Positions 1 through 64,000 of a DNA stretch of 64,000 nucleotides are shown here, one piece after another (positions within the stretch are counted from its first letter, which is position 1; every line of letters starts with the position of its first letter). The stretch spans positions 140,312 through 204,311 of the forward strand of contig CAVSCP010000006.1 of the NCBI GenBank assembly GCA_963726495.1, written 5' to 3'. The translations under genes were made by a program, and so were the position numbers. Source of the DNA: an uncultured Acidimicrobiales bacterium. GTDB lineage: Bacteria > Actinomycetota > Acidimicrobiia > Acidimicrobiales > DATKAS01. The notes under the pieces are model-generated. The model made no database searches. It had not been told where the DNA came from and saw nothing but the letters and a program-made list of their open reading frames with translations.

Positions 1-1033
1 CCTTCGCGCCGCCGGCCGTCGCCTCGTCGATCCACGCCGTCACTCGGTCGCGCTCGCCGGTCGAGATGAGCGACGAGACCTCGGTCGCCTCGTCGAGGGG
101 GTCGCCGACGACCAACGTGCGCACCCGTTCGGCCAATCCGGCTGTGAAGTCGTCGACCAGGGCACGTTGGACGTAGATGCGTTGCGTCGAGATGCACGAC
201 TGCCCGGCATGGCTGAACCCGGCCACGCGGATCTTGTCCGCGGCGGACTGCCAATTGCCGTCCGACTCGATGATCACGGGGGCGTTGTTGCCGAGCTCGA
301 GGCCGACCTTCTTGCGGGGCGCCCGGGCCTTGATCCCCCAGCCGACCTCCGGCGAACCAGTGAACGTGATGAGCGCGATGTCGGGATCGTCGACCAGCGC
401 GTTGCCCACCGTGGACCCTCCGCCGGTGACCACATTGAGATGGCCGAGCGGGAGACCACATTCTTGGAGCAACATCTGCGCCAGGGTGATGGCCGAGAAG
501 GGCGTCTGGCTGGCCGGCTTGAGCACGACCGGGCAGCCAGCGGCGATCGCGGGTGCCACCTTGTGGGCGACAAGGTTCAGCGGAAAGTTGAAGGGGCTGA
601 TGGCACCGACGACGCCGATCGGCACGCGGAGGGTGAAGCCGAGCTTCCCCTCACCTGGCGCGGCCGCGTCGAGCGGCACCATCTCCCCGGCAAGCTTCCG
701 GGCCTCGACGGCGGCGAACACGAACGTGCCGACCGCCCGTTCGGCCTCGACCCGCGCCGTACGGATCGGCTTGGCGGCCTCCTCGGCGATGATCCGCGCG
801 AACTCCTCGACCCGCTCCTTCAACCGCGCCGCGGCGGCGTCGAGGATCTCGGCTCGCCGCCACGGCGGCAGCGTCTCGGCAGCCTTGGCGGCCGCGACGG
901 CACGACTGACCTCGGCAGGCCCGCACGCCGGCACGCGGCCCAGCTCGGCTCCGTTGAACGGCGAGTGCACCGCGATCGTGTCGGTGCCGGTGAACTGCTC
1001 GTCGCCGATGGGCACTGCCCTGGTCTCTGACAC
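1..1033 (-). CDS. Aldehyde dehydrogenase family protein (partial; 3' end beyond left edge)
   Basis: Absent from the ORF track because it runs off the window edge. My translation of the minus strand from GTG (1033..1031) gives VSETRAVPIGDEQFTGTDTIAVHSPFNGAELGRV...GKLGFTLRVPIGVVGAISPFNFPLNLVAHKVAPAIAAGCPVVLKPASQTP, the ALDH PFNFP/NAD-binding region. The + ORFs 167..1030 and 177..1073 are antisense shadows. Confidence 0.8.
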   Translation of the reverse strand, partial: MSETRAVPIGDEQFTGTDTIAVHSPFNGAELGRVPACGPAEVSRAVAAAKAAETLPPWRRAEILDAAAARLKERVEEFARIIAEEAAKPIRTARVEAERAVGTFVFAAVEARKLAGEMVPLDAAAPGEGKLGFTLRVPIGVVGAISPFNFPLNLVAHKVAPAIAAGCPVVLKPASQTPFSAITLAQMLLQECGLPLGHLNVVTGGGSTVGNALVDDPDIALITFTGSPEVGWGIKARAPRKKVGLELGNNAPVIIESDGNWQSAADKIRVAGFSHAGQSCISTQRIYVQRALVDDFTAGLAERVRTLVVGDPLDEATEVSSLISTGERDRVTAWIDEATAGGAK

Positions 1034-1069
1034 CGCTCCCCCTCACTCGACGTTCCGTGAATCCCGGAG

Positions 1070-2338
1070 GTGATCCCCTTGGCTGCGACTGACCAACCGC
1101 TTTCCGCGATCCTCGAAGACCTGCTTGGTCCCGACCTCCCGATCGCGATCCGAGCCTACGACGGAAGCCGACTCGGCCCGCCTGAGGACGAAGCCGGCGC
1201 GACGATCATCGTCCGCTCGCCCGACGCGCTGCGCCGAATCGTCACCGCGCCGGGCGAGCTGGGCTTCGGCCGGGCGTACGTCGCGGGCGACCTCGACGTC
1301 GAGGGCGACATCTACGAAGCCTTGAAGCTCGGTGACGCGCTTCCCCACTTCAAGCTGAACCCGAAGCAGTGGAGCGCGCTCGTGAAGCTCATCGGCGTCG
1401 AGGGCCTCAAGCCGCTGCCTCCCCCGCCGGAGGAAGCCCGCCTGCGCGGCCGCCGGCACTCGAAGGAGCGCGACGCCGCGGCGATCCAGCACCACTACGA
1501 CGTCTCGAACGAGTTCTACGAGATGGTGCTCGGCTCGACCATGACCTACTCGTGCGCCGTCTTCGAGAAGCCGAGCGATCCGCTCGACCGCGCCCAAGAG
1601 CAGAAGTACGAGCTCATCTGCCGCAAGCTCGACCTGCAGCCGGGCCAGCGGTTGCTCGACGTCGGGTGCGGCTGGGGCGGAATGGCGATGCACGCCGCGA
1701 GCCACCACGGGGTGCGGGCGGTCGGCATCACGATCTCCCCGTCGCAGGCCGAGAAGGCGCGCGAGCGCGTGGCGGCCGCAGGGCTCTCCGACCGGGTCGA
1801 CATCCGCCTGCTCGACTACCGCGACGTCGTCGACGGGCCGTACGACGCGATCAGCTCGATCGGGATGTTCGAGCACGTGGGCTTGGCGAAGCTCGGCGAG
1901 TACTTCGAGCGGCTCCGCGAGGTGGTCGTGCCCGGAGGCCGGGTGCTGAACCACGGCATCAGCCGTCCCTGGAAGAAGGGCTCCGGGCGCTTCGGGCGCT
2001 CGACCTTCATCGACCGCTACGTGTTCCCCGACGGCGAGCTGCACGAGGTCGGCGCAGTCGTGTCGGCGATGCAGCAGCACGGCCTCGAGGTGCGGCACGT
2101 CGAAGGGCTGCGCGAGCACTACGCCCTCACGCTTCGGCATTGGGTTGCGAACCTCGAAGCCAACTGGGACGAAGCGGTGCGGCAGGTCGGCCTCGGCCGC
2201 GCGAAGGTCTGGCGCCTGTACATGGCGGCGTCCGCGCTGAACTTCGAGAAGGGTGGGAATCAGATCCACCAAGTGCTCGCAGTGCGGCCCGACGGTGGCG
2301 CATCGCACATGCCCTTGCGACCTGATTGGGGCGCATAG
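1070..2338 (+). CDS. Cyclopropane-fatty-acyl-phospholipid synthase family SAM-dependent methyltransferase
   Basis: 422-aa ORF with HHYDVSNEFYEMVLG, TYSCAVF and LLDVGCGWGGMAMHAA (SAM GxGxG), the typical CFA/mycolate-modifying methyltransferase layout. GGAGG at 1066-1070 suggests the real start may be TTG at 1079. Confidence 0.85.
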   Translation: MIPLAATDQPLSAILEDLLGPDLPIAIRAYDGSRLGPPEDEAGATIIVRSPDALRRIVTAPGELGFGRAYVAGDLDVEGDIYEALKLGDALPHFKLNPKQWSALVKLIGVEGLKPLPPPPEEARLRGRRHSKERDAAAIQHHYDVSNEFYEMVLGSTMTYSCAVFEKPSDPLDRAQEQKYELICRKLDLQPGQRLLDVGCGWGGMAMHAASHHGVRAVGITISPSQAEKARERVAAAGLSDRVDIRLLDYRDVVDGPYDAISSIGMFEHVGLAKLGEYFERLREVVVPGGRVLNHGISRPWKKGSGRFGRSTFIDRYVFPDGELHEVGAVVSAMQQHGLEVRHVEGLREHYALTLRHWVANLEANWDEAVRQVGLGRAKVWRLYMAASALNFEKGGNQIHQVLAVRPDGGASHMPLRPDWGA

Positions 2339-2356
2339 CCAGATAGGTTCCGCTCA

Positions 2357-3115
2357 GTGGTGGAGTTCGCGTTCCTCGATCATCCCGGTCCGATCCCGTT
2401 CGCCCACCGCGGCGGCGCGGGTGAGTGGCCCGAGAACACGATGCCGGCGTTCGAGGGCGCGGTCCGCCTCGGCTACCGCTACGTCGAGACCGACGTGCAC
2501 GTGACCTCCGACGGCGCGCTCCTTGCCTTCCACGACGACGTCCTCGATCGGGTCACCGACCACGAGGGCGACATCGCCAAGCTGCCGTGGGAGGTCGTGC
2601 GCACCGCGAGGGTCGGCGGACGCGAGCCCATCCCGCTGCTCGAGGAGCTTCTGGGGACGTTCCCCGACCTGCGCGTCAACATCGATCCCAAGCACGACGC
2701 TGCGGTCGCTCCGCTCGTCGAGGTGATCGAGAAGCACGATGCCGTCGACCGCGTCTGCATCGGCTCGTTCTCGGGCAAGCGCGTCGCCGAGCTGCAGAAG
2801 GCGCTCGGGCCGCGGCTGTGCACCGCGCTCGGCCCGAAGGCGGTGCGGCGGCTCGTGGTCGCGTCGCGGGGGATCCCCGTGGGCCGGTTCGGCCAGCCCT
2901 GCGCACAGGTGCCGCCGGCGCGGGGATCGGTCACGGTCGTGAACCAGCGCTTCCTCGACGCCGCGCACAAGCGGGGCATCGCGGTGCACGTGTGGACGAT
3001 CGACGACGCGATGGAGATGGAGCGACTGCTCGACCTCGGCGTCGACGGGATCATGACCGACCGGCCCGCCGTGCTCAGAGCCGTGCTCGAGGGCCGCGAC
3101 CAATGGGTTTCATGA
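2357..3115 (+). CDS. Glycerophosphodiester phosphodiesterase (GDPD family)
   Basis: 252-aa intact ORF. FAHRGG..WPENT, YVETDVHVTSDG, HVWTIDD and GVDGIMTD match GlpQ/UgpQ-type GDPD motifs. Confidence 0.85.
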   Translation: MVEFAFLDHPGPIPFAHRGGAGEWPENTMPAFEGAVRLGYRYVETDVHVTSDGALLAFHDDVLDRVTDHEGDIAKLPWEVVRTARVGGREPIPLLEELLGTFPDLRVNIDPKHDAAVAPLVEVIEKHDAVDRVCIGSFSGKRVAELQKALGPRLCTALGPKAVRRLVVASRGIPVGRFGQPCAQVPPARGSVTVVNQRFLDAAHKRGIAVHVWTIDDAMEMERLLDLGVDGIMTDRPAVLRAVLEGRDQWVS

Positions 3116-4669
3116 GCGTGAGCCGCGGGTCTCATGAGCTGATGGAGCTGCCGCTCACCCCGATCGACTTCCTCCTCCGAGCGCGGCGCCTCTTCCCCGA
3201 TCGAGAGGGTGTGATCCAGCACGAGGGCGGAGCGCGCGCTCGGGTCTTCACCTACGCCGACATGGCCGAGCGCGCCGCGCGCATGGCGCAGGTCCTGCAG
3301 AACGACTTCGACGTCCGGCCCGGCGACCGCGTCGCGTGGCTCTGCGGCAATCGCCACGAGCTGCTCGAGGCCTACTACGGCGTGCTTCTCGCCGGCGCGG
3401 TGCTGCTTCCCCTCAACATCCGCCTCTCGGTGCACGAGCTGCGCGGACAGCTCGACGACAGCCGCGCCTCGGTGCTCGTCCGCGACGCGACGCTCACCGA
3501 GGTCGACCACCCGGTGCGACAGGTCACGCTCGGCGACGAGTGGGAGAGCAGACTGGCCGCACAGCCCCACTCGTGGATCGAGCCCCCGAACGTCGACGAG
3601 CGTGCCGTTGCCGAGATCTTCTACACGAGCGGCTCGACGGGGAAGCCGAAGGGGGCGATGCTCACCCACCGCGGGCTGTACCTCCACGCGGTGCACTCCG
3701 CCCTCACGTTGAACATCAGCGGCCACGACGTCGTGCTGCACACGATCCCGCTCTTCCATGTGAACGGATGGGGCACCCCGCACTACGTGACTGGGCTCGG
3801 CGGCGTGCACGTGATGCTGCCCCGCTTCGACTCCGCCGAGGTGCTCCGCCTCGTCGAGGCCGAGCGCGTCACGCGGCTGTACCTGGTGCCCGCGATGATG
3901 ACCGCGCTGCTCAACGATCCGACGTTCGAAAGCCGCGACCTGACGAGCGTGCAGCAGCTGTCCGTCGGCGGCGCGCCGACACCGCCCGCGCTCCTCGCCG
4001 AGGCCGAGCGCCGATTCGGGTGCGAGTGCATCTGCGGCTACGGGATGACCGAGAGCGGTCCGCAGATGACGAAGGCGATCGACAAGCCCGGCGAGCCCCG
4101 ATCAGCCCGACGCCGCAGCACGACCGGGATGCCGATCCTCGGCGTCGACCTGCGCATCTTCGACGATGACGACCACGAGCTGCCCGTGGGACGGCGTGAC
4201 CGCGGGCGAGATCAGGTCGCGGTCGAACCACGTGATGGCGGGCTACTGGGAGAGCCCCGAAGACACCGAACGCGCGCTCGAAGGCGGGTGGCTGCACACC
4301 GGTGACGTCGCCACGATCTCGCCGGACGGCTTCTTGACGATCGTCGACCGCAAGAAGGACCTCATCATCTCGGGCGGCGAGAACATCAGCTCGGTCGAGG
4401 TCGAGAACGCGCTCACGGAGCATCCGGCGGTGCTCGAAGCCGCAGTGGTCGGCGTGCCCGACGAGCGATGGGGAGAGGTGCCGCGCGCGTTCGTCGCGCT
4501 GCGCTCCGGTTCTGACGCGTCCCCCGACGAGCTGGTCGCGTTCGTGCGTGCGCGCCTCGCGCACTTCAAGGCGCCCAAGGACGTGCGCATCGTCGATGCC
4601 TTGCCCCGCGGCGGCACGGGCAAGGTGCTGAAGACCGTGCTGCGCGAGGCGGACGTAGCGGCGAGCTAG
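3103..4669 (+). pseudogene. AMP-dependent acyl-CoA synthetase/ligase (FadD-like), one frameshift near 4185
   Basis: Tail of ORF 2425..4305 (from MGFMSVS) carries YTSGSTGKPKGAML, GYGMTE and IFDDDDHELP. ORF 4166..4669 continues WDGVTAGEI..MAGYW..WLHTGD..DRKKDLIISGGENISS..PRGGTGKVLK. The join is at ctgcccgtgggac. The 226 aa upstream of 3103 in ORF 2425 overlap the GDPD gene and are not coding. Confidence 0.85.
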
Positions 4670-5074
4670 CTCGCTGGCTTGCCGCACGCCGACCATCCAG
4701 CGCACGCCGAAGCGGTCCTTGCACATGCCCCACTTCGGGGAGAAGAACGTCTCCATCATCGGCTGCGTCGCTTCGCCGCCCTCGGCGAGCGCGTCGTACA
4801 CCTTGTCGGCCGTGGGGATGTCGGGGGCTTCGTGGTACACGTGGATGCCCTCGACGCCCCGGTAGCCGCCGGTCGGGTCGTCCGATCCCATGAGCAGGCG
4901 TCCGTCGATGTTGAGCGCCGCGTGGATGATCAGGTCGGCCTGGTCTGCGGGCACCTGCTCGCCGGGCATGTCACCCATGCGCAGCAACGTGAGGTCGCCA
5001 CCGAAGATCTCGTGATACCGCGTGAACGCGTCACTGCATGACTTGTCGAACATCAGGTATGGGTCGAAGCTCAT
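4666..5074 (-). CDS. VOC / PhnB-like (glyoxalase-fold) protein; 3' end uncertain
   Basis: N-terminal 135 aa of ORF 3911..5074 (MSFDPYLMFDKSCSDAFTRYHEIFGG...FFSPKWGMCKDRFGVRWMV) look like PhnB/3-demethylubiquinone methyltransferase-fold VOC proteins, which normally end just after WMV. The listed frame reads through antisense to fadD. A neighbouring frame ends KPAS-TAG at 4666, so a terminal frameshift or lost stop is likely. Confidence 0.6.
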
Positions 5075-5114
5075 GCCTGAGTCTTCCCCTTCTGGCCGCC
5101 CGGAACCCCAGCTG

Positions 5115-6567
5115 TCATCGCGGCTCTCCCGTCTCCGGGTGCGTGTCGATCTGGGCCTTCTGCAGCCGGCCCGAGTAGTCGACGTACACCGTCTTGACCT
5201 GGCTGAACTGCTCGATGCCTCGGGTGCCGGCCTCGCGGAACCCGTTGCCGGTGTGCTTGGTGCCGCCGAACGGAAGCGGGATCTCGGCGCCGATCGTCGG
5301 TGCGTTCACGTACACGATTCCCGTGTCGATGCGGTCGACGAGCTGCAGCGCGGCGTTGATGTCCCGCGTGTAGACCGCGGCCGACAGCCCGTACTCGGAT
5401 GCGTTCACGACGTCGACGGCCTCTCCTCGTCGCCCACCTCGATCACCGACAGCACCGGCCCGAACACCTCTTCGCGGGCGATCGTGTGGTCGGGACGCAC
5501 ACCGGTCAGCACCGTCGGAGCGACGAACGCGCCGCCCTCGCAGCCCTCGACCTCGAGCACGTGCCCTCCGGTCACGACGGTGGCGCCCTCGGCGACCGCG
5601 CGCTCGATCATCCCGATGATGCGCTCAGCCGAGCGGCGATCGATCACGGGACCGACGTCGGTCGTGGCGACCGTCGGATCGCCGAGCACGAGCGCCTCGG
5701 CCCGCTTCGCGACGCGTTCGACGACTGCGGTCGCCACCGCGCGGTGCACCACGAGGCGCGACGTCGAGGTGCAGCGCTGGCCCGACGTGCCGAATGCGCC
5801 GAACAGCGCGCCTTCGACGACGAGGTCGAGGTCGGCATCGTCGAGGACGACCATCGCGTTCTTGCCGCCGAGCTCGAGCGACACGAGGCGGGGGCCGGTC
5901 TCCATCGCCCGTGCCGCGACGAGCCGGCCGGTGGGCACCGAGCCCGTGAACGAGAGCGCTCCGACGCCGGGGTGCACGGCGAGCGCCGCACCGGGCTCGC
6001 CGGCGCCGTGGACGACCTGGAGCAGCGCGGCCGGGATGCCCGCGGTCACCAGCGCGTCGACGAACGCATCGGCGCAGAGCGGCGTGTGCTCGGACGGCTT
6101 CAGCACGATCCCGTTGCCGGCGAGCAGCGCCGGGAAGCACTTCCACGACGGGATCGCGACCGGGAAGTTCCACGGCGTGATCATCCCGACCACCCCGATC
6201 GGCTGTCGCGTCGTCCAAGCCATCTTGTTGGACAGCTCGGAGGCCACCACGCTTCCCAGCGCGGCGCGGCCTTGGCCGGCGACGAACCGACCCATGTCGA
6301 CGGCTTCTTGCACGTCGCCTCCCGCCTCGACGAGCACCTTGCCCGCCTCGCGCGCGACGAGCTCCGCGAGCTGGCCCTTGCGGTCGGCGATGACGTCGGC
6401 AGCGCGGGCGATGAGGTCGGCGCGCGCAGGGATCGGGCGGCGAGCCCACTCCCGCTGCGCCTCGCTCGCCGCGCGACCGCGCGGTCGACGTCGGCCGCGG
6501 TTGCCGCGGTGAACGTGCCCAGCACCTCCGCCGGACGGGCCGGGTTGACGGAATCGAATGTCGCCAT
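5115..6567 (-). pseudogene. Aldehyde dehydrogenase family protein, two frameshifts (about 6475 and 5415)
   Basis: Three fragments: MATFDSVNPARPAEVLGTFTAATAADVDRAVA (within ORF 6181..6840); ORF 5405..6337 with GVVGMITPWNFP, LKPSEHTP, ELGGKNA and GQRCTS; ORF 5115..5408 with NASEYGLSAAVYT and PFGGTKHTGNG. My re-translation across 6475 restores AASEAQREWARRPIPARADLIARAADVIADRKGQLAELVAREAGK. Confidence 0.85.
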
Positions 6568-6617
6568 CGCCTCATTGTGTCCCGTCCTCCCCGGGCTCCC
6601 CCTAGCGTGCCGTCGCG

Positions 6618-8216
6618 GTGGCAGAGCCGCTCGTCCCGTTCGCGACTCGCTTCGCGCCGACCGCGATGGTGTCGACGATCGACCACCTCGCGACCGAAGC
6701 CGGGCTCGGCGTGCTGCGCGACGGCGGCAGCGCGGCCGACGCGGCGATCGCGTCGAACGCGGTGCTCGCGGTCGTGGCTCCGAACCTCTGCGGGATGGGC
6801 GGCGATCTCTTCGCACTCGTGTCACGAGACGACGAGCCACCAGCGACGCTGAACGCCGCGGGGCGCGCAGGGTCGGGCGCCGATGCCGCCCGGCTCCGAG
6901 CCGAAGGCTTCGTCGAGATGCCGTTCAAGGAAGACATCCGCTCGGTCACGGTGCCGGGCTGCGTCGACGGATGGCTCGCGCTCCACGAGCGGTTCGGGCG
7001 ACTCGGTCTCGATCGCGTGCTCGCTCCCGCGATCGGCTACGCCCGGGACGGGTTCCCCGCGTCGACCATGCTCGCGGCGTCGATCCCGGTGCTCCCTCCG
7101 CGGCCCGGATCGGAGGATCTGCGCGGCCCGACCGGCCAGCGCGCACCTGGCGAGGTGATCCGGAGACCGGGCGTCGCCCGTGCGCTCGACTGCGATCGTC
7201 TCGGACGGACGCGCCGGGTTCTACGAAGGCGAGTTCGGCGAAGGGCTCCTGAAGCTCGGCAACGGCGAGTACGCCGCGGCCGACTTCGAGAGCCCGGGGG
7301 CGCGATGGGTCGACCCGATCAGCGTCGAGGCGTTCGGGCACATCCTTTGGGGGATCCCGCCGAGCTCGCAGGGCTACCTCCTCCTCTCGAGCGCGTGGAT
7401 CGCGGATGGCCTGCCACTTCCTGACGACGCCGACGATCCGCTCTGGGCGCACCTGCTGATCGAGGCGTCGAAGCAGGCGGGCCACGACCGGCCCGCGGTG
7501 CTCGCACGACGCGGCCGACGGCCGCGCGCTCGTGAGCACCGAGCGCCTCGCGCCGCGTCGCGCAAGCGATCGCCGTCGACCGCGCCTCCCATCTCGGTGT
7601 CGGCGCGAGAGTCGGCGACACGACCGCGCTGTGCGTCGTCGACGGGGACGGCGTCGGCGTGTCGCTCATCCAGTCGAACGCCTCGGGCTTCGGGAGCCAC
7701 CTGTTCGAGCCGTCGACGGGCATCAACCTGCACAACCGCGGGCTCGGCTTCTCGGTCGAGGAAGGGCACCCGGCCGGAGTACGCGCCGGGACGGCAACCC
7801 CCACACACGCTCACTCCCGCGATGGTCACCGACCTCGACGGCCGGCTCGCCGCGGTGCTCGGGACGATGGGCGGCGACTCGCAGCCGCAGATCCTCTTGC
7901 AGATCCTGGCCCGCACGTTCGGGCTCGGCGAGTCACCGTCCCGAGCGATCGCAGCAGGACGGTTCCGCCTCTCGGCAAAGGAGCAGACCACGGGGTTCGC
8001 GATCTGGACCGACCCAGCGGGCACCGCCGTCGCCCTCGAAGGGCACGCGCCCTCCGGCATGGGCGGGCGGGCTCACGTGCCCGCGGGCACGAGGTCGCCA
8101 CCACCGCCGCGTTCGACCACGGCTTCGGTCACGCCCACCTCATCGTCGTCGACGACGGACACCTCGCCGGTGCCGCCGACCCGCGCGCCCGAACGGGTCT
8201 CTGCTCCGGGCTGTAG
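6618..8216 (+). pseudogene. ggt: Gamma-glutamyltransferase family protein, at least 5 frameshifts
   Basis: Fragments in ORFs 6618..7424, 7180..8424, 7532..8593 and 7659..8216. Motifs: GGSAADAAIASNAVLAVVAPNLCGMGGDLF, SVTVPGCVDGW, catalytic-Thr region GDTTALCVVDGDGVGVSLIQSNASGFGS, TLTPAMV, LGTMGGDSQPQILLQIL, and C-terminus AAFDHGFGHAHLIVVDDG. Confidence 0.8.
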
Positions 8217-8237
8217 CGGCGCTACCGTCGCGGCGCA

Positions 8238-9489
8238 GTGGGCATCCTCCTGGTTGGGGCGACAACCGCAGAGGGCGGGACGATCGACGTGCGCATCGAC
8301 GCAGGTCGCATCGCCGCGGTCGGCGCGCTCGAGCGGCTGCCCGACGACGAGGTGCACGACCTCACCGGATACGTCCTGCTCCCGGCGCCCGCCGAACCCC
8401 ATGCCCACCTCGACAAGGCGCTGACCGCGGACCGCGTGGTCAACCGCACGGGCGACCTCCTCGGCGCGATCGAGGCGTGGCACGCTGCCTGGCCCACCCT
8501 CACGAAGGACGACATCGTCCGAGCGCGCCCGCCGCGCGGCGCTGTCCGGTGTCGCGAACGGGCTCACCGCGATCCGCTCGCACGGCGACCTGAGCAGCGT
8601 GATCGGGCTGCGCAGCATGGAGGCGCTCGTCGAGGTCCGCGACGAGCTCCGCGACCTCGTCGACATCCAGGTCGTCGCGCTCATCGCGCTTCCGACTGCG
8701 GGGCTGGCGGGCGCGAACCACCGCGCGCTGCTGCGCGACGCGCTCGACCTGGGCGTCGACGTCGCCGGCGGGTGCCCGCACCTCGACGACGACCGCCTCG
8801 GCTGCCTCGAAGCCTGCTTGGAGGTGGCAGCCGCGGCGGGCCGCCCGATCGACCTCCACATCGACGAGACCCTCGAATCCCGAGGTGCTGGGGCTGCGTG
8901 ACTTCGCCCGCCTCGTCGTCGAGCACCGGCTTCCCCCACGGCGCGACCGCGAGCCACTGCGTGAGCCTCGGCATGCAGGAGGAGATATGTCCAGAAGGCC
9001 GTCGCCGCTGAAGTCGCCGAGGCCGGCATGGCCGTCGTCACTCTCCCCCAGACCAACCTCTTCCTGCAGGGCCACGGCCACGTGACAGGCATGCCTCGCG
9101 GCCTGACCGCGCTCCGGCCCCTGCTCGACGCCGGCGTGACCCTCGCGGGCGGCGCCGACAACGTGCAGGACCCGTTCAACACGATGGGCCGCGCCGACCC
9201 GCTCGAGACCGCTGCGCTGCTGGTGATGGCTGGCCACCTGCTCCCAGACGAGGCCTACGCCGCGGTCAGCGCGGGCGCACGCGCCGCGATGGGTCTCGAA
9301 CCGGTGTCGATCGCGGCTGGCTCGCCGGCCGAGCTGCTCGCGGTGCGAGCCACCACCCTCCGCGAGGCGATCGCCACCGCTCACCCCGACCGGCTCGTCT
9401 ATCACCGTGGCCGCCTCGTGGCCCAGACCCGGTCGACCACCGTCTTCGCCGACACAGTCCTCGCCGACACAGAGCGTTCACATGACTGA
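8238..9489 (+). pseudogene. Amidohydrolase, cytosine-deaminase-like (possible cytosine/creatinine-type deaminase), at least 3 frameshifts
   Basis: ORF 8238..9011 starts MGILLVGATT...LLPAPAEPHAHLDKA (HxH metal site). ORF 8599..8901 has GRPIDLHIDET. ORF 9028..9489 has TLPQTNLFLQG and GGADNVQDPFNTMGRADPLE. This is the layout of CodA-like amidohydrolases. Confidence 0.7.
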
Positions 9490-10303
9490 AGCAGTTCCTA
9501 CATCGGCCCTCCCTAGGGTGCCTGGCGTGGAGACCCTGGCTCCCGAGGCGGAGCGAACGCGTCCGAGCGCGGACGCCTCTCTCGTCTTCGACAACATCTC
9601 CAAGGCGTTCCCTGACGGCACGGTCGCGCTCGTCAACGTCTCGTTCGACGTGCGCCCCGGGGAGTTCGTCACCGTCGTCGGCCCGTCCGGCTGCGGCAAG
9701 TCCACGCTGCTGCGGATCGCGTCGGGCCTCACACCGACCTCGAGCGGGGTCGTCCGGGTCAACCGCGACAGCCTCGGCTACGTGTTCCAGGACCCGACGC
9801 TGCTGCAGTGGCGCACCGTTCGCCGCAACGTCGAGCTGCTCGCGGAGCTGCACGGCGTCGGCAAGACCGAGCGCGGCCGGCTCGCGCAGGAGGCGATCGA
9901 CCTCGTCGGGCTGACCGGCTTCGAGGACAAGTACCCCAAGCAGCTGTCGGGCGGCATGCGCATGCGCGCGTCGCTCGCGCGATCGCTCACCCTCAGCCCG
10001 AACGTGTTCCTGTTCGACGAGCCGTTCGGCGCGCTCGACGAGATCACCCGCGAGCGGCTCAACGACGAGCTGCTCACGTTGTTCTCGTCCAAGGGCTTCG
10101 CGTCGCTCTTCATCACTCACTCGATCTACGAGGCGGTCTTCCTCTCGACCCGGGTGATCGTGATGTCCGGCAGGCCCGGGCGCATCGTCGGCGACTTCGA
10201 GGTGCCATTCGGCTATCCCCGCGCTCCTGAGCTCCGGTTCGAGCCGAGCTTCGCCGAGCTGACCGGAGAGGTCTCGCACACGCTGAGAGGGGCCCACTCG
10301 TGA
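9482..10303 (+). CDS. ABC transporter ATP-binding protein (NitT/TauT, SsuB/TauB-like)
   Basis: Within ORF 9407..10303, starting at ATG 9482 (MTEAVPTS). Walker A GPSGCGKST, signature LSGGMRMR, Walker B FLFDEPFGALD. The stop overlaps the permease start (GTGA at 10300). Confidence 0.85.
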   Translation: MTEAVPTSALPRVPGVETLAPEAERTRPSADASLVFDNISKAFPDGTVALVNVSFDVRPGEFVTVVGPSGCGKSTLLRIASGLTPTSSGVVRVNRDSLGYVFQDPTLLQWRTVRRNVELLAELHGVGKTERGRLAQEAIDLVGLTGFEDKYPKQLSGGMRMRASLARSLTLSPNVFLFDEPFGALDEITRERLNDELLTLFSSKGFASLFITHSIYEAVFLSTRVIVMSGRPGRIVGDFEVPFGYPRAPELRFEPSFAELTGEVSHTLRGAHS

Positions 10304-11281
10304 CGTCGGTCGACGTGCGCCCGGTGCAAGACGAGCTCGAACAGGCGCTGCTCGAGCCACCGCCTCGGCGTTCGGCGTGGAAGTCGTTCCTCGTCGAGGT
10401 CATCGGACCGTTCATCGTCTTCTGGATCGTCATCGGCGTCTGGTACTTCATCTCGCTATCGCCTGCTGAAGCCTCACCGCCGGTTCCTCATGCCACCGCC
10501 TCACCGAGTGCTCGACGTCGCGTTCCTCGACAGCCGCAACCGCAACGAGCTGCTGCAGGGGCTGTGGAGCTCGACGAAGGTCGCGATGGTCGGCCTGGCG
10601 ATCGCGATCGTGCTCGGCATGCTCTTCGCGATCCTCATGAGCCAGGCGAAGTGGATCGAGCGCTCGCTCTTCCCCTATGCCGTCGTGCTCCAGACGATCC
10701 CGATCCTCGCGCTCGTGCCGCTGATCGGCTTCTGGTTCGACTTCAACTTCCGCAGCCGCGTGATCGTGTGCGTGCTGATCGCCATCTTCCCGATCATCAA
10801 CAACACGCTGTTCGGGTTGTTATCTGCTGACCAGGGCCAGCACGACCTCTTCACGCTGCACGACTCGAGTCGATTCACGCGCCTCTGGCGCCTGCAGCTG
10901 CCCGCGGGCATGCCCGCGATCTTCGCGGGCTTCCGCATCTCGGCCGGCCTGGCCGTGATCGGCGCGATCGTCGGCGACTTCTTCTTCCGGCAAGGCCAGC
11001 CGGGCATCGGGAAGCTCATCGACAACTACCGCTCGCGCCTCGAGTCCGAGAAGCTCTTCGGGGCGATCATCCTCTCGTCACTGCTCGGTCTCGTCGTCTT
11101 CTGGATCTTCGGGTTCATCGGGAACCGCGTCGTCGGCTCGTGGCACGAGACCGCCCGCAAGCAGTCCTCGACGCACGTTTCAGCAACACCAACAAGGAGG
11201 GCACATGCGCAAGACCACCAAGGCGGCCTGGCTCGCGGTTCCGCTGGCCGGCTTCCTGCTCCTCGCCGCGTGCGGGGATGA
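10300..11281 (+). pseudogene. ABC transporter permease (NitT/TauT family), frameshift near 10460
   Basis: ORF 10300..10830 N-terminus (FLVEVIGPFIVFWIVIGVWYFISL) continues in ORF 10490..11281 (LFPYAVVLQTIPILALVPLIGFWFDFNFRSRV...IFPIINNT...RLQLPAGMPAIFAGFRIS = EAA-loop region). The 3' end overlaps the next gene by 77 nt and is uncertain. Confidence 0.75.
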
Positions 11282-12426
11282 CAGCGGCTCGTCGTCCGCG
11301 ACGACGGGCGGAGGCGGCCACGACCGCGGTGGCGGGGCGGCCACCACCGGCGGCGGCGCGGCGACAACGGGCGCAGCCGGGGGCGACGCGACATCGCTCG
11401 CCAGCGTGTGCCCTGCGACCGTCGTCGTCCAGACCGACTGGAACCCCGAGGCCGAGCACGGCGGGCTGTACAAGCTGCTCGGGCCGAACCCGAGCGTCGA
11501 CACCGACAAGAAGATCGTGACCGGCGAGCTGACGGCGAGCGGCGGCGTCGACACCGGCGTCAAGATCGAGATCCGCGTCGGCGGCCCCGCGATCGGCTTC
11601 CAGCAGGTGACCGCGCAGATGTACACCGACGACTCGATCCTGCTCGGCTACGTGAGCACCGACGAGCAGGTGCAGCACTCGGCTGACAAGCCCACGGTCT
11701 CGCTGATCGCGCCGCTCAAGAAGAACCCGCAGATCATCATGTGGGATCCGGCGACCTACCCCGACGCGAAGACGATCGCCGACCTGCCCAAGGACACGAC
11801 GCTCCTCGTCTTCGACGGCGGCGTGTTCCCCGACTACCTCGTCGGCAAGGGCATCGTGCAGCAGAGCCAGATCGAGGGTGGCTACGACGGCACCCCCGCT
11901 CGGTTCGTCGCCGCGGACGGCAAGCTCGCCCAGCAGGGCTTCGCCTCGGCCGAGCCCTACATCTACGAGCACGAGGTGCCCGAGTGGGGCAAGCCCGTCG
12001 CGTTCCAGCTGATCCACGACACCGGGCTCGAGATCTACTCGCAGACGATCGGGACGAAGCCCGAGAACATCACGAAGTTCGCCGACTGCTTCAAGAAGCT
12101 GATCCCGATCATGCAGCAGGCCGACGTCGACTACGCGAAGGACCCGGCGGCGACCAACACGCTCATCGTCGAGCCTCGTGAAGCAGTACGACACCGGCTG
12201 GGTGTACAGCGAGGGCGTCGCCGACTTCTCGGTCGAGCAGCAGGTGAAGCTCGAGCTCGTCGGCAACGAGGACGGCTACTCCGGTGGCATGGACGAGGCC
12301 CGCGTGCAGGGCGTCATCGACAACCTGCTCCCGATCTTCGCCAAGCAGAACGTCACGGTGAAGGAAGGCGTGAGCCCCGCGGACATCATGGATCTGCAGT
12401 TCGTGGACAAGAACATCCAGTTCTGA
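11205..12426 (+). pseudogene. ABC substrate-binding lipoprotein (NMT1/THI5-like, NitT/TauT family), frameshift near 12170
   Basis: ORF 11205..12437 has a lipobox LLLAAC followed by a Gly/Thr-rich linker, then VVVQTDWNPEAEHGGLY. ORF 12178..12426 supplies the C-terminus. RBS AAGGAGG lies upstream of ATG 11205. Confidence 0.75.
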
Positions 12427-12479
12427 TCACGATCTGATCCGTTCGCCGTTGTCGCCGCCGCTGGCGGCGAGATCGTCAC

Positions 12480-12509
12480 GGAGCCGGCACTCGGGGGGGT
12501 GCCGGCTCC
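12480..12509. terminator. Perfect 11-bp stem hairpin between convergent genes (bidirectional terminator candidate)
   Basis: GGAGCCGGCAC-tcgggggg-GTGCCGGCTCC, read directly. A second 8-bp hairpin TCGCCGCC-gct-GGCGGCGA lies just upstream at about 12452-12472. Both sit between the + gene stop (12426) and the - gene stop (12533). Confidence 0.5.
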
Positions 12510-12532
12510 GGCGCGTCCGGGCTCAGGCGCGG

Positions 12533-13549
12533 TCAGGCCGTGACGACGGCGGCGCGCACGGGGCCGGCGAGCAGCTCGAGCGCGCGCTCGGGATCGGGGC
12601 CGAGCGTGTGCCAGGCGAGAGGAAGGTCGAGGCCGGCGTCGGCGAAGGCGCCGAGCTGGCTCACGACGTCGTCCACGGTGCCCGCACACGCGAACGTGTC
12701 GATGAGGTGCTCGGACACGGCCGCCGCGCCGGCCGCGGGGCCGTCGGACGCGACGGCGGCACGCACCGCGGCCACTGCGTCGGGGTCGGCGCCCGACGTC
12801 TCGACCACGACTCCCTCGACTCGCCACAAGTAGTACGCCAGGACCTCGCGCACAGCGGCGCGCGCCTCCGCTCGATCCGCGCCGACGCTGCACAGCACGT
12901 TGGATGACACGAGGAGATCACCGAGGTCGCGGTCGGCCCGAGCGGCTCCGACAGCGAGACGCTCGCGTGACCAGCGGACGTAACCGGGGCTCACGAGCGC
13001 GCCGAGCTGCACGCCGTCCGCGAGCTCGCCTGCGGCCTCCATCATCCGCCCGTTCACCGCACCCACGTCGATGCGGATGGGTCCGGCGGGGACGAAGTCG
13101 AGGCGGTTGTCGGGTCGAGCCGGGAACGTGGTCGGCTCGAACCCCAGCTCCTCCCCCGCGAGCCATCGCCGCAGCGCGCGGACGGTCTCGACGACGTGCG
13201 TATACGGCTGCCATTGGTCCGGCTCGTAGCCGAGCGCGCGCATCGTCCACACCGCGGCGCCGACGCCGAACGCGACGCGCTCCGGACCGCCGATCTCCGC
13301 GAGCGTTGCCGCCTCCATCGCGAGCACGGCCGGATGGCGCGTGACCGGGTTCGCGATGCCGATGCGCACGCGCACCCGTTCAGTGGTCGCGAGCGTCGCC
13401 GCTGCGGCGCTGAACACCGCGCGGTGTTGACGGCTCTCGGGCAGCGACACCTCGTCGAACCCGAGCGCGTCGGCGCGCCGCGCGATCGCGAGCGTGTCGG
13501 CGAGCGGCCCCTCGTTCGAAAGAGACAACCCGAGCCCGACGAACGCCAC
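12533..13549 (-). CDS. LLM-class (luciferase-like) flavin/F420-dependent oxidoreductase
   Basis: Intact 338-aa ORF. MAFVGLGLSLS..., ADALGFDEVSLPES, RIGIANPVTRHPAVLAMEAATLAEI and VSPGYV give the TIM-barrel LLM family pattern. Confidence 0.8.
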   Translation of the reverse strand: MAFVGLGLSLSNEGPLADTLAIARRADALGFDEVSLPESRQHRAVFSAAAATLATTERVRVRIGIANPVTRHPAVLAMEAATLAEIGGPERVAFGVGAAVWTMRALGYEPDQWQPYTHVVETVRALRRWLAGEELGFEPTTFPARPDNRLDFVPAGPIRIDVGAVNGRMMEAAGELADGVQLGALVSPGYVRWSRERLAVGAARADRDLGDLLVSSNVLCSVGADRAEARAAVREVLAYYLWRVEGVVVETSGADPDAVAAVRAAVASDGPAAGAAAVSEHLIDTFACAGTVDDVVSQLGAFADAGLDLPLAWHTLGPDPERALELLAGPVRAAVVTA

Positions 13550-13550
13550 G

Positions 13551-14489
13551 TCAAGCCGTCGCCTGCTGTGCCCGACGGAGGATGTCGGCGCTCGCGAGGA
13601 TGTGCTGCTCGCACTGCTCGATGTCGTTCATCGGGAGCATGAACAGGTCGAAGCTCGGCGCGAGTGCCGCGATCCGGCTCGCGCACTCATTCGGGCGTGC
13701 CGGCGATCGCGTACTCGTCGACCAACGCGTCGGGGAGCAGCGCCGCCGCCGCGTCGAGGCGTCCGGCCAGCATCTCGGCGCGGATCGCGCCGACGCGCTC
13801 GTCGGTGAGGCCGGCGCGCTCGCGGATCGCCGAGCGGCGCGTCGAGCGCCATGTAGGAGAAGTGGCCGAGCACACGCTGCCGTTGCTCGGGCGCGTACGC
13901 GAGGTACGCGGACCACGCGACCTTGCAGCCGTTCGCGCGGAGTCGGTGAGCCGCGCTCGGGAGCGACACCGGTGCCTCGGCGGACAGCACGATCCAGTCG
14001 GCTTCGGCGGCGGCAAGCGCCTGCACCCGGGGGCCGCGCCCGGCGATCGCGATCGGCACCGGCTCCTTCGCCCAGGGCAGCCGGGCGCGCACCGACCTCG
14101 CCGCCCCCCAGGAGGGTGCGGTTGACTTCGAACGCGTCGCGCAGCGCGGTGTAGGGCCGTTCGGGGACGAGCCCCAGTGGGGCGAGCACGCGACTGCCTC
14201 CGACGCCGAGGCCGTGCCACACACGACCCGGCACGAGCTCGGCGAGCGTCGCGATGGCGGCCGCCGTAGTGACCGGGTGACGCGAGAAGGGGTTCGTGAT
14301 CGCCGGGGCGACGATCATGCGCTCGGTGCCGAGCACGACCGCGGTGAGCGCGACGTACAGGTCGCGGTCGGTGCCCTCGTCGGCGAGGAAGCACACCTCG
14401 GCCCCTTCGCGCTCCGCGAGGCGAGCGAGCTCGACGATCCGCGCGACCGGCTGCACCGGCTCGAACCACACGCCCCACGGGAAGGCCAT
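13551..14489 (-). pseudogene. LLM-class oxidoreductase, about 3 frameshifts
   Basis: ORF 13551..14489 N-terminus MAFPWGVWFEPVQPVARIVELARLAEREGAEVCFLADEGTDRDLYV...ITNPFSRHPVTTAAAIATLAEL. The middle is in ORF 13628..14224 (PVPIAIAGRGPRVQALAAAEADWIVLS). Then comes the ORF 13687..14865 frame (LTDERVGAIRAEMLAGRLDAAAALLPDALVDEYAIAGTPE). The C-terminus returns to the first frame. Confidence 0.7.
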
Positions 14490-14544
14490 CGGTGCTCTCT
14501 AGCATGTCGCTCGATGACGACTGGCCCGCCGACCTCGAGACCTG

Positions 14545-15346
14545 GTGTCCACCGAATGGCTCGCCGAGCACCTCGACGACCCGAACGTGCGCGTCGTCGA
14601 CTGCCGGTGGTACCTGCGACCCTTCGACGACCGCTGCGGCGACGACGAGTACCGCAAGGGCCATGTGCCCGGCGCCGTGCACCTGCGTTGGGACACGCAG
14701 CTCGCAGATCCCGACCGCGCCGCGTCGATGCTCGCCCCTCCCGAGCGCTTCGCCGCGGCGATGCGCGCCGCTGGCATCGGAGACGACACGTTCGTCGTCA
14801 CCTACGACGACCACCACGTGCCCGTCGCCGCACGGGTGTGGTGGGCATTGCGTTCCTACGACCACGACGCAGTCGCGGTGCTCGACGGGGGGATCACTCG
14901 CTGGACAGCCGAAGGGCGTCCGCTCTCGAACGAGACGCCGACATTCCTTCCCGCGACGTTCACCCCTCGCCTGCGCGCGGACCGCTACGCGACGAAGCAG
15001 GACGTGCTCGACGCGCTGCAGTCAGGGTCGGCAGCACTCCTCGACGCCCGGATGGACAAGGCGTACGCCGAGCGCGAGCGGGCACATCCCCGGCGCTCGA
15101 CGGCTGACCGGTCTCGGGTTCCTCCGCGACGGGGAGCGCTGGATGGACGCGTCCGATGCGGAAGCGCGCATAGGTGAGCTCGGCCTCGAGCCCGACTCGC
15201 CTGTCATCGCCTACTGCGGTGGCGGCGTGGCCGCGACCGGCACCGCGCTCGGCTTCGTCCTCGCAGGCCGGCCCCAGCCGCGGGTGTACGACGGCTCGTG
15301 GACAGAGTGGTCCGCCGACCCCGACACCCCGAAGGCTGTGCATTGA
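14545..15346 (+). pseudogene. Rhodanese-domain sulfurtransferase (thiosulfate/3-mercaptopyruvate type), frameshift near 15080
   Basis: ORF 14545..15177 (STEWLAEHLDDPNVRVVDCRW...YRKGHVPGAVHL) plus the tail of ORF 14492..15346 (SGHIPGAR...VIAYCGGGVAATGTALGFVLAG...YDGSWTEW, catalytic Cys loop CGGGV). Confidence 0.8.
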
Positions 15347-15362
15347 TGAAGGCAGTGCACTG

Positions 15363-16058
15363 ATGCGCAGCGTGGTCGTGACTGGCGGAGCAGGAGCGAT
15401 CGGCGCCGCGGTCATGGAGCGGTTCCGCGCCGAGGGCGACGCGGTGCTCGGTCTCGATCTCCGCGCCGCCGACGACATCGTGGCGTGCGACGTGGCCGAC
15501 GAGCACTCGGTGGCCGCTGCGTTCACCGAGGTGCGCAGCCGGCAGGGCCCCGTCGAGGTGCTCGTGCACTCGGCGGGCATCACCGGTCGAGGCACGGTCA
15601 CCGAGGAGGACCCCGCCACATGGCGACGCATCCTCGAGGTCAACCTGACGTCTGCCTATCTGTGCTGCCGCGAGGCGATCCCCGACATGACCGGGCTCGG
15701 ACGGGGTCGCATCGTGCTGGTCGCGTCGGTCAACGGGAGGTTCGGCGGCAGCGCGCTCTCCGGTCCCGCGTACGCCGCGTCGAAGGGCGGCCTGCTCACG
15801 CTCGGCCGCTTCCTCGCTCGGGAGCACGCGGCGGCCGGCATCACGGTGAACTCGGTCGCGCCGGGCCCGCACGACACTCCGATGTGGACGGCCCTCGACG
15901 CCGACCGCCGTGCGCGGATCCTCGGGATGCTCCCGGGTGGCGACGGACCGGGCGACCCCGCCGACCTCGCGGCCACGATCGTCCACCTGTGCTCGCCCGA
16001 GGCGCGCTACATCAACGGCGCGACGATCGACATCAACGGCGGGCAGTGGATGGGCTGA
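15363..16058 (+). CDS. SDR-family oxidoreductase
   Basis: From ATG 15363 inside ORF 15174..16058. Motifs: VVTGGAGAIGAAV (TGxxxGxG), NLTSAY, YAASKGG (YxxxK) and INGATIDINGG. Confidence 0.85.
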   Translation: MRSVVVTGGAGAIGAAVMERFRAEGDAVLGLDLRAADDIVACDVADEHSVAAAFTEVRSRQGPVEVLVHSAGITGRGTVTEEDPATWRRILEVNLTSAYLCCREAIPDMTGLGRGRIVLVASVNGRFGGSALSGPAYAASKGGLLTLGRFLAREHAAAGITVNSVAPGPHDTPMWTALDADRRARILGMLPGGDGPGDPADLAATIVHLCSPEARYINGATIDINGGQWMG

Positions 16059-16075
16059 CAGCCCGCACGAACCAG

Positions 16076-16106
16076 CCGCGCAACGGGAATCGTTGCGCGG
16101 TAGGGT
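16076..16106 (+). promoter_or_regulatory. Perfect 10-bp palindrome plus TAGGGT -10-like box directly upstream of the antitoxin gene (candidate autoregulatory operator / near-leaderless promoter)
   Basis: CCGCGCAACG-ggaat-CGTTGCGCGG (16076..16100) abuts TAGGGT (16101..16106). The GTG start is at 16113, only 6 nt after the -10 box. Confidence 0.4.
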
Positions 16107-16112
16107 GATCGT

Positions 16113-16475
16113 GTGACCGTCGACCGTGCTCGCCGCCCCCGCCAGCCCTCCGTGGGCGAGCGGGTCGCGCTCGCGGCTACCCGCGTCGGCGGCCAGAACG
16201 AGCTCGCGCGGCTGCTCCAAGTCTCGAAGTCCGCTCCGAGCCGGTGGCGCACCGGCGCGGACCATCCCTCGCCCGAGGCCATGCGAGCGCTGCTGGCGCT
16301 CGACTACGTGCTGGCCCGGCTCGCCGAGGTCATGACGCCCGAGCAGATCCAGGTCTGGCTGACGAGCCCGAACCCGCACCTCGCGGGCGCTCGCCCAGTC
16401 GACGTCGTCGTGTCTCGCGGTCCGCTCGCGGTCGACGACGCAATCGTCGCGTTCGAAGACGCCGCGCCGGTGTGA
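16113..16475 (+). CDS. Xre-type antitoxin with C-terminal DUF2384-like domain (MbcA/ParS class)
   Basis: 120-aa intact ORF. HTH-like GGQNELARLLQVSKSAPSRWRTG, then WLTSPNPHLAGARPVDVV. The stop overlaps the next gene start (GTGA at 16472). Confidence 0.7.
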   Translation: MTVDRARRPRQPSVGERVALAATRVGGQNELARLLQVSKSAPSRWRTGADHPSPEAMRALLALDYVLARLAEVMTPEQIQVWLTSPNPHLAGARPVDVVVSRGPLAVDDAIVAFEDAAPV

Positions 16476-17012
16476 TCGTCTGGCGCATCGCGCCGATCGA
16501 CACTCGGGCGAGGGCGCGGCCGGCCCTTCCATCCCCTGTACGTGCCTGCGCCATCGGGTCGGCATCGGCTCGACAACACCGACCTCTACTCGGTGCTGTA
16601 CGCGTCGGGCGAGCCCGCCGGCGCGGTCGCCGAGGCATTCGCGTCGTTCTCGCGGTGGGGTGAGTTCTTGCTCGACCATCCCCGAGGCGCGCGCCGGCGT
16701 CTCATCGCGCTCGACGTCCCGAACGACCTCGCCGTCCTCGACCTCGACGAGGCTCGCGCCCTCGTGCGACGCCGGCTGCGCCCGAGCCAAGTCGTGACCC
16801 GCGACCGCGCGGTCACGCAGGCGTGGGCACGCCGAGTGTGGGAGGAGGCCGAGTGGGCAGGCGTGCGGTGGTGGTCGTATCACGACCCCCGGTGGACGAC
16901 CCTCGGCCTCTGGGCGACCGGCGGGATCTCGGTGGCGAGTCTCGAGGAGCTGTCCGCGACCCATCCCGCGGTGCTCGAGGCCGCCGAGGTCATGCTCCGC
17001 ACCTGGACATGA
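16472..17012 (+). pseudogene. RES-domain toxin (MbcT/ParT class), frameshift near 16510
   Basis: VIVWRIAPIDTR (frame of ORF 16244..16663) joins ORF 16542..17012: SGRHRLDNTDLYSVLYASGEPAGAVAEAF (R...E region), LAVLDLDE and GVRWWSYHD (S region). Confidence 0.7.
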
Positions 17013-17029
17013 CCGGAGGAAGATGAGGC

Positions 17030-17768
17030 ATGGCGACGAGCTGGGACGCCCACGCGCTACGCGGCCTCGCTCCGCCGTGACGACGAGCGGTTGCTGCGGG
17101 CCGCGCAGCGTCGGCTCGGCGCGCCCGTCCCCTCGTGTCCCGACTGGACGATGGCCGATCTCGTGTTCCACGTCGGCCGCGTGCACAGCTTCTGGGGTCA
17201 GATCGTCGCGGGACGGCTGACCGACGCGCGGGACTCCGTCGAGACCGAGCGTCCGGCTGACGACGCGCTCCTCGACTGGTTCCGCGAGACCTGCGACAGC
17301 GTCGCCGACGTCTTGGACCACGCGGACCCTGGCGACGAGGTCTGGTCGTGGTCGGCGCAGAAGGACGTCGCGTTCGTGCAGCGCCGCATGGCGCAGGAGG
17401 CGGCCGTGCACACATGGGACGCGGTCGGCGCCGTCGGGGCACGGGAGCCCATCGATGCGGACCTCGCGGTCGACGGCATCGACGAGTACATCGACCTGTT
17501 CATGCCCGTCTGGGTGAGGCAGCCCGTCGACCCTGGGCCCTACTCGGTGTCGTTGCGAGCCTCGGATCGGCCCACTCGCTGGTGGCTCGAGGTGCGCCAC
17601 GGCGAGCTCTCGACCTCGCGCGGCGGGCTCGTCGCCGATGCGATCGTCTCCGGCACCGCCTCGGACCTCCTCCTGCTCCTGTGGGGACGGGCCGAGCCTG
17701 CGGCGCTCGACCTCGAGGGCGAGCCGACAGCGCTCGACCGGCTGCTCGCCCGCACGATCATCAACTGA
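17030..17768 (+). pseudogene. Maleylpyruvate isomerase-family mycothiol-dependent enzyme (DinB-like), frameshift near 17055
   Basis: ORF 17091..17768 has PSCPDWTMADLVFHVGRVHSFW...RRMAQEAAVHTWD. ATG 17030 (MATSWDAH) is one frame off and meets a stop after 16 codons. Confidence 0.7.
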
Positions 17769-17771
17769 GGC

Positions 17772-18224
17772 TCAGCCGGACAGCGTCACGCGGATCGGGA
17801 GCCGCTTGTGCTCCTCGCTGTCGATCTCGACGACGAAGTTGTACGCGTCGGCCTTCTGGAAGACGACGCCATCGAGGTTGAGCGCGACGACCACGATCTG
17901 CTCGTCGCCCGCAGGAAGCAGGGCCGGACGGCCGACGGTGAACTGCCCGCTGACGCCGTACATCTTCCCGTCGTCCGATGGCGCACCGGGCGGCGCGTCG
18001 CCGAGCGCGACCCGTCCCCCGTCCGAGTCGTCGAGGCGCACGTCGAAGCGGTGCATGGTGTTCGTCGCCGTGTACGGCACGTGGATGATGAGCCCGAGCC
18101 CGATGCGGGCATGGCGCACCGGCAGCTGGGGCGTGGTGATGACGTTCCAGCCCGCACCCTGCGCGTAGAGCTTCCCGTCGACCGCGACGACAGAGTCGGC
18201 GACGAACGCGTCGAGATCCATCAA
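17772..18224 (-). CDS. Hypothetical protein (150 aa), family not recognised with confidence
   Basis: Intact ORF with normal composition for this window (MMDLDAFVADSVVAVDGKLYAQGAGWNVITTPQLPVRHARIGLGLIIHVPY...). It is tightly packed between neighbouring genes. Confidence 0.6.
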   Translation of the reverse strand: MMDLDAFVADSVVAVDGKLYAQGAGWNVITTPQLPVRHARIGLGLIIHVPYTATNTMHRFDVRLDDSDGGRVALGDAPPGAPSDDGKMYGVSGQFTVGRPALLPAGDEQIVVVALNLDGVVFQKADAYNFVVEIDSEEHKRLPIRVTLSG

Positions 18225-18234
18225 GCGAGATCCA

Positions 18235-19161
18235 TCACGCGGGAGGCTCGGCGCCTCGTTGCGCGGTGATGCGCGTGTAGTGCTCGGGTTGGCGGTGGCG
18301 CGCGAAGTCGAAGACTGTCGTCTTGTAGCTGTCGCAGAGCGACAGGTCGCATCGAGCGACCGCGACTTCGTCGCCGAGCGTGGTGCACAGCGCGGCGATC
18401 TCTCCGCTCGGCGCGATGATCGCCGAGCCGCCGATCATCGGCACCCCTTCCTCGTCGCCCGCCTTCGCGACACCCACGACCCACGTGCCGTTCTGATAGG
18501 CGCCCGACTGCATCACGAGGTGGTTGTGGAAGTCGCCCAGCCGGTCGTGCTCGGGTGCCGGCGGGTTGTGGACCGGCGTGTTGTAGCCGATCAGCACGAG
18601 CTCGGCGCCCTGCAGCCCGAGCACCCGGTAGGCCTCGGGCCAACGACGGTCGTTGCAGATCGCCATGCCCACGACGCCGCCGAACGCGCGCCACACCTGG
18701 AAGCCGTCGGGCCCGACCTCGAAGTAGCGCTTCTCGAGATGCTGGAAGGCGCGCCACGGCTCGTGCTGGTCGTGGCCGGGCAGGTGCACCTTCCGGTAAC
18801 GGCCGATCTCACGCCCGTCGCGGCCCACGAGGACCTGCGTGTTGTAGCGGTGCCCCTCGGGCGTCTTCTCCGCGAAGCCGAGGCAGAACCCGACGCCGAG
18901 GCGCGCCGCTTCGTCGAACAGCGGCTTCGTGTCGACAGACGGCATCTCGGTCTCGAACCACGAGTCGATCTCGGCCTCGTCCTCGAAGAACCATCGCGGG
19001 AAGAACGTCGTCAGCGCGAGCTCGGGGTAGACGACGAGCTCGGCACCGCGACCGTGCGCGTCGTGCAACAGCGCCAGCATGCGCTCGACGACGTCGGCGC
19101 GCGAGTGGTCGCGCTGCACCGGTCCCATCTGCGCGGCTCCGACGGTGACCGCACGACCCAT
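18235..19161 (-). CDS. N-carbamoyl-D-amino-acid hydrolase (nitrilase superfamily, DCase-like)
   Basis: Intact 308-aa ORF. Long stretches match the Agrobacterium D-carbamoylase as I recall it: YPELALTTFFPRWFF, YRKVHLPGH, FQHLEKRYFE, ICNDRRWPE (catalytic Cys), GYNTPVHNPP and RHRQPEHY. Confidence 0.9.
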   Translation of the reverse strand: MGRAVTVGAAQMGPVQRDHSRADVVERMLALLHDAHGRGAELVVYPELALTTFFPRWFFEDEAEIDSWFETEMPSVDTKPLFDEAARLGVGFCLGFAEKTPEGHRYNTQVLVGRDGREIGRYRKVHLPGHDQHEPWRAFQHLEKRYFEVGPDGFQVWRAFGGVVGMAICNDRRWPEAYRVLGLQGAELVLIGYNTPVHNPPAPEHDRLGDFHNHLVMQSGAYQNGTWVVGVAKAGDEEGVPMIGGSAIIAPSGEIAALCTTLGDEVAVARCDLSLCDSYKTTVFDFARHRQPEHYTRITAQRGAEPPA

Positions 19162-20429
19162 CTATGCCTCCTCCCGCTCGGCCAGCTCGAGCAGCACTTG
19201 GAGCAGCACGTTTGCTCCCGCCTCGAGATGCTCGGGATCGGTGTGCTCGGCCGGGTTGTGGCTGATGCCACCACGGCTCGGCGTGAACACCATCGCCGCC
19301 GGACAGACGCGCGCCATCATCTGCGCGTCGTGCCCCGCTCCCGACGGCAGGCGGTGCACCGAGTAGCCGAGCCGCTGCGCGGTCTTCTCGACGAGCAGCA
19401 CGGTGTCGGGATCGAACGTCACGGGATCGAACCGCGCCAGCGAGCGGCTGCTGATCTCGACGCCCTCCTTACGCTCGAGCTCGCGGCAGAAGTCCGCGAG
19501 CGCGGCCTCGGCGTCGGCAAGGGCAGCCGCATCGGTGTTGCGGAGGTCGACTGTGAGCACGGCGCGACCCGGGATCACGTTCACGAGGTCGGGATGGAGG
19601 TCGAGGCGCCCGACGGTCGCGACTTGGTGCCCGCCGAGCTCGTTCGCGAGACGACGCACGTACGTCACGATCTCGGCGGCGGCCTGCCCGGCGTCGCGCC
19701 GCATCGACATCGGCGTCGTGCCGGCGTGGTTCGACTGACCGACGATCGTCAGCTCTTGCCAGGAGATGCCCTGCACTCCCTCGACCACGCCGATCGTGGT
19801 GTCGCGCGCCTCGAGCACGGGTCCTTGCTCGATGTGGAGCTCGACGAACGCCGCCGGCGCGGGTCCCGGGCACGGCAGCGGACCGGCGTAGCCGATGCGC
19901 ACGAGCTCGTCGCCCACAGTCGGGCCGTCGATGGCCGCGACGTCGAGCGCCTCCTCGAGGGGGATGCCACCGACGTAGGTCGAGCGAGCCCATCATGTCG
20001 GGCTGGAAGCGCGAGCCCTCCTCGTTCGTGAAGAACGCAACCGCGAGTGGCCGTCGCGTGGTGACGCCCGCACCTTCGAGCACCTCGACGACCTCGAGGC
20101 CGGCCAGCACGCCGAGGTTGCCGTCGTAGCGACCTCCGGTGCGCACGGTGTCGATGTGGGAGCCCGTCATCACCGGCACGCCCGGCTCGCGTCCGGCGCG
20201 CGTGCCGACGACGTTGCCCATCTCGTCGATGCCGACGTCGAGGCCGAGGTCGCTGCATCCACGTGACGACGAGGTCGCGGCCTTCCTTGTCGGCGTCGGT
20301 CAGCGCGAGGCGGTTGTTGCCGCCTCCTTCGATCGGGCCGATCTCCCCGAGCGCGGCAAGCCTGCGCATGAGCCGGGCACCGTCGACGCGCAGGTCGCGC
20401 AGGTCGGAGGCCGCCGGCATCACGGACAC
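19162..20429 (-). pseudogene. M20-family hydantoinase/carbamoylase-type amidase (allantoate amidohydrolase / N-carbamoyl-L-amino-acid hydrolase), 2 frameshifts
   Basis: ORF 19749..20429 N-terminus; ORF 19469..20221 (MGNVVGTRAG..VMTGSHIDTVRTGGRYDGNLGVLAGLEVV..FFTNEEGSRF); ORF 19162..19917 (HIEQGPVLE...SNHAGTTPM...SGAGHDAQ...SRGGISHNPAE). Joins near 20240 and 19990. Confidence 0.8.
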
Positions 20430-20434
20430 GGCAC

Positions 20435-21238
20435 TCAGGGACGCGGCAGCGTGAACGCGCGCACCTCGACCAGCGACGCGCCGACCGCAGCGACGGCGGC
20501 CTCGAACATCGCCTTGCCCCGCTCGGACGTCGCGCCCGTCGGGTCACCGATGTGGCCGCTCGGGCCGAAGTCGTTCGACAGCCATCCGAAGCTCACCTGG
20601 CCGCCGAACCTCACGTACCGGTTCTCCGCGAGGTCTTCGGGCACGTTGCGGAACCCCGCGTCCATGTCGACGAGCTCGGGTCGCAGGTGCAGCATCATCG
20701 AGGTCTCGCCGATGCCGCCGTGCACACCCATCCCCCGCTCGTCGGCCGGGTCGGTCTCGGACTTGCCTCCCTGGTCGGGCGGCACGAACGGATGCGCGAG
20801 GAACGTCATCAGCCCGTACTTCAGGCGGAGCTCGCGACAGGCGACGTTCAGCAACGACGAGTTGCCGCCGTGACCGTTCAGGAACACCACGCGCTTCGCC
20901 GGGAGCGTCGCCAACGATCGCCCGATGTCGTCGAGCACAGCGAGGAGCGTCGTCGCGGACAGCCAGACGGTGCCGGCCGACCAGGCGTGCTCGTTCGACT
21001 TCGTGTACGCGAGGGCCGGGAGCAGCCAGAGGTCGAGCTCGTCGCCCCGCTCCTGCACCACTGCCTCGGCAACTTCACCGGCGATCACGTAGTCCGTCGA
21101 GAACGGAAGGTGTGGTCCGTGCTGCTCGATCGCGCCGAGCGGCTGCACGAGGATCGAGTCGGGGCCGATGAGGTCGGCAACCTGCGGCGCGCGAAGGTCG
21201 GCCAGGTGTCGGGTCGCGTGTCGTGTGCGGGACGCCAT
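20435..21238 (-). CDS. Creatininase-family amidohydrolase
   Basis: Intact ORF 20435..21247, with likely start MASRTRH at 21238. Motifs: GAIEQHGPHLPFSTD, FLNGHGGN and HGGIGETS. Confidence 0.85.
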   Translation of the reverse strand: MASRTRHATRHLADLRAPQVADLIGPDSILVQPLGAIEQHGPHLPFSTDYVIAGEVAEAVVQERGDELDLWLLPALAYTKSNEHAWSAGTVWLSATTLLAVLDDIGRSLATLPAKRVVFLNGHGGNSSLLNVACRELRLKYGLMTFLAHPFVPPDQGGKSETDPADERGMGVHGGIGETSMMLHLRPELVDMDAGFRNVPEDLAENRYVRFGGQVSFGWLSNDFGPSGHIGDPTGATSERGKAMFEAAVAAVGASLVEVRAFTLPRP

Positions 21239-21242
21239 TTCA

Positions 21243-21258
21243 GGCATCGTACGATGCC
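21243..21258. promoter_or_regulatory. Perfect 16-bp palindrome GGCATCGTACGATGCC in the 22-bp gap between divergent genes (operator candidate)
   Basis: Read directly. It sits between the creatininase start (21238, minus) and the flavoenzyme start (21261, plus). Confidence 0.35.
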
Positions 21259-21260
21259 CG

Positions 21261-22809
21261 ATGGACTACGGCGCGATCGTCGTCGGGGCAGGGCACAACG
21301 GCCTCATCTGTGCCGCGTATCTCGCGAAGGCCGGCATCCCGACGTTGCTCGTCGAGGCCCGGTCCGACGTGGGTGGGTGCGCGTCGACGGTCGACGCGCT
21401 CGGCGCTCGCGTGAACATCTGCAACTGCGACCACGCCGTGTTCCGCACGACGCCGGTCATCGACGAGCTCGATCTCGGCGCGCCACGGGTTGCGCTACCT
21501 CGACGTCGAGCCCGCCCAGGTGCAGGCGTCGTGGGACGGCGACGCGGCGTGGCCCGCCTTTCACGACGTCGACCGCACGATCGACGCGCTCGAGCTGATC
21601 CACCCCGACGAAGCCGACGGCTACCGCCGCTACTGCGCGGCTGCGATCCCCGTCGCCGAGCTCGTGCTCGAGATGGCGTGCGAGCCGCCGAGTCGCCGGT
21701 GGCGTCCTCAAGCGCCTCGCCGCCCGACGAGCACGTGGCGCCGCGACGATGCTCCGTTGGAGTCGCCTCACCGCGGCCGACGTGCTGCGGTCGTTCTTCT
21801 CGCGCGAGGTCGTGATGGGCCCCGCGGTGACCACCGGTCCCGCGGTGTGGGGGCTCTCGCCGTTCACCCCTCACACGGGCCTCGGCGCGCTCACCTACGC
21901 GATGAAGCACGCCGGACGCGTCGGGCCGTCCCGTGGGTGGCAGCGGGGCGGTGCCGGCAAGCATCCTCGGCGCGTTCATCGGCGCGGGCGGCACGCTGCG
22001 CTCGGGCGCGCGAGTCACCGGCATCGTCTGTGAGGGCGACCACGTCCGCGGCGTCGAGCTCGCCGACGGCACCGTGATCGAGGCGCCCCTCGTGGTCTCG
22101 GCGTGCGATCCTCGCGAGACCTTCGTGCGCTGGCTGACCGGCGCTCCCTGCGTCGGCGTCAGGGGTGATCGAGCGTTGGCGCCACGCACCGGTCGAGGAC
22201 GGCTACGAGTCGAAGATCGACGCGATCGTCACCGGCATCCCCCGCTTCCGGTCGCTCGACCACGCCCAGTTCAGTCGGCTCGGCGTGGACGAGCCCGCGA
22301 TCGGCACGACGATCGTGGCGCCGGCCCTCGCAGACATGGCCACCGCGCACCGGCTGATCGACCAGGGCCTCATCGCGGACCGACCCATGTTCTTCGCCAA
22401 CATCCCCTCGGTGCTCGACGAGACGATGCGCGTCGGCGACTCGCATGTGCTCAGCCTCGAGACGCTCTACACGCCCGTACGCGCTGAAGGGCGGATGGGA
22501 GCAGTCGAGTGAGCCCGAGCGGTGGCTGCAGCGCTTCGCCACGCTGGTGGAAGGCACGTTCCTCGACACCGTCGAGCGCTGGCGGGCGATGACACCGCTC
22601 ATCTACGAGCGGGAGTTCAACCTTCCCGCGGCCACGCGACCGGGTTCGGCGGTTCGCCGCTGTCCGCGATGCTCGGCCGGCCGCGCGAGCTCACCCGCTA
22701 CGAGACCCCGGTGAAGGGCCTCTACCTCACCGGCGCGGCGACCTATCCGGGAGCGGGCGTGTGGGGCGCGAGCGGACGCAACGCGGCGACGGTGATCTTG
22801 CGCAGCTGA
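21261..22809 (+). pseudogene. Phytoene-desaturase-family NAD(P)/FAD-dependent oxidoreductase (CrtI-like), at least 7 frameshifts
   Basis: MDYGAIVVGAGHNGLICAAYLAKAGIPTLLVEARSDVGG (GxGxxG). It continues through ORFs 21490, 21749, 21933, 22165, 22445 and 22522, ending [25 protein letters not shown]. Confidence 0.7.
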
Positions 22810-22879
22810 CGATTTCTTCGGTGTTTCTCACTGCAGGGCGTATGGGGCACGTTGCGCCAAGAGATCCAGCCGGCCCGGC

Positions 22880-23350
22880 TCAGGCGATCGGCTCCTGGCT
22901 GCTCCAAGGGAACTCGATCCACTTGTCGGTCTCGCGCCAGACGTACTCGCACTTCACGACCGATCGCGGCTTCTCGTAGAGGACCGCGCAGCGCACCTCG
23001 CTGACCTTGCCGACGCAGAAGTCCTTCACGAGGGCCAGCGTGTGGCCGGTGTCAGCGACGTCGTCGGCGACGAGCACGCGTGCCTCGGTGAGGTCGACGA
23101 GCTCAGGGGTCGGCGGAAGGATCATCGGGACGTCGAGTCGCTCGTCGATGCCGGTGTAGTACTCGACGTTCATCGTGTACAGGTTCTTGACCGAGAGCGC
23201 GTAGCCGAGGGTCGCGGCCACCAGCAGGCCTCCACGGGCGATGGCGAGGATGATGTTGGGCTCGAACCCGTCCTTGTGGACCATCCGGGCGAGATCGCGC
23301 GACCCCTCACCGAAGTCGGGCCACGTGAGGATCTCCTTCTCCACACTCAT
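22880..23350 (-). CDS. Phosphoribosyltransferase (Gpt-like purine PRT)
   Basis: Intact 156-aa ORF. AIARGGLLVAATL, PRPP loop VLVADDVADTGHTLA and WIEFPW, in the same order as E. coli Gpt. The ATG overlaps the stop of the upstream Moco subunit (ATGA at 23347-23350). Confidence 0.8.
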   Translation of the reverse strand: MSVEKEILTWPDFGEGSRDLARMVHKDGFEPNIILAIARGGLLVAATLGYALSVKNLYTMNVEYYTGIDERLDVPMILPPTPELVDLTEARVLVADDVADTGHTLALVKDFCVGKVSEVRCAVLYEKPRSVVKCEYVWRETDKWIEFPWSSQEPIA

Positions 23351-25644
23351 TCAGCGAACCTACTCGCGAGCGCGATGTCCTGAGGGCGCACCGGCACCCG
23401 TGTGAGCGCCGCGCCGGTGGCATCTCTGATCGCGGCCACCACCGCGGGTGTCGCTGCGATGCACGGCGGCTCCCCCACGCCCTTCGCACCGAGCGGCGCC
23501 TGTGGATCGGGCTCCTCGACGAGCGACACCAGCACGTCGGGAGCGTCGAGGGCGGTCGGCAACAGGTAGTCGGTGAACGACGCGTTGCGGATGAGCCCGT
23601 CGGTCACGACGATCTCCTCCATCACGGCGAGGCCGAGGCCTTGCGCGATGCCTCCTTCGATCTGGCCGACAACCGAGAGCGGGTTGAGCGCACGGCCGAC
23701 GTCCTGCGCGGTCGCCATCTGGATGACCCGCACGAGGCCGAGCTCGACGTCGACGTCGACGACCGCGCGCTGGGCGACGAACGCGAACGCGACGTGGCAC
23801 GCACCCTGGCCGCGCTCGTCGAGCTCTTCGGTGGCGCGGTGCCGGTAGGTCACGGTCTCCTCGAAGTGCTGGCGGGCGGTCGCGTCGGCGACGGAGACCC
23901 GCGCGCCGTCCACAGTGTCGACGACGTCGGTGCCCTCGATCGCCAATCGCACCGGGTCGACCCCCATGCCTGCAGCGACATGCTCGAACAGCCGCTCGCG
24001 CACCGCCGCGGCACGCCATGTCGGTCGCGCCGCCGGACATCCACGTCTGGCGCGACGCAGAGGTCGAACCCGCCGACCCGATCGTGGTGTCCGCCGGCTC
24101 GAGCACGACTTCGTCCACGCCGAGGATCTCGCGTGCGATCTGCGCGGCGATCGTGACGAACCCCTGCCCGACCTCGGCCGTCGCGAGCTTGAGCGAGACG
24201 GCGCCGTCGGCGAGCCGGCAGCGCGCCGTTGCGGAGTCGTCGAACCCTTCGGAGTACATGAGGTTCTTGATCGCGAGCGCATAGCCGACGCCACGCTTCA
24301 CGTGGCCGGAGTCGGCGGTGCGGCCCGCGCCGCCGGGACGAGCGAGCCACGCGCCATCGTCGGCCTCCGGGGGGAGCGGCAACGCGGCGGTCTCGCGCAG
24401 GCAGCGCACCGTGGGCGCCACGCTCTCGAGCCGTTGGCCGGTGACGAGCAGGTCGCCGGTCTCGATCGCGTTGCGCAACCGGATCTCGACGGGATCGAGC
24501 CCGCACGCCAGCCGCGAGCTTGTCGATCTGGCTCTCGTGCGCGAAGCAGGCCTGCTGCACACCGAACCCACGCATCGCTCCGCACGGCGGGTTGTTCGTG
24601 CGCACCGCCCATCCGTCGATGCGGGCGTTCGCCAGCCGGTACGGGCCCTGCACATGCGTGATCGCGTTGATGAGCACCGCGCTGGACGTCGATGCGTAGG
24701 CGCCCCCGTCGAGCACCACTCGGCACTCGAGGTTCACGAGGGTGCCGTCGGCGCGCGCGTGGTGCCGCATCCAGATCGTGCCGGGGTGCCGATGCACGTG
24801 GCCGAGGAACGACTCGTCACGGCCGTAGACCATCTTCACCGGACGGCCCAGACCTCAGCGCGAGCAGGCACACGTGCACTTGCAGGCTCACGTCCTCGCG
24901 CGCCCCGAACGCGCCGCCCACACCGGCGAGCTGAAGGCGCACTCGTTCCTCGGGCAGACCGAGGCACTCCGCGATCTGACGGCGATCCTCGTGCAGCCAC
25001 TGCGTCGAGATGAACAGCTCGACGCCGTGCCCGTCGCTGTCGGGCAGCGCGAGCGCGGACTCGAGGCCGAGGAAGGCCTGGTCCTGCATGCCGATCTCGT
25101 AGGTGCCCTCGACCACGACGTCACCGGCGACGCCTTCTGCACCGCACTCGATGCGCTGGTGGCGGAAGACGTTGCCGTCGGGATGGATCGGGGCCGCCTC
25201 GATGGCTCGCTCGGGATCGGTGAGCGGCTCGAGCACCTCGTACTCGACGATGATCGCCTCGCACGCGCGCCGGGCTGTCTCAGGATGATCAGCAGCAACC
25301 GCGGCGATCGCCTGACCCGCATAGAGCACGGTGTCGGACGCGAACACGGGCTGGTCCGCGCTGATGAGGCCGTAGGTCGCGCCGGGCACGTCCTCCGCGG
25401 TGACGATCACCTCGACGCCGGGGATGCGCCACGCAGGGCTCACGTCGAGCCGGCGGATGCGGGCATGGGGATGCGGCGACCGCAGCGTCTTCCCCCACAC
25501 CATCCCTTCGGCCCAGAGGTCGGAGGAGAACGCGAAGCGTCCCTGCACCTTCGGTGTCGCGTCGGGACGCGTCGGGCTCGCGCCGAGCACGGCGCGATCG
25601 CCGACGACCCGAGTCCCAAGGTCGGTCGTCTCGGTGTCGGTCAC
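23347..25644 (-). pseudogene. Xanthine-dehydrogenase-family molybdopterin-binding large subunit (CoxL/XdhB-like), about 3 frameshifts
   Basis: ORF 24817..25713 from GTG 25644 (VTDTETTDLG..PKVQGRFAFSSD..MQDQAFLGLES..GGAFGARED). ORF 23850..24839 (GGAYASTS..RTNNPPCGAMRGFG). ORF 23360..24655 (GLDPVEIRLRN..GQGF). ORF 23347..24294 (GQIEGGIAQGLG..GAKGVGEPP). The start overlaps the FeS subunit stop (GTGA). Confidence 0.85.
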
Positions 25645-26118
25645 GAGCCGTTCCGCTCTCGGGCCGCGGCTTGCACCGCCGCGAAGATGCGTCCGTAGCC
25701 CGTGCAGCGGCACAGGTTGCCCGACAGCGCCTCACGGATCGCGAGCGGATCGGGGTCGGGCACCCGGTCGAGGAGGTCGTGCACCGCGACGATGAGACCC
25801 GGCGTGCAGAAGCCACACTGCACCGCGCCCTCGGCGACGAACGCGCGCTGCACGTCGCTCAGCGAGCCGTCGCACGTGAGGCCCTCGACGGTCGTGATCT
25901 CGCGATCGACGACCGACGCCGCGAGCACGAGGCACGAGCACGTCAGCGTGCCGTCGACGACGACGGAGCACGAGCCGCACTCCCCCTGCTCGCAGGCGCC
26001 CTTCGCTCCGGGCAGGCCGAGCCGCTCGCGCAAGACGTAGAGGAGGCTCTCCCCCGCCCACGCGTCGTGGACGTCATGCATGCTCACCGTTGATGGTGAG
26101 CCGGTAGTGCTCGCTCAC
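25641..26118 (-). pseudogene. (2Fe-2S)-binding small subunit (CoxS/XdhC-type FeS), frameshift near 26085
   Basis: ORF 25641..26087 has CEQGECGSCSV and QCGFCTPG...CRCTGY. The true N-terminus VSEHYRLTINGEH is encoded at GTG 26118 in the frame of ORF 26074..27030. Confidence 0.85.
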
Positions 26119-26934
26119 GCGGCCGCCACCCTGCGCAGCGCGCGTGCTGCCATGACTTCGACCGCCCGCCGCCGGTATGCCGCGGTCGACCGGTGGTCGT
26201 CGATCGGCCTGACCTCGGCCGCGACTCGTAGACCGAACTCGTCGGGGTCGGCGCTCACGCCGCCGTTGGCCTCGGCCCACTGCTCCGCATCGCGTGCTCG
26301 GATGATCGTGGGGCCGACCGAGCCCGCCGCGACTCTCAGCGCCGCCGCGATCGACGACGAGCGCGAGGTTCGCGATCGCGATCACCATCGCGTTGCGCAC
26401 GCCGACCTTCATGAACTCTTGCGGCCCCTTCGGCAGCGCCACCACCACCTCGGTGACGAGCTCGCCGGGTTGCAGCGCGGTGCGCTTCGGCCCGACCAGG
26501 AAGTCGTGGATCGACAGGACACGCGAGCCGTTGAGCGACCGCATCACGATCGCGGCGTCGAGGGCCGAGAGGACGGGCAGCAGGTCGCCCGCGGGCGACC
26601 CCGTGCCGAGGTTCCCTCCGATCGTCGCCGCGTTGCGGATCTGGGGCGAGCCGACGGTGCGCGCGGCCTGCGCCAGGGCCGGCAGCGACTCGGCCAGCGG
26701 CGGCTGCATCAGCTGCGAGCACGTGACACCGGCGCCCAGCCGCACGGTCTCGCCCTCGATGTCCCACCGACGCAGCTCGTCGACCCGGGCCAGTGCGACG
26801 ACGTCCTCGGGCCGTCGATGGCCGAAGTTCACCTCGACCATGAAGTCGGTGCCACCCGCGAGCACGTGCGCGCCGGGATGCTCGGCGAGCGCCGCGAGGG
26901 CGTCGTCCAGCGTCGTCGGGCTCAGCACGGCCAT
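26115..26934 (-). pseudogene. FAD-binding molybdopterin-dehydrogenase medium subunit (CoxM-like), frameshift near 26340
   Basis: MAVLSPTTLDDALAALAEHPGAHVLAGGTDFMVE...ATIGGNLGTGSPAGD (ORF 26074..27030 from ATG 26934). My re-translation after ALVVD gives AAALRVAAGSVGPTIIRARDAEQW...IDDHRSTAAYRRRAVEVMAARALRRVAAA, with TGA overlapping the FeS GTG. Confidence 0.8.
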
Positions 26935-26959
26935 CGGGGGATTCTTGTCGGTCCCAGCC

Positions 26960-27019
26960 GACCGTTTGCTCACTGGGGGTTCGTGGGCCTGCGGTTTCCT
27001 CCGCAGTGAGCAAACGGTC
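26960..27019. promoter_or_regulatory. Perfect 16-bp inverted repeat with 28-nt spacer in a divergent promoter region
   Basis: GACCGTTTGCTCACTG (26960..26975) and CAGTGAGCAAACGGTC (27004..27019), read directly. They are flanked by a direct repeat TCCCAGCCG (26952..26960 and 27031..27039). The region lies between the coxM-like start (26934, minus) and the amidase start (27048, plus). Confidence 0.4.
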
Positions 27020-27047
27020 CTGCGCGACACTCCCAGCCGTGATCCGG

Positions 27048-28232
27048 ATGCCGGCCGACGATCCGCTCGGCGCGCTGAAGATCGGACCCGCCGTGCTCGC
27101 CGAGGGCGCGGCTGACGGCGCCCTGGCCGGCACGACGTTCGTCGCGAAGGACCTCTACGACGTCGCGGGCTACCCGACCGGAGCGGGCAACCCTCAGTGG
27201 GAAGCGACCCACCCGGTGCCGACGACCACCTCCTCTGCCGTCACCCGCCTGCTCGCGCGGGCGCGACGCTCATCGGCAAGAGCCACACCGACGAGCTCGC
27301 CTACAGCCTCTCGGGCACGAACGTGCACTACGGCACGCCGGTCAACAGCGCCGCGCCGGGGTGCGTCCCAGGAGGTTCGTCATCGGGATCGGCGTCGGCA
27401 GTGGCGGGCGGGCTGTGCGACTTCGCGCTCGGATCGGACACCGGCGGCTCTGTGCGCGTGCCGGCGAGCTTCTGCGGGATCTTCGGGCTGCGGCCGACCC
27501 ACGGCCGCGTCGCTGCGGATGGCGTCGTGCCGCTCGCGCCGTCATTCGACGCGGTGGGCTGGTTCGCCAACAGCGGCGCTGTCCTGATGCAGGTCGGACG
27601 CGTGCTCCTCGACGCGGACTTCGACGAGACCGCGCACCTGGCGGCGACCAAGCTGGTGCTCGCTGACGACCTGCTCGCGGCGGTGCCCGATGAGGTCGCC
27701 GCGGTGGTCGAGGCGGCAGCGCGAGAAGCGGCCACTCGTCTCGACCTGCAGCTCGAGCGTGGTTCCGTCGCGGACGGCGACATCGCCTCGTGGGCCGACT
27801 GCTTCCGCACGCTCCAACGCGGCGAGGCATGGGCATGCCATGGCGACTGGATCACCGCCACGCGACCGTCGTTCGGCCCGGGCATCGCGCAGCGCTTCGC
27901 CGACGCATCGCACGTCACCCCTGAGGAGGTCGCGGCCGCTCAACGGCGGCGTGTCGAGATCCGAGACCGGGTCGCTCGGAGCACCGCGGGCGGCGTCGTG
28001 TTCGCTCTGCCACCCGCACAGGGTCCGGCCTATCGCGTCGACCTCGAAGGCCCAGCGAAGGAGGCCGTGCGGGCGGGCGCGTTGGCACTCACGTGCGCTG
28101 CCGGCCTCGCGGGCACGCCGCAGGTGACCGTTCACGGCGGCACGGTCGACGCGAAGCCGGTCGGGCTCGGCCTGCTCGGGGGCCCACGGGATGGACGAAG
28201 CGCTCCTCGCGATGGCCGCCGCGCTCGACTAG
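27048..28232 (+). pseudogene. Amidase (amidase-signature family), 2 frameshifts (about 27260 and 28185)
   Basis: ORF 27006..27587 from ATG 27048 (MPADDPL..FVAKDLYDVAGYPTGAGNP). ORF 27197..28651 (GKSHTDELAYSLSGTNVHYGTP..PGGSSSGSASAVA..ALGSDTGGSVRVPASFCG). My re-translation of the end gives HGMDEALLAMAAALD-TAG (28230..28232). Confidence 0.8.
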
Positions 28233-29608
28233 GGGATCTGGAACCTCGCCGCGACGCGGCGGTGCCACGTGAGCATCTCGTCGACTCGATCGTCGGCGAG
28301 GGCCCCGTCGCGCACGACCACCCGACCGGCGACGACCGTGTGCTTCGCCGCGCTCGGCCCGCACCGCAACCACGCCTCGACCGGATCGCTGATCGCGCCG
28401 GCATGCGCGATGTCGCCGGCGACCGGCCACACCACGAGATCGCCGACTGCGCCGACCGTGAGCTCACCGATCTCACCGGCGCGGCCGAGGCACCCGGCGC
28501 TGCCGCGAGTCGCGATCTCCAGCGCGTCACGCGCGCCCGTCGACGCCGGACCTCCGCGCAGCCTCCCGAGGAGCATCGCGTTGCGCGCCTCCATCCAGAG
28601 CGAAGCCGAGTCGGTGGACGACGACCCGTCGCATCCGAGACCGACGGGTGAGCCAGCCGCGCGCATCGCGGCAACGGGAGCGATCCCGCCCCCGCCGATC
28701 ATCATGTTCGAGCTCGGGCAGTGCGCGACGCCCACGCCCGCCCGGCCGAGCCCCGCGACCTCGGCCTCGTTCGGGTAGATGCAGTGCGCGACCCAGCTGC
28801 GATCGGTCATCCACCCGACCGACTCGAAGTGGTCGATCGTGCGCCCGCCGAACTTCTCCGCCGCGAACCTGTCTTCGTCGGGGTCCTCGGCAAGGTGAGT
28901 GTGCAAACGCACGTCGAGCCGCTCGGCCAGCTCTGCGGTCCGCACCATCAGCTCGGAGGTCACGCTGAACGGCGAGCACGGCGCGAGCGCGATCCGCACC
29001 ATCGCACCCCGCGCTCGGTCGTGGTGCAACGCGACCAAGCGCTCGGAGTCGGCGAGGATCTCGTCGTCGTCCTGCACGACCGAGTCGGGCGGGAGCCCAC
29101 CGTCCTTCTCCGACAGGCTCATCGACCCCCGCGTCGGATGGAAGCGCATGCCGAGCTCGGTCGCGGCTCGGATCTCGGCGCTGATCAGGTCGCCACCGCC
29201 CCGCGGATGCACGTAGAGGTGATCGGTGGACGTCGTGCACCCCCCGAGAGCGAGCTCGGCGAGCCCGATCCATGCGGACACGTACGCGGCTTCCTCGTCG
29301 AGCCGGCTCCAGAGCGGATAGAGCGCCGTCAGCCAGTCGAAGAGCGATGCGACCGTCGCGGGCCGATAGGCGCGCGTGAGGTTCTGGTAGATGTGGTGAT
29401 GGGTGTTGATCAGCCCCGGCGTCACCAAGCACCCGCTCGCGTCGAGCACGACCTCGGCCGTCGGCATCGCGTCAGCCGAACCTCCGACAGCGCTCACGAA
29501 GCCGTCGGTGACCGCGACCCATCCACCCGCGATCTCACGGCGCTCGGCGTCCATCGTCGCGACGAGATCCGCGCCTCGCACGAGCAGATCGACAGGTGCG
29601 TCGGCCAC
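28229..29608 (-). CDS. Amidohydrolase of the 8-oxoguanine deaminase / AtzB-like group
   Basis: Intact 459-aa ORF. Motifs: TPGLINTHHHIYQNLTRA, RLHTHLAE, VAHCPSSN and GLGCDGSSSTD. Confidence 0.8.
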   Translation of the reverse strand: MADAPVDLLVRGADLVATMDAERREIAGGWVAVTDGFVSAVGGSADAMPTAEVVLDASGCLVTPGLINTHHHIYQNLTRAYRPATVASLFDWLTALYPLWSRLDEEAAYVSAWIGLAELALGGCTTSTDHLYVHPRGGGDLISAEIRAATELGMRFHPTRGSMSLSEKDGGLPPDSVVQDDDEILADSERLVALHHDRARGAMVRIALAPCSPFSVTSELMVRTAELAERLDVRLHTHLAEDPDEDRFAAEKFGGRTIDHFESVGWMTDRSWVAHCIYPNEAEVAGLGRAGVGVAHCPSSNMMIGGGGIAPVAAMRAAGSPVGLGCDGSSSTDSASLWMEARNAMLLGRLRGGPASTGARDALEIATRGSAGCLGRAGEIGELTVGAVGDLVVWPVAGDIAHAGAISDPVEAWLRCGPSAAKHTVVAGRVVVRDGALADDRVDEMLTWHRRVAARFQIP

Positions 29609-29611
29609 GCG

Positions 29612-30025
29612 TCAGACCCGCATGCCGGCGACGGCCTCGACCTCGATCTCCACCTTCCATGCGGGGTCGAGCAGCGCCTTGACCACGAGCGTCGTGTTCG
29701 CCGGGCGGGTGTCCGCGAACAGCTCGCCGTGCACCGCGCCGATCTCGTCGAAGTCCTGCGCCTCGACGAGGAAGATGCGCGTGCGAACGACGTCGGCGAG
29801 CGTGGCGCCCGCTTCGCGGAGGGCGGCCTCGATGATCTCGAAGCACCGCCGCGCCTGCACGGTCGGGCTGGGGTCGACATGCCCGTCCGGCCACTGTGGC
29901 GCGGTGCCGGCAACGAAGATGCGGTCGCCCACCCGCACCGCTCTGCTGTATCCGACGATCAGCTCGTACGGCCCGCCCGACGAGACGAGCTGCCGGTGTT
30001 CGCTCACGCGTCCTCCCTGTTGCAC
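29612..30025 (-). CDS. RidA (YjgF/Rid) family protein
   Basis: Intact ORF with YSRAVRVGDRIFVAGT and VVRTRIFL...VEIEVEA. The start may be GTG (VSEHRQL) 18 nt downstream of 30025. Confidence 0.85.
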   Translation of the reverse strand: MQQGGRVSEHRQLVSSGGPYELIVGYSRAVRVGDRIFVAGTAPQWPDGHVDPSPTVQARRCFEIIEAALREAGATLADVVRTRIFLVEAQDFDEIGAVHGELFADTRPANTTLVVKALLDPAWKVEIEVEAVAGMRV

Positions 30026-30047
30026 GGGCGCTCACGCGCCCTCCTGT

Positions 30048-31060
30048 TCACACGGCCCAATCTGCAAACGCGTCGATCATGAGCCGGACATCATCGCCCA
30101 GCGGGTACAGGATCGGGCACGTACTTCCGGCGGCGACGTACTCGGCGACCTTCGCGCGGCACTCGTCGGGCGTGCCCGAGGCGGTGATCATCTGCACGAT
30201 GTCGTCGGGCACGAGCTTCGACGCGGCGACGACCTGCTCGTGGGTCGCCGGCCACGTGAGCACCTTGCCGATCTCGTCGAGCAGCGACTCGGGCACGCCA
30301 CGACGCCTTCATGATGTGGGGCTGCTGGCCGAGGTACTGGGTGACGAGGAGGCGCGAGCGCATCGAGCGCGCGGCCGCGATCTTCGTCGAGCGAGCACAC
30401 GACGAGCTGCGGCCGGTCGATCGTCGTCGAGCGTCGCGTCCCGCCTTGGCCGCGCCCCTCGCGAGATGCTCGAGCGCGGTCGCGTTGTACGCGGGAGACA
30501 CGAGGTAGTTGAGGACCACGCCGTCGGCGATCTCGCCCGTGAGCTCCATCATCTGCATGCCCGTGGCGCCGATGTAGATGGGGACGTCCTTCGGCTCGCG
30601 CTCCTGATGCACGTAGTCGAGCTCGACGCCGTCGAGGTGCACGAACTCGCCGTCGAACGTGACGGTCTCGTTCGGCGAGCAGCGCCGCGGACGGCCTCGA
30701 CGATCTCGCGCATGGCCTTGAGCGGCCTCGCCCGGTCGACGCCGACCTTCCGCGGCGAGCGGGTCCCACCACGCGCCGATCCCGAGGATCACGCGACCCG
30801 GGGCGAGGTCGTCGAGGGTGGAGAACGTCGACGCGAGCAGCGCGGGGTTGCGGGTCCACATCGCGACCACGCCGCTGACCGACCTTGATGCGCTCGGTGA
30901 CCGCAGCGAACGCGGCCATCGGCACCGTCGCCTCGCGCACCAGCCGGCTCTCGGCCTGCCACACCGCCTCGAACCCGCGCTCCTCGGCGTACCGCACGTA
31001 GTCCATCGCCTCGCGGAGCGGGTGGGCGTCCTGGAGGTACAGCGCGACGGGTGCGGCCAT
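30048..31060 (-). pseudogene. LLM-class oxidoreductase, 3 or more frameshifts
   Basis: [61 protein letters not shown] (ORF 30188..31192 from ATG 31060). ORF 30091..30870 ([36 protein letters not shown]...[29 protein letters not shown]). ORF 30048..30296 gives the C-terminus. Confidence 0.75.
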
Positions 31061-31067
31061 CAGTCGG

Positions 31068-32099
31068 TCATAGCAGCCGGTGGAGGCGCCTGGCTTGCTC
31101 GGCGGCCTGCGCGCGCACCTCGATCGGGTCGACCCGGGTCGCGACGCCGTCGCGCAGCACGACCTCACCGTCGATCTCGACGTCGACGGCACGGACGTCG
31201 GTGGTGAAGGCGAGCGACCACGGATCCATCGCGTCGTACGACCACCGCACGACGTCGCCGCGGGCCTCCGGCACCAGCTGCCATCCGTTCTCGAGCCACG
31301 ACCACGCCGCCTCGGGTGAGGCCTCGACGTCGTCCTCGCGATGACGTACGAAGGCGAGGCGGAACTCGTCGAGCATGTCTGCCCCGATGCCGTCGGTGCC
31401 GAGCACGATCGGGTTCGATCGCGACGCGGGCCTCGCGTAGCCGACGGCGTTGTTCATGTTCGAGCGCGGGTTGTGCGCGATCGTGCCCGGCAGGTCTTGT
31501 TCGAGGTGCACGGCGTGGACGAGCAGCCACGACTCGTCTGCGAGCGCGGCGAGCCGCTTCCCCGCGTCCGAGTCGACCGTCCCCTCGGCGACGTGGATGT
31601 GGACGCCGACGCCGAGGTCGCGCGCGAGGCCGGCGGCCGCCTCGAGCGTCTCGTCGCTGCACGTGAACGCGGCGTGGACACCGACGAGCCCTCGTCCCCC
31701 GCCGCGGAGGAACCGCTCGTTCTCGGCCAGCCCGCGCCGAGCACCCGTCGGCGCCGTGGCGGTCGGTCACGCCGTAGGCGCACACGACCCGCACGCCGAC
31801 CTCGGCGGCACGCGTCGGCGATCACGTCGAGCGAGCCCTCGATCGCGTGAGGGCGACTCGTGATGGTCGACGATCGCAGTCGTTCCGCACTCGAGCGCCT
31901 CGAGCGCGCCGAGCATCGCCGACCACCTCAGCATCTCGAGGTCGAGCGCGACGTCGAGCCTCCACCAGACCTGCTCGAGGATCTCGACGAACGTCGTCGG
32001 TGTGCGCGGTGGCGAAGGCATGCCGCGAGCGAGCGCCGAGTACAGGTGATGGTGCGCGCAGACGAGCCCGGGCGTCGTCGCGCTCACGCGGCGAGTCAC
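31068..32099 (-). pseudogene. ssnA: SsnA-like putative aminohydrolase, about 3 frameshifts, short N-terminus
   Basis: TPGLVCAHHHLYSALARGMP..FVEILEQVWWRLDVALD..GALEALECGTTAIVDHHESP (ORF 31767..32156). VRVVCAYGVTDRHG (ORF 31165..31794). [32 protein letters not shown] (ORF 31068..31511). These parallel E. coli SsnA PGIVCSHNHFYSGLSRGI / LWWRLDRALD / VIDHHASP / HNARSNMNNHVGY / LGTDGIGSDMFEEMKFAF as I recall it. GTG 32099 overlaps the upstream stop (GTGA). Confidence 0.75.
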
Positions 32100-34702
32100 T
32101 CGTCGGTGTCGGAGCCCGACGACGCGCCGCGGCGCATCGGCAGCGTGGAGCGCCATGCGCCGTCGAGGTCGTGCAAGGCGGCAGCCACCGCGCCCGCCGT
32201 GGGCACCAGGCCGATCTCACCGACACCCTTGATGCCGTACGGCGCGTTCGGCTGCGGAGACTCGACGAGGATCACCTCGACGCGCGGCATGTCCTTCGGG
32301 CGGATGATGCCGAGGCTCTTCAGCGTCATGTTCGTCGGCCGGCCCTCGGCGTCGGCCGGGAAGTCCTCGGTGAGCGCGTAGCCGAGACCCATGTGCACCG
32401 AGCCTTCGATCTGGCCCTCGCACAGCAGAGGGTTGACGGCGCGGCCCACGTCGTGCGCAGCGACGACCTTGTCGACGTTGCCACTCTCGCGATCGACGAC
32501 GACGAGCTGCGACGCGTAGCCGAACGTCGAGTGGATCACCGGGTGCTCGAGGCCCTCGGCGAGCGAGTTCGTCCAGTCGACGCGGTACTCGCCCTCGTAG
32601 TCGACGCCCGGCTTGCAGCCAGCGGCGCGCGCGGCCTCGCACGCCGCCTTCACCGAGCCCGCACCCATCAACGTGCCTCGGCTGCCGGTCGTCTGGCCCG
32701 CGCCGAGCTCGCGGGACGTGTCGACGAGCACGCGGATGCGCGTCGGGGTCGACCTGCAGCTCCTCGACCGCGACCTGACGGGCCACGGTGTGCACGCCCT
32801 GCCCCATCTCCGTCCAGCAGTGCCGGACCTCGATGGTGCCGTCCTCCTCGAACCGCACGACCGCGCGCGCGATCTCCTTGAAGCCGTTGCCGAGGCCCGA
32901 GTTCTTGAGCCCGAGGCCGAGCCCGACGGCGGCTCCCGAGGCGACTGCGTCGTCGTAGGCCGGCTTGATCGCGTCGAGGCACGCACGCGCGCCGAGGCAG
33001 CCGTCGTCCATGATCTGACCGGGTCCCCACACCGAGCCCGGGGTCACGACGTTGCGCGCACGGATCTCCCAGCCTGAGATCCCGACCGCGTCGGCGAGGC
33101 GATCGAGCACGCCCTCCATCGCGAACTGCGCCTGGTTCGCGCCGAAGCCGCGGAACGCGCCACACACCGGGTTGTTCGTGCGGGCCGCGATCGAGTCGAC
33201 GTCGATCGCCGGCACCACGTACGGACCACTGGCGTGCCCTGCCGACCGCTCGAGCACCTTCATCCCGACCGAGGCGTACGGGCCGGAGTCGCCGACCATG
33301 CGCGCCCGCAGCGCGGTGAGCCGTCCGTCGTCGTCGCAACCGGCCCAGTACTCCATCCGGATCGGGTGCCGCTTCGGGTGGATCAGCAACGACTCCTCAC
33401 GCGAGAGCGTGCACTTCACGGGCCGCCCGGTCAGCCACGACGCCAGCGCGGTCTGGGCCTGGTTGGACATGTCCTCCTTGCCGCCGAACGCGCCGCCGTT
33501 CGCGACGAGCTCGACCGTCACGCGTCCCGCGTCGATGCCGAGCACCGACGCGATCTGGTCGCGGTCGTCCCAGACCCCCTGGCCTCCCGACCACACGTGC
33601 AGCCCATCGGACCCGTCGGGCAGGACCACCGGCGCGACGAGGGTCGACTCGGGCTCGAGGAACGCGTGCTCGATGCGCTGGGTCTGGAACACCTCGTGCA
33701 CGACGTGCGCGCTCGCCGCCAGCGCGGCATCGACGTCGCCGCGCGCATACGTCGACCGCGACAGCACGTTGCCTTCGAGACCCCACACCGCGTCGTCCGC
33801 GCCGGACGCGATGGCCTGCGCGCGGATCGACGATCGGCGGCAGCGGCCGATAGTCGACTTGGACGAGCTGTGCGGCGGCGCGGGCGGTCTCGCGGTCCTC
33901 CGCGACGACCATCGCGAGGACGTCACCCAGATAGGAGGTGCGCCCGCCTTCGGGGATGAAGATCGGCCAGTCCTTGTGGATCAACCCGACGCGGAGCGCG
34001 CCAGGTATGTCGGCGGCGGTGAGGACGCGCACGACACCCGGCACCGCGGCCGCGGCCGTCACGTCGATGCCGACGACGTCGGCGCGGGCGTGCGCCGCGA
34101 GATGAAACGCGCCGTGGAGCATGCCGGGAAGGACGAGGTCGTCGACATACGGCTTGTCGCCGAGCGAGAGCTCGAGGCCCTCGTAGCGAAGTCCGCTCGT
34201 GCCGACACCGCCGCACGCGGGTGGTTCGACGTCGCCACCCGTGCGCGAGCAGCTCGATCGCATCGAGGATCTTCACGTAGCCCGTGCACCGGCAGAGGTG
34301 CGCGCCGAGGTGGCGCGCCGCGTCTTGACGCGTCAGGTCGGCGCCCTTCTTCGCGATCAGCGCCTTCGTGCGCATCACGATGCCGGGCGTGCAGAACCCA
34401 CACTGCAGGGCGCCGGTCGACGCGAAGACCCTCGCGTAGCGATCGCGCTCCTCGGTGGGCATGCCTTCGAGGGTCGTGATCCCCCGACCGGCGGTCTTGG
34501 CGAGCGACGTCTGGCAGCTCACCTGCGCCTTGCCGTCGAGCAGCACCGTGCAACACCCGCACTGCCCCGACGGCGAGCACCCGTCCTTCGGCGAGAGGAC
34601 GCCGAGCTCCTCGCGCAGCGCGGCGAGCAGGTGGGGATGGTCGCCACGGCACGACACCGAGATGCCGTTGAGCACGAAGGAGACAGGTTCGGCGCCGATC
34701 AC
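32096..34702 (-). pseudogene. Molybdopterin-dependent hydroxylase with fused N-terminal [2Fe-2S] domains and no FAD domain (XdhD/Mop-type), about 3 frameshifts
   Basis: ORF 33923..34702 (CSPSGQCGCCTV, QCGFCTPG, CRCTGY). ORF 33397..34263 (GTSGLRYEGLELSLGDKPYVDD..ADIPG). ORF 32217..33926 (IEHAFLEPES..GGAFGGKED..NNPVCGAFRGFG..EMGQGV). ORF 32096..32986 (GQIEGSVHMGLG..GIKGVGE). The FeS and Moco parts join in one polypeptide near 34250. Confidence 0.8.
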
Positions 34703-34718
34703 CCCAGTCTAGGAAGTG

Positions 34719-35600
34719 TCACCGGCGGGAACGGCCCCCGAGCGCGTCGAGCACGATCGCAAGGTTCGCGTCACACCAGGCCACGGCGGTCCAGTGCGAC
34801 GACGCCCGGTAGCGATCCTGGGCGTCGACGAACCGGTCCGCGGCCTCGTTCAGACGGCCCTCCTCGGCGAGCAGCACCCCGAGGTTCTGATCGCACCACG
34901 CAACCGGGAGCTCGACCTCGGCCGCGAGGAACCCGGCGCGCGCCTCGCGCACCCGCTCCATCGCATCACTCGAGCGCTGCTGCTCCCACAGCACGAACGA
35001 CTCGTTGAACGCAACCGACGCGAGGTCTGCGGCGCTGTTCGCGAAGCACGCGCGCGCGTCGGCGAAGTGGTCGAGCGCCGCGTCGAGCTCGCCGGCCTTG
35101 GCACGGAGCACGCCGAGATCGTTGTCGCAGACGCCCGCGTCGCGGAGCTGATCGGCCTTCGTGAAGAGCTCACGCGCGCTCACCAGCAAGGTGACGACGT
35201 CGCGGTCGCGGCCCAGGCTGTGCAGCACCGCGGCGAGCTGCTGCTCGCACGCGGCGAGCTCGGCGGGGTCGCTCTGCCCGTCGAGCAGCTTGCGGCGAGC
35301 GGCGGCGAGGCGCTTGCTCGCATCGAGCGGACGCCCGAGCGCGAGGAGAAGCCGCGCCGCGAGCCGATCGCACAGGATCTCGCCCTGCGAGTCGCCTGAA
35401 GCGAAGAAGGCCTCACGCGCCTCGTCGATCGCCTCGAGCGCCTCGTTCGGCCGCTGCCGACCTTGGAGCCCGACCGCGAGGCGCGCGAGCGCCCGGGCCC
35501 GGCGCGCGGGATCGTCCGTGTGGGACTCGTCCCGGAGCCTGGCCAGCTCGTCGAGCGCGTCGAGGTTCTGGCCGTCCCCGTCCGCGCCCGTGTGATCCAC
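34719..35600 (-). CDS. TPR-like repeat protein (first gene of the xdhD/ssnA operon?)
   Basis: Part of ORF 34719..35888 from GTG 35600, preceded by GGAGAGAAGGGG. It contains repeated roughly 40-aa helical units (for example ...AWCDQNLGVLLAEEGRLNEAADRFVDAQDRY...). Only 16 nt separate it from the next gene. Confidence 0.6.
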   Translation of the reverse strand: MDHTGADGDGQNLDALDELARLRDESHTDDPARRARALARLAVGLQGRQRPNEALEAIDEAREAFFASGDSQGEILCDRLAARLLLALGRPLDASKRLAAARRKLLDGQSDPAELAACEQQLAAVLHSLGRDRDVVTLLVSARELFTKADQLRDAGVCDNDLGVLRAKAGELDAALDHFADARACFANSAADLASVAFNESFVLWEQQRSSDAMERVREARAGFLAAEVELPVAWCDQNLGVLLAEEGRLNEAADRFVDAQDRYRASSHWTAVAWCDANLAIVLDALGGRSRR

Positions 35601-35749
35601 CGCAGCCCCTTCTCTCCGCTCCGCTGGCCGGGCAGTCTGGCACCGGGAGCCGTGCCGCGTGCTCAATGTCACCTCGTCATGACAGAACCATGGCGGCCGC
35701 GATATGGTGCGCGCCTTCCGGCTCCACCTCACGCCCCCGGGGGTCCCGA

Positions 35750-36427
35750 ATGAGCCGTCTCCCCAAGCTGGTGATCTTCGGCCGACAAGGCGCGGGCAAG
35801 GGCACGGTGGGCCATCGCGTCGCCGCCCACCTGGGCATCCACCACATCTCGACCGGCGAGATCCTGCGGCGGGAGATGGCCGAGGCAAGCCCTCTGGGCC
35901 TCCAGGTGCAGGCGTTCGTCGACCACGGCGAGCTCGTGCCCGACGACGTGATGCTGAAGGTGATCGAGCACCGCATCGGGCATCCCGAGGTCTCCCGCCG
36001 CGGCTTCCTCATGGACGGGTTCCCCCGCACCGTCGAGCAAGCCGACGGGTTCGCCGCGATCCTGGGTGACGAGCCGCTCCAAGCCGCGATCCAGATCGAA
36101 GTGCCGACCGACGTGGTGCTGGCCCGCATCCTCGGCCGCCGCGTCTGCCCTGTGTGCGGCACGACGACCTCGGCGCCGCGCGAGGTCGTCTCGGTGCCGT
36201 GTCCTCGCGGCGACGGCTGGGCGGTGCGGCGCAAGGACGACACCGAAGACGCGGTCCGGCGCCGGCTCGCGCTGTACGACGAGGAGTCGGGACCGTTGGT
36301 CCGGTGGTTCGCGGACCGTGGCCTGCTGGTCACGGTCGACGGCGCAGCGAGCCCTGAAGCCGTCTACGAGGCGACCCTCGCCGCGCTCCGCCCGGCGCTC
36401 TGGGGCGACAGTCTGGCAGTGGGCTAG
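35750..36427 (+). CDS. adk: Adenylate kinase (paralog outside a ribosomal-protein context)
   Basis: From ATG 35750 in ORF 35666..36427. P-loop GRQGAGKGT, ISTGEILR, GFLMDGFPRT and LID CPVCG...CPRGDG...RKDD. Confidence 0.85.
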   Translation: MSRLPKLVIFGRQGAGKGTVGHRVAAHLGIHHISTGEILRREMAEASPLGLQVQAFVDHGELVPDDVMLKVIEHRIGHPEVSRRGFLMDGFPRTVEQADGFAAILGDEPLQAAIQIEVPTDVVLARILGRRVCPVCGTTTSAPREVVSVPCPRGDGWAVRRKDDTEDAVRRRLALYDEESGPLVRWFADRGLLVTVDGAASPEAVYEATLAALRPALWGDSLAVG

Positions 36428-36429
36428 TG

Positions 36430-36521
36430 AAGGGCGCCGCAGTGCGGCGCCGGGTGCGCGAAGCACCGATTGTCGAGCGAAGCGAGCGGGAGCCGCCCGA
36501 AGCGAAGCGGAGGCCGGCTAC
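36430..36521 (+). repeat. 92-nt structured intergenic repeat, copy A
   Basis: Aligns without gaps to 48062..48153 (10 mismatches in 92 by my hand count). It has hairpin GGCGCCGC-agt-GCGGCGCC (36433..36451), hairpin GGTGC-gcgaa-GCACC, and several GCGAAGC motifs. It fills the whole spacer between the adk stop (36427) and the ppk2 stop (36518), and its last bases supply the ppk2 TAG. Confidence 0.7.
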
Positions 36522-37321
36522 CGGACAACGATCTTCTCGATCCCCGGCTCGGGCTCGGGCAGCTTCGGGTCCATGCGTTCGAGGGCGTGCACGACGAGCT
36601 CTGACACCGCGACCGTCCGCACCCACTTCCGGTCGCCGGGGACGACGTGCCACGGCGCCCACTTCGTCGACGTCTCCGTCAGCGTCTCCTCGTACGCGTG
36701 GTTGTACTGATCCCACATCGCCCGGTCGTCGAGGTCGGCCTTCCGGAACTTCCAGCTCTTCTCGGGATCGTCGATGCGCCGCTGAAGCCGTCGACGCTGC
36801 TCGTCCGCCGAGATGTGGAGGAAGACCTTCACGATCGTCGTGCCCTCGTCGCACAACATCCGCTCGAACTCGCGGATGTGACGGAGACGCGGCCGCCACA
36901 CCGACTCGGGCGCGAGCGCTCGCACCCGGACCGCGATCACGTCCTCGTAGTGAGATCGGTTGAAGATGCCCATCTCGCCGTGCGCGGGGCAGACCTCGTG
37001 CACGCGCCACAGGAAGTCGTGCGCGGCGTCGCGACCGACGGGCGCCTTGAACGAGGTCACCCGGCAACCCTGCGGGTTCACACCTGACAGCACGGTGCGG
37101 ATCGTGCCGTCCTTGCCCGAGGCGTCCATCCCCTGCAGCACGAGGAGCAAGCTGCGGCGCTGCTCGGCCCACAGCCGGTTCTGCAAAGTCTGCAGCCGAG
37201 CCAGCAAGTCGCGGTGCAGCTCCGCCGCCTCGGGCTTGCCGGCGAGGCCGAGACGGTCGGCCGGATCGCGGCTCGACAGAGCAGCCGGAGCACCGGGCGC
37301 GACACGTGTCGACTCGAACAT
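36518..37321 (-). CDS. ppk2: Polyphosphate kinase 2 family protein (single PPK2 domain)
   Basis: Intact 267-aa ORF with LQGMDASGKDGTI (Walker A-like), FNRSHYEDV and WAPWHVVPGDRKW. Confidence 0.85.
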   Translation of the reverse strand: MFESTRVAPGAPAALSSRDPADRLGLAGKPEAAELHRDLLARLQTLQNRLWAEQRRSLLLVLQGMDASGKDGTIRTVLSGVNPQGCRVTSFKAPVGRDAAHDFLWRVHEVCPAHGEMGIFNRSHYEDVIAVRVRALAPESVWRPRLRHIREFERMLCDEGTTIVKVFLHISADEQRRRLQRRIDDPEKSWKFRKADLDDRAMWDQYNHAYEETLTETSTKWAPWHVVPGDRKWVRTVAVSELVVHALERMDPKLPEPEPGIEKIVVR

Positions 37322-37426
37322 GTGAATGACGTTACGACCGGTCGCGCCGCCACTGAATGCTCATCGACGGCAGGTACGGTCCGACCGACTGGTGCGACGG
37401 GGGTCGCGCCGCAACAGGGGGCAACG

Positions 37427-39184
37427 ATGAGATTGAGGCATGTTCGTCCGCGGCATCGCGCCGCGCTCGCACTCGGCGCCTCGCTGCTCGCGTTCGGGTT
37501 GCTCGCCGCCGCGTGCGGAAGCGACGACAGCGGGAGCAGCGCGGGCACCACAGCCGCCGGAGGCGGCGGCGCCAGCACGACAGCCGGAGGTGGAGCCGCA
37601 ACGACGCAGCGGCAGCGGCCGAGACGCCGACGCCGGGCGGCAAGCTCGTGTTCGGCCTCGAGGCCGACACCGGCAGCCCGTGGGAGCCGTCGAAGGCGCT
37701 GCTCGCGATCTCGGGTCACACCGTCATCGCGGTCGGTGTTCGATCCGCTCGCGCTCGCGACGGTCGACGGCAAGGTCGAGCCGTACCTCGCCGAGTCGAT
37801 CACGCCGAACGCGGACTACACGGTATGGACGATCAAGGCCCGCTCGGGCGTCACGTTCCACGACGGCACGCCGTTCGACGGCGCTGCGATCGTCGACAAC
37901 CTCACTCGCCAGTTCAAGTCGTTCCTGACCGGGAAGGTGTTCTCGGACGTGGCGACCAATGCTGACGGCTCACCGCAGATCGTGGTCGACCCCGCGGACC
38001 CGATGTCGGCGCAGATCACGATGAAGCGCTCGTGGGTGCCGTTCCCGATCTACCTCACGGGCCAGATCGGCTACATGGCGAGCCCGACGTGGATGAAGCC
38101 GCGGCCGACAAGGACCCGGCGCTCGAGTCCAAGCCGGTCGGCACGGGTCCGTTCGTCTTCAAGGACTACAAGCCGGGTGAGTCGTTCGACGCGACGAAGA
38201 ACCCGAACTACTGGAACAAGCCGTACCCGTACCTCGACGAGGTCGAGTTCCGCGTGATCCCCGACGGCAAGACGCGCGCCTCGGCGCTCGAGGCCGGCGA
38301 CGTGAACATGATCCACACGGACGACGGCGAGAACATCGCCAAGTTCCGCAGTGAGGCCGACCAGTTCCCGATGACCGAGGTGTCGGCGTTCGGGGAGACG
38401 GGCTACACGCTGCTGAAGGTCGACGACCCCGGCGAGCCCGCTGTCCGACGCGCGCGTGCGCTGCGCGATGGCGTACGCGACCGACGAGCAGGCGCTCATC
38501 GACAAGCTCGGTGCCGGCATCAACAAGGTCGCGAGCGGTCCGTTCTCACCGACCCAGGTCGGCTACTTGCCCGACACGGGCTACCCGCTGAAGCAGGACA
38601 TGGCCAAGGCGCAAGAGCTCGTCAAGTCGTACAAGGCCGACCACCCGGGCCCGCTGAACATCAACCTGTCGACGACGCAGGACGCGACCGCACTCGTCAT
38701 CGCTCAGGCCCAGCAGGAGTTCTTCAAGCAGGCCGGCTTCGACAACGTGCAGATCAGCCAGATCGAGCAGGCGAAGTACATCCTCACGGCGCTGCAAGGT
38801 GACTTCCAGGCCTTCCAGTGGCGCAACCACGGCGGTCTCGACCTCGACGCCCAGTACATCTGGTGGTCGTCCGAGAACGCGCTCCCGGTGGGTCAGCTCG
38901 CGCTGAACTTCGGGCGCATCAAGGACCCGGTGATCGACAAGGCGCTCTCCGACAACCGCGGGGCTACCGACCCGGCGGTGAAGAAGCAGCTCGCCGAGAC
39001 GGTCAACAAGGAGTTCGCGACCCAGTGCTACAACATCTGGGGCGACTGGGACCTCTGGGGTCTGCCGCACACGCCCGACGTCCACGGCATCGAGGACTTC
39101 ACCCTCCCGTCGGGTGACAAGGCGTGCCTCTGCAACGGCATCGCCGGCGTCTTCAACATCCAGTCGGTCTGGATCAAGCAGTAG
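37427..39184 (+). pseudogene. ABC peptide/nickel-type (family 5) substrate-binding lipoprotein, paralog 1, about 4 frameshifts
   Basis: MRLRHVRPRHRAALALGASLLAFGLLAAACGSDDSGSS (lipobox) in ORF 37214..38257. GGKLVFGLEADTGSPWEPSK (ORF 37357). KPVGTGPFVFKDYKPGES..NPNYWNKPYPYLDEVEFRVIPD (ORF 38032). C-terminus in ORF 38456..39184, ending SVWIKQ. Confidence 0.8.
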
Positions 39185-39217
39185 CCCACCCCGCGTAACC
39201 AGCGAGAACACGCGCTT

Positions 39218-39246
39218 CGGCGGGCGTCCCATGGGGGCGTCCGCCG
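39218..39246 (+). terminator. Terminator-like hairpin after SBP paralog 1
   Basis: CGGCGGGCGTCCC-atg-GGGGCGTCCGCCG forms a 13-bp stem if two G-U pairs are allowed. It lies 34 nt after the stop. There is no clear U-tract. Confidence 0.4.
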
Positions 39247-39267
39247 TTCGCGCGCACACGCCACGCG

Positions 39268-39296
39268 TTGACACCGCGCCAATGCCGCAATAGGTT
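39268..39296 (+). promoter_or_regulatory. Sigma-70-type promoter for SBP paralog 2
   Basis: TTGACA (39268..39273), 17-nt spacer, TAGGTT (39291..39296), read directly. The same boxes recur upstream of paralog 3. Confidence 0.5.
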
Positions 39297-39434
39297 CCGC
39301 GCCATCGTGCGTGTGGCGGGGGTCACATTCCACGGGTCCGCGACAGGGGGTGAGCTGGCAGAGGGAACCAGCCGCACGGACGGATAGCAGCAATGGACTG
39401 CGGGCGAGGGGCCCGCGTGAGTGGGGGAGTCTGC

Positions 39435-41182
39435 GTGAACCGACCGATCTCGAAACGACGCCGTACCGGCGCGCTCCTGGTTGCCGGGGGCCTCGCTTTG
39501 GCCCTCGTGGCCGCGGCGTGCGGGAGTGATGACAGCGGGAGCAGTGCCGGCACCACCGCAGCCGGCGGTGGAGCAGCGACGACAGCGGCGGGCGGTGCCG
39601 CGACGACGGCAGCTGCCGCAGCCGAGACGCCAGTGGCCGGGCGGCAAGCTCGTGATGGGCATCGAAGCCGACACAGGAAGCCCGTGGGAGCCCTCCAAGG
39701 CGCTCCTCGCGATCTCTGGTCACACCGTGATCCGGTCGATCTACGACTCGCTGACGATCGTCACCGACGAAGGCAAGGTCGTGCCCTACCTCGCCGAGTC
39801 CGTCGAGCCGAACGCGGACTACACGGTCTGGACGATCAAGGTGCGCTCCGGCGTCACGTTCCACGACGGCACGCCGCTGAACGCGGACGCCGTCATCGAC
39901 AACCTGAACCGTCACCTCGAAGTCGTTCCTCACGGCCGCGGTGCTCACCGACGTCGCGAAGGACGCCGAGCGGCGCCCCGCAGATCGCGAAGGTCGACGA
40001 CCTCACCGTCGCGATCACCATGAAGCGGCCGTGGGTGCCGTTCCCGCTCTACCTCTCGGGTGCGATCGGCTACATGGCCAGCCCGACGTGGCAGGCAGCC
40101 GCCGACAAGGATCCCGCGCTCGAGTCCAAGCCGGTCGGCACCGGTCCGTTCGTCTTCAAGGACTACAAGCCGGGCGAGTCGTTCACGGCGACGAAGAACC
40201 CGAACTACTGGAACAAGCCGTACCCGTACCTCGACGAGGTCGAGTTCCGCGTCATCCCCGACGCGCTCACTCGGTCCTCCGCGCTCGAGGCCGGTGACGT
40301 CGACCTGATCCACACGACGAACGGCGACACGATCAAGAAGTACCGGGGCGAGCCGGATCAGTTCCCGATGACCGAGTGGACCAAGTTCGGCGAGACGGGC
40401 TACACGCTCCTGCACGTCACGCAGGAGGGCTCACCGCTCACCGATCCGCGCGTGCGCTGCGCGATGGCCAACGCCACTGACAACCAGGCGATCATCGACA
40501 AGATCAACGCCGGCATCTCGCAGATCGCCAACGGGCCCTTCTCACCCGGCCAGCTCGGCAACGAGGCGGAGAACGGGTTCCCGCTCAAGCAGGACATGGC
40601 CAAGGCGCAGGAGCTCGTCGCGAGTCGTACAAGGCGGACCATCCCGGCCCGCTCAACATCAACCTCTCGACGACCCAGGACGCGACGAACCTGATCATCG
40701 CCCAGGCCCAGCAGGAGTTCTTCAAGGAAGCCGGCTTCGACGACGTGCAGATCAGCCAGATCGAGCAGGCGAAGTACATCCTCACGGCGCTTCAGGGCCA
40801 CTTCCAGGCCTTCCAGTGGCGCAACCACGGCGGGGTCGACCTCGACGCCCAGTACATCTGGTGGCACTCGTCGAACGCGCTCCCCGTCGATCAGCTCGCG
40901 CTGAACTTCGGGCGCATCAAGGACCCGGTCATCGACCAGGCCCTCGACGCGAACCGCGGCGAGACCGACCCGGCCAAGAAGAAGGAGCTGGCCGAGACGG
41001 TCGACAAGCAGTTCGCGACGCAGTGCTACAACCTCTGGGGCTCGTACACGGTGTGGGGGCTCGCCCACACGCCGAAGGTGCAAGGCCTCGAGGACTTCGT
41101 GGCACCGTCGGGCGAGAAGATCTGCCTCTGCAACGGCATCCAGGGCGTGATCAACATCAGCTCGATCTGGATCAAGCAGTAG
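39435..41182 (+). pseudogene. Family-5 ABC substrate-binding lipoprotein, paralog 2, about 4 frameshifts
   Basis: GTG 39435 (VNRPISKRRRTGALLVAGGLALALVAAACGSDDSGSS), preceded by GGGGGAG. Fragments in ORFs 39393..40694, 39481..40023 and 40745..41182. It is collinear with paralog 1 and ends SSIWIKQ. Confidence 0.8.
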
Positions 41183-41200
41183 CGCGACGCCGCGACCGCA

Positions 41201-41230
41201 CGACGGGCGCCCCGAGCGGGGCGCCCGTCG
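41201..41230 (+). terminator. Terminator-like hairpin after SBP paralog 2
   Basis: CGACGGGCGCCCC-gagc-GGGGCGCCCGTCG, a perfect 13-bp stem. There is no clear U-tract. Confidence 0.45.
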
Positions 41231-41254
41231 TCGCGCGTCTGTAACGGGGCTGCA

Positions 41255-41284
41255 TTGACACCGTGGCAACTGCAGTCGTAGGTT
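41255..41284 (+). promoter_or_regulatory. Sigma-70-type promoter for SBP paralog 3
   Basis: TTGACA (41255..41260), 18-nt spacer, TAGGTT (41279..41284). Confidence 0.5.
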
Positions 41285-41396
41285 CCGGTCGACCATGCAT
41301 GTGGCGGGGGTCACATCCTGCAGAGGGCGTCCAAAGGGGTGGGCGCAGCACGCCTGAGGGCTCTCGCCCAAGCGTCCACACAACAGAGGGGGAAGT

Positions 41397-43144
41397 GTGC
41401 ATCGATCGTCCGGAAGATCTCGCCGAGCTGTCTTCGGCATCGCCGGGGCGTTGCTCGCCTTCGGCGTGCTCGCCGCCGCGTGCGGCAGTGATGACAGTGG
41501 CAGCAGTGCCGGCACCACCGCGTCAGGCGGCGGGGCGGCAACGACCGCGTCGGGCGGCGCGGCCACGACTGCGGCAGCGGCCGAGACGCCGGTGGCGGGC
41601 GGCAAGCTCGTCGTCGGCATCGAGGCCGACACCGGCAGCCCGTGGGAGCCGTCCAAGATGCTCTGCGCGACGTCGTGCTACGTGACCATCGGCAGCGTGT
41701 ACGACACGCTCACGTCGGTCACCGAAGACGGCAAGTTCGTGCCGTACCTGGCCGACTCGGTCACCCCGAACGCGGACTACACGGTCTGGACCTTCCACGC
41801 TCGGGACGGCGTCAAGTTCCACGACGGCACGCCGTTCGATGGCGGCCGCGATGGTCGACAACATGAAGCGGCAGATCGCGTCGTTCCTGACCGGCAAGGT
41901 CTTCAGCGACGTCGCGACGAACGCCGACGGCTCGCCGCAGGTCGTCGCTCACCGATCCGATGACGATGACGATCACGATGAAGCGACCCTGGGTCGTCTT
42001 CCCGCTCTACCTCGCCGCCCAGCCGGGCATGATGGCGAGCCCGACGTGGCTCGCGGCGGCCGACAAGGACCCGACGCTCGAGTCCGAAGCCCGTGGGCAC
42101 CGGTCCGTTCGTCTTCAAGGACTACAAGCCGGGCGAGTCGTTCACCGCGACGAAGAACCCCGACTACTGGAACAAGCCCTACCCGTACCTCGACGAGTTC
42201 GAGACCCGGGTCATCCCCGACGCCCTGACCCGCGCCTCCGCGCTCGAGGCCGGCGACGTCGATCTCATCCAGACCACGAACGGCGACACGATCAAGAAGT
42301 TCCGTGGCGAGGCCGACAAGTTCCCGATGCTCGAGGAGACCGACTACGGCGAGACGGGGTACACCCTGCTCAACGTGGGCGACCCGACGTCACCCCTCGC
42401 GGACCAGCGGGTGCGCTGCGCGATGGCGTACGCCACCGACAACCAGGCGATCATCGACAAGGTCGATGCCGGCGTGCTCGAAGATCGCGAACGGTCCGTT
42501 CTCACCGGCGCAGGTCGGCCACCTCGACGACAGCGGCTTCCCGGTGAAGCAGGACATGGCCAAGGCGCAAGAGCTCGTCGCGAGTCGTACAAGGCCGACC
42601 ATCCGGGCCCGCTGAAGATCAGCCTGTCGACGACGCAAGACGCGACGAACCTGATCATCGCCCAGGCCCAGCAGGAGTTCTTCAAGCAGGCCGGCTTCGA
42701 CGACGTGCAGATCACGCAGATCGAGCAGGCGAAGTACATCCTCACTGCGCTCCAGGGAACCTTCCAAGCGTTCCAGTGGCGCAACCACGGGGGCTACGAC
42801 CTCGACAGCCAGTACATCTGGTGGACCGCGGACAACGCCCTGCCCGCCGCCTCAGCTCGCGCTCAACTTCGGGCGCATCAAGGACCCGGTGATCGACAAG
42901 GCGCTCGCCGACAACCGCGGCGCGACCGACCCGGCACAGAAGAAGGCCGACGCCGAGACGGTCAACAAGGAGTTCGCGACGCAGTGCTACAACCTCTGGG
43001 GCTCGTGGACAGGTCTGGGGGCTGCCGCACACTCCGAACGTCATGGACGTCGGCGTGTTCATCAACCCCGACGGCTCGAAGCAGAGCCCCGGGACCGGTG
43101 GCACCTTCAACCAGCGCTCGGTCTGGATCAACCCGAACGCCTGA
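41397..43144 (+). pseudogene. Family-5 ABC substrate-binding lipoprotein, paralog 3, at least 5 frameshifts
   Basis: GTG 41397 (HRSSGRSRRAVFGIAGALLAFGVLAAACGSDDSGSS), preceded by AGAGGGGGAAG. Fragments in ORFs 41397, 41839, 41960, 42093, 42304 and 42889. My re-translation of the end gives WGLPHTPNVMDVGVFINPDGSKQSPGTGGTFNQRSVWINPNA-TGA. Confidence 0.8.
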
Positions 43145-43151
43145 CGCATGA

Positions 43152-43177
43152 CACGACACGTCTTTCGACGTGCCGTG
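43152..43177 (+). promoter_or_regulatory. Intercistronic hairpin between SBP paralog 3 and the permease genes (attenuator/processing-site candidate)
   Basis: CACGaCACGTC-tttc-GACGTGcCGTG, 10 paired positions with one mismatch. It is followed by the RBS GGGAGGGAGAGG and ATG 43208. Confidence 0.4.
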
Positions 43178-43207
43178 AGGGAACCTTAGGGAGGGAGAGG
43201 TGACGGC

Positions 43208-44165
43208 ATGAGATACGTACGCCAAAAGCTGATCCAGCTGGTGATCGTGGTGTTCGCCGTCACCTTCCTCACCTTCATCTCGATCAACCTGTTGCCCGGG
43301 GATCCCGCCATCTTCAAGGCGGGCCCCGGTGCGACAGACGCGCAGGTCGAGCAAGTGCGTCACGACCTCGGCCTCGACAAGCCGATCCCCGTCCAATACG
43401 GCATCTGGCTGAAGAAGATGGCGACGCTCGACTTCGGCGTCTCGCTCGGCTTCAACACGCCGGTGAGCGAGCTCGTGCGCAACCGCTTGCCGGTGACGCT
43501 CGTCGTGCTCTTCTACTCCTTGATCCTGTCGCTCATCATCGCAATCCCCTTAGGGGTGTTCAGCGCGTATCGCTCCGGCAGCACATTCGACCGAGCGAGT
43601 AGCACCATCGCGTTCGGGTTGTTATCCGTGCCGAGCTACATCATCGGCGTGGTGCTCCTCTACTTCTTCGCCGTGAAGTGGGGGTGGTTCCCGGCCATCT
43701 CCAAAGACGTGAGCCTGTTCCAAGAACCCGGGCGAGCACTTCAAGGCTTACGGCCTCCCGGTGATCACGTTGACCGTTGCCCAGATCGCCATCTACATGA
43801 GGTTGCTCCGCACCGACATGCTCGCGACGCTGCAGATGGACTTCATCACGATGGCCCGCGCGAAGGGCATGTCCACTCGGCACATCCTCTTCCGCCACGC
43901 GTTGCGGCCATCGCTCTTCTCGTTGATCACCGCGGCGGCCGTCAACGTCGGTACCCTCATCGGCGGTGCCGTCATCGTCGAGCAGATCTTCGCTCTCAAC
44001 GGCATGGGTCAGCTCACGGTCGAAGCCATCGGCCGCCGTGACTTCCCGGTGGTGCAGGTCTGCGTGACGATCTTCGCCGTCGGGTTCGTGTTCGTGAACT
44101 TCTTGGTCGACATCGCATACGCCTTCATCGATCCGAGGATCCGCCATGCAAGAGCTCTCGCATAG
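43208..44165 (+). pseudogene. ABC transporter permease (DppB/OppB-like), frameshift(s) near 43730
   Basis: ORF 43208..44041 N-terminal half (MRYVRQKLIQLVIVVFAVTFLTFISINLLPGDPA). ORF 43761..44165 C-terminal half (DFITMARAKGMSTRHILFRHALRPS = EAA motif region). Confidence 0.8.
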
Positions 44166-45171
44166 CCACGGCCACACTCTCGACCCTTCGACCCAGGACA
44201 CGCCCCTCTTCGGGGCCGAGGTCGATCTCGCGCCTGGCGAGATCATGCCGCTGGGCGTCGTCACCGACTCGCTCGACGGGGCCTACGTCAAACCGAAGAA
44301 GCGCGGTCGGGTCACGTTCTGGGTCGCCTCCGGCTGGATGGCGCTCGTGATCTTCCTCGCCGTGTTCGCGGACTGGCTGCCGTTCGTGCACTCGTACAGC
44401 GCGGGCAGCGTGCTCGACGGCAAGGAGCCGCCCTCGCTCTCCCACTGGATGGGGACCGACGTCAACGGGCGCGACATCTTCAGCCGGTGGGTGTACGGAG
44501 CACGCGTGTCGCTCACGATCGGCTTGGCGGCGATCGTGTTCGGGCTGCTGATCGGAGGCTTCCTCGGGCTGCTCGCGGGCTACCACCGCAAGCGCACCGA
44601 CACGCTCATCGTGACGGTCATGGACATCCTGCTGGCGTTCCCGGCGCTGGTCCTCGCGCTGATGCTCGTGACGTTCGGCCAGGCGCCCGACGGCGGCGAT
44701 CGCCACATCTCGCTGGGGCCGATCCACTTCACCTTGAGCCGGTTCGCGCTGGTGGTGTTCGTGCTCGGCATCCTGTCGATCCCACCGCTGACTCGAATCG
44801 TGCGAGCGAGCACGCTCTCGTTGTCGAACCGCGAGTTCGTGATGGCGTCTCGAGCGCTCGGAGCGAAGAACAGCCGCGTCATCAGCCGGGAGATCCTCCC
44901 GAACGTGATCCCGCCGATGCTCTCGTTCGCGCTGACCGGTCTCGCTGTCCTGATCGTCGCGGAGGGGGCGCTCGCCTTCCTCGGCCTGTCCGTACGACCG
45001 CCGACCCCTTCGTGGGGGTTCATGATCTTCGAGGGAAAGAACCCACTGCAGACGGGGCAATGGTGGATCGCCTTGCTCCCCGCCCTCTTCATGTTCCTCA
45101 CGATCCTCGCGATCAACATGATCGGTGACGTCGCGGCCAAGCGCTTCTCCATCCGGGACGCTGTCGGGTGA
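44146..45171 (+). CDS. ABC transporter permease (DppC/OppC-like)
   Basis: Intact 341-aa ORF with HWMGTDVNGRDIFSRWVYGARVSL and REFVMASRALGAKNSRVISREILPNV. Confidence 0.85.
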   Translation: MQELSHSHGHTLDPSTQDTPLFGAEVDLAPGEIMPLGVVTDSLDGAYVKPKKRGRVTFWVASGWMALVIFLAVFADWLPFVHSYSAGSVLDGKEPPSLSHWMGTDVNGRDIFSRWVYGARVSLTIGLAAIVFGLLIGGFLGLLAGYHRKRTDTLIVTVMDILLAFPALVLALMLVTFGQAPDGGDRHISLGPIHFTLSRFALVVFVLGILSIPPLTRIVRASTLSLSNREFVMASRALGAKNSRVISREILPNVIPPMLSFALTGLAVLIVAEGALAFLGLSVRPPTPSWGFMIFEGKNPLQTGQWWIALLPALFMFLTILAINMIGDVAAKRFSIRDAVG

Positions 45172-46325
45172 AGAAGGGACAGCTCTCCAAGAACATCGCG
45201 GATCACCGCACCGCGACGGGCCCGCTGCTCGAGGTCGAAGACCTCAAGACCCACTTCCGCACCGATCTCGGCATGGTGCGCGCCGTCGACGGAGTGTCGT
45301 TCACTCTCGACCGCGGCAAGACGATCGGCATCGTCGGCGAGTCAGGGTCGGGCAAGACGATCCTGTCGCGCTCGGTCATGGGACTGCTGCCGAGCCGGAA
45401 CGTGGTGCGTGAAGGCCGCGTGGCGTTCGAAGGCCAAGAGATCGGCGACCTAGCCCCGCCCGCGATGCGCGAGATCTGGGGCACCGAGATGGCGATGATC
45501 TTCCAGGACCCGATGACGTCGCTCAACCCGGTGATGAAGATCGGACGACAGATCACCGAGTCGCTCAAGTACCACCTGCACATGTCGAAGAGCGACGCGA
45601 GGCACACGGCAGTGTCATTGCTGACGTCGGTCGGCATCCCCGAGCCGACTCGGCGGCTCGACGAGTACCCGCACCAGCTGTCCGGCGGCATGCGCCAGCG
45701 CGTCACGATCGCGATCGCGCTCGCCTGCGGCCCGACGATTCTCTTCGCCGACGAGCCCACCACTGCGCTCGACGTCACGGTCCAGGCGCAGATCCTCGAC
45801 CTCCTCCAAGATCAGCAGCGAGACCGCAACATGTCGATGGTGCTCGTCACCCACGACCTCGGCGTCGTCGCGGGGCGCACCGACGACATCGCCGTCATGT
45901 ACGCGGGCAAGATCGTCGAGAAGGCACCCACGACCGCGCTCTTCTCGAACGTGCGCATGCCCTACACCGAGGCACTGCTCCAGTCGATCCCCAAGCTCGA
46001 GAACAAGAGCCACACGCGCCTGCAGGTCATCGCAGGCCGCCCGCCCGACCTGATCCATCCGCCCAAGGGTTGCCGGTTCAGCCCGCGCTGCCCCTACGCG
46101 CAAGACCGTTGCCGCGAGGAGGAGCCCCCGTTGCAGGAGGCCGAGACACCAGGGCATCTGTTCGCGTGTTGGTACCCGGTGGGCACCCCCGAAGGCGCTG
46201 ACGCGCTGGCCCGCAACCAGGCCGCGCTCGCGGGCAACCGCGCATCGAATGGTGCAGCCTCGACGCCGACGACCTCGACGCCGACGACCTCGACGCCGAC
46301 GACCTCGGCGCCGGCGGAGGCCTAG
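45168..46325 (+). CDS. ABC transporter ATP-binding protein (DppD/OppD-like) with Thr/Pro-rich C-terminal tail
   Basis: Intact ORF. Walker [27 protein letters not shown], and a C-terminal oligopeptide-ATPase Cys motif [14 protein letters not shown]. Confidence 0.9.
46260..46304 (+). repeat. Perfect 15-bp tandem repeat x3 inside the ATPase 3' end
   Basis: TCGACGCCGACGACC repeated three times head to tail, encoding (S)TPTT x3. Confidence 0.9.
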
Positions 46326-47414
46326 GTGGCAGGCACCGGCACCGCCCACCTCCGCGACTCCCCCGACACCCTGCTGCGTGTCGAGGGGCTCGTCGTCGAG
46401 TTCCCTCTCGGCAACACCGGCCTGCGGGTGAACGCGGTCTCGGGCATCAGCTTCGACGTGATGAAGGGCGAGACCCTCGGGCTCGTCGGCGAGTCGGGCT
46501 GCGGCAAGTCGACGACCGGTCGAGCGATCATGCAGCTGCCTCATCCGACGAGCGGCAGCATCATCTTCGACGGACACGAGATCACCTCGCTCGACGACGA
46601 GGATGTCCGCAAGCTCCGCCCGCAGATGCAGATGATCTTCCAGGATCCGATCTCGTCGCTGAACCCGCGTCGCAAGGTCCGCGAGATCGTGGCTGAGCCG
46701 CTGGCGATCTGGAAGGTGGGCACCGAGCAGGAGCGGGCCGCGCGGGTGAACGAGGTGCTCGAGGACGTCGGCATCGATCCCGCGATCGCGGCCGACCGCC
46801 GTCCGCATCAGTTCTCGGGCGGCCAGTGCCAGCGCATCTGCGTGGCCCGCGCGCTCGTCATGGACCCGAAGCTCGTCATCTGCGACGAGCCCGTCTCCGC
46901 ACTCGACGTGTCGGTGCAGGCCCAGATCCTCAACCTGCTCGAGGACATGAAGGCCCGGTACGGCCTCACCATGATCTTCATCGCCCACGACCTCGCCGTC
47001 GTGAAGAACATCAGCGACCGCGTGTGCGTGATGTACCTCGGCAAGATCTGCGAGGTCGCGCCGCCCGACGACCTGTACCTCGCGCCGGCGCACCCGTACA
47101 CCGACCTGCTGCTCAGGTCGATCCCGGTGCCCGACCCGACCGTGAAGCCCGACCCGGAGGGCCGCATCACGGGCGAGCTGCCGTCGCCGGTGTTCCCGCC
47201 CAGCGGATGCCGGTTCCGTACCCGCTGCCCCAGGGCGGCGGACAGGTGCGCCGCCGAGGAGCCACAGGTCCGCGATCTCGGTGGCGGCCACTTCGTGGCC
47301 TGCCACTTCCCGATCGGTCATGCCGCAGCGCCGCCGACCGTGGTCACCGACACCGTGCCCGTCGCGGCTTCAGTGGGCGACGCAGCCACGAACGGGGACT
47401 CGCACACGAGCTGA
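46326..47414 (+). CDS. ABC transporter ATP-binding protein (DppF/OppF-like)
   Basis: Intact 362-aa ORF with GESGCGKST, FSGGQCQR, ICDEPVSALD and CRFRTRCPRAADRC. Confidence 0.9.
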   Translation: MAGTGTAHLRDSPDTLLRVEGLVVEFPLGNTGLRVNAVSGISFDVMKGETLGLVGESGCGKSTTGRAIMQLPHPTSGSIIFDGHEITSLDDEDVRKLRPQMQMIFQDPISSLNPRRKVREIVAEPLAIWKVGTEQERAARVNEVLEDVGIDPAIAADRRPHQFSGGQCQRICVARALVMDPKLVICDEPVSALDVSVQAQILNLLEDMKARYGLTMIFIAHDLAVVKNISDRVCVMYLGKICEVAPPDDLYLAPAHPYTDLLLRSIPVPDPTVKPDPEGRITGELPSPVFPPSGCRFRTRCPRAADRCAAEEPQVRDLGGGHFVACHFPIGHAAAPPTVVTDTVPVAASVGDAATNGDSHTS

Positions 47415-47436
47415 CCGCTCCGAGACGGGAGGGCCA

Positions 47437-48051
47437 ATGGCCCAGATGGTGCGTGTCCGCACGCGACTGACTCGAGCAACGCGGCGAGAGCAGATCATCG
47501 ACGCGGCGGTGAGGGTGTTCCACGGCCGAGACCCGGCCGACGTCACGTTCGAGGAAGTGGCCGACGCTGCCGGCGTGTCGCGGGCGCTCGTCTACAACTA
47601 CTTCGGAGATCGGCGCGGGCTCGTCGCCGCGGTGTTCCAGCGTCACACCGATCGCTTGCACGCCGCCGTGGTCGCCGGGTTCGACGGCAACGAGTCGTTC
47701 CGGGAGGCGATCGAGAAGGTCGTGCGCCAGCACTTCAGCTACGCGCGCGACAACCCTGACGGCTACCGCAACGCGACCGGCGACGGGCCGTCACGTCACC
47801 CCGAAGTGATCGAAGAGCGCCTCGCGATGCTGGGGGCCGCGTTCGGCGGTGGCCCTGAGGCGCGGCTGGTCGCTCGGTCGGTTCTCGCGCTCGTCGAGGC
47901 GGCCGCGTTGCGGTGGCTCGAGCGCGGTGACCTCGAGATCGAGCGCGCGATCGAGGTGACGACCGAGCTCATGTGGGGTGGCATCGAGGCGACCGAGCGC
48001 GTCGGCCTCCACCACTACCGCGTCTGGGCCCACGAATTGCAGGACGTGTAG
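47437..48051 (+). CDS. TetR/AcrR-family transcriptional regulator
   Basis: ATG 47437 after GGGAGGG, within ORF 47281..48051. N-terminal HTH REQIIDAAVRVFHGRDPADVTFEEVADAAGVSRALVYNYF. Confidence 0.85.
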   Translation: MAQMVRVRTRLTRATRREQIIDAAVRVFHGRDPADVTFEEVADAAGVSRALVYNYFGDRRGLVAAVFQRHTDRLHAAVVAGFDGNESFREAIEKVVRQHFSYARDNPDGYRNATGDGPSRHPEVIEERLAMLGAAFGGGPEARLVARSVLALVEAAALRWLERGDLEIERAIEVTTELMWGGIEATERVGLHHYRVWAHELQDV

Positions 48052-48061
48052 AGGCGGGTCA

Positions 48062-48153
48062 AATGGCGGCGCAATGCGCCGCCGGGTGCGCGAAGCACCG
48101 ATTGTCGAGCGAAGCGAGCAGGAGCCGGCGAAAGCGCAGCGGAGGACGGCTAC
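48062..48153 (+). repeat. 92-nt structured intergenic repeat, copy B
   Basis: Same orientation as copy A. Hairpin GGCGGCGC-aat-GCGCCGCC (48065..48083) carries one compensatory base-pair flip relative to copy A. A 37-nt identical core is CGGGTGCGCGAAGCACCGATTGTCGAGCGAAGCGAGC. It fills the spacer between the tetR stop (48051) and the hydratase stop (48150), supplying the latter's TAG. Confidence 0.7.
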
Positions 48154-48953
48154 TGATTCGTGTAACGCGGTGGGCGCTTCTCGAGGAAGGCGCGCATCGC
48201 CTCCTGATGGTCGGTCGTCGCGCTGGCCATGATCTGCTGACGGTTCTCGAGGTCGATCGCCGCCTGCATCCCTGGGATCTCGAGCGCCGACCACATGCCC
48301 TCCTTCGTGAGGGCGACTCCGAACGGCGTGTTCTTCATCACGAGCTCGGCCTCGGCGTAGGCGGCATCGAGGATGACCTCGTCGGGCACCACGTCGATGA
48401 CGAGACCGAACTTCTGCGCCTCGGCCGCGGTGAAGATCCGGCCCGTGAGCATCAGCTCCTGTGCGTGCGCGGCGCCGATGAGGCGGGGCAGCAGCCAGCT
48501 GGTGCCGATGTCGCACGCCGACAATCCGATGCGGATGAACGCCGCGTTGAACTTCGCCGACTCCGCCGCGATGCGGATGTCGGAGCCGAGCACCAGTGCG
48601 AACCCTCCGCCGGCGGCGGGACCGTTGACCGCGGCGATGACGGGCTGCGGCAGGGAGCGCAGGTGCGGGATGAGCGCGGCGATCTGCTTCTGCACGGCGA
48701 AGCCCGACTGCGTGGGGCCGAAGCCCTCGGTGTGGGGTGCCCGTCCGTAGCCGCCGAGATCGAGCCCGGCGCAGAACCCTCTCCCCTGCCCGGTGAGGAC
48801 CACGACGCGGCAGCTGGCGTCGGTGGCGACGTCGTCGAGCGCGTCGTGCAGCTGGCCGATGAGCTCGGCCGTCATCGCGTTCAGCTTGTCGGGCCGGTTC
48901 AGCGTGATGAGCCGCACGCCTTCGCGTGGGGTCGAGACGAGCACAGGGTCCAT
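48150..48953 (-). CDS. Enoyl-CoA hydratase/isomerase (crotonase) family protein
   Basis: Intact 267-aa ORF with ITLNRPDKLNAM, VVLTGQGRGFCAGLDL and AAVNGPAAGGGFAL. Confidence 0.9.
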   Translation of the reverse strand: MDPVLVSTPREGVRLITLNRPDKLNAMTAELIGQLHDALDDVATDASCRVVVLTGQGRGFCAGLDLGGYGRAPHTEGFGPTQSGFAVQKQIAALIPHLRSLPQPVIAAVNGPAAGGGFALVLGSDIRIAAESAKFNAAFIRIGLSACDIGTSWLLPRLIGAAHAQELMLTGRIFTAAEAQKFGLVIDVVPDEVILDAAYAEAELVMKNTPFGVALTKEGMWSALEIPGMQAAIDLENRQQIMASATTDHQEAMRAFLEKRPPRYTNQ

Positions 48954-48976
48954 GTCGGGGAACCTACAGTGCGCCC

Positions 48977-49913
48977 ATGTCGGCCGACCACGTCCACGAC
49001 GCCGAGACGCTCCCTCCCCCGACCTTGCAAGAGGTCAGCGACGGCATCTTCGCCTACGTGCAGCTCGACGGGTCGTGGTGCCTGAACAACACCGGGTTCC
49101 TCGTCGGCCGCGACGGAGTGACCGCGATCGACACCTGCGCGACCGAGGGGCGCACCCGCGCGTTCCTCGACGCGCTGGGTGGAGTGACGAGCGCCCCGGT
49201 GCGGGTCCTCGTGAACACTCACCATCACGGCGACCACACCCACGGCAACTGGCTGCTGCCCGCCGCCGCGGTTGTCGGTCATGAGCTGTGCCGGCACGAG
49301 GTGCTCACCACGGGTTCGATCACGAAGGGCTTGTGGCCGTGGGTCGAGTGGGGCGAGATCGAGGTGTGGCCACCCTTCGTCACGTTCGACGATCACCTCT
49401 CGGTGTGGGTCGACGACCTCGAGGTCTCGTTGCAGCACATCGGGCCCGCCCACACGACGAACGACGTCGTCGCGTGGGTCGCGGATCGCTCGGTGCTGTT
49501 CACCGGCGACCTCGTGTTCAACGGAGGCACGCCGTTCGTCGTGATGGGATCGGTCTCGGGCTCGCTTGACTCGGTCGAGCGGCTGCGCGGGTTCGGCGCC
49601 ACCACCGTCGTGCCCGGGCACGGCTCGGTCTGCGGGCCCGAGGTGTTCGATCAGCTCACTCGTTACTTCGAATTCGTGCAGAGCGTCGCTCGCGGAGGGC
49701 AAGGCCGCAGGGCTGTCTCCCCTCGACGCCGCGCTCCAGACCGACCTGGGCGAGTTCTCCGAGTGGCACGACCGCGAGCGGATCGTCGGCAACCTGTACC
49801 GCGCGTACGCCGAGCTCGACGGCGCCGAGCGGGGCGCGCAGATCAACGTCGTCGCAGCGCTCACCGACATGGTCGCCTACAACGGCGGCCAGCCGCTTCG
49901 TTGCCTCGCGTGA
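48977..49913 (+). pseudogene. MBL-fold metallo-hydrolase, frameshift near 49690
   Basis: ATG 48977 in ORF 48926..50803 (VNTHHHGDHTHGN, GPAHTTNDV, FTGD, VVPGHG). The C-terminus is in the ORF 49566..49913 frame (LAEGKAAGLSPLDAAL...). Confidence 0.8.
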
Positions 49914-50803
49914 TCACACGCGTCGTCCGCTCCCCGCTCCCTGTCGATCTGGGGCCGACCCTGGCTCCGTTGCGTCACGGTCGATATGACCCGACGACCC
50001 GGATCGGCGCGACCGGCGTGTGGCGCGCGATGCGCACTCCCGATGGTGCCGCGACGGCACGGTTCACCGGTGGCGGACACGAAGTGCAGGTCGACGCGTG
50101 GGGTGTCGGAGCGGCGTGGGTCGTCGAGCACGCACCTGACCTCGTGGGGGCGTGCGATCAGCTCGACGGGTTCGCGCCGGACGATCCCTATGTCACCGAG
50201 CTCGCGCGCAGGCATGCGGGGCTTCGGGTCGCGCGGTCGCTCTCGGTCAACCCTCTCGTCGTCGCGACGGTCATCGGGCAGCGGGTCACTGGCATCCAGG
50301 CCGCCCGGTCGTGGGCCTCGATCGTGCGGCGGTTCGGCGAGCGCGCTCCCGGGCCGGCCGGGCTGGTGCTCCCACCCTCGCCTCAGAGACTCGCGGCGCT
50401 CCCCTACTACCGGCTTCATCCGAGCGGCATCGAGCAGGGACGCGCCGACACGATCCGGCGGGCGTCGATCGTGGCCGACGCGCTCGAGCGGGCGGTCGCC
50501 GTGCCCTCGGTGCTCGACACCCGGCTGCGCAGCATCCCCGGGATCGGGCCGTGGACCAGCGCCCTCGTCTGCGCGAGCGCGGCCGGCGACCCCGACGCGG
50601 TGCCCGTCGGCGACCTCCACCTGCCCGGGATCATCTGCTTCTCGCTGACCGGCGATGCGAGCGGCGGCGACGAGCGCATGCTCGAGCTGCTCGCTCCGTA
50701 CGCGGGCCACCGCGGTCGTGTGGCCCGCCTCATCCTCATGGGCGGCACCGCCCCGCCCCGCCACGCCCCCCGCCAACGCCTCGTCCCCATCGCCGACCTC
50801 TGA
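49910..50803 (+). CDS. DNA-3-methyladenine glycosylase 2 (AlkA-like, HhH-GPD) family protein
   Basis: GTG 49910 overlapping the MBL stop (GTGA), in the frame of ORF 48926..50803. Motifs: IPGIGPWTSALV..GDPDAVPVGDLHL. Confidence 0.75.
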   Translation: MITRVVRSPLPVDLGPTLAPLRHGRYDPTTRIGATGVWRAMRTPDGAATARFTGGGHEVQVDAWGVGAAWVVEHAPDLVGACDQLDGFAPDDPYVTELARRHAGLRVARSLSVNPLVVATVIGQRVTGIQAARSWASIVRRFGERAPGPAGLVLPPSPQRLAALPYYRLHPSGIEQGRADTIRRASIVADALERAVAVPSVLDTRLRSIPGIGPWTSALVCASAAGDPDAVPVGDLHLPGIICFSLTGDASGGDERMLELLAPYAGHRGRVARLILMGGTAPPRHAPRQRLVPIADL

Positions 50804-50830
50804 CCCCACCTGCCCCCCGAGTTGCCGGAC

Positions 50831-50876
50831 AGATTGGTAGGTCGGGGCACTCATGCTGCCCCCGACCTACCAATCT
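50831..50876. repeat. Perfect 17-bp-stem palindromic element (bidirectional terminator candidate), copy 1
   Basis: AGATTGGTAGGTCGGGG-cactcatgctgc-CCCCGACCTACCAATCT, read directly. It lies between the convergent alkA-like and DUF559-like genes. A degenerate copy is at 51842..51885. Confidence 0.7.
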
Positions 50877-51790
50877 CCGAAGCGGGGCTCGGCGTGCCTC
50901 GAGAGCGTCGAGGCGCTCCCAACGAAGTACGGGTCGGTCATCGCACTCGTGAATGTGAGGGGCGCCCAGCCGAGGACGACGAGGTCATCGCGACGGATGT
51001 GGTCGACGATCGAACGCTGACCTCTGCATCCCGTGGTACTCCCACGAGTCGACTTCGATCGCGATCTTCAGCTCCGGGTAGGCGAGGTCAATGCGGACCG
51101 GCTTCCCGTCGGAGCAGCATCCGAAACTGTTGGCGTCGGCAACGGAAGTCCCGCCTTCGCGATCGCCCGCACCGCTCGGGTCTCGAGGTCGCTCTCGCCT
51201 GGGTCATAGCCGGGCGACCGTTCAGCGAGCGCTTGTGCATCGATCGAAGCGAGCGACCCGGTCCCGGGTGCAGTCGACCGACGGCACGGCGGACGTCATC
51301 GAGCGTGCACAACTTCCGACGGAGCAGATCGTCGAGCGCGCGACCGAGCTCGTCTTGCCGCAGCTGCCCCGACACGTCGATGAGGGCTCGTGCGGCGGTC
51401 ACGGCAGCGATACCGCGGCCGCGTCGTGAGATCCGCGTCGAACAGCTCGCGCGAGCGATGGCCTACGACGCCGTCGAGACCGATCTTGCGCTCGATGGTG
51501 GCGACCAGATCGATCTGCTCGGGCTGTGTGAATCGGCGGAAGCCTCCACAACGAGGCCGCAGTGTGATGCGAGGCGTAGGCCCCAGGCCCGGCGGCAAGC
51601 ACCGCGCCAGGACTGCCTGCTCCCAGGAAGGGGGCGCACCGGCGAGCGCGTACACGCCCGGACGGATCTCGAAGAGGATGACACGCCGCAGCAACGCAGC
51701 GATCTCGGCGTCGGTGAGTCCCGCGCCGAGCGCCTGAGCGCGGGTGACGAGCCCACGTTGCCGTCGGGTGAATCGGTTGATCTTCTGCAT
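50867..51790 (-). pseudogene. DUF559 / Vsr-fold endonuclease-like protein with N-terminal AbiEi-like wHTH, heavily frameshifted (5 or more)
   Basis: My minus-strand translation from ATG 51790: MQKINRFTRRQRGLVTRAQALGAGLTDAEIAALLRR..RPGVYALAGAP. Later fragments: ASHHTAASLW, GVVGHRSREL, AARALIDVSGQLRQDELGRALDDLLRRKL, IDLAYPELKIAIEVDSWEYH and LGWAPLTF. This is the typical actinobacterial DUF559 architecture. The end coordinate is uncertain. Confidence 0.6.
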
Positions 51791-51841
51791 CTGCACCGCC
51801 ACGACGCAACACGGTGACAAGGGGGTGTGACATTCCCTCCG

Positions 51842-51885
51842 GATTGGTAGTTCGGGCGTCTCAGGCGTGCCTCGAGCTACCAATC
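51842..51885. repeat. Palindromic element, degenerate copy 2
   Basis: GATTGGTAG-TTCGGG...CTCGAG-CTACCAATC: a 9-bp perfect outer stem plus 6 inner pairs if G-U is allowed. It shares ATTGGTAG / CTACCAATCT with copy 1. It lies between the DUF559-like start and the stop (51937) of the upstream minus-strand gene. Confidence 0.6.
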
Positions 51886-51936
51886 TCGCCGAGGGAGGGG
51901 CGCCGAGGGAGGGGGAGGGCTGGGGAAGGGCGAGCG

Positions 51937-53041
51937 TCAGGGGACGTAGCGGCCGAGCCAGGCCGCGCTGCACATCGCCACCATGAGGACGCTCGACACG
52001 ACGAGCGTCGGGAGCTCGATGCGCCAACGGCGCGCCAGCATCGCCATGGCGATCACGACCGGGAACGCGTTCAGGCCGTACCGCTCGAGTGAGTTGAGGT
52101 TGCGGGCCGACAGCGCACTGAGCACCACGATCGCGGCGTACGCGGTGTACGACGGCGGCAGCCAGCGGATGCACAGCACCACGAGCACGACCAGCGCGAT
52201 CGCGAAGGGCGCGTGCAGCCCGTCGAGGAACCGCTGCGATCCGAACAGGTCACCGATCGCGCGGCCCAACCCCCGCACGGGGTCGAGCCACTGGCCACGC
52301 AGCTCGCCTTGCTGGTGGATCGGATCGAGGTTGCCGATCCAGAGCAGAAACGTCGCGAAGCCGACGACGGGTGCGACGATCGCAGCCGCCCGGGCGACAC
52401 GATCGCGTGACGTCGCCCGCCTCCATCCCGTAAGCGCCTCGATCGCCGCGGGCACGGCGAGCACGACGCCGAACGGCCGCACCAACCCAGCCAGCAACCC
52501 GAGCGAGCGCGGCCCACCACCAGGAGTGACGCCGAAGCGCGAGGAACATCCCGATCGCGCAGACGAGGTACAGCGCTTCCGCATAGGCCCACACGAGCAC
52601 GAACGCCGGGGGCGCGAGGGCGAGCAGCGAGGCGCTGAGCACCGCGGTGCGACGGTCCGCGAGGTCGAGGATCACCAAGCGGTGGAGCAGCGCCGCGGCA
52701 ACGAGGGCGCCCACGTTCGCGACGAGCAAGAGTGCGAGCCCCTCGTTCCCACCGAGCACCCATCCGAGGCCGCGACCGGACAGCGGATACAGGGGGAAGA
52801 ACCGCAACGCCGCCTCGGGAAGCGCCCCGTAGCCCTTCGTCGCGATGTCGCGGTAGAACGCGCCATCCCACGCGAAGAGCCCTTGGTGGAGCTGGATCGT
52901 CAGCTCACCGGGATGCGAGTGCGCGCGCCAGAGCCGAGCGATGCCGTACGCGATCGCGACCAAGACGCGCGCGACGATCCACGCGGGCAGCGCGGCACGC
53001 AGATCCTCGGTGACGCTGCGTCGAAGGCTGGTTGCCGTCAC
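51937..53041 (-). pseudogene. Integral-membrane mannosyltransferase-like protein (PIG-V / GT76-like GT-C), frameshift near 52520
   Basis: GTG 53041 (VTATSLRRSVTEDLRAALPAWIVARVLVAIAY) in ORF 52250..53191, with FAWDGAFYRDIATKGY. The C-terminal half is in ORF 51937..52584. Both halves are multi-TM. The start overlaps the upstream stop (GTGA). Confidence 0.65.
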
Positions 53042-54660
53042 GTGGACGGCGGGAACTCGAACAGCCACGCGTGCTCGAAGTACTTGTTGCCGTTGTCGGT
53101 CACGCGAGCAACACCCTGCGGACGGGCGCGCAGCAGCGCGCTGTTCACCGCTTCGCATTGCCCTTCGAACGTGCGATAGGTGCCCGCCCACACGTACCAG
53201 ATGGTGTGATCACCCGCGCGCTTCAGCACCTCCTGCGCGATCGCGTCGGGATCGGCCGCGGCGTTGCGATCCTCGTAGTCGACCCAATCGACCCGGTCGG
53301 TCGGGCCGAGCGTCGGGTACGCGAGCGTGACGACGTCGCCGCGCAAGTGGCCGCGTGCCGGAGGGCCCGAGCTGGTCGGGGCAGTAGAGGACGATGTCGC
53401 CGGGCTTCGCGTTCGCGTTGATCGCCGGCACGACCTCCGCGCCGAGCTGCGTGCGCTCGACCGTGACGTTGCGGTAGCCGCCCAGCAGGCCGCCCACCAC
53501 GAGCAGGCCGACGATCGGCGAGCCGCAGCCAGTCCGCGAGGAACCGCGTGAGGCCAGCTGCGGCAGCGAGCAGCAGGAACGGCACGAACACTGCCGCGTA
53601 CCGCGACTCGTACGTGCCCGAGGTGACGAACACGGCCGCGGTGCCGAATGCGAGCGTGAGACCGGTGACCGCCAGCTCGGTGCGCACCTGAGGCACGGTG
53701 CCGAGGTCGAGGCCGATGTGGCGGCGGTCGCGGGCGACCCCGAACAGCGCGAGCAGCACCAGTCAACGCGAGGATGAACCCGACGATCTGTCCCTCGGCG
53801 CCGATGCCGCCGAGGTCGTTCGCGGTGATCGTGAGGATCGCGGACGGGCGGATCGGCCTTGCCCACGGCGAGCCAGTGTGGGCGGCTTGGTACGCGAACG
53901 ACGGTAGCCACGGCACGAACGCGAGGCTGCCGACGGCGACGGCGACAAGCAGGTGTACGGCCCGTCGCCGCGTCACACGGGAACGCAGCCGCAACGCGAG
54001 CAGCACCACGGTCGCCGCGACGAGGTACAGCGCCCAGTAGTGGGTCAGGACGAGCGCGCCAGTGATGAGTGCGACGGCGACGAGCCAACCGATGCCGTCG
54101 TCCTCGAGGGCGTTCATCACGCAGAGGTAGCCCGCGAGCGCGAGCACGACGACCATCGAGTACATCCGGGCTTCGGTCGCGTAGCGGAAGGCCCAGGGGT
54201 TCAGCGCGAGGAGGACAAGCGCGAGCCACGCGACCGTTCTTCCCCCGACCCGTCTCCCCGCGAGCCACATGAGCGGCAGCGCGAGGACGGCGAAGACGCC
54301 CGACAGCGCCCGCACCGAGCGGTCGCTCTCGCCGAACACCGCCATCCATCCGTGGAGGAGCCAGTAGTAGAGCGGCGGATGGCCGTCGTGACGCAGCGCT
54401 TCGGGGATGTCGCCGACGGGAAGCTTGGCGATGTTGACCGACAACGCCTCGTCGAGCCAGAGGTGCGACTGGGTCCAGAAGCGGAGCACGACTCCGATGG
54501 CGACGGCCACGCCGATGGCGATCCAGACGGCGACGATCCAGCCGTGAGCAGGGGATGTGGTGGGGTCTCCGGCAGGCTCGGCAGGGGGCGCCGTGGCCTG
54601 GGTGTTCGTGACCGCCACGGCGCGCAACGGTAGCCTTCGCACCTGTTGCGGCCCAATCAT
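53038..54660 (-). pseudogene. GT39/ArnT-like GT-C glycosyltransferase, about 3 frameshifts
   Basis: ATG 54660 in ORF 53038..54771: LWLDEALSVNIAKLP..HDGHPPLYYWLLHGWMAVFGESDRSVRALSGVF..LNPWAFRYATEARMYS. The middle is in ORFs 53223..53759 and 53210..54349. The soluble C-terminus returns to the first frame. Confidence 0.7.
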
Positions 54661-54731
54661 CCGCCGCTCCCCACCCACCCTTTCAGCACCCAGCGGGTGC
54701 ACCACCGACCTGCAGGAGCGCGCCGACCGCG

Positions 54732-56233
54732 ATGGCCGACACCGAGACGCCGACAGCGGCGACAGACACACCGCCCGGCCCAGAGGCGGGCGAGGTCGTG
54801 ATCATCGGCGCGGGGCCTGCGGGCCTCACCGCCGCGTGGGAGCTGACCAAGCGCGGTCGCACTGCAACGGTGCTCGAGGCCGACTCGGTCGTCGGTGGCA
54901 TCAGCCGCACCGTCGAGCGCGACGGCTGGCGCTTCGACATCGGCGGCCACCGCTTCTTCACGAAGGTCCCCGAGGTCGAGGCCGTGTGGCACGAGATCCT
55001 CGCCGGACGAAGACTTCCTGCTGCGCCCGCGCCTGAGCCGCATCTACTACCAGAGCAAGTACTTCGACTACCCGCTCCGGGCGATGAACGTGCTCAAGAC
55101 GCTCGGCATCCGCGAGTCGTTCCTCTGCGGATGCTCGTACATCGGCGTGCGCATCAAGAAGCCGAAGGACCAGACGACGTTCGAGGGCTGGGTCGCGGCG
55201 CGGTTCGGGTGGCGCCTTTACCGCATGTTCTTCAAGAGCTACACCGAGAAGGTCTGGGGCATCCCCGCCGACAAGCTGCCCGCCGACTGGGCCGCGCAGC
55301 GCATCAAGAACCTCTCGCTTCGGCAAGGCCGTGATCAACGCGATCCTCCCGAAGCGCAACCAGAAGGAGATCACCTCCCTCATCGAGGAGTTCCAGTACC
55401 CGAAGTACGGCCCGGGGATGATGTGGGAGGTGTGCACCGACAAGGTCGAGGCCGCGGGCACGAAGGTGCTGATGGAGACCGTCGTGACCCAGGTCGAGCA
55501 CAAGGACGGTCGGGCGGTCGCCGTCACTGCCGAGACCGAAGGCGTCGCCACCACGTACGACGCGACCGCGGTCATCTCGTCGATGCCGATGAGCGCGCTC
55601 CTGCGGGCGATGGATCCGCCGCCGCCGGCCGAGGTGCTCGCCGCGGCCGATGCGCTCAAGTACCGCGACTTCATCACCGTCGCGCTCGTCGTCCCCGACA
55701 AGTACTCGTTTCCTGACAACTGGATCTACGTGCACTCGCCCGACGTCATCGTCGGTCGCATCCAGAACTTCCGGAACTGGTCGCCGTACATGGTGAAGCC
55801 CGGCTACACCTGCCTCGGGCTCGAGTACTTCGTGAACGTCGGCGATCGCCTGTGGGAGATGGCCGACGATGACCTCGTGAAGCTCGGTGCGTCAGAGCTC
55901 GCGCACATCGGCCTCGTCGACGCCGATGTGGTCGAGGCCGGATACGTCGTGCGCACCCCCAAGGCGTACCCGGTGTACGACGGCGGCTACGAAGCCAACG
56001 TCAACGTCATGCGCGAGTGGCTCGAGCAGCACGCGACCAACGTGTATCCGGTCGGCCGCAACGGCATGCACAAGTACAACAACCAGGACCACTCCATGTT
56101 CACCGCGATGCTGAGCGTCGAGAACATCCTCGGCGCCCATCACGACACCTGGTCGGTGAACGTCGAGCAGGAGTACCACGAGGAGAGCTCCCACTCCGCC
56201 GGCACCGGACGATCGGCGCCAGTCACCGGATGA
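54732..56233 (+). pseudogene. NAD(P)/FAD-dependent oxidoreductase (amine-oxidase / UDP-galactopyranose-mutase-like fold), 2 frameshifts
   Basis: ORF 54732..55334 (VVIIGAGPAGLTAAWEL..EADSVVGGISRT). ORF 54895..55716 (YYQSKYFDYPL..FFKSYTEKVWG). ORF 55331..56233 (QYPKYGPGMMWE...VGRNGMHKYNNQDHSM). Confidence 0.7.
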
Positions 56234-56237
56234 ACAG

Positions 56238-57435
56238 ATGACCGCCACCACGGCCGCCGACCTCGGTTCGGGCCATGCCGGGTCGGTCAACCGTCATTTC
56301 CCGTGCTTCGACGGGCTCCGCGCGATCGCCGCGATCCTGATCGTGATGCACCACTCGGGCTTCGCGTCGGGCGACACGTTCCGCTACGGCTGGGGCGCGT
56401 ACGTCGGCCGCATGGACATCGGGGTGCCGATCTTCTTCGGCCTCTCCGGCTTCCTGCTCTTCCGGCCCTACGTGGCCGCGCAGTTCGCGGGCACGCCAGC
56501 CGATCGCCACCGCCGACTTCTGGACTCGCCGCGTGCTCCGCATCTTCCCGGCCTATTGGGCGGCGCTCTTCCTGCAGGTGATCCTCGGCGGGATCGTCGT
56601 GCACAGCTTGTTCGGCCTGCTCGTCTACATGAGCCTCACGCAGATCTACTTCATGCGGTTCGTGATCGGCGCGATCACGCAGTCGTGGAGCCTCGCGACC
56701 GAAGTGAGCTTCTACGTCTTCCTTCCCTTCTGGGCGAGGTGGATGCGCAAGCTCGCGGGCACGAGCACGATCAACGTGCAGGCGATGCGCCTGCTCGGCT
56801 GGCTCGGCGTGCTCGTGGTGCTCTCGTACGTGTGGCGTGGCTTCATCTACTGGGTCGACCCGAGCTGGAAGCCCCTCACCTACTACTGGCTCCCTTCGCT
56901 GATCGAGCTGTTCTGCGTCGGGATGGCGCTCGCGGTGATCTCCGCGTGGGCCGATCACCGCTCGGTCGTGCGCGAGATGGGCGACGCGATCGGACGTCAC
57001 CCCGCGATCTGCTGGGCGATCGCCCTCGGCCTCTTCTGGTTCGTGTCGACGCAGCTCGGCCTGCTGCTCGGCCTGTTCCGCGCGAGCGACTCGCGAGAGA
57101 TGCTGCGCCAGACGATCTACGGACTCGTCGCGTTCTTCCTGATGCTGCCAGCGGTCTTCGGCAACCAGCGTCAGGGGCTCATCCGGCGCTTCCTCTCCCA
57201 TCGGTTCATGGTGTTCATGGGATCGATCTCGTACGGCGTGTACCTCTGGCACCAGTTCTTCATCACCCACATCCAGGAGTGGTTCGGATGGGGTCAGTGG
57301 GAGGCGCCGTTCCCGCAGCTCTTCCTCATGACGATGGTGCTCAGCAGCATCACCGCGTGGATCAGCTTGAAGTTCCTCGAACGCCCGCTGATGGGACAAC
57401 GCAAGCGGGTGCTCGCTCTCATCGGGAAGGCCTGA
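56238..57435 (+). pseudogene. Acyltransferase family 3 (OafA-like) membrane protein, frameshift near 56500
   Basis: ORF 56238..57791 N-terminus (FDGLRAIAAILIVMHHSGF..MDIGVPIFFGLSGFLLFRP). ORF 56533..57435 (LRIFPAYWAAL...QSWSLATEVSFYVFLP...ISYGVYLWH). Confidence 0.75.
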
Positions 57436-57438
57436 GCC

Positions 57439-58143
57439 GTGAGGATGAGCCGGCGGGCGTCGATGCGATTGAACGACGCGCTCGACCGCTGGGTCCCTCC
57501 GGCGCTTCGCGACTCGTGGATCTTCGCCCGGGCCGCGAGGTCGATGTACGGCGATCTCCCGATCCCGATCGACGAGCTGAAGGAGCGTGCGTTCACGCTC
57601 TCGCCCGAGGAGTACGGCGACTTCTACCGAAGCCTGCAGACGCGGTTCGAGCAGGGCGACACCGACCTCACACCTGCGTCGCTCGACTCCGTCGTTGCAT
57701 CGGTTCTCGGTCAGTCGGTGCTCGACGTCGCGTGTGGCAAGGGCTACCTCGCGTTCAGTGCTGGCGAGCGACCACCGCGTCGTCGGTGTAGACGTCGCGC
57801 TCGCGACCGGCGACCGAGCGATACGCCACCGCGGCGCGATCCTCTGCGAGGCGAACATCGAGCAGCTGCCCTTCCGCGACGACTCGTTCGACACGGTCGT
57901 GTCGACGCACACGCTCGAGCACGTGCAGCACCTCGGCAGCGCGCTCGCCGAGCTCCGCCGAGTCGCCGCCAAGCGTCTCGTCGTGGTCGTGCCGCGGCAA
58001 CGCCCGTATCGGGTCACGTTCAACCCGCACATCCACTTCTTCCCGTACGAGTTCTCGCTTCTCGCGTGGACGGGCACCGACCGTCCCTACCGGTGCGAGC
58101 TCGCGGGGGAGACTGGCTGTACGTGGAGGAGCAGACAGGTTGA
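57439..58143 (+). pseudogene. Class I SAM-dependent methyltransferase, 2 frameshifts
   Basis: ORF 57439..58143 (..VLDVACGKGYLA) and ORF 57587..58261 (VVGVDV..LPFRDDSFDTVVSTHTLEHV..LRRVAAKRLVVVVP). The last codons return to the first frame. Confidence 0.7.
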
Positions 58144-58869
58144 GCACCCTCGTGGTCGTGCCGGCGTACCAAGAGGAACAGGCGCTTCCGGGCACACTCA
58201 AGGAGCTGCGCGACGTCGTGCCCGAGCTCGACGTCCTCGTCGTGGACGATGGCTCCCGTGACGCGACCGCGAAGGTCGCGGCGGCCGCCGCCGATGTGAC
58301 GGGTGGCCCGCCTGCCGTTCAACCTGGGCGTGGGCGCCGCAGTGCGCACAGGACTCCGCTATGCGGTCGACCACGGCTACCAACGGGTGGTCGTCGTCGA
58401 TGCGGACGGCCAGCACGACCCGGCCACGATCGCGACCTTGCTCGCGCGCGCTCGACGACGGCGCCGACATGGTCATCGGCTCACGGTTCGCCGCTCGGCG
58501 GGATCGTCGTTCGAGGTCGGGCGCACCCGCGGCCGAGCGATGAAGTCGCTGCACCGTGTCGTTCGCTGGCAGACCGGCCAGTCGTTCACCGACACGACCT
58601 CGGGGTTCCGGGCCTTCGACGCGCCGGTCGTCGCGATGCTCGCCCGCGACTACCCCGTCGAGTACCTCGCCGACACGGTCGAGGTGCTCCTCATGGTGTG
58701 CCGGGCCGGCTACAAGGTCGTCGAGGTGCCGGTGGCGATGCGCACCCGCGCCGGCGGGCAGCCGAGCGCTCGACATCTGCAGCTCGCCTACAACTACCTG
58801 CGCTTGATGATCGGGATCGTCGCGTCGGCATCGCGCAAGGCGATCCCACCGCCGCCAGGCAGGCCATGA
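58140..58869 (+). pseudogene. GT2 glycosyltransferase (polyprenol-phosphate sugar synthase-like), 3 frameshifts
   Basis: ORF 58140 (LVVVPAYQEEQALPGTLKEL..LVVDDGSRD). ORF 58303 (NLGVGAAVRTGLRYA..VVVDADGQHDP..SGFRAF). ORF 58361 (LDDGADMVIGSRF). Confidence 0.75.
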
Positions 58870-58879
58870 GGGACAACTC

Positions 58880-59254
58880 GTGAGCACCCGCGCCCACGTC
58901 CTGCTCATCGTCGTCGCCGGCGTGAGCGTCGGCTACATCTTCTGGCTGCTCCGCCAGCACCAGCTGCGCTCGAAGTACGCGCTGCTGTGGCTCGGCATCG
59001 GCGTCGTGCTCGTGCCCCTCGCGGTGTTCCCCGGCGTGCTGAACACGGTCGCCGACTGGCTCGGCGTCGCCTACCCGCCCGCCGCGTTCCTGTTCCTCGC
59101 CGTCGGGTTCTTGTTCTTCGTCGTCGTGCACTTCTCGTGGGAGCTCTCCCGGCTCGAGCGGCGCGTGCGCACGCTCGCCGAAGAGATCGCCCTGCTCCGA
59201 GCCGAGGGAGGGGCAGGGGCTAGCGTCTCTGCCGATGAGCACCCCGAAGGCTGA
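58880..59254 (+). CDS. DUF2304-like small membrane protein
   Basis: Intact 124-aa ORF with 3-4 TM segments (YALLWLGIGVVLVPLAVFP..FLFLAVGFLFFVVVHFSWELSRLE), placed directly after a GT2 gene as is typical for this family. Confidence 0.7.
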   Translation: MSTRAHVLLIVVAGVSVGYIFWLLRQHQLRSKYALLWLGIGVVLVPLAVFPGVLNTVADWLGVAYPPAAFLFLAVGFLFFVVVHFSWELSRLERRVRTLAEEIALLRAEGGAGASVSADEHPEG

Positions 59255-60582
59255 CGCCGCGCTCATTTGCGCGCTGGGTTGCTCTGATCACCGCCGTCGG
59301 GCTCGTCGGCCGCGTGCTGTACGTCGTGCTCGTGACACGCCACCAGACGGTGTGGGGCGACGCGTACTTCTACCACGAGAGCGCGAACCTCATCGCCGAC
59401 GGCAAGGGGTTCATCAACCCGATCGACTGGATCGAGAACCACGTCCGCATCCAGGCCGCCGACCATCCGCCGCTCTACCTCTTGTACCTCGCGGGATGGT
59501 CCATCCTCGGCGTCACGAGCACGACCGGACAGCTGCTCGTCTCGACGTTGCTCGGTGCCGCCACGATCGCGGTGACCGCCTACGCGGGCAAGGAGATCGC
59601 TGGGCCGAGAGTCGGCCTCATCGCCGCCGGTCTCGTGTGCATCTACCCGAACGTGTGGGCACCGGACGGCATGCTCCTGTCGGAGACGATGGCGATCCTG
59701 ACGGTTGCGCTGACGATGCTCCTCGCGTACCGGTTCTGGCACCGTCCGAACCTCGCCCGCGCCGCGTGGATGGGACTCGCAGTCGGGCTGGCGACGCTCT
59801 CTCGCTCCGAGCTCGTCCTGCTGTCGGTGCTCGTGATCGTGCCGCTCGTACTGCTGGTGCGCACCGTCTCGTTGTGGCGGAGGGTCGGGTGGATCGGCGC
59901 GGCTGCCGCCGCGTGCCTCGCGGTCGTCGGCCCGTGGGTCGTGTTCAACATGACGCGCTTCGACCATCCGGTGTACCTCTCGGCCGGCTACGAGATCACG
60001 CTCTCGACCGCGACGTGTGATCTCACCTGGTACGGCGAGTTCACCGGCTACTGGAACATCCAGTGCCCGATCCAGGTGCTCCAACGACACGGGGTCGACA
60101 GCCAGGGCACCGATCAGTCGGTGCTCGCGAAGCTCTTCCGTGACGACTCGATCGACTACATCCGCAACCACGAGAAGCGGCTCCCCTACGTGGTGCTCGC
60201 GCGGTGGGGCCGCATCACCGGCCTCTACAAGCCGCTGCAGCAGACGTCTCTCGACCACTTCCCGGAGGGTCGCAACATCTGGGTCGCCAGAGGCGCGCTC
60301 GCGGGCTGGTACCTCGTCGCTCCGTTCGCGATCGGCGGCGCGCTCGTGCTGCGTCGCCGCCGCATCCCGGTCTTCCCGCTGCTCGGCCCGCCGATCGTGG
60401 TCTGGATCGCGGTCACGATCACGTTCGCCACGACTCGTTATCGCGCTTCGGCCGAGGGGGCGCTGTGCCTGCTCGCGGCGGTCGGCGTCGACGCGCTCAT
60501 CGGCCTGTACGAACGGCTCCGCGACGATCCCGAGGACGTGCCGCCGGTCGACGAGCCCGAGCGCGAGCTCGTCTCTGCCTGA
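59235..60582 (+). pseudogene. GT39/ArnT-like GT-C glycosyltransferase; N-terminus uncertain (probable frameshift near 59250)
   Basis: ORF 59314..60582 (GDAYFYHESANLIADGKGF..AADHPPLYLLYLAGW..). The same frame is open back to 59239 without a good start, whereas ATG 59235 is one frame off. Confidence 0.7.
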
Positions 60583-60591
60583 CCTCGGCCC

Positions 60592-61365
60592 CTAGCGCTT
60601 CGGGCGCTTGGCAACCGCGAAGAGGACGAGGGTCGTCGGGTCGATCGCCTCGGTGATCGAGAACTGCTCCGCCGTGATCGGCGGCGCCTCTGACGCCTTG
60701 CGGTTCAGGAACGGGTAGGTGACCCGGCGGGCGAAGGCGTGGAGCCCGACGAACCACGACCGCGGCAGCTTGTGCCGAAGTCCCCACGGGTCGAGCTTGA
60801 GGAGCGTGCGAGCGAACTTGCGGCGACGCTCGAAGTCGGCCTTCACCGCGGCGTCGCCGTCGAGGCCGAGCACGGTGACGTCCTCGAAGTGGCGACCCAG
60901 CATCTGACGGAGGTCGTCGGGCTCGAACAGGTACACGTGGTACGGGTTCTCGAAGTCGGCGGGGGCGTTGGGCGTGATGAAGAACGCAGCGCCGTCGTCG
61001 TCGAGCACGCGGGCCGACTCGGCGACGTGGCCTTCGGGCTCGACGAAGTGCTCGATGAGGTGGGACGAGCAGACCCAGTCGACGCTGCCGGTGCGGACGG
61101 CGATGCGGGAGCCGTCACTCGCCGCGGTTCGGAGGTCACTGCGCGCCTCGTGGGCAGCGATCGCGGTCGCCGGGTCGTAGTCGACCCCGAAGACCGTGCG
61201 GCCGCCGCCGAGGAAGAGCGCGCTGCCGTCCCCGAGCCCACACCCGATGTCGAGGAACCGGCCGCCGCCGATCCGGTCGAGGACCTCGCGGTACCCGGCC
61301 GAGTGGAGCGCCAGCAGCGAGTCGGGCGTCTTGCCCTCGATGGGGCGCTCTCCGGTGAGTCGCAA
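60592..61365 (-). CDS. Class I SAM-dependent methyltransferase
   Basis: Intact 257-aa ORF with FLDIGCGLGDGS and VDWVCSSHLIEHF. Confidence 0.8.
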   Translation of the reverse strand: MRLTGERPIEGKTPDSLLALHSAGYREVLDRIGGGRFLDIGCGLGDGSALFLGGGRTVFGVDYDPATAIAAHEARSDLRTAASDGSRIAVRTGSVDWVCSSHLIEHFVEPEGHVAESARVLDDDGAAFFITPNAPADFENPYHVYLFEPDDLRQMLGRHFEDVTVLGLDGDAAVKADFERRRKFARTLLKLDPWGLRHKLPRSWFVGLHAFARRVTYPFLNRKASEAPPITAEQFSITEAIDPTTLVLFAVAKRPKR

Positions 61366-61412
61366 ACCTGTGCACCTTTCGGGGCGGATGGAGCCGGTAG
61401 TTTACGGACCCC

Positions 61413-62609
61413 GTGGCCGACACCCGCGCCGACACCCTGGTCAAGCTCGGTGACCTCGCCGCGTCGGCGGGCCTCCGACGCATCCACATGCTCGCGTGGC
61501 GCGACCTCGCGGACGTCGAAGCGGGCGGTTCCGAGCTCCACGCGACCACGGTCGCTCGGCTGTGGGCCGAGGCCGGCATCGAGGTCACGATCCGCACGTC
61601 CTACGCGCAAGGCCACCCACCGGAGAGCAACCGGGACGGCGTGCGCGTCATCCGCAAGGCGGGGCGCTACCTCGTCTTCCCCCGCGCGATCTTCAGCGAG
61701 GCGACTGGCCGGCACGGCCAGCGCGACGGGCTCGTCGAGATCTGGAACGGGATGCCGTTCTGGTCGCCGCTGTGGGCGACCGGGCCGCGCGTGGTGTTCC
61801 TGCACCACGTGCACGGTGCGATGTGGAAGATGGTGCTGCCGCCGAACCTCGCCGCGTTCGGCGAGACCGTCGAGAAGCGCATCGCGCCGCCGATCTACCG
61901 CCGCAGCCGCATCATCACGCTCTCTCAGTCGTCGCGCGACGAGCTCATCCACGATCTCAAGCTGAAGCCCTCGCGGGTGTCGGTCGTGCCGCCCGGCATC
62001 GACCCGCGCTTCACCCCAGCTCCAGAAGGCGGCACCGAGAAGTCGCGCACCCCACTCGTCGTCGCGGTCGGCCGCCTCATGCCGGTGAAGCGGTTCGACG
62101 AGCTCATCAAGGTGATGGCCGAGGTGCGGGCCACCCATCCCGACGTCGAGCTCACGATCGTCGGCGACGGCGCCGAGCGCGAGCACCTCGAGGCGCTGAT
62201 CGACGACCTCGACGCGTCCGACTGGGTCTCGATGCCGGGCCGGCTGTCCGACGACGCGCTCGTCGAGCTGTATCGCCGCGCGTGGGTGCTCGCCAGCGCG
62301 TCGGCCGCCGAGGGCTGGGGCATGACCGTCACCGAGGCGGCCGCGTGCGGCACGCCCGCGGTCGTCACCGACATCGCCGGCCACCGCGACGCGGTGCAGT
62401 CCGGGGTCACCGGGGTGCTCTCCGCCGACATGGCCGCGCTCGCCGCGCGACATCGCACGCGTGCTCGATGATCACGACACGCGTGCAGCAGATGAGCGCA
62501 GCCGCGCTCGCGTGCGGGCGAGCTCACGTGGGAGGCGACCGCGACGGGAACGCTCGCCGCACTCGCCGGCGAGGCAACTCGACTCCGACGCCCCGGGCGC
62601 GCCAGCTGA
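61413..62609 (+). pseudogene. GT4-family (GT-B) glycosyltransferase, 2 frameshifts near 62440-62500
   Basis: ORF 61413..62471 (GGSELHATTVARLW..VGRLMPVKRFDELI..ASAAEGWGMTVTEAAACGTPAVV = EX7E region). The original frame reopens and ends at TGA 62607..62609, overlapping the next ATG. Confidence 0.75.
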
Positions 62610-64000
62610 TGCCCGCCCGCTGGCGCGGGCGTTGCCAGCACATCGCCCTTGCCCTCGTCGCGTACGTCCCGCTGCTGTTCACGCATCGCGGCGAGGTCGG
62701 CGCGGACACCAAGACGTACCTCTACCTCGACCCTGGCCGCCTGCTCGCCAAGGCGCCGTACATGTGGGACTCGGGCACCGGGCTCGGCACGGTCACCCAC
62801 CAGACGCTCGGCTACCTGTTCCCGATGGGCCCGTACTACTGGCTCATGCAGACCCTCGGCTTCCCCGACTGGGTCGCGCAGCGCATCTGGCTCGGCACGA
62901 TCCTGTTCGCCGCAGGCGCGGGAGTGCTGTTCCTCATGCGAGCGATGGGCTGGCGCGCATCGGAGCCCACGCTCGCGCGTGGGATGGTCGTTGCCGCCGC
63001 GGTCTACATGCTCTCGCCCTACGTCCTGGACTACGCGGCGCGCATCTCGGTGATCCTGCTGCCGTGGGCCGCGCTGCCGTGGCTCATCGGCATGGCGATG
63101 CGCGCGGCACGCGAGGGCGGATGGAAGTGGCCCGCGTGGTTCGCGGTCGTGATCGCGCTCGTCGGCGGCGTGAACGCGACCGCGCTCCTCTTCGCGGGCA
63201 TCGGCCCGGTGCTGTGGCTCGTCTACGCGATGTTCGTCACGAAGGAGATCGAGGTGCGGCGCGCGATGGCCGCGATCGGTCGCATCGGTGCGCTCACGCT
63301 CGGCGTGTCGTTCTGGTGGATCGCGGGGCTGTGGGCGCAGGGCAAGTACGGCATCCCGATCCTCCGCTACACCGAGACCTACGAGACGGTCGCGAAGGTC
63401 TCGAACGCGCCCGAGCTGCTGCGGGGCCTCGGCTACTGGTTCTTCTACGGCGACGACAAGCTCGGCCCCTGGATCGAGCCGAGCGTCGCGTACACCCAGC
63501 ACCTCTGGCTGATCGGGGCGGGATACCTCCTCGCGATCGGCGGGCTGCTCGCCGCCGGCGCGCTGCGCTGGAAGCAGCGGGGCTTCTTCGTCGTGCTCCT
63601 CGCCGTCGGCACGCTGATCGCGGTCGGCGCGAACCCCTTCGATCATCCGTCGCCGTACGGATCGATCTTCTCGAGGTTCGCGCACATGGACCTCGGGCTC
63701 GCGCTGCGATCGACGCCGCGGGCTGTCCCTCTCATCATCCTGTCGCTGGCCGTGCTGCTCGGCGCCGGCACGCGCGCCCTCGCCCGTTGGCGCCCGACGC
63801 TCGGCCTCGGTGTCGCGATCACGGCGGTCGCTGTCGCGGTGGTCAACCTGCCGCCGCTCTTCACGGGCCAGATGGTGGCGAACAACCTGCAGCGACCCGA
63901 GGACATCCCCGCGTACTGGCAGCAAGATGCCAGCTACCTGCAGTCGCAGGGCGACGCGACCCGCGTGCTCGAGCTGCCCGGGCTCGGACTTCGCGTCCGT
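62609..64000 (+). CDS. AftD-like alpha-(1->3)-arabinofuranosyltransferase family (DUF3367) membrane protein, partial (continues beyond right edge)
   Basis: Absent from the ORF track because it has no stop in the window. My translation from ATG 62609: MPARWRGRCQHIALALVAYVPLLFTHRGEVGADTKTYLYLDPGRLLAKAPYMWDSGTGLGTVTHQTLGYLFPMGPYYWL..., multi-TM. A frameshift is possible near 63975. Confidence 0.7.
   Translation, partial: MPARWRGRCQHIALALVAYVPLLFTHRGEVGADTKTYLYLDPGRLLAKAPYMWDSGTGLGTVTHQTLGYLFPMGPYYWLMQTLGFPDWVAQRIWLGTILFAAGAGVLFLMRAMGWRASEPTLARGMVVAAAVYMLSPYVLDYAARISVILLPWAALPWLIGMAMRAAREGGWKWPAWFAVVIALVGGVNATALLFAGIGPVLWLVYAMFVTKEIEVRRAMAAIGRIGALTLGVSFWWIAGLWAQGKYGIPILRYTETYETVAKVSNAPELLRGLGYWFFYGDDKLGPWIEPSVAYTQHLWLIGAGYLLAIGGLLAAGALRWKQRGFFVVLLAVGTLIAVGANPFDHPSPYGSIFSRFAHMDLGLALRSTPRAVPLIILSLAVLLGAGTRALARWRPTLGLGVAITAVAVAVVNLPPLFTGQMVANNLQRPEDIPAYWQQDASYLQSQGDATRVLELPGLGLRVR

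Follow-up and report, generated by a model that had tools for sequence, protein, structure and literature searches.

Results

The four-gene locus

The 64,000-nucleotide window analysed here, from an uncultured Acidimicrobiales bacterium, harbors four minus-strand genes at positions 22880-26934, as the original prediction had it. The first gene encodes an FAD-binding medium subunit (26115..26934; 272 aa after the correction described below). It is followed by genes for a [2Fe-2S] small subunit (25641..26118; 158 aa corrected), a Moco large subunit of the PucD xanthine dehydrogenase type (23347..25644; 764 aa corrected) and, last, a phosphoribosyltransferase (PRT) of the 6-oxopurine type (22880..23350; 156 aa), which is an intact open reading frame. 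Four genes make three junctions rather than the four originally counted, but the three overlaps that had been listed are all present in the sequence. The FAD stop overlaps the FeS start in a GTGA at 26118-26115, the FeS stop overlaps the large-subunit start in a GTGA at 25644-25641, and the large-subunit stop overlaps the PRT start in an ATGA at 23350-23347. Start/stop overlaps of four bases are frequent in high-GC operons and are unremarkable alone. Two relatives (L003 and L004) have these overlaps too, identically spaced. The genes are flanked on their upstream side by a divergent amidase gene and on their downstream side by a convergent CrtI-like gene. A search for promoter, terminator and riboswitch signals that would delimit the transcript found none. 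With a single strand, overlapping junctions, opposed neighbours and an arrangement kept in relatives, the four genes have the properties of an operon and are predicted to be co-transcribed.

Between the FAD gene and its divergent upstream neighbour lies a 71-base segment (26952..27022) that is absent from L001, a metagenome contig 98% identical to the window, and that was found in none of 86 loci in which it was sought. Two arms at 26960-26975 and 27004-27019 form a perfect inverted repeat of 16 bp, and the segment has a predicted fold of -50.9 kcal/mol (z -2.76).

Frame breaks in the hydroxylase genes

The original prediction overlooked the frame breaks in three of the four genes. None of the FAD, FeS and large-subunit genes is an open frame in the window; the PRT gene alone is intact. 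Read from their starts, the genes run into in-frame stops (three in total), at codon 15 of the FeS gene and codon 276 of the large-subunit gene. The FAD frame slips at ~26344 and overruns its true stop as far as 26074. That of the large subunit is divided among four segments that correspond to positions 8-251, 255-392, 364-539 and 536-757 of the pucD profile. Five single-base insertions relative to L001 explain every break, one in the FAD gene (~26344), one in the FeS gene (~26081) and three in the large-subunit gene (~24846, 24509 and 24007), and removal of the five bases restores all three proteins. L001 has none of the five insertions and its genes are intact.

The breaks are most likely indel errors of the assembly and not the result of gene decay, because L001 lacks them, because indels occur throughout the window and because the substitutions are almost all synonymous. 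Approximately 42 single-base indels separate the window from L001 within 20.6 kb, in all genes, or ~1 per 490 bases. Codon differences from L001 are 33 synonymous and 2 non-synonymous in the Moco gene, and 19 synonymous and 8 non-synonymous in the FAD gene; the hydroxylase genes are under purifying selection. L003 and L004, which derive from the same kind of long-read assembly, are broken at other positions. At the observed indel rate, a 471-base gene would stay unbroken by chance in ~38% of cases, and the intactness of the PRT gene therefore carries no meaning. The organism itself probably has working hydroxylase genes, with the proviso that an assembly alone does not strictly exclude real frameshifts in the strain.

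Identity and active site of the hydroxylase

The assignment to the three-subunit xanthine oxidase/Mo-hydroxylase (CoxMSL-like) superfamily, made in the original prediction, is borne out by Pfam matches of the window fragments to FAD_binding_5 (168.7 bits), Fer2 and Fer2_2, Ald_Xan_dh_C, MoCoBD_1 and MoCoBD_2. CO_deh_flav_C is detected only in the intact L001 orthologue of the FAD subunit (281 aa), which also matches FAD_binding_5. In all relatives the FeS and Moco subunits are encoded by two genes that lie in different frames. With the inserted bases removed, the large subunit reaches 862.6 bits on NCBIfam TIGR03196 (pucD, xanthine dehydrogenase subunit D) and exceeds the cutoff of 783.65, as do its orthologues in L001 (861.3 bits) and L061 (823.4 bits); each uncorrected fragment falls below that cutoff. 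The FeS subunit is below the pucE cutoff (148.7 bits against 254.3) and below that of XdhC_XDHase (160 bits). For the corrected FAD subunit, pucC (cutoff 306.05) is not among the matches at E<=1e-30, the L001 orthologue scores 82.9 bits on that model, and the match to XdhB_XDHase (172 bits) is below the cutoff of 310. A CoxL-like large subunit in the sense of aerobic CO dehydrogenase is ruled out by 225 bits on TIGR02416 (CO_dehy_Mo_lg; cutoff 991) and 254 bits on NF040766 (cutoff 950). The score on the XdhD-type model TIGR03313 is only 209 bits.

Equivalents of bovine Gln767, Glu802, Arg912, Phe914 and the catalytic Glu1261 are present in the large subunit and conserved in its orthologues, and the equivalent of Phe1009 is Tyr. 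At the position of Arg880, which is important for xanthine turnover in classical enzymes, this protein and all orthologues examined carry Asn, a possible point against the assignment as a xanthine dehydrogenase. In the alignment this position is Ala in E. coli XdhA, which lacks Glu802 as well, and Asn in E. coli XdhD.

The phosphoribosyltransferase

The last gene had been predicted to encode a Gpt-like purine PRT, and both motifs and structure matches agree. The protein matches PF00156 (62.8 bits) and has the motifs of a type I 6-oxopurine (Gpt-like) PRT. Aligned to E. coli Gpt, with which it is only 28% identical, it keeps D96-D97-x-x-D100-T-G, K127-P and W144-I145-E-x-P-W. The acidic PRPP motif, the Lys and the Trp-Ile pair are presumably functional sites, as in the E. 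coli XGPRT structures. Among 81 PRT orthologues, D96, D97, D100, K127 and W144 never vary, and 80 have Ile at position 145. The nearest solved structures are a purine PRT from P. horikoshii (1VDM; E 3.6e-22) and GpT-2 from S. solfataricus (4Z1O), both named as 6-oxopurine PRTs (PMC7326950). The protein is below the cutoffs of the E. coli-type xanthine PRT model NF006613 (59.7 bits; cutoff 138) and of Hpt TIGR01203 (22.5 bits; cutoff 150). By sequence it is a predicted 6-oxopurine enzyme of a distinct subfamily that is closest to the archaeal HGXPRTs.

This family is very large and tightly conserved (7961 matches at E<=1e-10), with identities of 62-76% in metagenome-assembled genomes of other Actinomycetota lineages; literature searches aimed at other topics found no characterised member. 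Hydroxylase-linked PRTs are distinguished from unlinked ones (Nocardia, Amycolatopsis, Streptomyces and Gaiellales) at two positions only, 84 and 151, and neither is one of the nine catalytic and base-binding residues that were checked. The aligned active site of the operon PRT is indistinguishable from that of stand-alone Actinomycetota orthologues, and hence nothing points to an unusual base.

Neighbouring genes

A minus-strand uric-acid/purine catabolic cluster lies upstream (28229..34708). Gene calls and families in L001, together with ORFs in the window, place in it an XdhAC-like FeS+Moco fusion (32099-34708), an SsnA-like aminohydrolase (~31050-32090), an F420-type luciferase-like oxidoreductase (LLM; ~30030-31040), RidA (29612-30031) and an amidohydrolase matching "8-oxoguanine deaminase" (28229-29608). 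Most of these genes are frame-broken in the window. The XdhAC-like protein has an intact orthologue in L061 (778 bits on TIGR03311), and the SsnA-like protein is below its family cutoff (215-232 bits against 444). The order XdhAC-like, SsnA, LLM, FAD, FeS, PucD-like recurs in metagenome loci. No homologues of YgfK, HyuA, YgeW or YgeX were identified. Together with the pucD score, these purine and uric-acid catabolic neighbours lend good support to the originally predicted nucleobase-type substrate of the hydroxylase.

Farther upstream is a minus-strand gene for polyphosphate kinase 2 (PPK2; 36521..37360; PF03976, 239 bits), and an adenylate kinase gene is also nearby. In tblastn searches of relatives, PPK2 is directly upstream of the FAD gene in seven loci (L007, L025, L029, L047, L064, L065 and L078) and directly upstream of a PRT gene that has no hydroxylase in three (L034, L074 and L082).

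Recurrence of the pairing

The adjacency of hydroxylase and PRT is not unique to this genome, as a check of its conservation, proposed in the original prediction, revealed. Of 80 species-representative PRT loci, 20 have the pairing, and those of the 20 that carry a class label are Acidimicrobiia. The Moco gene is directly upstream of the PRT gene on the same strand in 19, and one more has the reversed order. Among the 19, the two genes overlap by four bases in 2, are 10-103 bases apart in 13 and are 0.6-2.4 kb apart in 4. In a reverse scan of 75 metagenomic hydroxylase loci, 17 have a PRT gene directly downstream and another 7 have one at a distance of up to 4 kb (24/75), leaving 51 orthologous hydroxylase loci with no PRT nearby. 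Outside Acidimicrobiia, most PRT orthologues have no hydroxylase nearby. The link is therefore lineage-specific, and it could reflect inherited gene order with no functional coupling.

Discussion

Proposed function

The locus probably encodes a three-subunit Mo hydroxylase of the PucD clade that shares an operon with a Gpt-like PRT at the hypoxanthine/xanthine branch point, the frame breaks being assembly errors. Free hypoxanthine and xanthine would arrive at this branch point. The dehydrogenase would convert hypoxanthine to xanthine and then to urate, while the co-expressed PRT would use PRPP to convert hypoxanthine, xanthine and guanine to IMP, XMP and GMP. In relatives, the PPK2 encoded upstream could phosphorylate the nucleotides produced. 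In the source genome, urate may pass to the products of the adjacent XdhAC-like, SsnA-like and F420-reductase cluster for ring cleavage. Guanine-nucleotide salvage by way of xanthine dehydrogenase, which turns hypoxanthine into xanthine as the precursor of XMP and GMP, is already known (E. coli, Streptomyces coelicolor; PMC6627660, which refers to Xi et al. 2000 and Sivapragasam & Grove 2016). Salvage by oxidation, which the original prediction did not recognise as a described operon type, is therefore a known idea, and only the operon-level wiring may be new; a literature search for a hydroxylase-PRT operon of this kind found no description. The operon appears to be a lineage-specific form of known purine metabolism, and the chemistry it implies is already known.

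Alternative explanations

It is highly improbable that the hydroxylase genes are genuine pseudogenes of this strain in a decaying operon of which only the PRT still functions. Five frame-breaking insertions within 3.6 kb of hydroxylase genes, next to an intact PRT gene, would fit such decay, but nearly every gene over 20 kb carries indels at a density that no working genome could bear. The synonymous character of the Moco substitutions (33:2), the intact genes of L001, the chance with which so short a gene as that of the PRT escapes the indel rate, and the different break positions in sister long-read assemblies also speak against decay. A second alternative, which is unlikely, is that the PucD-like enzyme acts on another oxopurine (for example urate <-> 2,8-dioxopurine, as with E. 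coli XdhD-YgfM) and serves the SsnA cluster, with the PRT a mere neighbour. The Asn at the Arg880 position, shared with the aligned XdhD, is consistent with this, as are the very frequent position of FAD-FeS-PucD-like genes directly after the XdhAC-like, SsnA and F420 oxidoreductase genes and the reported clustering of SsnA with XdhA/XdhD homologues and a YgfM-type FAD subunit (PMC12507026). However, the score of the large subunit is above the pucD cutoff and low on the XdhD-type model, and in SsnA-linked loci with enough upstream flank the second, XdhAC-like enzyme beside SsnA is the better candidate for urate reduction. Moreover, SsnA was not found in the examined flanks of Acidimicrobiia FAD-FeS-Moco-PRT loci other than L004 and L061, and PPK2 is upstream in ten SsnA-free loci of this type.

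The remaining alternatives concern the link itself. The operon could be a dedicated module in which a non-standard base (urate, 8-oxoguanine or a hydroxylated pyridine) is oxidised and then ribophosphorylated, its salvage depending on this PRT only. The conserved start/stop overlap and short spacers, the atypical active site of the hydroxylase with Asn for Arg880, and PRT scores below the Xpt and Hpt equivalog cutoffs would be expected of such a module. It is nevertheless very unlikely. Linked and unlinked PRTs differ little or not at all in their catalytic and base-binding residues, which argues for one ordinary shared function, and the pairing is already accounted for by the standard route from hypoxanthine through xanthine to XMP (PMC6627660). 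Functionally meaningless adjacency, inherited as Acidimicrobiia gene order, is a possibility to which we assign little weight. The confinement of the pairing to one class, the absence of a PRT from two-thirds of hydroxylase loci, and the three loci in which the PRT directly follows PPK2 as if a hydroxylase cassette had been inserted or lost are in line with mere inheritance. On the other hand, the arrangement persists on one strand and with tight spacing at 57-73% protein identity, and the two enzymes share a small set of bases.

An extension of the preferred reading, that of a PucD-type hydroxylase and a Gpt-like PRT meeting at the hypoxanthine/xanthine branch point, is speculative and rather improbable. 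PPK2, the PucD-like hydroxylase and the Gpt-like PRT of Acidimicrobiia might together constitute a module dedicated to "oxidative purine salvage". If so, the hydroxylase with Asn for Arg880 would halt at xanthine or another oxopurine and mainly feed the PRT, polyphosphate would drive the nucleotide to the di- or triphosphate, and the operon would hard-wire a GuaB-independent route to guanine nucleotides.

Comparison with known systems

Like PucCDE of Bacillus subtilis, the hydroxylase has separate FAD, 2Fe-2S and Moco subunits in a purine-catabolic neighbourhood, with a large subunit above the pucD cutoff. It differs in FeS and FAD subunits that fall below the pucE and pucC cutoffs, in the Asn that replaces the classical Arg880, and in an operon that lacks PucA/PucB-type maturation genes. 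The B. subtilis puc operon is not known to include a PRT gene, whereas the operon described here has one. The PRT shares with the Gpt-like enzymes 1VDM, 4Z1O and E. coli XGPRT (1A95) a length of ~150-180 aa, the type I PRT signature, DDxxDTG, KP and WIE-PW. The bifunctional HGPRT/adenylate kinase of Zobellia galactanivorans sets a precedent for a physical link between a 6-oxopurine PRT and the phosphorylation step that follows (PMC7326950); there the coupling is a protein fusion, whereas here it is one of gene neighbourhood only and the kinase is the polyphosphate-dependent PPK2.

The XdhAC-like fusion, SsnA-like and F420-type oxidoreductase genes resemble the reductive uric-acid (2,8-dioxopurine or "yanthine") cluster. 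A variant like these neighbours has been noted for Chloroflexota, and SsnA has been reported in Actinomycetota (PMC12507026, section 9). This likeness concerns the neighbouring genes and not the four genes of the operon, and the source organism is presumably aerobic. With E. coli XdhABC and the XdhR-xdhABC system of S. coelicolor, the operon shares the logic of oxidising hypoxanthine to xanthine, which a 6-oxopurine PRT directs to XMP and on to GMP. Xanthine dehydrogenase of E. coli and S. coelicolor can also divert purines to urate (PMC6627660). An XdhR-type regulator, as in S. coelicolor, is not adjacent to the operon here. In both of those organisms the PRT gene lies outside the xdh operon, E. 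coli gpt being located between pepD and frsA, far from xdhABC, whereas here it is joined to the hydroxylase genes by overlapping codons.

Results

The operon, at 22880-26934 on the minus strand of the window, consists of genes for an FAD subunit, a 2Fe-2S (FeS) subunit, a molybdenum-cofactor (Moco, or large) subunit and a phosphoribosyltransferase (PRT), in that order. The overlaps at its junctions (GTGA at 26118-26115, GTGA at 25644-25641 and ATGA at 23350-23347) are found in the sequence as originally predicted. The prediction of a four-gene operon thus stands as regards its junctions, which are real and conserved, but not its open reading frames, which are broken in the window copy. The ORF list and translations leave PRT (22880-23350, 156 amino acids) as the only open gene of the four. 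The large subunit is split into four frame segments that match consecutive positions of the NCBIfam pucD profile (8-251, 255-392, 364-539 and 536-757), and the FeS and FAD genes contain one frame change apiece. When translated from the predicted start codons, the FeS gene encounters a stop at codon 15 and the large subunit at codon 276, and a frame slip carries the FAD gene past its true stop. A promoter and terminator scan found neither a consensus promoter nor a terminator, and Rfam gave no match to a purine riboswitch or other RNA element in the entire 64 kb.

The five frameshifts in the operon are most likely assembly errors, judging from comparison with related contigs. L001, a 545-kb ENA metagenome contig recovered by the PRT homologue search through a 99%-identical protein, is 98% identical to 12870-33503 of the window. 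Relative to L001, the window operon contains five extra single bases, near 26344, 26081, 24846, 24509 and 24007, and their deletion restores an FAD subunit of 272, an FeS subunit of 158 and a Moco subunit of 764 amino acids. Decay of the hydroxylase genes alone would be consistent with an intact PRT beside three broken genes. The intactness of PRT is uninformative, since a 471-base gene escapes indels at the rate seen here (approximately 1 per 490 bases against the 98%-identical L001) about 38% of the time. Assembly error is favored over gene decay because almost every gene is affected: over the 20.6-kb alignment, single-base changes in the window amount to approximately 32 insertions and 10 deletions, mostly outside homopolymers, and a GC3 frame plot reveals comparable frame-hopping along all 64 kb. 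Codon differences from L001 are also biased to synonymous changes (synonymous to non-synonymous, 33:2 in the large subunit, 19:8 in the FAD subunit and 2:1 in PRT), and the frames of L003 and L004, related contigs named in the same assembler style, are broken elsewhere than in the window. Selective decay and programmed frameshifting of the hydroxylase were both rejected, as the same type of single-base indel is spread through all genes across 20 kb.

The relatives are not free of such errors. The gene call in L001 of a 922-amino-acid FeS-Moco fusion hinges on a single extra C near window position 25649. FeS and Moco lie in different frames in all other relatives, and L003 and L004 share the overlap spacing of the window, so a genuine fusion was rejected. 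By this comparison of frames the L001 fusion is an artefact, and L001, L003 and L004 each contain artefacts of their own.

Profile scores identify the hydroxylase as a xanthine dehydrogenase-type enzyme. Its subunits contain the Pfam domains FAD_binding_5; Fer2 and Fer2_2; and Ald_Xan_dh_C, MoCoBD_1 and MoCoBD_2. On TIGR03196 (pucD, xanthine dehydrogenase subunit D), which has a cutoff of 783.65 bits, the large subunit reaches 862.6 once corrected; it falls far under the cutoffs of the CO dehydrogenase, 4-hydroxybenzoyl-CoA reductase, aldehyde oxidoreductase and XdhD-type models. Identity as a CO dehydrogenase was rejected on these scores. The other two subunits, FeS and FAD, look like partners of a xanthine dehydrogenase, yet score under every equivalog cutoff. 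Of the bovine xanthine oxidase residues, Gln767, Glu802, Arg912, Phe914 and the catalytic Glu1261 are kept in the large subunit; the equivalent of Phe1009 is Tyr, and that of Arg880 is Asn, which is invariant in 16 orthologues. Since E. coli XdhA (Gln/Ala) and XdhD (Gln/Asn) also deviate at positions 802/880 in the alignment, the classical triad would be an unreliable test in these bacterial enzymes. The Asn at the Arg880 position is nevertheless the chief point against xanthine as the substrate.

PRT matches Pfam PF00156, and its nearest solved relative is the purine PRT of P. horikoshii (1VDM, E 3.6e-22). S. solfataricus GpT-2 and GpT-1 are further structural relatives and E. coli XGPRT is more distant; the Sulfolobus and Pyrococcus enzymes have been termed 6-oxopurine PRTs (PMC7326950). 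PRT scores under the NCBIfam cutoffs for Xpt and Hpt, and in alignment with E. coli Gpt its DDxxDTG and WIE-PW motifs and its KP lysine are retained. The family is very large (7961 matches at E<=1e-10) and strongly conserved: MAGs from other lineages of Actinomycetota encode homologues with 62-76% identity. PRTs linked to a hydroxylase differ from unlinked PRTs at positions 84 and 151 alone, both outside the catalytic and base-binding residues checked. Across the 81 sequences those residues are invariant or, in the case of I145, nearly so. Together, this pattern argues that PRT would have the same ordinary function everywhere.

The pairing of hydroxylase and PRT is not unique to this genome, but recurs when approached from either gene. 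From the PRT side, 80 loci were scanned, with one genome per species and the hydroxylase located by tblastn with the L001 proteins; the best locus, from an uncultured Acidimicrobiales MAG, matched at 93%. In 19 of the 80, PRT is directly preceded by FAD-FeS-Moco on its own strand, and one further locus, L061, is linked with PRT first. Moco and PRT overlap by 4 bases in 2 of the 19 and are separated by 10-103 bases in 13 and by 0.6-2.4 kb in 4. All linked loci with a class or family in the record title belong to Acidimicrobiia (Ilumatobacteraceae, Acidimicrobiaceae and others); another five carry Actinomycetes or Actinomycetota alone, or some other label. A distance of 5-8 kb separates the hydroxylase from PRT in five loci of Thermoleophilia and Gaiellales, and no hydroxylase was found within 8 kb of PRT in Nocardia, Amycolatopsis, Pseudonocardia, Actinomadura or Streptomyces. 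For the hydroxylase, metagenomes were scanned with a large-subunit alignment as query, which gave 75 evaluable loci (57-73% identity). PRT lies directly downstream in 17, with gaps of 1-156 bases in 16 of them, and within 4 kb upstream in 7; it is absent from the vicinity in 51. The link is therefore lineage-specific. Clustering of the neighbors of unlinked PRTs revealed no universal partner, in output made noisy by spurious high-GC ORFs.

Polyphosphate kinase 2 (PPK2) is a frequent neighbor of the pair. In several Acidimicrobiia (seven loci: L007, L025, L029, L047, L064, L065 and L078), its gene immediately precedes that of the FAD subunit, and in three loci that lack the hydroxylase (L034, L074 and L082) it immediately precedes PRT. 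The two arrangements suggest that PPK2 and PRT may be an older pair for nucleotide salvage, to which the hydroxylase genes were added. In the window, PPK2 is located at 36521-37360, near an adenylate kinase gene (approximately 35.9-36.4 kb). The G+C content of the window is approximately 70%; the region 38000-46000, whose plus-strand genes include one for a family-5 solute-binding protein (SBP_bac_5), has a lower G+C content (64-67%) and a strong positive AT skew. Downstream of the operon, a CrtI-like FAD oxidoreductase gene (approximately 21266-22822, plus strand), convergent with PRT, and a creatininase-family gene (20435-21247, minus strand) recur beside PRT in many Acidimicrobiia loci, even those without the hydroxylase.

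Upstream of the operon, 28229-34708 on the minus strand encodes an FeS-Moco fusion, an SsnA-like aminohydrolase, an F420-type luciferase-like oxidoreductase, RidA and an amidohydrolase. The same set is found in L001 (1-5196), L061 (11987-16465) and the further loci L103-L117. The amidohydrolase passes the cutoff for "8-oxoguanine deaminase" (580.6 versus 532 bits). The fusion is a second Mo hydroxylase without an FAD subunit of its own; its intact L061 orthologue scores 778 bits on TIGR03311 ("selenium-dependent xanthine dehydrogenase", cutoff 830) and keeps the Arg880 equivalent. The order XdhAC-like, SsnA-like, F420 oxidoreductase, FAD, FeS, PucD-like on one strand is kept in many metagenome loci. 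In the window and L001, an amidase gene in the opposite orientation (window 27094-28231, plus strand; the L001 orthologue passes NF006169, PRK08310) sits between the amidohydrolase and FAD genes. L003 and L004 lack the amidase, and their upstream cluster continues straight to the FAD gene. Between the divergent amidase and FAD genes, the window contains a 71-base insertion relative to L001 (26952-27022) with a perfect 16-bp inverted repeat (GACCGTTTGCTCACTG) flanking a 28-base loop; no second copy of this palindrome was found in the window, nor any in the loci compared.

Discussion

The results reveal a PucD-type hydroxylase joined at the operon level to a Gpt-like PRT, often with PPK2, recurrent in Acidimicrobiia; no description of this arrangement was found in the literature searched. 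The original interpretation is partly supported: a nucleobase hydroxylase paired with a PRT is well supported, and the pairing is conserved. There is no sign of an unusual base, the active-site residues of PRT being those of its unlinked orthologues. No characterized member of the Actinomycetota Gpt-like PRT family was found in the literature, in searches not aimed at the family, and the present analysis brings this very large and highly conserved family to attention. The main practical lesson is caution over apparent pseudogenes anywhere in the window: because it comes from an indel-prone assembly, apparent pseudogenes and fusions there and in its relatives should not be trusted at face value.

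The most likely mechanism, in which the substrates, co-transcription and any kinetic link between hydroxylase and PRT are inferred, is as follows. The hypoxanthine/xanthine branch point would be served by two enzymes expressed together, one of the xanthine dehydrogenase type and the other a 6-oxopurine PRT. The former would oxidize its substrate to xanthine and then urate, which could enter the adjoining uricolytic cluster, and PRT would send hypoxanthine, xanthine or guanine back to the nucleotide pool. If the coupling is functional, the genomes of a little-studied and mostly uncultured class would provide evidence that xanthine dehydrogenase and 6-oxopurine PRT, often with PPK2, split scavenged purines between salvage and nitrogen-yielding degradation.

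Neither the gene families nor the logic of the pathway nor the type of neighboring cluster is new. The upstream cluster resembles the reductive uric-acid pathway described in PMC12507026 and bioRxiv 10.1101/2025.04.24.650524. Section 9 of PMC12507026 records SsnA from Actinomycetota and, in Chloroflexota, a luciferase-family F420 enzyme in place of YgfK. The upstream set has the appearance of an F420 variant, in actinobacteria, of this reductive pathway of uric acid through 2,8-dioxopurine, one hinted at for Chloroflexota and Actinomycetota (PMC12507026). Likewise, oxidation followed by salvage is not a new type of pathway, since salvage through xanthine dehydrogenase, xanthine and XMP has precedent. 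According to a passage of PMC6627660 that cites Xi et al. 2000 and Sivapragasam & Grove 2016, it is established that E. coli xanthine dehydrogenase aids salvage via xanthine and XMP and can divert purines to urate, and a like role, under the control of XdhR and ppGpp, has been proposed in S. coelicolor.

Follow-up and report, generated by a model that had tools for sequence, protein, structure and literature searches.

The window analyzed here is a 64-kb stretch of DNA, in which six minus-strand genes lie one behind the other. The first gene encodes a TPR-like protein (34719–35600, ~293 aa, a single ORF with GTG at 35600), followed by a fusion of two [2Fe-2S] domains, a hammerhead domain, and MoCoBD_1/2 domains with no FAD domain (FeS-Moco fusion; 32096–34702, ~869 aa when stitched), an SsnA-like amidohydrolase (31068–32087/32099, 338–342 aa), an LLM protein (30048–31060, ~334 aa), RidA (29612–30025, 137 aa, or 131 aa from GTG 30007; intact), and an 8-oxoguanine-deaminase family amidohydrolase (28229–29608, 459 aa; intact). 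Pfam and NCBIfam searches bore out the gene content, minus-strand order, and domain identities given in an initial annotation of this DNA. The TPR and Moco genes are separated by 16 nt, the SsnA-like and LLM genes by 7 nt, and the RidA and deaminase genes by 3 nt, while the Moco stop codon overlaps GTG 32099 of the SsnA-like gene in a GTGA sequence, or is followed by an 8-nt gap if GTG 32087, which is backed by homologues, is the start. The operon-like packing is thus tight, as annotated, but the upper limit of 16 nt does not apply to the LLM-RidA junction, which measures 22 nt, or 40 nt with the RidA start at 30007.

In the window, the reading frames of the Moco, SsnA-like, and LLM genes are interrupted by 14 lasting single-base insertions within 4.65 kb. 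The initial annotation made no mention of these three frame-broken genes. Mapping by tblastn with the intact proteins of two related loci, L002 and L023, revealed that the Moco gene is spread across four ORFs in three frames, over which its Pfam pieces are also distributed, with +1 shifts near 34235, 33818, and 32741. The SsnA-like gene carries 1-nt insertions at 31848, 31805, and 31746, with an in-frame stop at 31767 within the out-of-frame stretch. The LLM gene carries eight lasting shifts (30878, 30753, 30684, 30675, 30433, 30425, 30359, and 30303) and a compensated insertion/deletion pair at 30596/30599. In the related locus L084 (94% nucleotide identity), the three genes are intact at 871, 338, and 334 aa, and the Moco protein of L002 is likewise intact at 872 aa. 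Comparison with L084 revealed one extra base in the window at every mapped shift except that at ~34235, and these bases do not lie in homopolymer runs; at ~34235, the window linker is 14 nt shorter, which we read as the in-frame loss of 15 nt together with a single inserted base.

When projected on the L084 frame, the window genes contain no internal stops. Their ratios of synonymous to amino-acid-changing codon differences from L084 (77:16, 45:17, and 39:8 for the Moco, SsnA-like, and LLM genes) resemble those of the unbroken neighbours, among which RidA shows 14 synonymous and 0 amino-acid-changing differences. Frame switches also occur across the whole 64 kb in unrelated genes, including those for GGT, an aldehyde dehydrogenase, M20, SBP_bac_5, and the XDH2 Moco subunit. 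Because L084 is intact, the differences are mostly synonymous and without stops, and the breaks are window-wide, we treated them as single-base insertion errors of assembly and presumed that the three genes are functional in the organism. Real frameshifts in a decaying operon, with the pathway lost in this strain and function retained by the deaminase, RidA, and TPR genes alone, would fit the crowding of 14 insertions into 4.65 kb, whereas the 2.7 kb of the six-gene unit that flank this stretch have none. We consider this highly improbable in view of the preserved reading frames and the predominance of synonymous differences. Moreover, the linker difference is the only deletion or rearrangement, and the sister assemblies are broken likewise in other genes and at different positions, with a truncated deaminase and a split TPR gene in L084 and yet other break positions in L001.

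Among 81 related species-level loci, 74 have both the Moco and the SsnA-like gene, in most cases as direct neighbours, confirming the significance of the pairing pointed out in the initial annotation, and the LLM gene immediately follows the SsnA gene in ~40 of the 74. The cluster is real, its arrangement is far from chance, and it is conserved in many Acidimicrobiia. In L002, a clean Illumina MAG, the genes form one packed operon of XDH(FAD/FeS/Moco)-M20-CN-hydrolase-FeS/Moco-SsnA-LLM-8-oxoguanine deaminase, followed by a Bmp-type ABC transporter and a PALP gene. A deaminase family member (41–49% identical, 553.9 bits) ends the operon in L002 and ~14 other loci. The window deaminase scored 588.7 bits against NF006055, over the cutoff of 532, with PDB matches to 3HPA (E 1e-124) and 7WW2 (E 5e-119). 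LLM, RidA, and TPR had been annotated as novel partners; instead, the LLM and deaminase are part of the conserved Acidimicrobiia core, and only RidA and TPR are lineage-specific additions. RidA (Pfam Ribonuc_L-PSP, 7e-26; TIGR00004, 66 bits versus a cutoff of 106) lies between the LLM and deaminase genes only in the window and in L001, L024, L039, and L084. Orthologues of the TPR-like protein, which has a weak Pfam match to TPR_12 only and no NCBIfam match, are confined to the same four close relatives; the first-gene position that it fills here is occupied by a CN-hydrolase in most other loci.

The best family of the FeS-Moco fusion is TIGR03311, "selenium-dependent XDH," at 820.5 bits, just under the cutoff of 830.45. 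The alignment runs end to end (residues 8–859 on profile positions 2–843 of 848) with the same domain architecture, and the L002 protein, at 795.4 bits, is also under the cutoff. This family formerly bore the name selenium-dependent molybdenum hydroxylase 1. The protein had been annotated as XdhD-type; the FeS-Moco architecture is common to XdhD, but the family is not, as TIGR03313 gives 183 bits where the cutoff is 1102, and the protein is 27–37% identical to E. coli XdhD. Among solved structures, the nearest in sequence, over a full-length alignment, is the D. gigas aldehyde oxidoreductase (MOP, PDB 1SIJ/1VLB), also a single-chain FeS-Moco enzyme without FAD. Membership of an aldehyde oxidoreductase clade, which the initial annotation had raised against its own proposal, was rejected, as the window protein has the XDH-type GGKE motif (Glu802) where MOP has GYKF, retains Arg880, and scored 395 bits against NF045668 (cutoff 1100).

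Comparison of the active-site residues, covering the positions other than F1009, which is not alignable, revealed that the equivalents of Q767, E802, R880, R912, F914, and E1261 are kept and that the A1078 position is Thr. A1078T/S is a difference of DOPDH from bovine XOR (Liu et al., bioRxiv 10.1101/2025.04.24.650524). The only reported differences between the C. sporogenes DOPDH and bovine XOR are at F1009 and A1078, so that the clostridial enzyme also keeps Glu802 and Arg880 (bioRxiv 10.1101/2025.04.24.650524). The Glu802/Arg880 pair of the window protein is characteristic of enzymes that oxidise xanthine; E. coli XdhD, a proven urate reductase (PMC12507026), has Gln and Asn at these two positions. 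The fusion protein is a candidate urate/2,8-dioxopurine oxidoreductase acting in either direction; because the Glu802/Arg880 pair is kept and the best family name is selenium-dependent xanthine dehydrogenase, its substrate and direction are less certain. No electron donor for this FAD-less enzyme is evident.

The initial annotation linked the pairing to labile-selenium-dependent molybdenum hydroxylases, a link since shown experimentally for gut anaerobes, in which C. sporogenes DOPDH needs SelD and all gut strains with the cluster have YqeBC and SelD (bioRxiv 10.1101/2025.04.24.650524). Selenium dependence of the window enzyme, with selD, yqeB, and yqeC elsewhere in the genome, would agree with this precedent and with the near-cutoff, full-length TIGR03311 alignment, and is compatible with the pathway proposed below; we nevertheless regard it as doubtful. 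As annotated, selD, yqeB, and yqeC gave no match in the 64-kb window (tblastn, E<=1e-3, E. coli proteins as queries), and the scanned parts contain no AIRS or XdhC-type Pfam domains. SelD was found in 0 of the 81 loci, and the flanks of 77 lack YqeB/YqeC. Four loci do carry such genes within 10 kb (both YqeB- and YqeC-like in L018, L029, and L032; YqeC-like in L071), but these adjoin a different, more XdhD-like gene. In addition, no sequence signature separates selenium- from sulfur-dependent enzymes (Liu et al., bioRxiv 10.1101/2025.04.24.650524).

The SsnA-like protein scored 255 bits against NF005540 (cutoff 444) and 236 bits against TIGR03314 (cutoff 455.5), over profile positions 57–349 only, and the next family reached 78 bits. 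A generic chlorohydrolase, the other identity considered in the initial annotation, was rejected, since the SsnA models score ~3 times above any other family. The protein is 33% identical to E. coli SsnA residues 56–357, the metal ligands HxH, His, and Asp are conserved in the alignment, and the stitched sequence is 94% identical to the intact 338-aa protein P0121. Its AF2 model (pLDDT 89.6) has 7WW2, 3HPA, and TM0936 as the best PDB folds, with TM scores of 0.82 (query-normalised) and 0.63 (target-normalised). The lack of an N-terminal segment suspected in the initial annotation is genuine: the ~55-aa N-terminus of E. coli SsnA is absent, and the short form of 338–340 aa is the norm for SsnA-like proteins across the clade. 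These features make the short protein a candidate ring-opening hydrolase.

The LLM protein was recognized by Pfam as Bac_luciferase in two frames. Its 15 best NCBIfam matches are all F420-dependent LLM families, headed by the F420-dependent methylene-H4MPT reductase Mer (177 bits versus a cutoff of 276), and structures of F420-dependent Mer lead its PDB matches (E 4e-43). Mer and the actinobacterial F420-dependent LLMs transfer hydride to a C=N or C=C bond of an N-heterocycle; the window LLM differs from them in its presumed substrate, 2,8-dioxopurine. Like the SsnA-like protein, it is under every curated NCBIfam cutoff. An orthologous LLM gene is present in 47 of the 81 loci and a YgfK-like gene in 20, with no co-occurrence (hypergeometric P 3e-10, with the loci taken as independent of phylogeny), and whichever of the two is present lies directly downstream of SsnA in most loci. 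Because the LLM gene never occurs with the YgfK-like gene and shares its position downstream of SsnA, the LLM may be a substitute dearomatising reductase. These observations support the LLM as a candidate for the reduction of 2,8-dioxopurine (yanthine) in place of YgfK, a role that is hypothetical in the literature as well as here.

Beyond the deaminase gene, all on the minus strand, Pfam searches of frame-stitched translations and tblastn frames revealed a second, three-subunit Moco hydroxylase and an HPRT-like phosphoribosyltransferase (22882–27030), namely the FAD subunit (26074–27030), the [2Fe-2S] subunit (~25600–26050), the Moco subunit (~23377–25600, with frame breaks), and the transferase (22882–23366), all intact in L084. 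The Moco subunit has Asn in place of Arg880. These genes are followed by a creatininase-family protein (20443–21461), an M20 amidohydrolase (~19170–20440; 62–76% identity to the L002 M20 by tblastn, in three frames), a CN-hydrolase (18238–19161; 67% identity to the L002 CN-hydrolase by tblastn), and DUF6941 (17767–18240), each detected by Pfam. In the majority of Acidimicrobiia loci, M20 and CN-hydrolase genes directly precede the fused Moco gene, and both proteins are candidates for lower-pathway cleavage of the ureido group and ring. A YgeX-like gene stands beside the SsnA-LLM pair in 13 loci (directly after LLM in L064 and L073), a HyuA-like gene in 3, and a YgeY-like gene in 2. Because the window contains no homologue of HyuA, YgeW, YgeX, E. 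coli-type YgeY, YgfK, or UacT (E<=1e-3), its lower pathway rests on non-orthologous candidates.

The E. coli ygfK-ssnA-ygfM-xdhD region, called poorly understood in the initial annotation, was assigned to reductive urate degradation in 2025: XdhD-YgfM converts urate to 2,8-dioxopurine, which is dearomatised by YgfK and then ring-opened by SsnA (PMC12507026; PMC12990295). Biochemically, XdhD/XdhAC, YgfK, and SsnA take urate through 2,8-dioxopurine to ring-opened ureidomethylhydantoin, and YgfK activity is detectable only if coupled to SsnA (PMC12507026; bioRxiv 10.1101/2025.04.24.650524). We propose, with a probability of roughly 60%, that the region is the upper module of an Acidimicrobiia-type variant of this reductive (2,8-dioxopurine/"yanthine") uric-acid degradation and that the frame breaks are artefacts. 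To judge from the protein families, the variant most likely differs from the published route in its reductase, of the F420 type, and in its ring-opening enzyme, which is shortened.

The reaction of 8-oxoguanine deaminase yields urate. The deaminase would convert 8-oxoguanine to urate and so feed the pathway, with the neighbouring three-subunit hydroxylase and uptake as possible further sources of urate. The FAD-less fusion would interconvert urate and 2,8-dioxopurine, as an enzyme of the C. sporogenes XdhAC/DOPDH kind and not of the E. coli XdhD-YgfM kind. The Mer-related LLM, presumably F420H2-dependent, would then transfer hydride to 2,8-dioxopurine and dearomatise it in the place of YgfK/UacX, and hydrolytic ring opening by the short SsnA-like protein could pull the unfavourable reduction forward. 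The ureido/hydantoin products may pass to the nearby CN-hydrolase, M20, and perhaps creatininase-family proteins, and RidA may quench an imine or enamine intermediate.

Acidimicrobiia are mostly aerobes. Published commentary restricts the pathway to anaerobes and facultative anaerobes (PMC12990295), and this difference counts against the pathway assignment. The genes might instead form an oxidative module for a purine, pterin, or other N-heterocycle, with the Moco fusion as a true xanthine dehydrogenase/purine hydroxylase or acting on lumazine, pterin, or 8-oxopurine, and with the LLM and SsnA-like proteins processing a heterocycle other than 2,8-dioxopurine, such as a pterin deaminated by the "deaminase." The best Moco family name points this way, as does the retained Glu802/Arg880 pair, although the A1078T substitution and the same pair in C. 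sporogenes DOPDH accord with the reductive enzyme. Mer, the nearest characterised LLM relative, reduces a pterin derivative, and the deaminase family also includes isocytosine and pterin deaminases, with 7WW2 described as an isocytosine-specific deaminase. Because it lacks Arg880, the three-subunit hydroxylase may have a role other than that of the cell's xanthine dehydrogenase, which also speaks for the oxidative module. However, the SsnA family has been characterised for one function only, the opening of the ring of reduced 2,8-dioxopurine (PMC12507026), the LLM and YgfK-like genes swap at one position, and YgeX-, HyuA-, and YgeY-like genes appear in sister loci, so that we judge an oxidative module to be unlikely.

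Comparison with known systems places the proposed reductive module beside three of them. In the E. coli ygfK-ssnA-ygfM-xdhD/ygeW-X-Y-hyuA cluster (PMC12507026), an FeS-fused Moco hydroxylase likewise adjoins an SsnA-family hydrolase and a reductase gene among purine-related neighbours, with purine reduction followed by ring hydrolysis that pulls the reaction forward. The window differs in its Moco family, in having no YgfM partner, in the LLM gene in place of YgfK, in its shortened SsnA-like protein (33–36% identical), and in lacking HyuA, YgeW, YgeX, YqeA, UacT, YqeB/C, and MocA. The XdhAC (DOPDH) cluster of C. sporogenes and C. difficile shares the FeS-Moco fusion, the lack of an FAD subunit, and the SsnA association (bioRxiv 10.1101/2025.04.24.650524; PMC12507026), as well as, by published description, an active site resembling that of xanthine oxidase, in which the A1078 position is Thr/Ser. 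The clostridial enzyme is selenium-/SelD-dependent with YqeBC, whereas the window has no such genes nearby, and YgfK or UacX stands there in place of the LLM. The LLM had been annotated as lying outside the known model, but Li et al. (2025, Fig. 3c) had already noted that PF00296 "luciferase family" genes, encoding putative F420 reductases, replace YgfK/UacX beside SsnA in Chloroflexota (PMC12507026). That report concerns another phylum and is a genome-neighbourhood observation only. Because they score under the TIGR03314 cutoff, the Acidimicrobiia SsnA-like proteins are probably outside the IPR017700 set of Li et al. Beyond the Chloroflexota observation, the short SsnA N-terminus and the conserved CN-hydrolase, M20, and 8-oxoguanine deaminase partners are described here.

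Six minus-strand genes at 28229-35600 of the window form a cluster that we read, with a probability of about 0.6, as an F420/LLM variant of the reductive urate pathway, every enzymatic step of which we infer. The source organism belongs to the Acidimicrobiales by its best database matches. The G+C content of the window is approximately 70% and spurious open reading frames (ORFs) are plentiful, and the real genes were picked by third-position GC and Pfam matches. They encode a TPR-like protein (34719-35600), a fusion of 2x[2Fe-2S], hammerhead and MoCoBD_1/2 domains without an FAD domain (the Moco protein, 32096-34702), an SsnA-like amidohydrolase (31068-32099), a luciferase-like oxidoreductase (LLM, 30048-31060), RidA (29612-30025), and an 8-oxoguanine-deaminase-family amidohydrolase of 459 aa (28229-29608). 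The six genes named in the initial annotation are real, but they were described incompletely there. Its statement that they overlap or lie within 16 nt of each other holds for four junctions, namely TPR to Moco (16 nt), Moco to SsnA-like (overlapping by GTGA, or 8 nt with GTG 32087 as the start), SsnA-like to LLM (7 nt), and RidA to deaminase (3 nt), while the gap between LLM and RidA is 22 nt. Scans of the window and the region for Rfam families, tRNAs and terminators returned nothing, and the single promoter-like site in those scans is located upstream of the divergent adenylate kinase gene.

Three of the six genes (Moco, SsnA-like, and LLM) are not single ORFs in the window. The four ORFs that make up the Moco gene lie in three frames, the SsnA-like gene uses three frames over 31880-31740, and the LLM gene changes frame eight times, with 14 extra bases mapped in the LLM, SsnA-like and Moco genes at 30303, 30359, 30425, 30433, 30675, 30684, 30753, 30878, 31746, 31805, 31848, 32741, 33818, and ~34235. 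Five lines of results argue that these breaks are assembly errors rather than decay or recoding. First, segmentation by third-position GC yielded about 100 frame segments over 64 kb, and frame switches occur about once per kb in many unrelated genes throughout the window (e.g., 6579-8876, 21462-22881, 23377-25600, and 37528-43009), where Pfam domains continue unbroken over the switches, as in the genes for gamma-glutamyltranspeptidase, aldehyde dehydrogenase, M20 peptidase, three SBP_bac_5 proteins and a second Moco hydroxylase. Second, the three genes are intact in a sister assembly of 94% nucleotide identity (L084), encoding 871, 338, and 334 aa, respectively. Third, over ~20 kb compared with L084 the window shows 51 inserted and 17 deleted single bases, most of them outside homopolymers, and it has one extra base at each mapped shift except ~34235; there, the linker is 14 nt shorter than that of L084, consistent with one inserted base together with an in-frame linker difference of 15 nt. 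Extra bases also occur in L084 itself, where they truncate its deaminase gene and split its TPR gene, both intact in the window, and the related locus L001 breaks at yet other positions. Fourth, when the Moco, SsnA-like and LLM genes were projected onto the L084 frame, no internal stop was found, and the ratios of synonymous to amino-acid-changing codon differences (77:16, 45:17, and 39:8, respectively) were indistinguishable from those of unbroken neighbour genes. Fifth, the genes are intact in Illumina-based MAGs, with Moco proteins of 870-872 aa.

Real gene decay was considered and then set aside in favor of assembly errors on these results. Many database homologues of the Moco protein on long contigs are 400-680 aa rather than ~870 aa in length, which raised the possibility of a conserved or programmed frameshift, or of selenocysteine recoding, in the Moco gene. 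This was rejected because the break points vary among assemblies, the Illumina MAGs carry intact Moco genes, and the breaks in the window are frame shifts and not in-frame UGA codons. Among assembly errors, the homopolymer type of long-read error was rejected as well, since the inserted bases lie mostly outside homopolymer runs. With about one single-base insertion per kb, apparent pseudogenes, truncations and fusions in the window need checking.

The initial annotation took the Moco protein to be of the XdhD type and the E. coli xdhD-ssnA region to be poorly understood. The latter view is outdated, as work published in 2025 established what the region does: urate is reduced to 2,8-dioxopurine by XdhD-YgfM, YgfK dearomatises 2,8-dioxopurine, and SsnA opens the ring, with the activity of YgfK seen only when coupled to SsnA (Li et al. 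2025, PMC12507026). Analysis of the Moco protein did not bear out the XdhD assignment. The protein scored 182.7 bits against TIGR03313 (XdhD; 155.4 bits for the counterpart in L002, an Illumina MAG locus), far below the cutoff of 1101.9, and aligned with E. coli XdhD in pieces at 27-37% identity. Over its full length it aligned with the model of by far its best family, TIGR03311 ("selenium-dependent xanthine dehydrogenase"), at 820.5 bits for the stitched window protein and 795.4 bits for that of L002, below the cutoff of 830.45. Pfam analysis found Fer2/Fer2_2, Ald_Xan_dh_C, MoCoBD_1 and MoCoBD_2 and did not find FAD_binding_5. The fusion of an N-terminal 2x[2Fe-2S] part to the Moco domains without an FAD domain is the layout of the XdhD type; in contrast to that type, no YgfM-like FAD subunit adjoins the Moco gene, either here or in any of the 81 loci compared (80 species-level loci retrieved with the Moco protein, plus L001). 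A single YgfM-like match occurs in the window, at 26.4-26.9 kb, and belongs to a separate three-subunit enzyme as its FAD subunit.

The nearest solved structure to the Moco protein is the Desulfovibrio gigas aldehyde oxidoreductase. The active site of the Moco protein is nevertheless of the xanthine-oxidase type, with the equivalents of Gln767, Glu802, Arg880, Arg912, Phe914, and Glu1261 all kept. The FAD-less XdhAC of Clostridium sporogenes (DOPDH) catalyses the first step, from urate to 2,8-dioxopurine, needs SelD, and differs from bovine XOR at A1078T/S and F1009V (Liu et al. 2025, bioRxiv 10.1101/2025.04.24.650524). Thr occupies the position equivalent to Ala1078 in the window, L084, L002, and L023, while no call was made for F1009V because that region falls in a 4-residue alignment gap and no residue was assigned. 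The separate three-subunit "xanthine dehydrogenase" (FAD, FeS, and Moco subunits; window 23377-27030, L084 15070-18652) has Asn at the bovine Arg880 position, as in E. coli XdhD, while Arg is retained in the fused Moco enzyme; xanthine may therefore not be oxidised by the three-subunit enzyme. In L084, an extra O-methyltransferase gene (9007-9987; Dimerisation and Methyltransf_2 domains, 326 aa) is located between the Moco and SsnA-like genes, which abut in the window, where that gene is absent.

As the initial annotation had stated, no homologue of SelD, YqeB or YqeC was found in the 64-kb window when the whole of it was searched by tblastn with the E. coli proteins. SelD was found in none of the 81 loci (window and ±10-kb flanks). 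Only three loci (L018, L029, and L032) have both YqeB and YqeC within 10 kb, and L071 has a YqeC-like gene. In these loci, the YqeB/YqeC genes adjoin a second, more XdhD-like gene. In the three marine Acidimicrobiia loci L018 (17061-21960), L032 (17083-21953) and L029 (13883-16114), the YqeB/YqeC-like genes lie 5-7 kb downstream of the cluster, and in L018 and L032 they are followed by a second Moco gene whose product is 36% identical to E. coli XdhD, a hint that some members of the class Acidimicrobiia possess the selenium-cofactor trait.

The SsnA-like gene stands beside the Moco gene in 74 of the 81 loci. Its product scored below the cutoffs of both SsnA models (236-258 bits against TIGR03314, cutoff 455.5; 255-271 bits against NF005540, cutoff 444) and covered only profile positions ~56-349; its identity to E. 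coli SsnA is 33-36%, starting at residue 56. The possibility that it is a generic chlorohydrolase was not borne out, as the next-best family reached at most 81 bits and the two SsnA models score three times better. An alignment of 33 sequences, including E. coli SsnA, has invariant columns that include H12, H14, H162, H164, H190, H204, and D231, among which we infer the metal ligands (HxH, two later His, and Asp) from the superfamily motif. The ~55-residue N-terminal segment before the HxH motif is absent. The protein begins 5-10 residues ahead of GLVCAHHH, and in the loci examined the Moco stop lies 0-40 nt upstream, and the motif begins within a few codons of that stop. A longer N-terminus overlapping the 3' end of the Moco gene in another frame, such as the 374-aa ORF of L002, was rejected since these extensions are low-complexity and lack conservation. 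Almost all of the best 120 homologues are 338-340 aa in length, and after stitching the window protein shows 94% identity to a database protein with an intact length of 338 aa. In a search of 1.8 billion cluster representatives, the closest relatives beyond this short group have 400-450 aa and 45-54% identity, and the alignment starts at their residues ~47-63. Judged from these homologues, the short form is real and not an artefact, and the missing segment of ~50 aa noted in the initial annotation is the norm of the group. The AlphaFold model (pLDDT 89.6, pTM 0.90) matches subtype-III amidohydrolases with a TM-score of 0.82 when normalised to the model and 0.63 when normalised to the target, which fits a predicted complete barrel with a reduced accessory domain. 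This naturally minimised SsnA is material for structure-function work.

The top 15 NCBIfam matches of the LLM are all F420-dependent families, each below its cutoff (the best is Mer, 177 versus 276), and its top PDB matches are F420 enzymes. An orthologous LLM is found in 47 of the 81 loci, in ~40 of them within 3-80 nt downstream of SsnA, and a YgfK-like gene in 20, often at the position of the LLM. Among the 74 loci with adjacent SsnA-like and Moco genes, 46 carry the LLM and 16 the YgfK-like gene, mostly directly downstream of SsnA. The two were never found together (0 of 81 loci; hypergeometric P = 3e-10, uncorrected for phylogeny), which is the pattern expected of non-orthologous displacement. 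This mutual exclusion supports the LLM as a candidate dearomatising reductase and is the main new support for that role. The initial annotation regarded the LLM as foreign to the E. coli model; Li et al. (PMC12507026) had already seen a "luciferase family" putative F420 enzyme in place of YgfK/UacX in SsnA neighbourhoods of Chloroflexota. Taken together, the initial interpretation was right in part and in part overtaken by the 2025 literature.

The YgfK-like genes mostly encode the N-terminal ~405 residues and the C-terminal 4Fe-4S part without the Pyr_redox_2 module. In these Ilumatobacter-type genes (L023 13183-14952 and 19 other loci), the NAD(P)H/FAD module of E. coli YgfK is thus mostly missing and the 4Fe-4S dicluster is kept, with longer versions in L071 and L037. 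Four loci that lack both the LLM and a YgfK-like gene carry a conserved protein of ~511-522 aa right after SsnA (L033 13189-14724, L046 14051-15607, L050 9247-10782, and L058 13561-15129), of which the L033 copy has only a weak PALP match.

Comparison of the loci revealed a conserved core order of M20, CN-hydrolase, FeS/Moco, SsnA, LLM, and 8-oxoguanine-deaminase family. In L002, a three-subunit hydroxylase precedes the core, and a Bmp-type ABC transporter and a PALP enzyme follow it. In the lineage of the window, the TPR gene takes the upstream place of the CN-hydrolase and RidA is inserted; M20, CN-hydrolase, DUF6941 and creatininase-family genes occupy 17.8-21.5 kb, and the CN-hydrolase, a different M20 and the creatininase-family gene stand 8-14 kb from the cluster. 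The deaminase scored above the cutoff of the 8-oxoguanine deaminase equivalog NF006055 (588.7 bits, cutoff 532; 553.9 bits for the L002 counterpart) and matched PDB 3HPA with an E value of 1e-124. RidA reached 91 bits against PF01042 (cutoff 27.3) and 66.2 bits against TIGR00004 (cutoff 106.25). Lower-pathway genes in sister loci are YgeX-like in 13, HyuA-like in 3, and YgeY-like in 2, with the YgeX-like gene directly after the LLM in L064 and L073. No homologue of HyuA, YgeW, YgeX, E. coli-type YgeY, YgfK, or UacT was found in the window at E ≤ 1e-3.

It was not until 2025 that the reductive urate pathway was elucidated, and it is described as a selenium-dependent trait of gut anaerobes. The cluster suggests a differently equipped version, common in environmental Actinomycetota, and offers comparative evidence on the replacement of YgfK through the exclusivity of LLM and YgfK-like genes in the 81 loci. 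A wider and more tentative reading, which we hold to be less likely than not as a whole, is that widespread and largely aerobic soil, marine and sponge-associated Acidimicrobiia would run a 2,8-dioxopurine pathway probably missed by surveys, with an F420H2-driven Mer-like LLM as a new type of yanthine reductase, a minimal SsnA without the N-terminal beta-sandwich part, a TIGR03311-like Moco enzyme without the selD/yqeB/yqeC trait, and a non-orthologous lower half (CN-hydrolase and M20). If true, it would place the urate pathway of the "anaerobic gut" in environmental aerobes and define a selenium-independent branch of an enzyme family held to be selenium-dependent; the cluster can serve to test whether the selenium cofactor is always required by TIGR03311-type enzymes. 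One published survey rested on IPR017700 membership (PMC12507026), and the other counted a genome only with ≥4 of 7 clostridial genes at a query coverage of ≥80%. Homology surveys that use family cutoffs or ≥80% coverage, these two included, probably overlook the LLM variant.

Pfam annotation covered the window outside 41.6-47.4 kb (an ABC-transporter stretch) and 51.9-64 kb (a cell-envelope region). At 50831-51939, ~1.1 kb is without the usual third-position GC signal and contains only ORF fragments on both strands, with no Rfam or tRNA match. The plus-strand amidase ORF at 27197-28651 appears to overlap the 3' end of the convergent deaminase gene by 420 nt; compared with L084, an extra C at 28185 has probably removed the true stop of the amidase ORF near 28230. 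At 37528-43009, three tandem SBP_bac_5 substrate-binding genes with ~81% DNA identity to one another stand before a single set of ABC permease and ATPase genes.

Follow-up and report, generated by a model that had tools for sequence, protein, structure and literature searches.

A dispersed, multi-hairpin intergenic repeat at gene ends in uncultured Acidimicrobiales

The two copies of a structured element in the window (that is, the whole 64,000-nt stretch of DNA analysed) belong to a dispersed, lineage-specific repeat family that is locally amplified into head-to-tail arrays. The family itself is new and falls within an established class, that of the REP/BIME- or TRIT-like structured intergenic repeats. 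The stems of two of its hairpins, HP1 and HP3, are maintained by compensatory change, and a third hairpin, HP2, together with a 19-nt core, is maintained as sequence. Judging from these sequence patterns, the element probably functions as a module of hairpins at transcript 3′ ends.

Anatomy and conservation of the repeat unit

Both copies lie on the plus strand, at 36430-36521 (copy A) and 48062-48153 (copy B), 11,632 nt apart and in the same orientation. The gapless 92-nt alignment with 10 mismatches described in the first-pass annotation proved exact (82/92 identical; mismatches at 36432, 36437, 36442, 36447, 36488, 36496, 36498, 36499, 36505, and 36514), whereas the identical core, given there as 37 nt, is in fact a run of 40 nt (36448-36487). 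The window contains precisely two occurrences of a 38-nt core, as compared with 0.00 expected from 100 dinucleotide-preserving shuffles, and the 19-nt core GATTGTCGAGCGAAGCGAG has two exact matches against 0.04 expected. Copies A and B differ in their HP1 and HP3 subtypes.

The conserved repeated unit is ∼96 nt long and comprises four different small hairpins, namely HP1, HP2, a core mini-hairpin, and HP3. Measured from the base of HP1 to the last pair of HP3, it spans 36433-36521 in copy A and 48065-48153 in copy B, with covariance-model matches of 104.2 bits (36430-36525) and 105.4 bits (48062-48157), respectively. HP1 is a 19-nt palindrome that also occurs solo in a few places; in copy A, it is an 8-bp GC palindrome, GGCGCCGC-AGT-GCGGCGCC (36433-36451), and in copy B it reads GGCGGCGC-AAT-GCGCCGCC (48065-48083). 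HP2 (36453-36467 and 48085-48099) is the GGTGC-GCGAA-GCACC hairpin that had been noticed before; it is present in both copies, folds, and is nearly invariant family-wide, and the GCGAAGC heptamer that it contains can form a mini-hairpin competing with the longer 5-bp stem. The core follows at 36468-36486 and 48100-48118, where a C-G / G.A / A.G / G-C / C-G pairing around a GAA loop is possible. HP3, a hairpin with a variable stem, occupies 36489-36521 and 48121-48153 and carries a CTA on its 3′ strand in both copies. The "several" GCGAAGC heptamers of the first-pass annotation number three in copy A and two in copy B (2-3 per unit in the family), and the 64-kb window holds 15 on the plus strand and 16 on the minus strand. 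While d(GCGAAGC) is an extraordinarily stable DNA mini-hairpin (PMC13037366), this is a biophysical property of oligonucleotides, and both the formation and any role of the motif in vivo are hypothetical.

The compensatory flip noted earlier in HP1, GGCGCCGC/GCGGCGCC in copy A versus GGCGGCGC/GCGCCGCC in copy B, is real, and we found a second such change in the outer HP3 stem (CGG..CCG versus CAG..CTG). Across the family alignment, where 90% of helix cells are paired and HP1 covaries family-wide, 15 of the 28 pairs have changed on both sides, as compared with 5.0±1.0 in shuffles (0/500 reach the observed value) and ≤5 in slid controls, which bears out the earlier suggestion of selection on structure. 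At the base of HP3, a tandem G.A/A.G exchanges as a unit with G-C/C-G. By contrast, HP2 and the core, together a near-invariant 35-nt segment, are kept as sequence without covariation, although genes of the compared genomes are only 76-81% identical. The core is retained even in copies with a replaced HP2, its invariance being partly inflated because the loci were fetched by an exact 26-mer from the core. A near-invariant core points to sequence-specific recognition by some factor, and a pure hairpin-barrier model leaves it unexplained.

The hairpins are predicted to fold on both strands, and G.U and A.C cells are equally common in the helices (15 versus 9; P = 0.31), with no sign of one RNA strand being selected. 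Predicted folding energies are not unusual for the base composition, with z-scores of −0.5 to −1.2 when folded as RNA and of −1.7 to −2.1 when folded as DNA. These unremarkable z-scores and the absent strand asymmetry count against a role as a 3′-end module.

Resident copies are conserved beyond their surroundings. Copy A is identical to its L023 ortholog at 90/92 positions, as compared with 88-89% at flanking third codon positions (P = 0.001), and copy B is identical to its L045 ortholog at 82/85 positions, as compared with 78-82% for third codon positions and 7/13 for the spacer next to it, outside the element at 48052-48064 (P = 1.6e-5). Overall, orthologous copies are 96.5-98% identical, versus 78-89% at flanking third codon positions. 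Since the paralogous copies A and B share only 82 of 92 positions, homogenisation between copies does not account for this conservation.

Dispersal of the family and its position at gene ends

Among 185,579 species genomes, an exact 26-mer from the core was found at 44 loci in eight species-level MAGs, all from uncultured soil Acidimicrobiales, and nowhere else; the viral contigs and plasmids searched contained no match. With a covariance model, 69 copies scoring >46 bits were recovered in about 50 arrays across these 44 loci, the window, and a single metagenome contig. Arrays run head-to-tail on one strand, many with 2-3 units, and have periods of 92, 96, 100, and 107 nt. Insertion polymorphism is apparent from synteny: the window has an empty orthologous site at 16057-16078, where, of the loci from related MAGs, L018 carries one copy and L027 carries two copies plus a partial one. 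Further pairs of empty versus filled sites are L005 versus L014, L012 versus L017, and L024 and L036 versus L003, and tandem copy number differs even between near-identical loci.

The neighbours of the arrays are unrelated housekeeping genes. In most arrays, the stop codon of a co-directional ORF lies 0-30 nt upstream of HP1; 22 arrays, about half, sit between convergent ORFs, and in most tandem contexts the element is co-oriented with the upstream gene. Stops adjoining elements are enriched for TAG (55% versus 19%). Of 49 arrays, about 20 have a TAG on their upstream side; it lies at a distance of 1-16 nt from HP1, and the base before it is G, C, or T. A few arrays are antisense to flanking genes or lie in a divergent promoter region (e.g., L014 5519-5616), and these count against a 3′-end module.

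Both window copies occupy convergent spacers, as determined from ORFs and Pfam. Copy A separates adenylate kinase (plus strand; TAG stop at 36425-36427, 5 nt 5′ of HP1) from PPK2 (minus strand; TAG stop at 36518-36520), and copy B separates a TetR regulator (plus strand; TAG stop at 48049-48051) from an enoyl-CoA hydratase (minus strand; TAG stop at 48150-48152). Each minus-strand stop lies within the 3′ strand of HP3, which is thus incorporated into the end of the minus-strand gene. The underlying GGCTAC variant occurs only at these two loci and their orthologs, whereas GGCGAC is present in 44 of the 69 copies; with this one base differing from the family consensus (T in place of G), CGA becomes CTA, which is TAG on the opposite strand. 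The first-pass annotation had each copy exactly filling its spacer and donating the minus-strand TAG stop. The former does not hold for copy B, where 13 non-conserved nucleotides (48052-48064) follow the TetR stop. Of the latter, it stands that the stops are at element-homologous positions, but hydratase orthologs without the element also have their stop codon, a TGA, at this position.

Comparison with known repeat families

REPs are found mostly between unidirectional and convergent ORFs, and roles in mRNA 3′-end stability and termination have been proposed for them (PMC3733652). Like the RAYT-associated REP, BIME, and REPIN sequences of Proteobacteria, the element is high-copy, intergenic, built of GC-rich imperfect palindromes downstream of genes, arranged in arrays, and conserved by lineage. 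It differs in being (i) apparently a 96-nt composite of four different hairpins rather than a single 20-40-nt palindrome, (ii) arrayed head-to-tail, all on one strand, rather than in the inverted or alternating order of REPINs and BIMEs, and (iii) without a fixed GTAG tag. A GACG beside HP3 (CGTC on the minus strand) is present in 44 of the 69 copies, but the element lacks the 8-9-bp stem starting with A-T, the 4-5-nt loop, and the CCA tail of CGTC REPs (PMC3733652); further, the phylum of the Acidimicrobiales is not among the host phyla of that survey. No RAYT (Y1/HUH motif) was detected in six-frame translations of the 44 loci and the window (416 kb), and no transposase was detected by Pfam among 23 flanking proteins, all of them encoded by housekeeping or transport genes.

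Resemblance to TRIT (Tuberculosis Rho-independent terminator motif), a sequence-conserved bidirectional palindrome with 147 copies in Mycobacterium, overlapping the ends of genes at about position −8 (PMC3152330), lies in the high-GC actinobacterial host, the association with gene ends, the largely bidirectional layout, and the lack of a classical U-tract logic. As in TRIT, sequence-conserved palindromes are located at or overlapping stops and fold on both strands, and the TRIT authors likewise infer, from sequence conservation, the involvement of some factor (PMC3152330). Compared with TRIT as described, which is a single hairpin reported in Mycobacterium only, the element has an apparently different sequence, four hairpins, tandem arrays, and presence/absence polymorphism.

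MIRUs are reportedly (Supply et al. 1997) actinobacterial repeats of ∼50-100 bp in head-to-tail intergenic arrays of variable copy number, features that the element shares. MIRUs are defined by short ORFs overlapping the flanking genes within operons; the unit lengths of the element (92, 96, 100, and 107 nt) do not keep to multiples of three, and it is hairpin-based, with about half of its arrays between convergent genes.

With the MITEs Correia/NEMIS and ERIC, the element has in common a length of ∼100 nt, a non-coding, dispersed, and foldable sequence, filled and empty sites in related genomes, and occasional gene-end or regulatory signals. It nevertheless lacks the terminal inverted repeats and target-site duplications of MITEs, and no related full-length insertion sequence was seen. 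The best terminal inverted identity averaged 0.52, as compared with 0.48 for shuffled termini; the longest k-mer common to both flanks was no longer than that between flanks of unrelated arrays; and no duplication was visible in the filled/empty site pairs. Of the proposed REP/MITE-like nature, the REP-like half is about right and the MITE half is not supported. A search of the whole window against Rfam 15 gave no hits at the gathering score; the best match below threshold reached 14.4 bits where 37.3 were required, and nothing but noise appeared at E ≤ 10.

Explanations for the repeat at gene ends

We lean, with modest confidence, towards a dispersed structured repeat that its host has retained as a hairpin module at transcript 3′ ends. 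The family has spread to many intergenic sites and amplifies locally into head-to-tail arrays, and nearly all surviving copies immediately follow a stop codon, many of them within very short convergent spacers. A resident copy would then be retained because the transcripts of its neighbours, whichever strand they come from, carry its hairpins at their 3′ ends, where these would serve as a module defining or protecting the 3′ end, be it by blocking 3′-5′ exonucleases, by helping factor-dependent termination, or by insulating convergent transcription. Such a role would parallel that ascribed to enterobacterial REPs and that proposed for mycobacterial TRIT. The bidirectional terminator suggested in the first-pass annotation is plausible, given that about half of the arrays are convergent and the hairpins fold on both strands, but no U-tract or terminator-like site was found on either strand around copy A or copy B. 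Since mycobacterial RNA polymerase is reported to need a U-tract at intrinsic terminators (PMC3993855), direct intrinsic termination is doubtful.

If the family were a purely selfish mobile element, non-autonomous and MITE-, REPIN-, or PATE-like, served by an enzyme encoded elsewhere in the genome and lacking any host function, it would be positioned behind stops merely because insertions are tolerated there. We regard this as rather unlikely, even though it would suit the dispersal beside unrelated genes, the filled and empty orthologous sites, and the varying array copy number. A transposase might recognise the near-invariant 35-nt segment, GCGAAGC is known as a very stable single-stranded DNA mini-hairpin (PMC13037366), the DNA folds predicted are slightly more unusual than the RNA folds, and the TAG enrichment at both ends suggests an insertion-site effect. 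Terminal inverted repeats and target-site duplications, however, do not exceed the control, the 416 kb around the copies hold no Y1/HUH motif and the 23 flanking proteins no transposase, and the arrays are head-to-tail rather than inverted doublets. Moreover, selection for transposability alone would not predict that resident copies are far more conserved than synonymous sites and that orthologs are closer than paralogs. A more specific idea, in which we place little credence, is that the element is a new type of single-strand-DNA mobile unit homing to stop codons: some enzyme, of HUH type or otherwise, would recognise HP2 and the core (35 nt, including two GCGAAGC mini-hairpins), insert the unit at or into stop codons, and rebuild these as TAG on one or both strands. 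If true, this would account for the TAG excess at both ends, the change from TGA to TAG that distinguishes filled from empty orthologous sites, and the way in which the unit is packed between convergent genes with stops only 3-12 nt apart. Improbable to a like degree is a double-stranded or extruded DNA site, serving a nucleoid-associated, gyrase, or recombinase-like protein of the chromosome for binding or organisation along the lines proposed for BIMEs, with the conserved core as the recognition sequence. The maintenance of the core and HP2 as sequence without covariation, the wobble pairs without strand asymmetry, and the copies in non-terminator contexts agree with such a site, but it gives no obvious reason for the stop-codon bias and the co-orientation with the upstream gene, and the covariation in HP1 and HP3 suits intramolecular pairing better than a duplex protein site. 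We know of no candidate protein.

A stand-alone small RNA gene, another of the earlier proposals, or a gene-specific cis-regulatory RNA (riboswitch or attenuator) is very unlikely. Although a multi-hairpin structure that is conserved with covariation and kept at orthologous loci could be expected of either, the unit starts 1-16 nt behind stop codons and shows no promoter-like site, its neighbours have no function in common, near-identical loci differ in tandem copy number, and no Rfam family matches even at E ≤ 10. Least probable of all is that the window copies are direct repeats delimiting an excisable or duplicable 11.6-kb ppk2/SBP/Dpp/tetR block, as the first-pass annotation had also envisaged. 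The enclosed DNA, which includes Dpp/Opp-type ABC genes and three SBP_bac_5 paralogs, does have a lower GC content (0.64-0.67 versus 0.70-0.72), and the copies are co-oriented, 11,632 nt apart. They are, however, only 82/92 identical, of different HP1 and HP3 subtypes, and share no identical run longer than 40 nt, and because the family is dispersed beside unrelated genes, two copies within 12 kb are unremarkable; the bracketing of the block is coincidental. Copy A is at the orthologous position in L023 and L006, and in L023 it and the beginning of the block are collinear, with 95% identity; copy B is at the same junction in L045. With both copies kept at orthologous positions, the two junctions are older than these lineages and stable.

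Repeat family and window copies

The two stretches that the first-pass annotation had described as same-orientation copies of a structured element were both found on the + strand at its coordinates: copy A at 36430-36521, between genes for adenylate kinase (+) and PPK2 (-), and copy B at 48062-48153, between genes for a TetR protein (+) and an enoyl-CoA hydratase (-). These neighbors, like the Dpp/Opp-type ABC system and the three SBP_bac_5 paralogs lying between the copies, were assigned by ORFs and Pfam, and the flanking genes agree with its assignments. Gapless alignment of the two intervals gives the 10 mismatches that had been counted; the long shared run is also there, but it measures 40 nt (36448-36487), not 37. 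A 38-nt core has exactly two matches in the window, against 0.00 expected from shuffles. The compensatory pair flip in the first hairpin (HP1) is present as noted, and the GCGAAGC heptamers number three in copy A and two in copy B. Further, we found a second compensatory difference: the final hairpin (HP3) has CGG..CCG as its outer stem in copy A but CAG..CTG in copy B. The original observation is thus real and correct, and its interpretation is right in part.

The core 26-mer matches 44 loci in a set of one genome per species (185,579 species), all of them within eight MAGs of the MFD series (Microflora Danica, soil) that are labelled uncultured Acidimicrobiales. At several loci, two to three units repeat head to tail every 92-107 nt. 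A covariance model, built on 33 full-length copies and used with a cut-off of 46 bits, detected 68 copies above that score in 416 kb, of which the window contributes only two; a 69th lies on a metagenome contig. The proposal of a repeat family with copies beyond the window is therefore borne out by both searches. Rfam matched no family over the whole window at gathering score and returned only noise at E<=10 with the element as query, and literature searches for a repeat of Acidimicrobiia, or for anything similar in actinobacteria, yielded nothing relevant. Neither the core nor the element matched viral contigs or plasmids, so a phage or plasmid origin is not indicated. The element is a new, previously undescribed family of structured intergenic repeats, of a kind already known. 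It adds such a family for a poorly studied uncultured soil lineage, provides a covariance model usable for its annotation, and has two features that deserve follow-up, namely the conserved core and an association with TAG.

The suggestion that the two copies, as direct repeats, mediate excision or duplication of the 11.6-kb block between them found no support, as they belong to different subtypes and the family is dispersed; two copies 11.6 kb apart consequently need no special explanation, and the transporter block need not be regarded as a repeat-bounded mobile unit. Locus L023 is collinear with the window over copy A and the first part of the block (95% identity), copy B occupies the same TetR/hydratase junction in locus L045, and the three SBP paralogs represent a separate tandem duplication with a period of 2.0 kb. 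Each of these paralogs (window 37214-43151) is split across two or three reading frames, and the comparison with the 95%-identical L023 shows 16 gap openings in 2.9 kb, which suggests long-read indel errors or pseudogenes; possible indel errors call for caution with single-base indels in the element copies. In the SBP and permease genes (window 38000-46000), GC falls to 0.64-0.67, compared with 0.70-0.72 in the flanks. At 46245-46307, the 3' end of an ABC ATPase gene (45168-46325) contains about three tandem copies of a 15-nt unit, GACGCCGACGACCTC (repeat families D8 and D15).

Unit architecture and covariation

The unit comprises (i) HP1, a GC palindrome of 8-10 bp with an AGT or AAT loop; (ii) HP2, GGTGC-GCGAA-GCACC; (iii) the core, GATTGTCGAGCGAAGCGAG, in which a mini-hairpin with tandem G.A/A.G is possible around GAA; (iv) HP3, GCCG-nnn...nnn-CGGC, with a purine-rich loop; and, 3' of HP3 in most copies, (v) a purine-rich tail, GACGAGGA. 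The core is kept even where HP2 is replaced; its invariance is partly inflated by the retrieval of the loci through an exact 26-mer from the core.

The pair flip in HP1 had been taken as a sign of selection on structure, and covariation across the family agrees with this. In a model-fitted alignment of the 69 copies, 90% of cells are paired, and both partners have changed in 15 of the 28 pairs, where column shuffles give 5.0±1.0 (0/500 as high) and slid controls no more than 5; a MAFFT alignment agrees in direction, with 7 such pairs compared with 3.8±0.9. Because folding energies are ordinary for a sequence of 70% GC, the case for structure rests on this covariation. The base of HP3 has G.A/A.G mismatches (alignment A4 columns 87/130 and 88/129) in 53 and 47 of 67 copies; in 12 copies, they are swapped as a unit for G-C/C-G, which suggests that the tandem mismatches are structural rather than unpaired. 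With respect to strand-specific RNA selection, helix G.U and A.C cells did not differ significantly (15 vs 9, P=0.31), so neither RNA strand stands out as selected.

At L020 (~5345-5365), L021 (~1420-1440), L041 (~4620-4640), and L042 (~708-730), full copies are followed within a few nucleotides by solo HP1-like palindromes in inverted form (loop ATT), indicating that HP1 can be a separate module.

Mobility, conservation, and stop codons

Window 12.5-21.7 kb has syntenic counterparts in loci L018 and L027, 76-81% identical to it. Right behind a stop codon, L018 contains one copy and L027 two copies plus a partial copy, while the window is empty at this site, with just 22 nt (16057-16078). Three more filled/empty pairs were identified (L014 vs L005, L017 vs L012, and L003 vs L024 and L036), in which the empty state consists of 3 nt between convergent stops in the L012/L017 pair (TGA-GCT-TCA) and of 12 nt in L024/L036; unit number also varies among several orthologous arrays. 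Just past the first of these insertion sites, before the next gene, a separate hairpin, GCGCAACG-GGAAT-CGTTGCGC, is kept in the three genomes at 76-81% overall identity (window 16079-16099; L018 ~4385-4407; L027 ~3806-3826).

Once resident, the two window copies are strongly conserved. Copy A is identical to its L023 ortholog at 90 of 92 positions, where the flanking genes retain 88-89% identity in third codon positions and 97.6-97.8% in first and second ones (P=0.001). Copy B matches its L045 ortholog at 82 of 85 positions, compared with 78-82% at third positions and 7 of 13 in the adjoining spacer (P=1.6e-5), and two of its three differences (GGAC to CGTC) give better HP3 pairing. Since the paralogous copies A and B (82/92) resemble each other less than each resembles its ortholog, homogenization among copies is not the cause of this conservation. 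The simplest reading of these alignments is that each resident copy is under purifying selection. Resident copies as conserved as nonsynonymous codon positions are useful for the question of host upkeep versus self-propagation in REP-, TRIT-, and BIME-like repeats.

The copies had also been said to donate the TAG stop of the minus-strand gene. The stops of PPK2 and of the hydratase do lie on element-homologous bases: the 3' strand of HP3, GGCGAC in 44 of the 69 copies, reads GGCTAC only at the loci of copies A and B and in the orthologs of these (L023, L006, and L045), and its T creates CTA, the minus-strand TAG. As copies A and B are of different subtypes, this change arose or was selected twice. 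However, nine element-free hydratase orthologs (70-83% amino acid identity) have the same ...YTNx end and stop at the same codon position with TGA, so the element replaced the stop codon and left protein length unchanged. Gene ends adjoining copies need careful reading.

TAG accounts for 22 of the 40 stops that lie no more than 45 nt from an end of the element, but for 34 of 180 in the rest of the same DNA (P=1e-5; L001-L044 and the window, orthologous loci included), and three filled/empty comparisons show a change from TGA (empty) to TAG (filled), which takes two substitutions, with none in one comparison. In L033 (~2940-2975, - strand), a full copy follows an older partial copy truncated in the HP3 loop, and the junction, GCGG-TAGCG-GGCGGCGC, shows TAG before HP1 even without need for a stop codon.

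Genomic context and likely role

Context was assigned with a crude frame caller (codon-position GC) and flank inspection, by which some contexts are misclassified (L004 was corrected by eye). On this basis, a codirectional ORF ends 0-30 nt 5' of HP1 in most of the 49 arrays, convergent ORFs flank 22 of the 49, and sense exceeds antisense orientation by ~3:1 in tandem-gene contexts. The neighbors are unrelated housekeeping genes (DtxR, PFK, GH1, GSDH, methylmalonyl-CoA mutase, ArgJ, Pup ligase, and ABC transporters), which excludes a regulator specific to one pathway; the genes that separate paired arrays have housekeeping functions too. When the 296 ORFs of the loci were clustered, no gene proved to accompany the element repeatedly, and the clusters consisted solely of orthologs and common families of paralogs (AMP-binding, ABC, methylmalonyl-CoA mutase, ArgJ, Pup ligase, and helicase), and no tRNA or tmRNA was found near the arrays.

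The label REP-like was in the right neighborhood, with REP/BIME and TRIT nearest in behavior. REP/BIME share with the element a site between unidirectional and convergent ORFs, clustering, and proposed RNA roles, but differ in unit architecture, orientation in clusters, tags, and RAYT gene association (PMC3733652). GACG and CTAC adjoining HP3 brought CGTC- and GTAG-tagged REPs into consideration, whose published stem, loop, and tail features do not fit (PMC3733652). A Y1/HUH (RAYT/IS200) motif was not found in the 416 kb, by a motif scan that is a weak test. TRIT, compared by description, shares an actinobacterial host, a sequence-conserved palindrome, a location that overlaps the ends of genes (near position -8), and the inference of some factor, which its authors drew for TRIT, but it is a single hairpin reported in Mycobacterium only (PMC3152330). 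The MITE alternative is unsupported, as neither terminal inverted repeats nor target-site duplications rose above control levels; the small-RNA alternative, with no matching Rfam family, is wrong or unsupported; and a MIRU-like ORF or coding potential was rejected, since the lengths of the units are not divisible by three.

The TAG excess and the TGA-to-TAG switch are the basis for reading the element as a mobile unit that homes to stop codons, which we consider improbable; if the association holds up, it gives a testable hint as to how insertion occurs. An IS630-like TA-dinucleotide target, prompted by the same excess, was rejected as a general rule, because the empty orthologous sites have TGA and one filled site lies away from any stop codon. 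Chiefly because resident copies are conserved, we prefer a host-level role over a purely selfish element. No canonical intrinsic terminators were detected at the window copies, and mycobacterial RNA polymerase is reported to require a U-tract (PMC3993855); we therefore favor protection or definition of the 3' end over simple intrinsic termination. The copies bear on mRNA 3'-end definition in high-GC actinobacteria without U-tract terminators.

A few copies occupy other contexts, such as the one at L014 5519-5616, which lies in a divergent promoter region with a start codon 7 nt further on. In tandem-gene and promoter contexts, the tail GACGAGGA(G) stands 5-15 nt 5' of the downstream start codon and resembles a Shine-Dalgarno sequence (L014 5519-5625, L004 2497-2545, L008, and L037).
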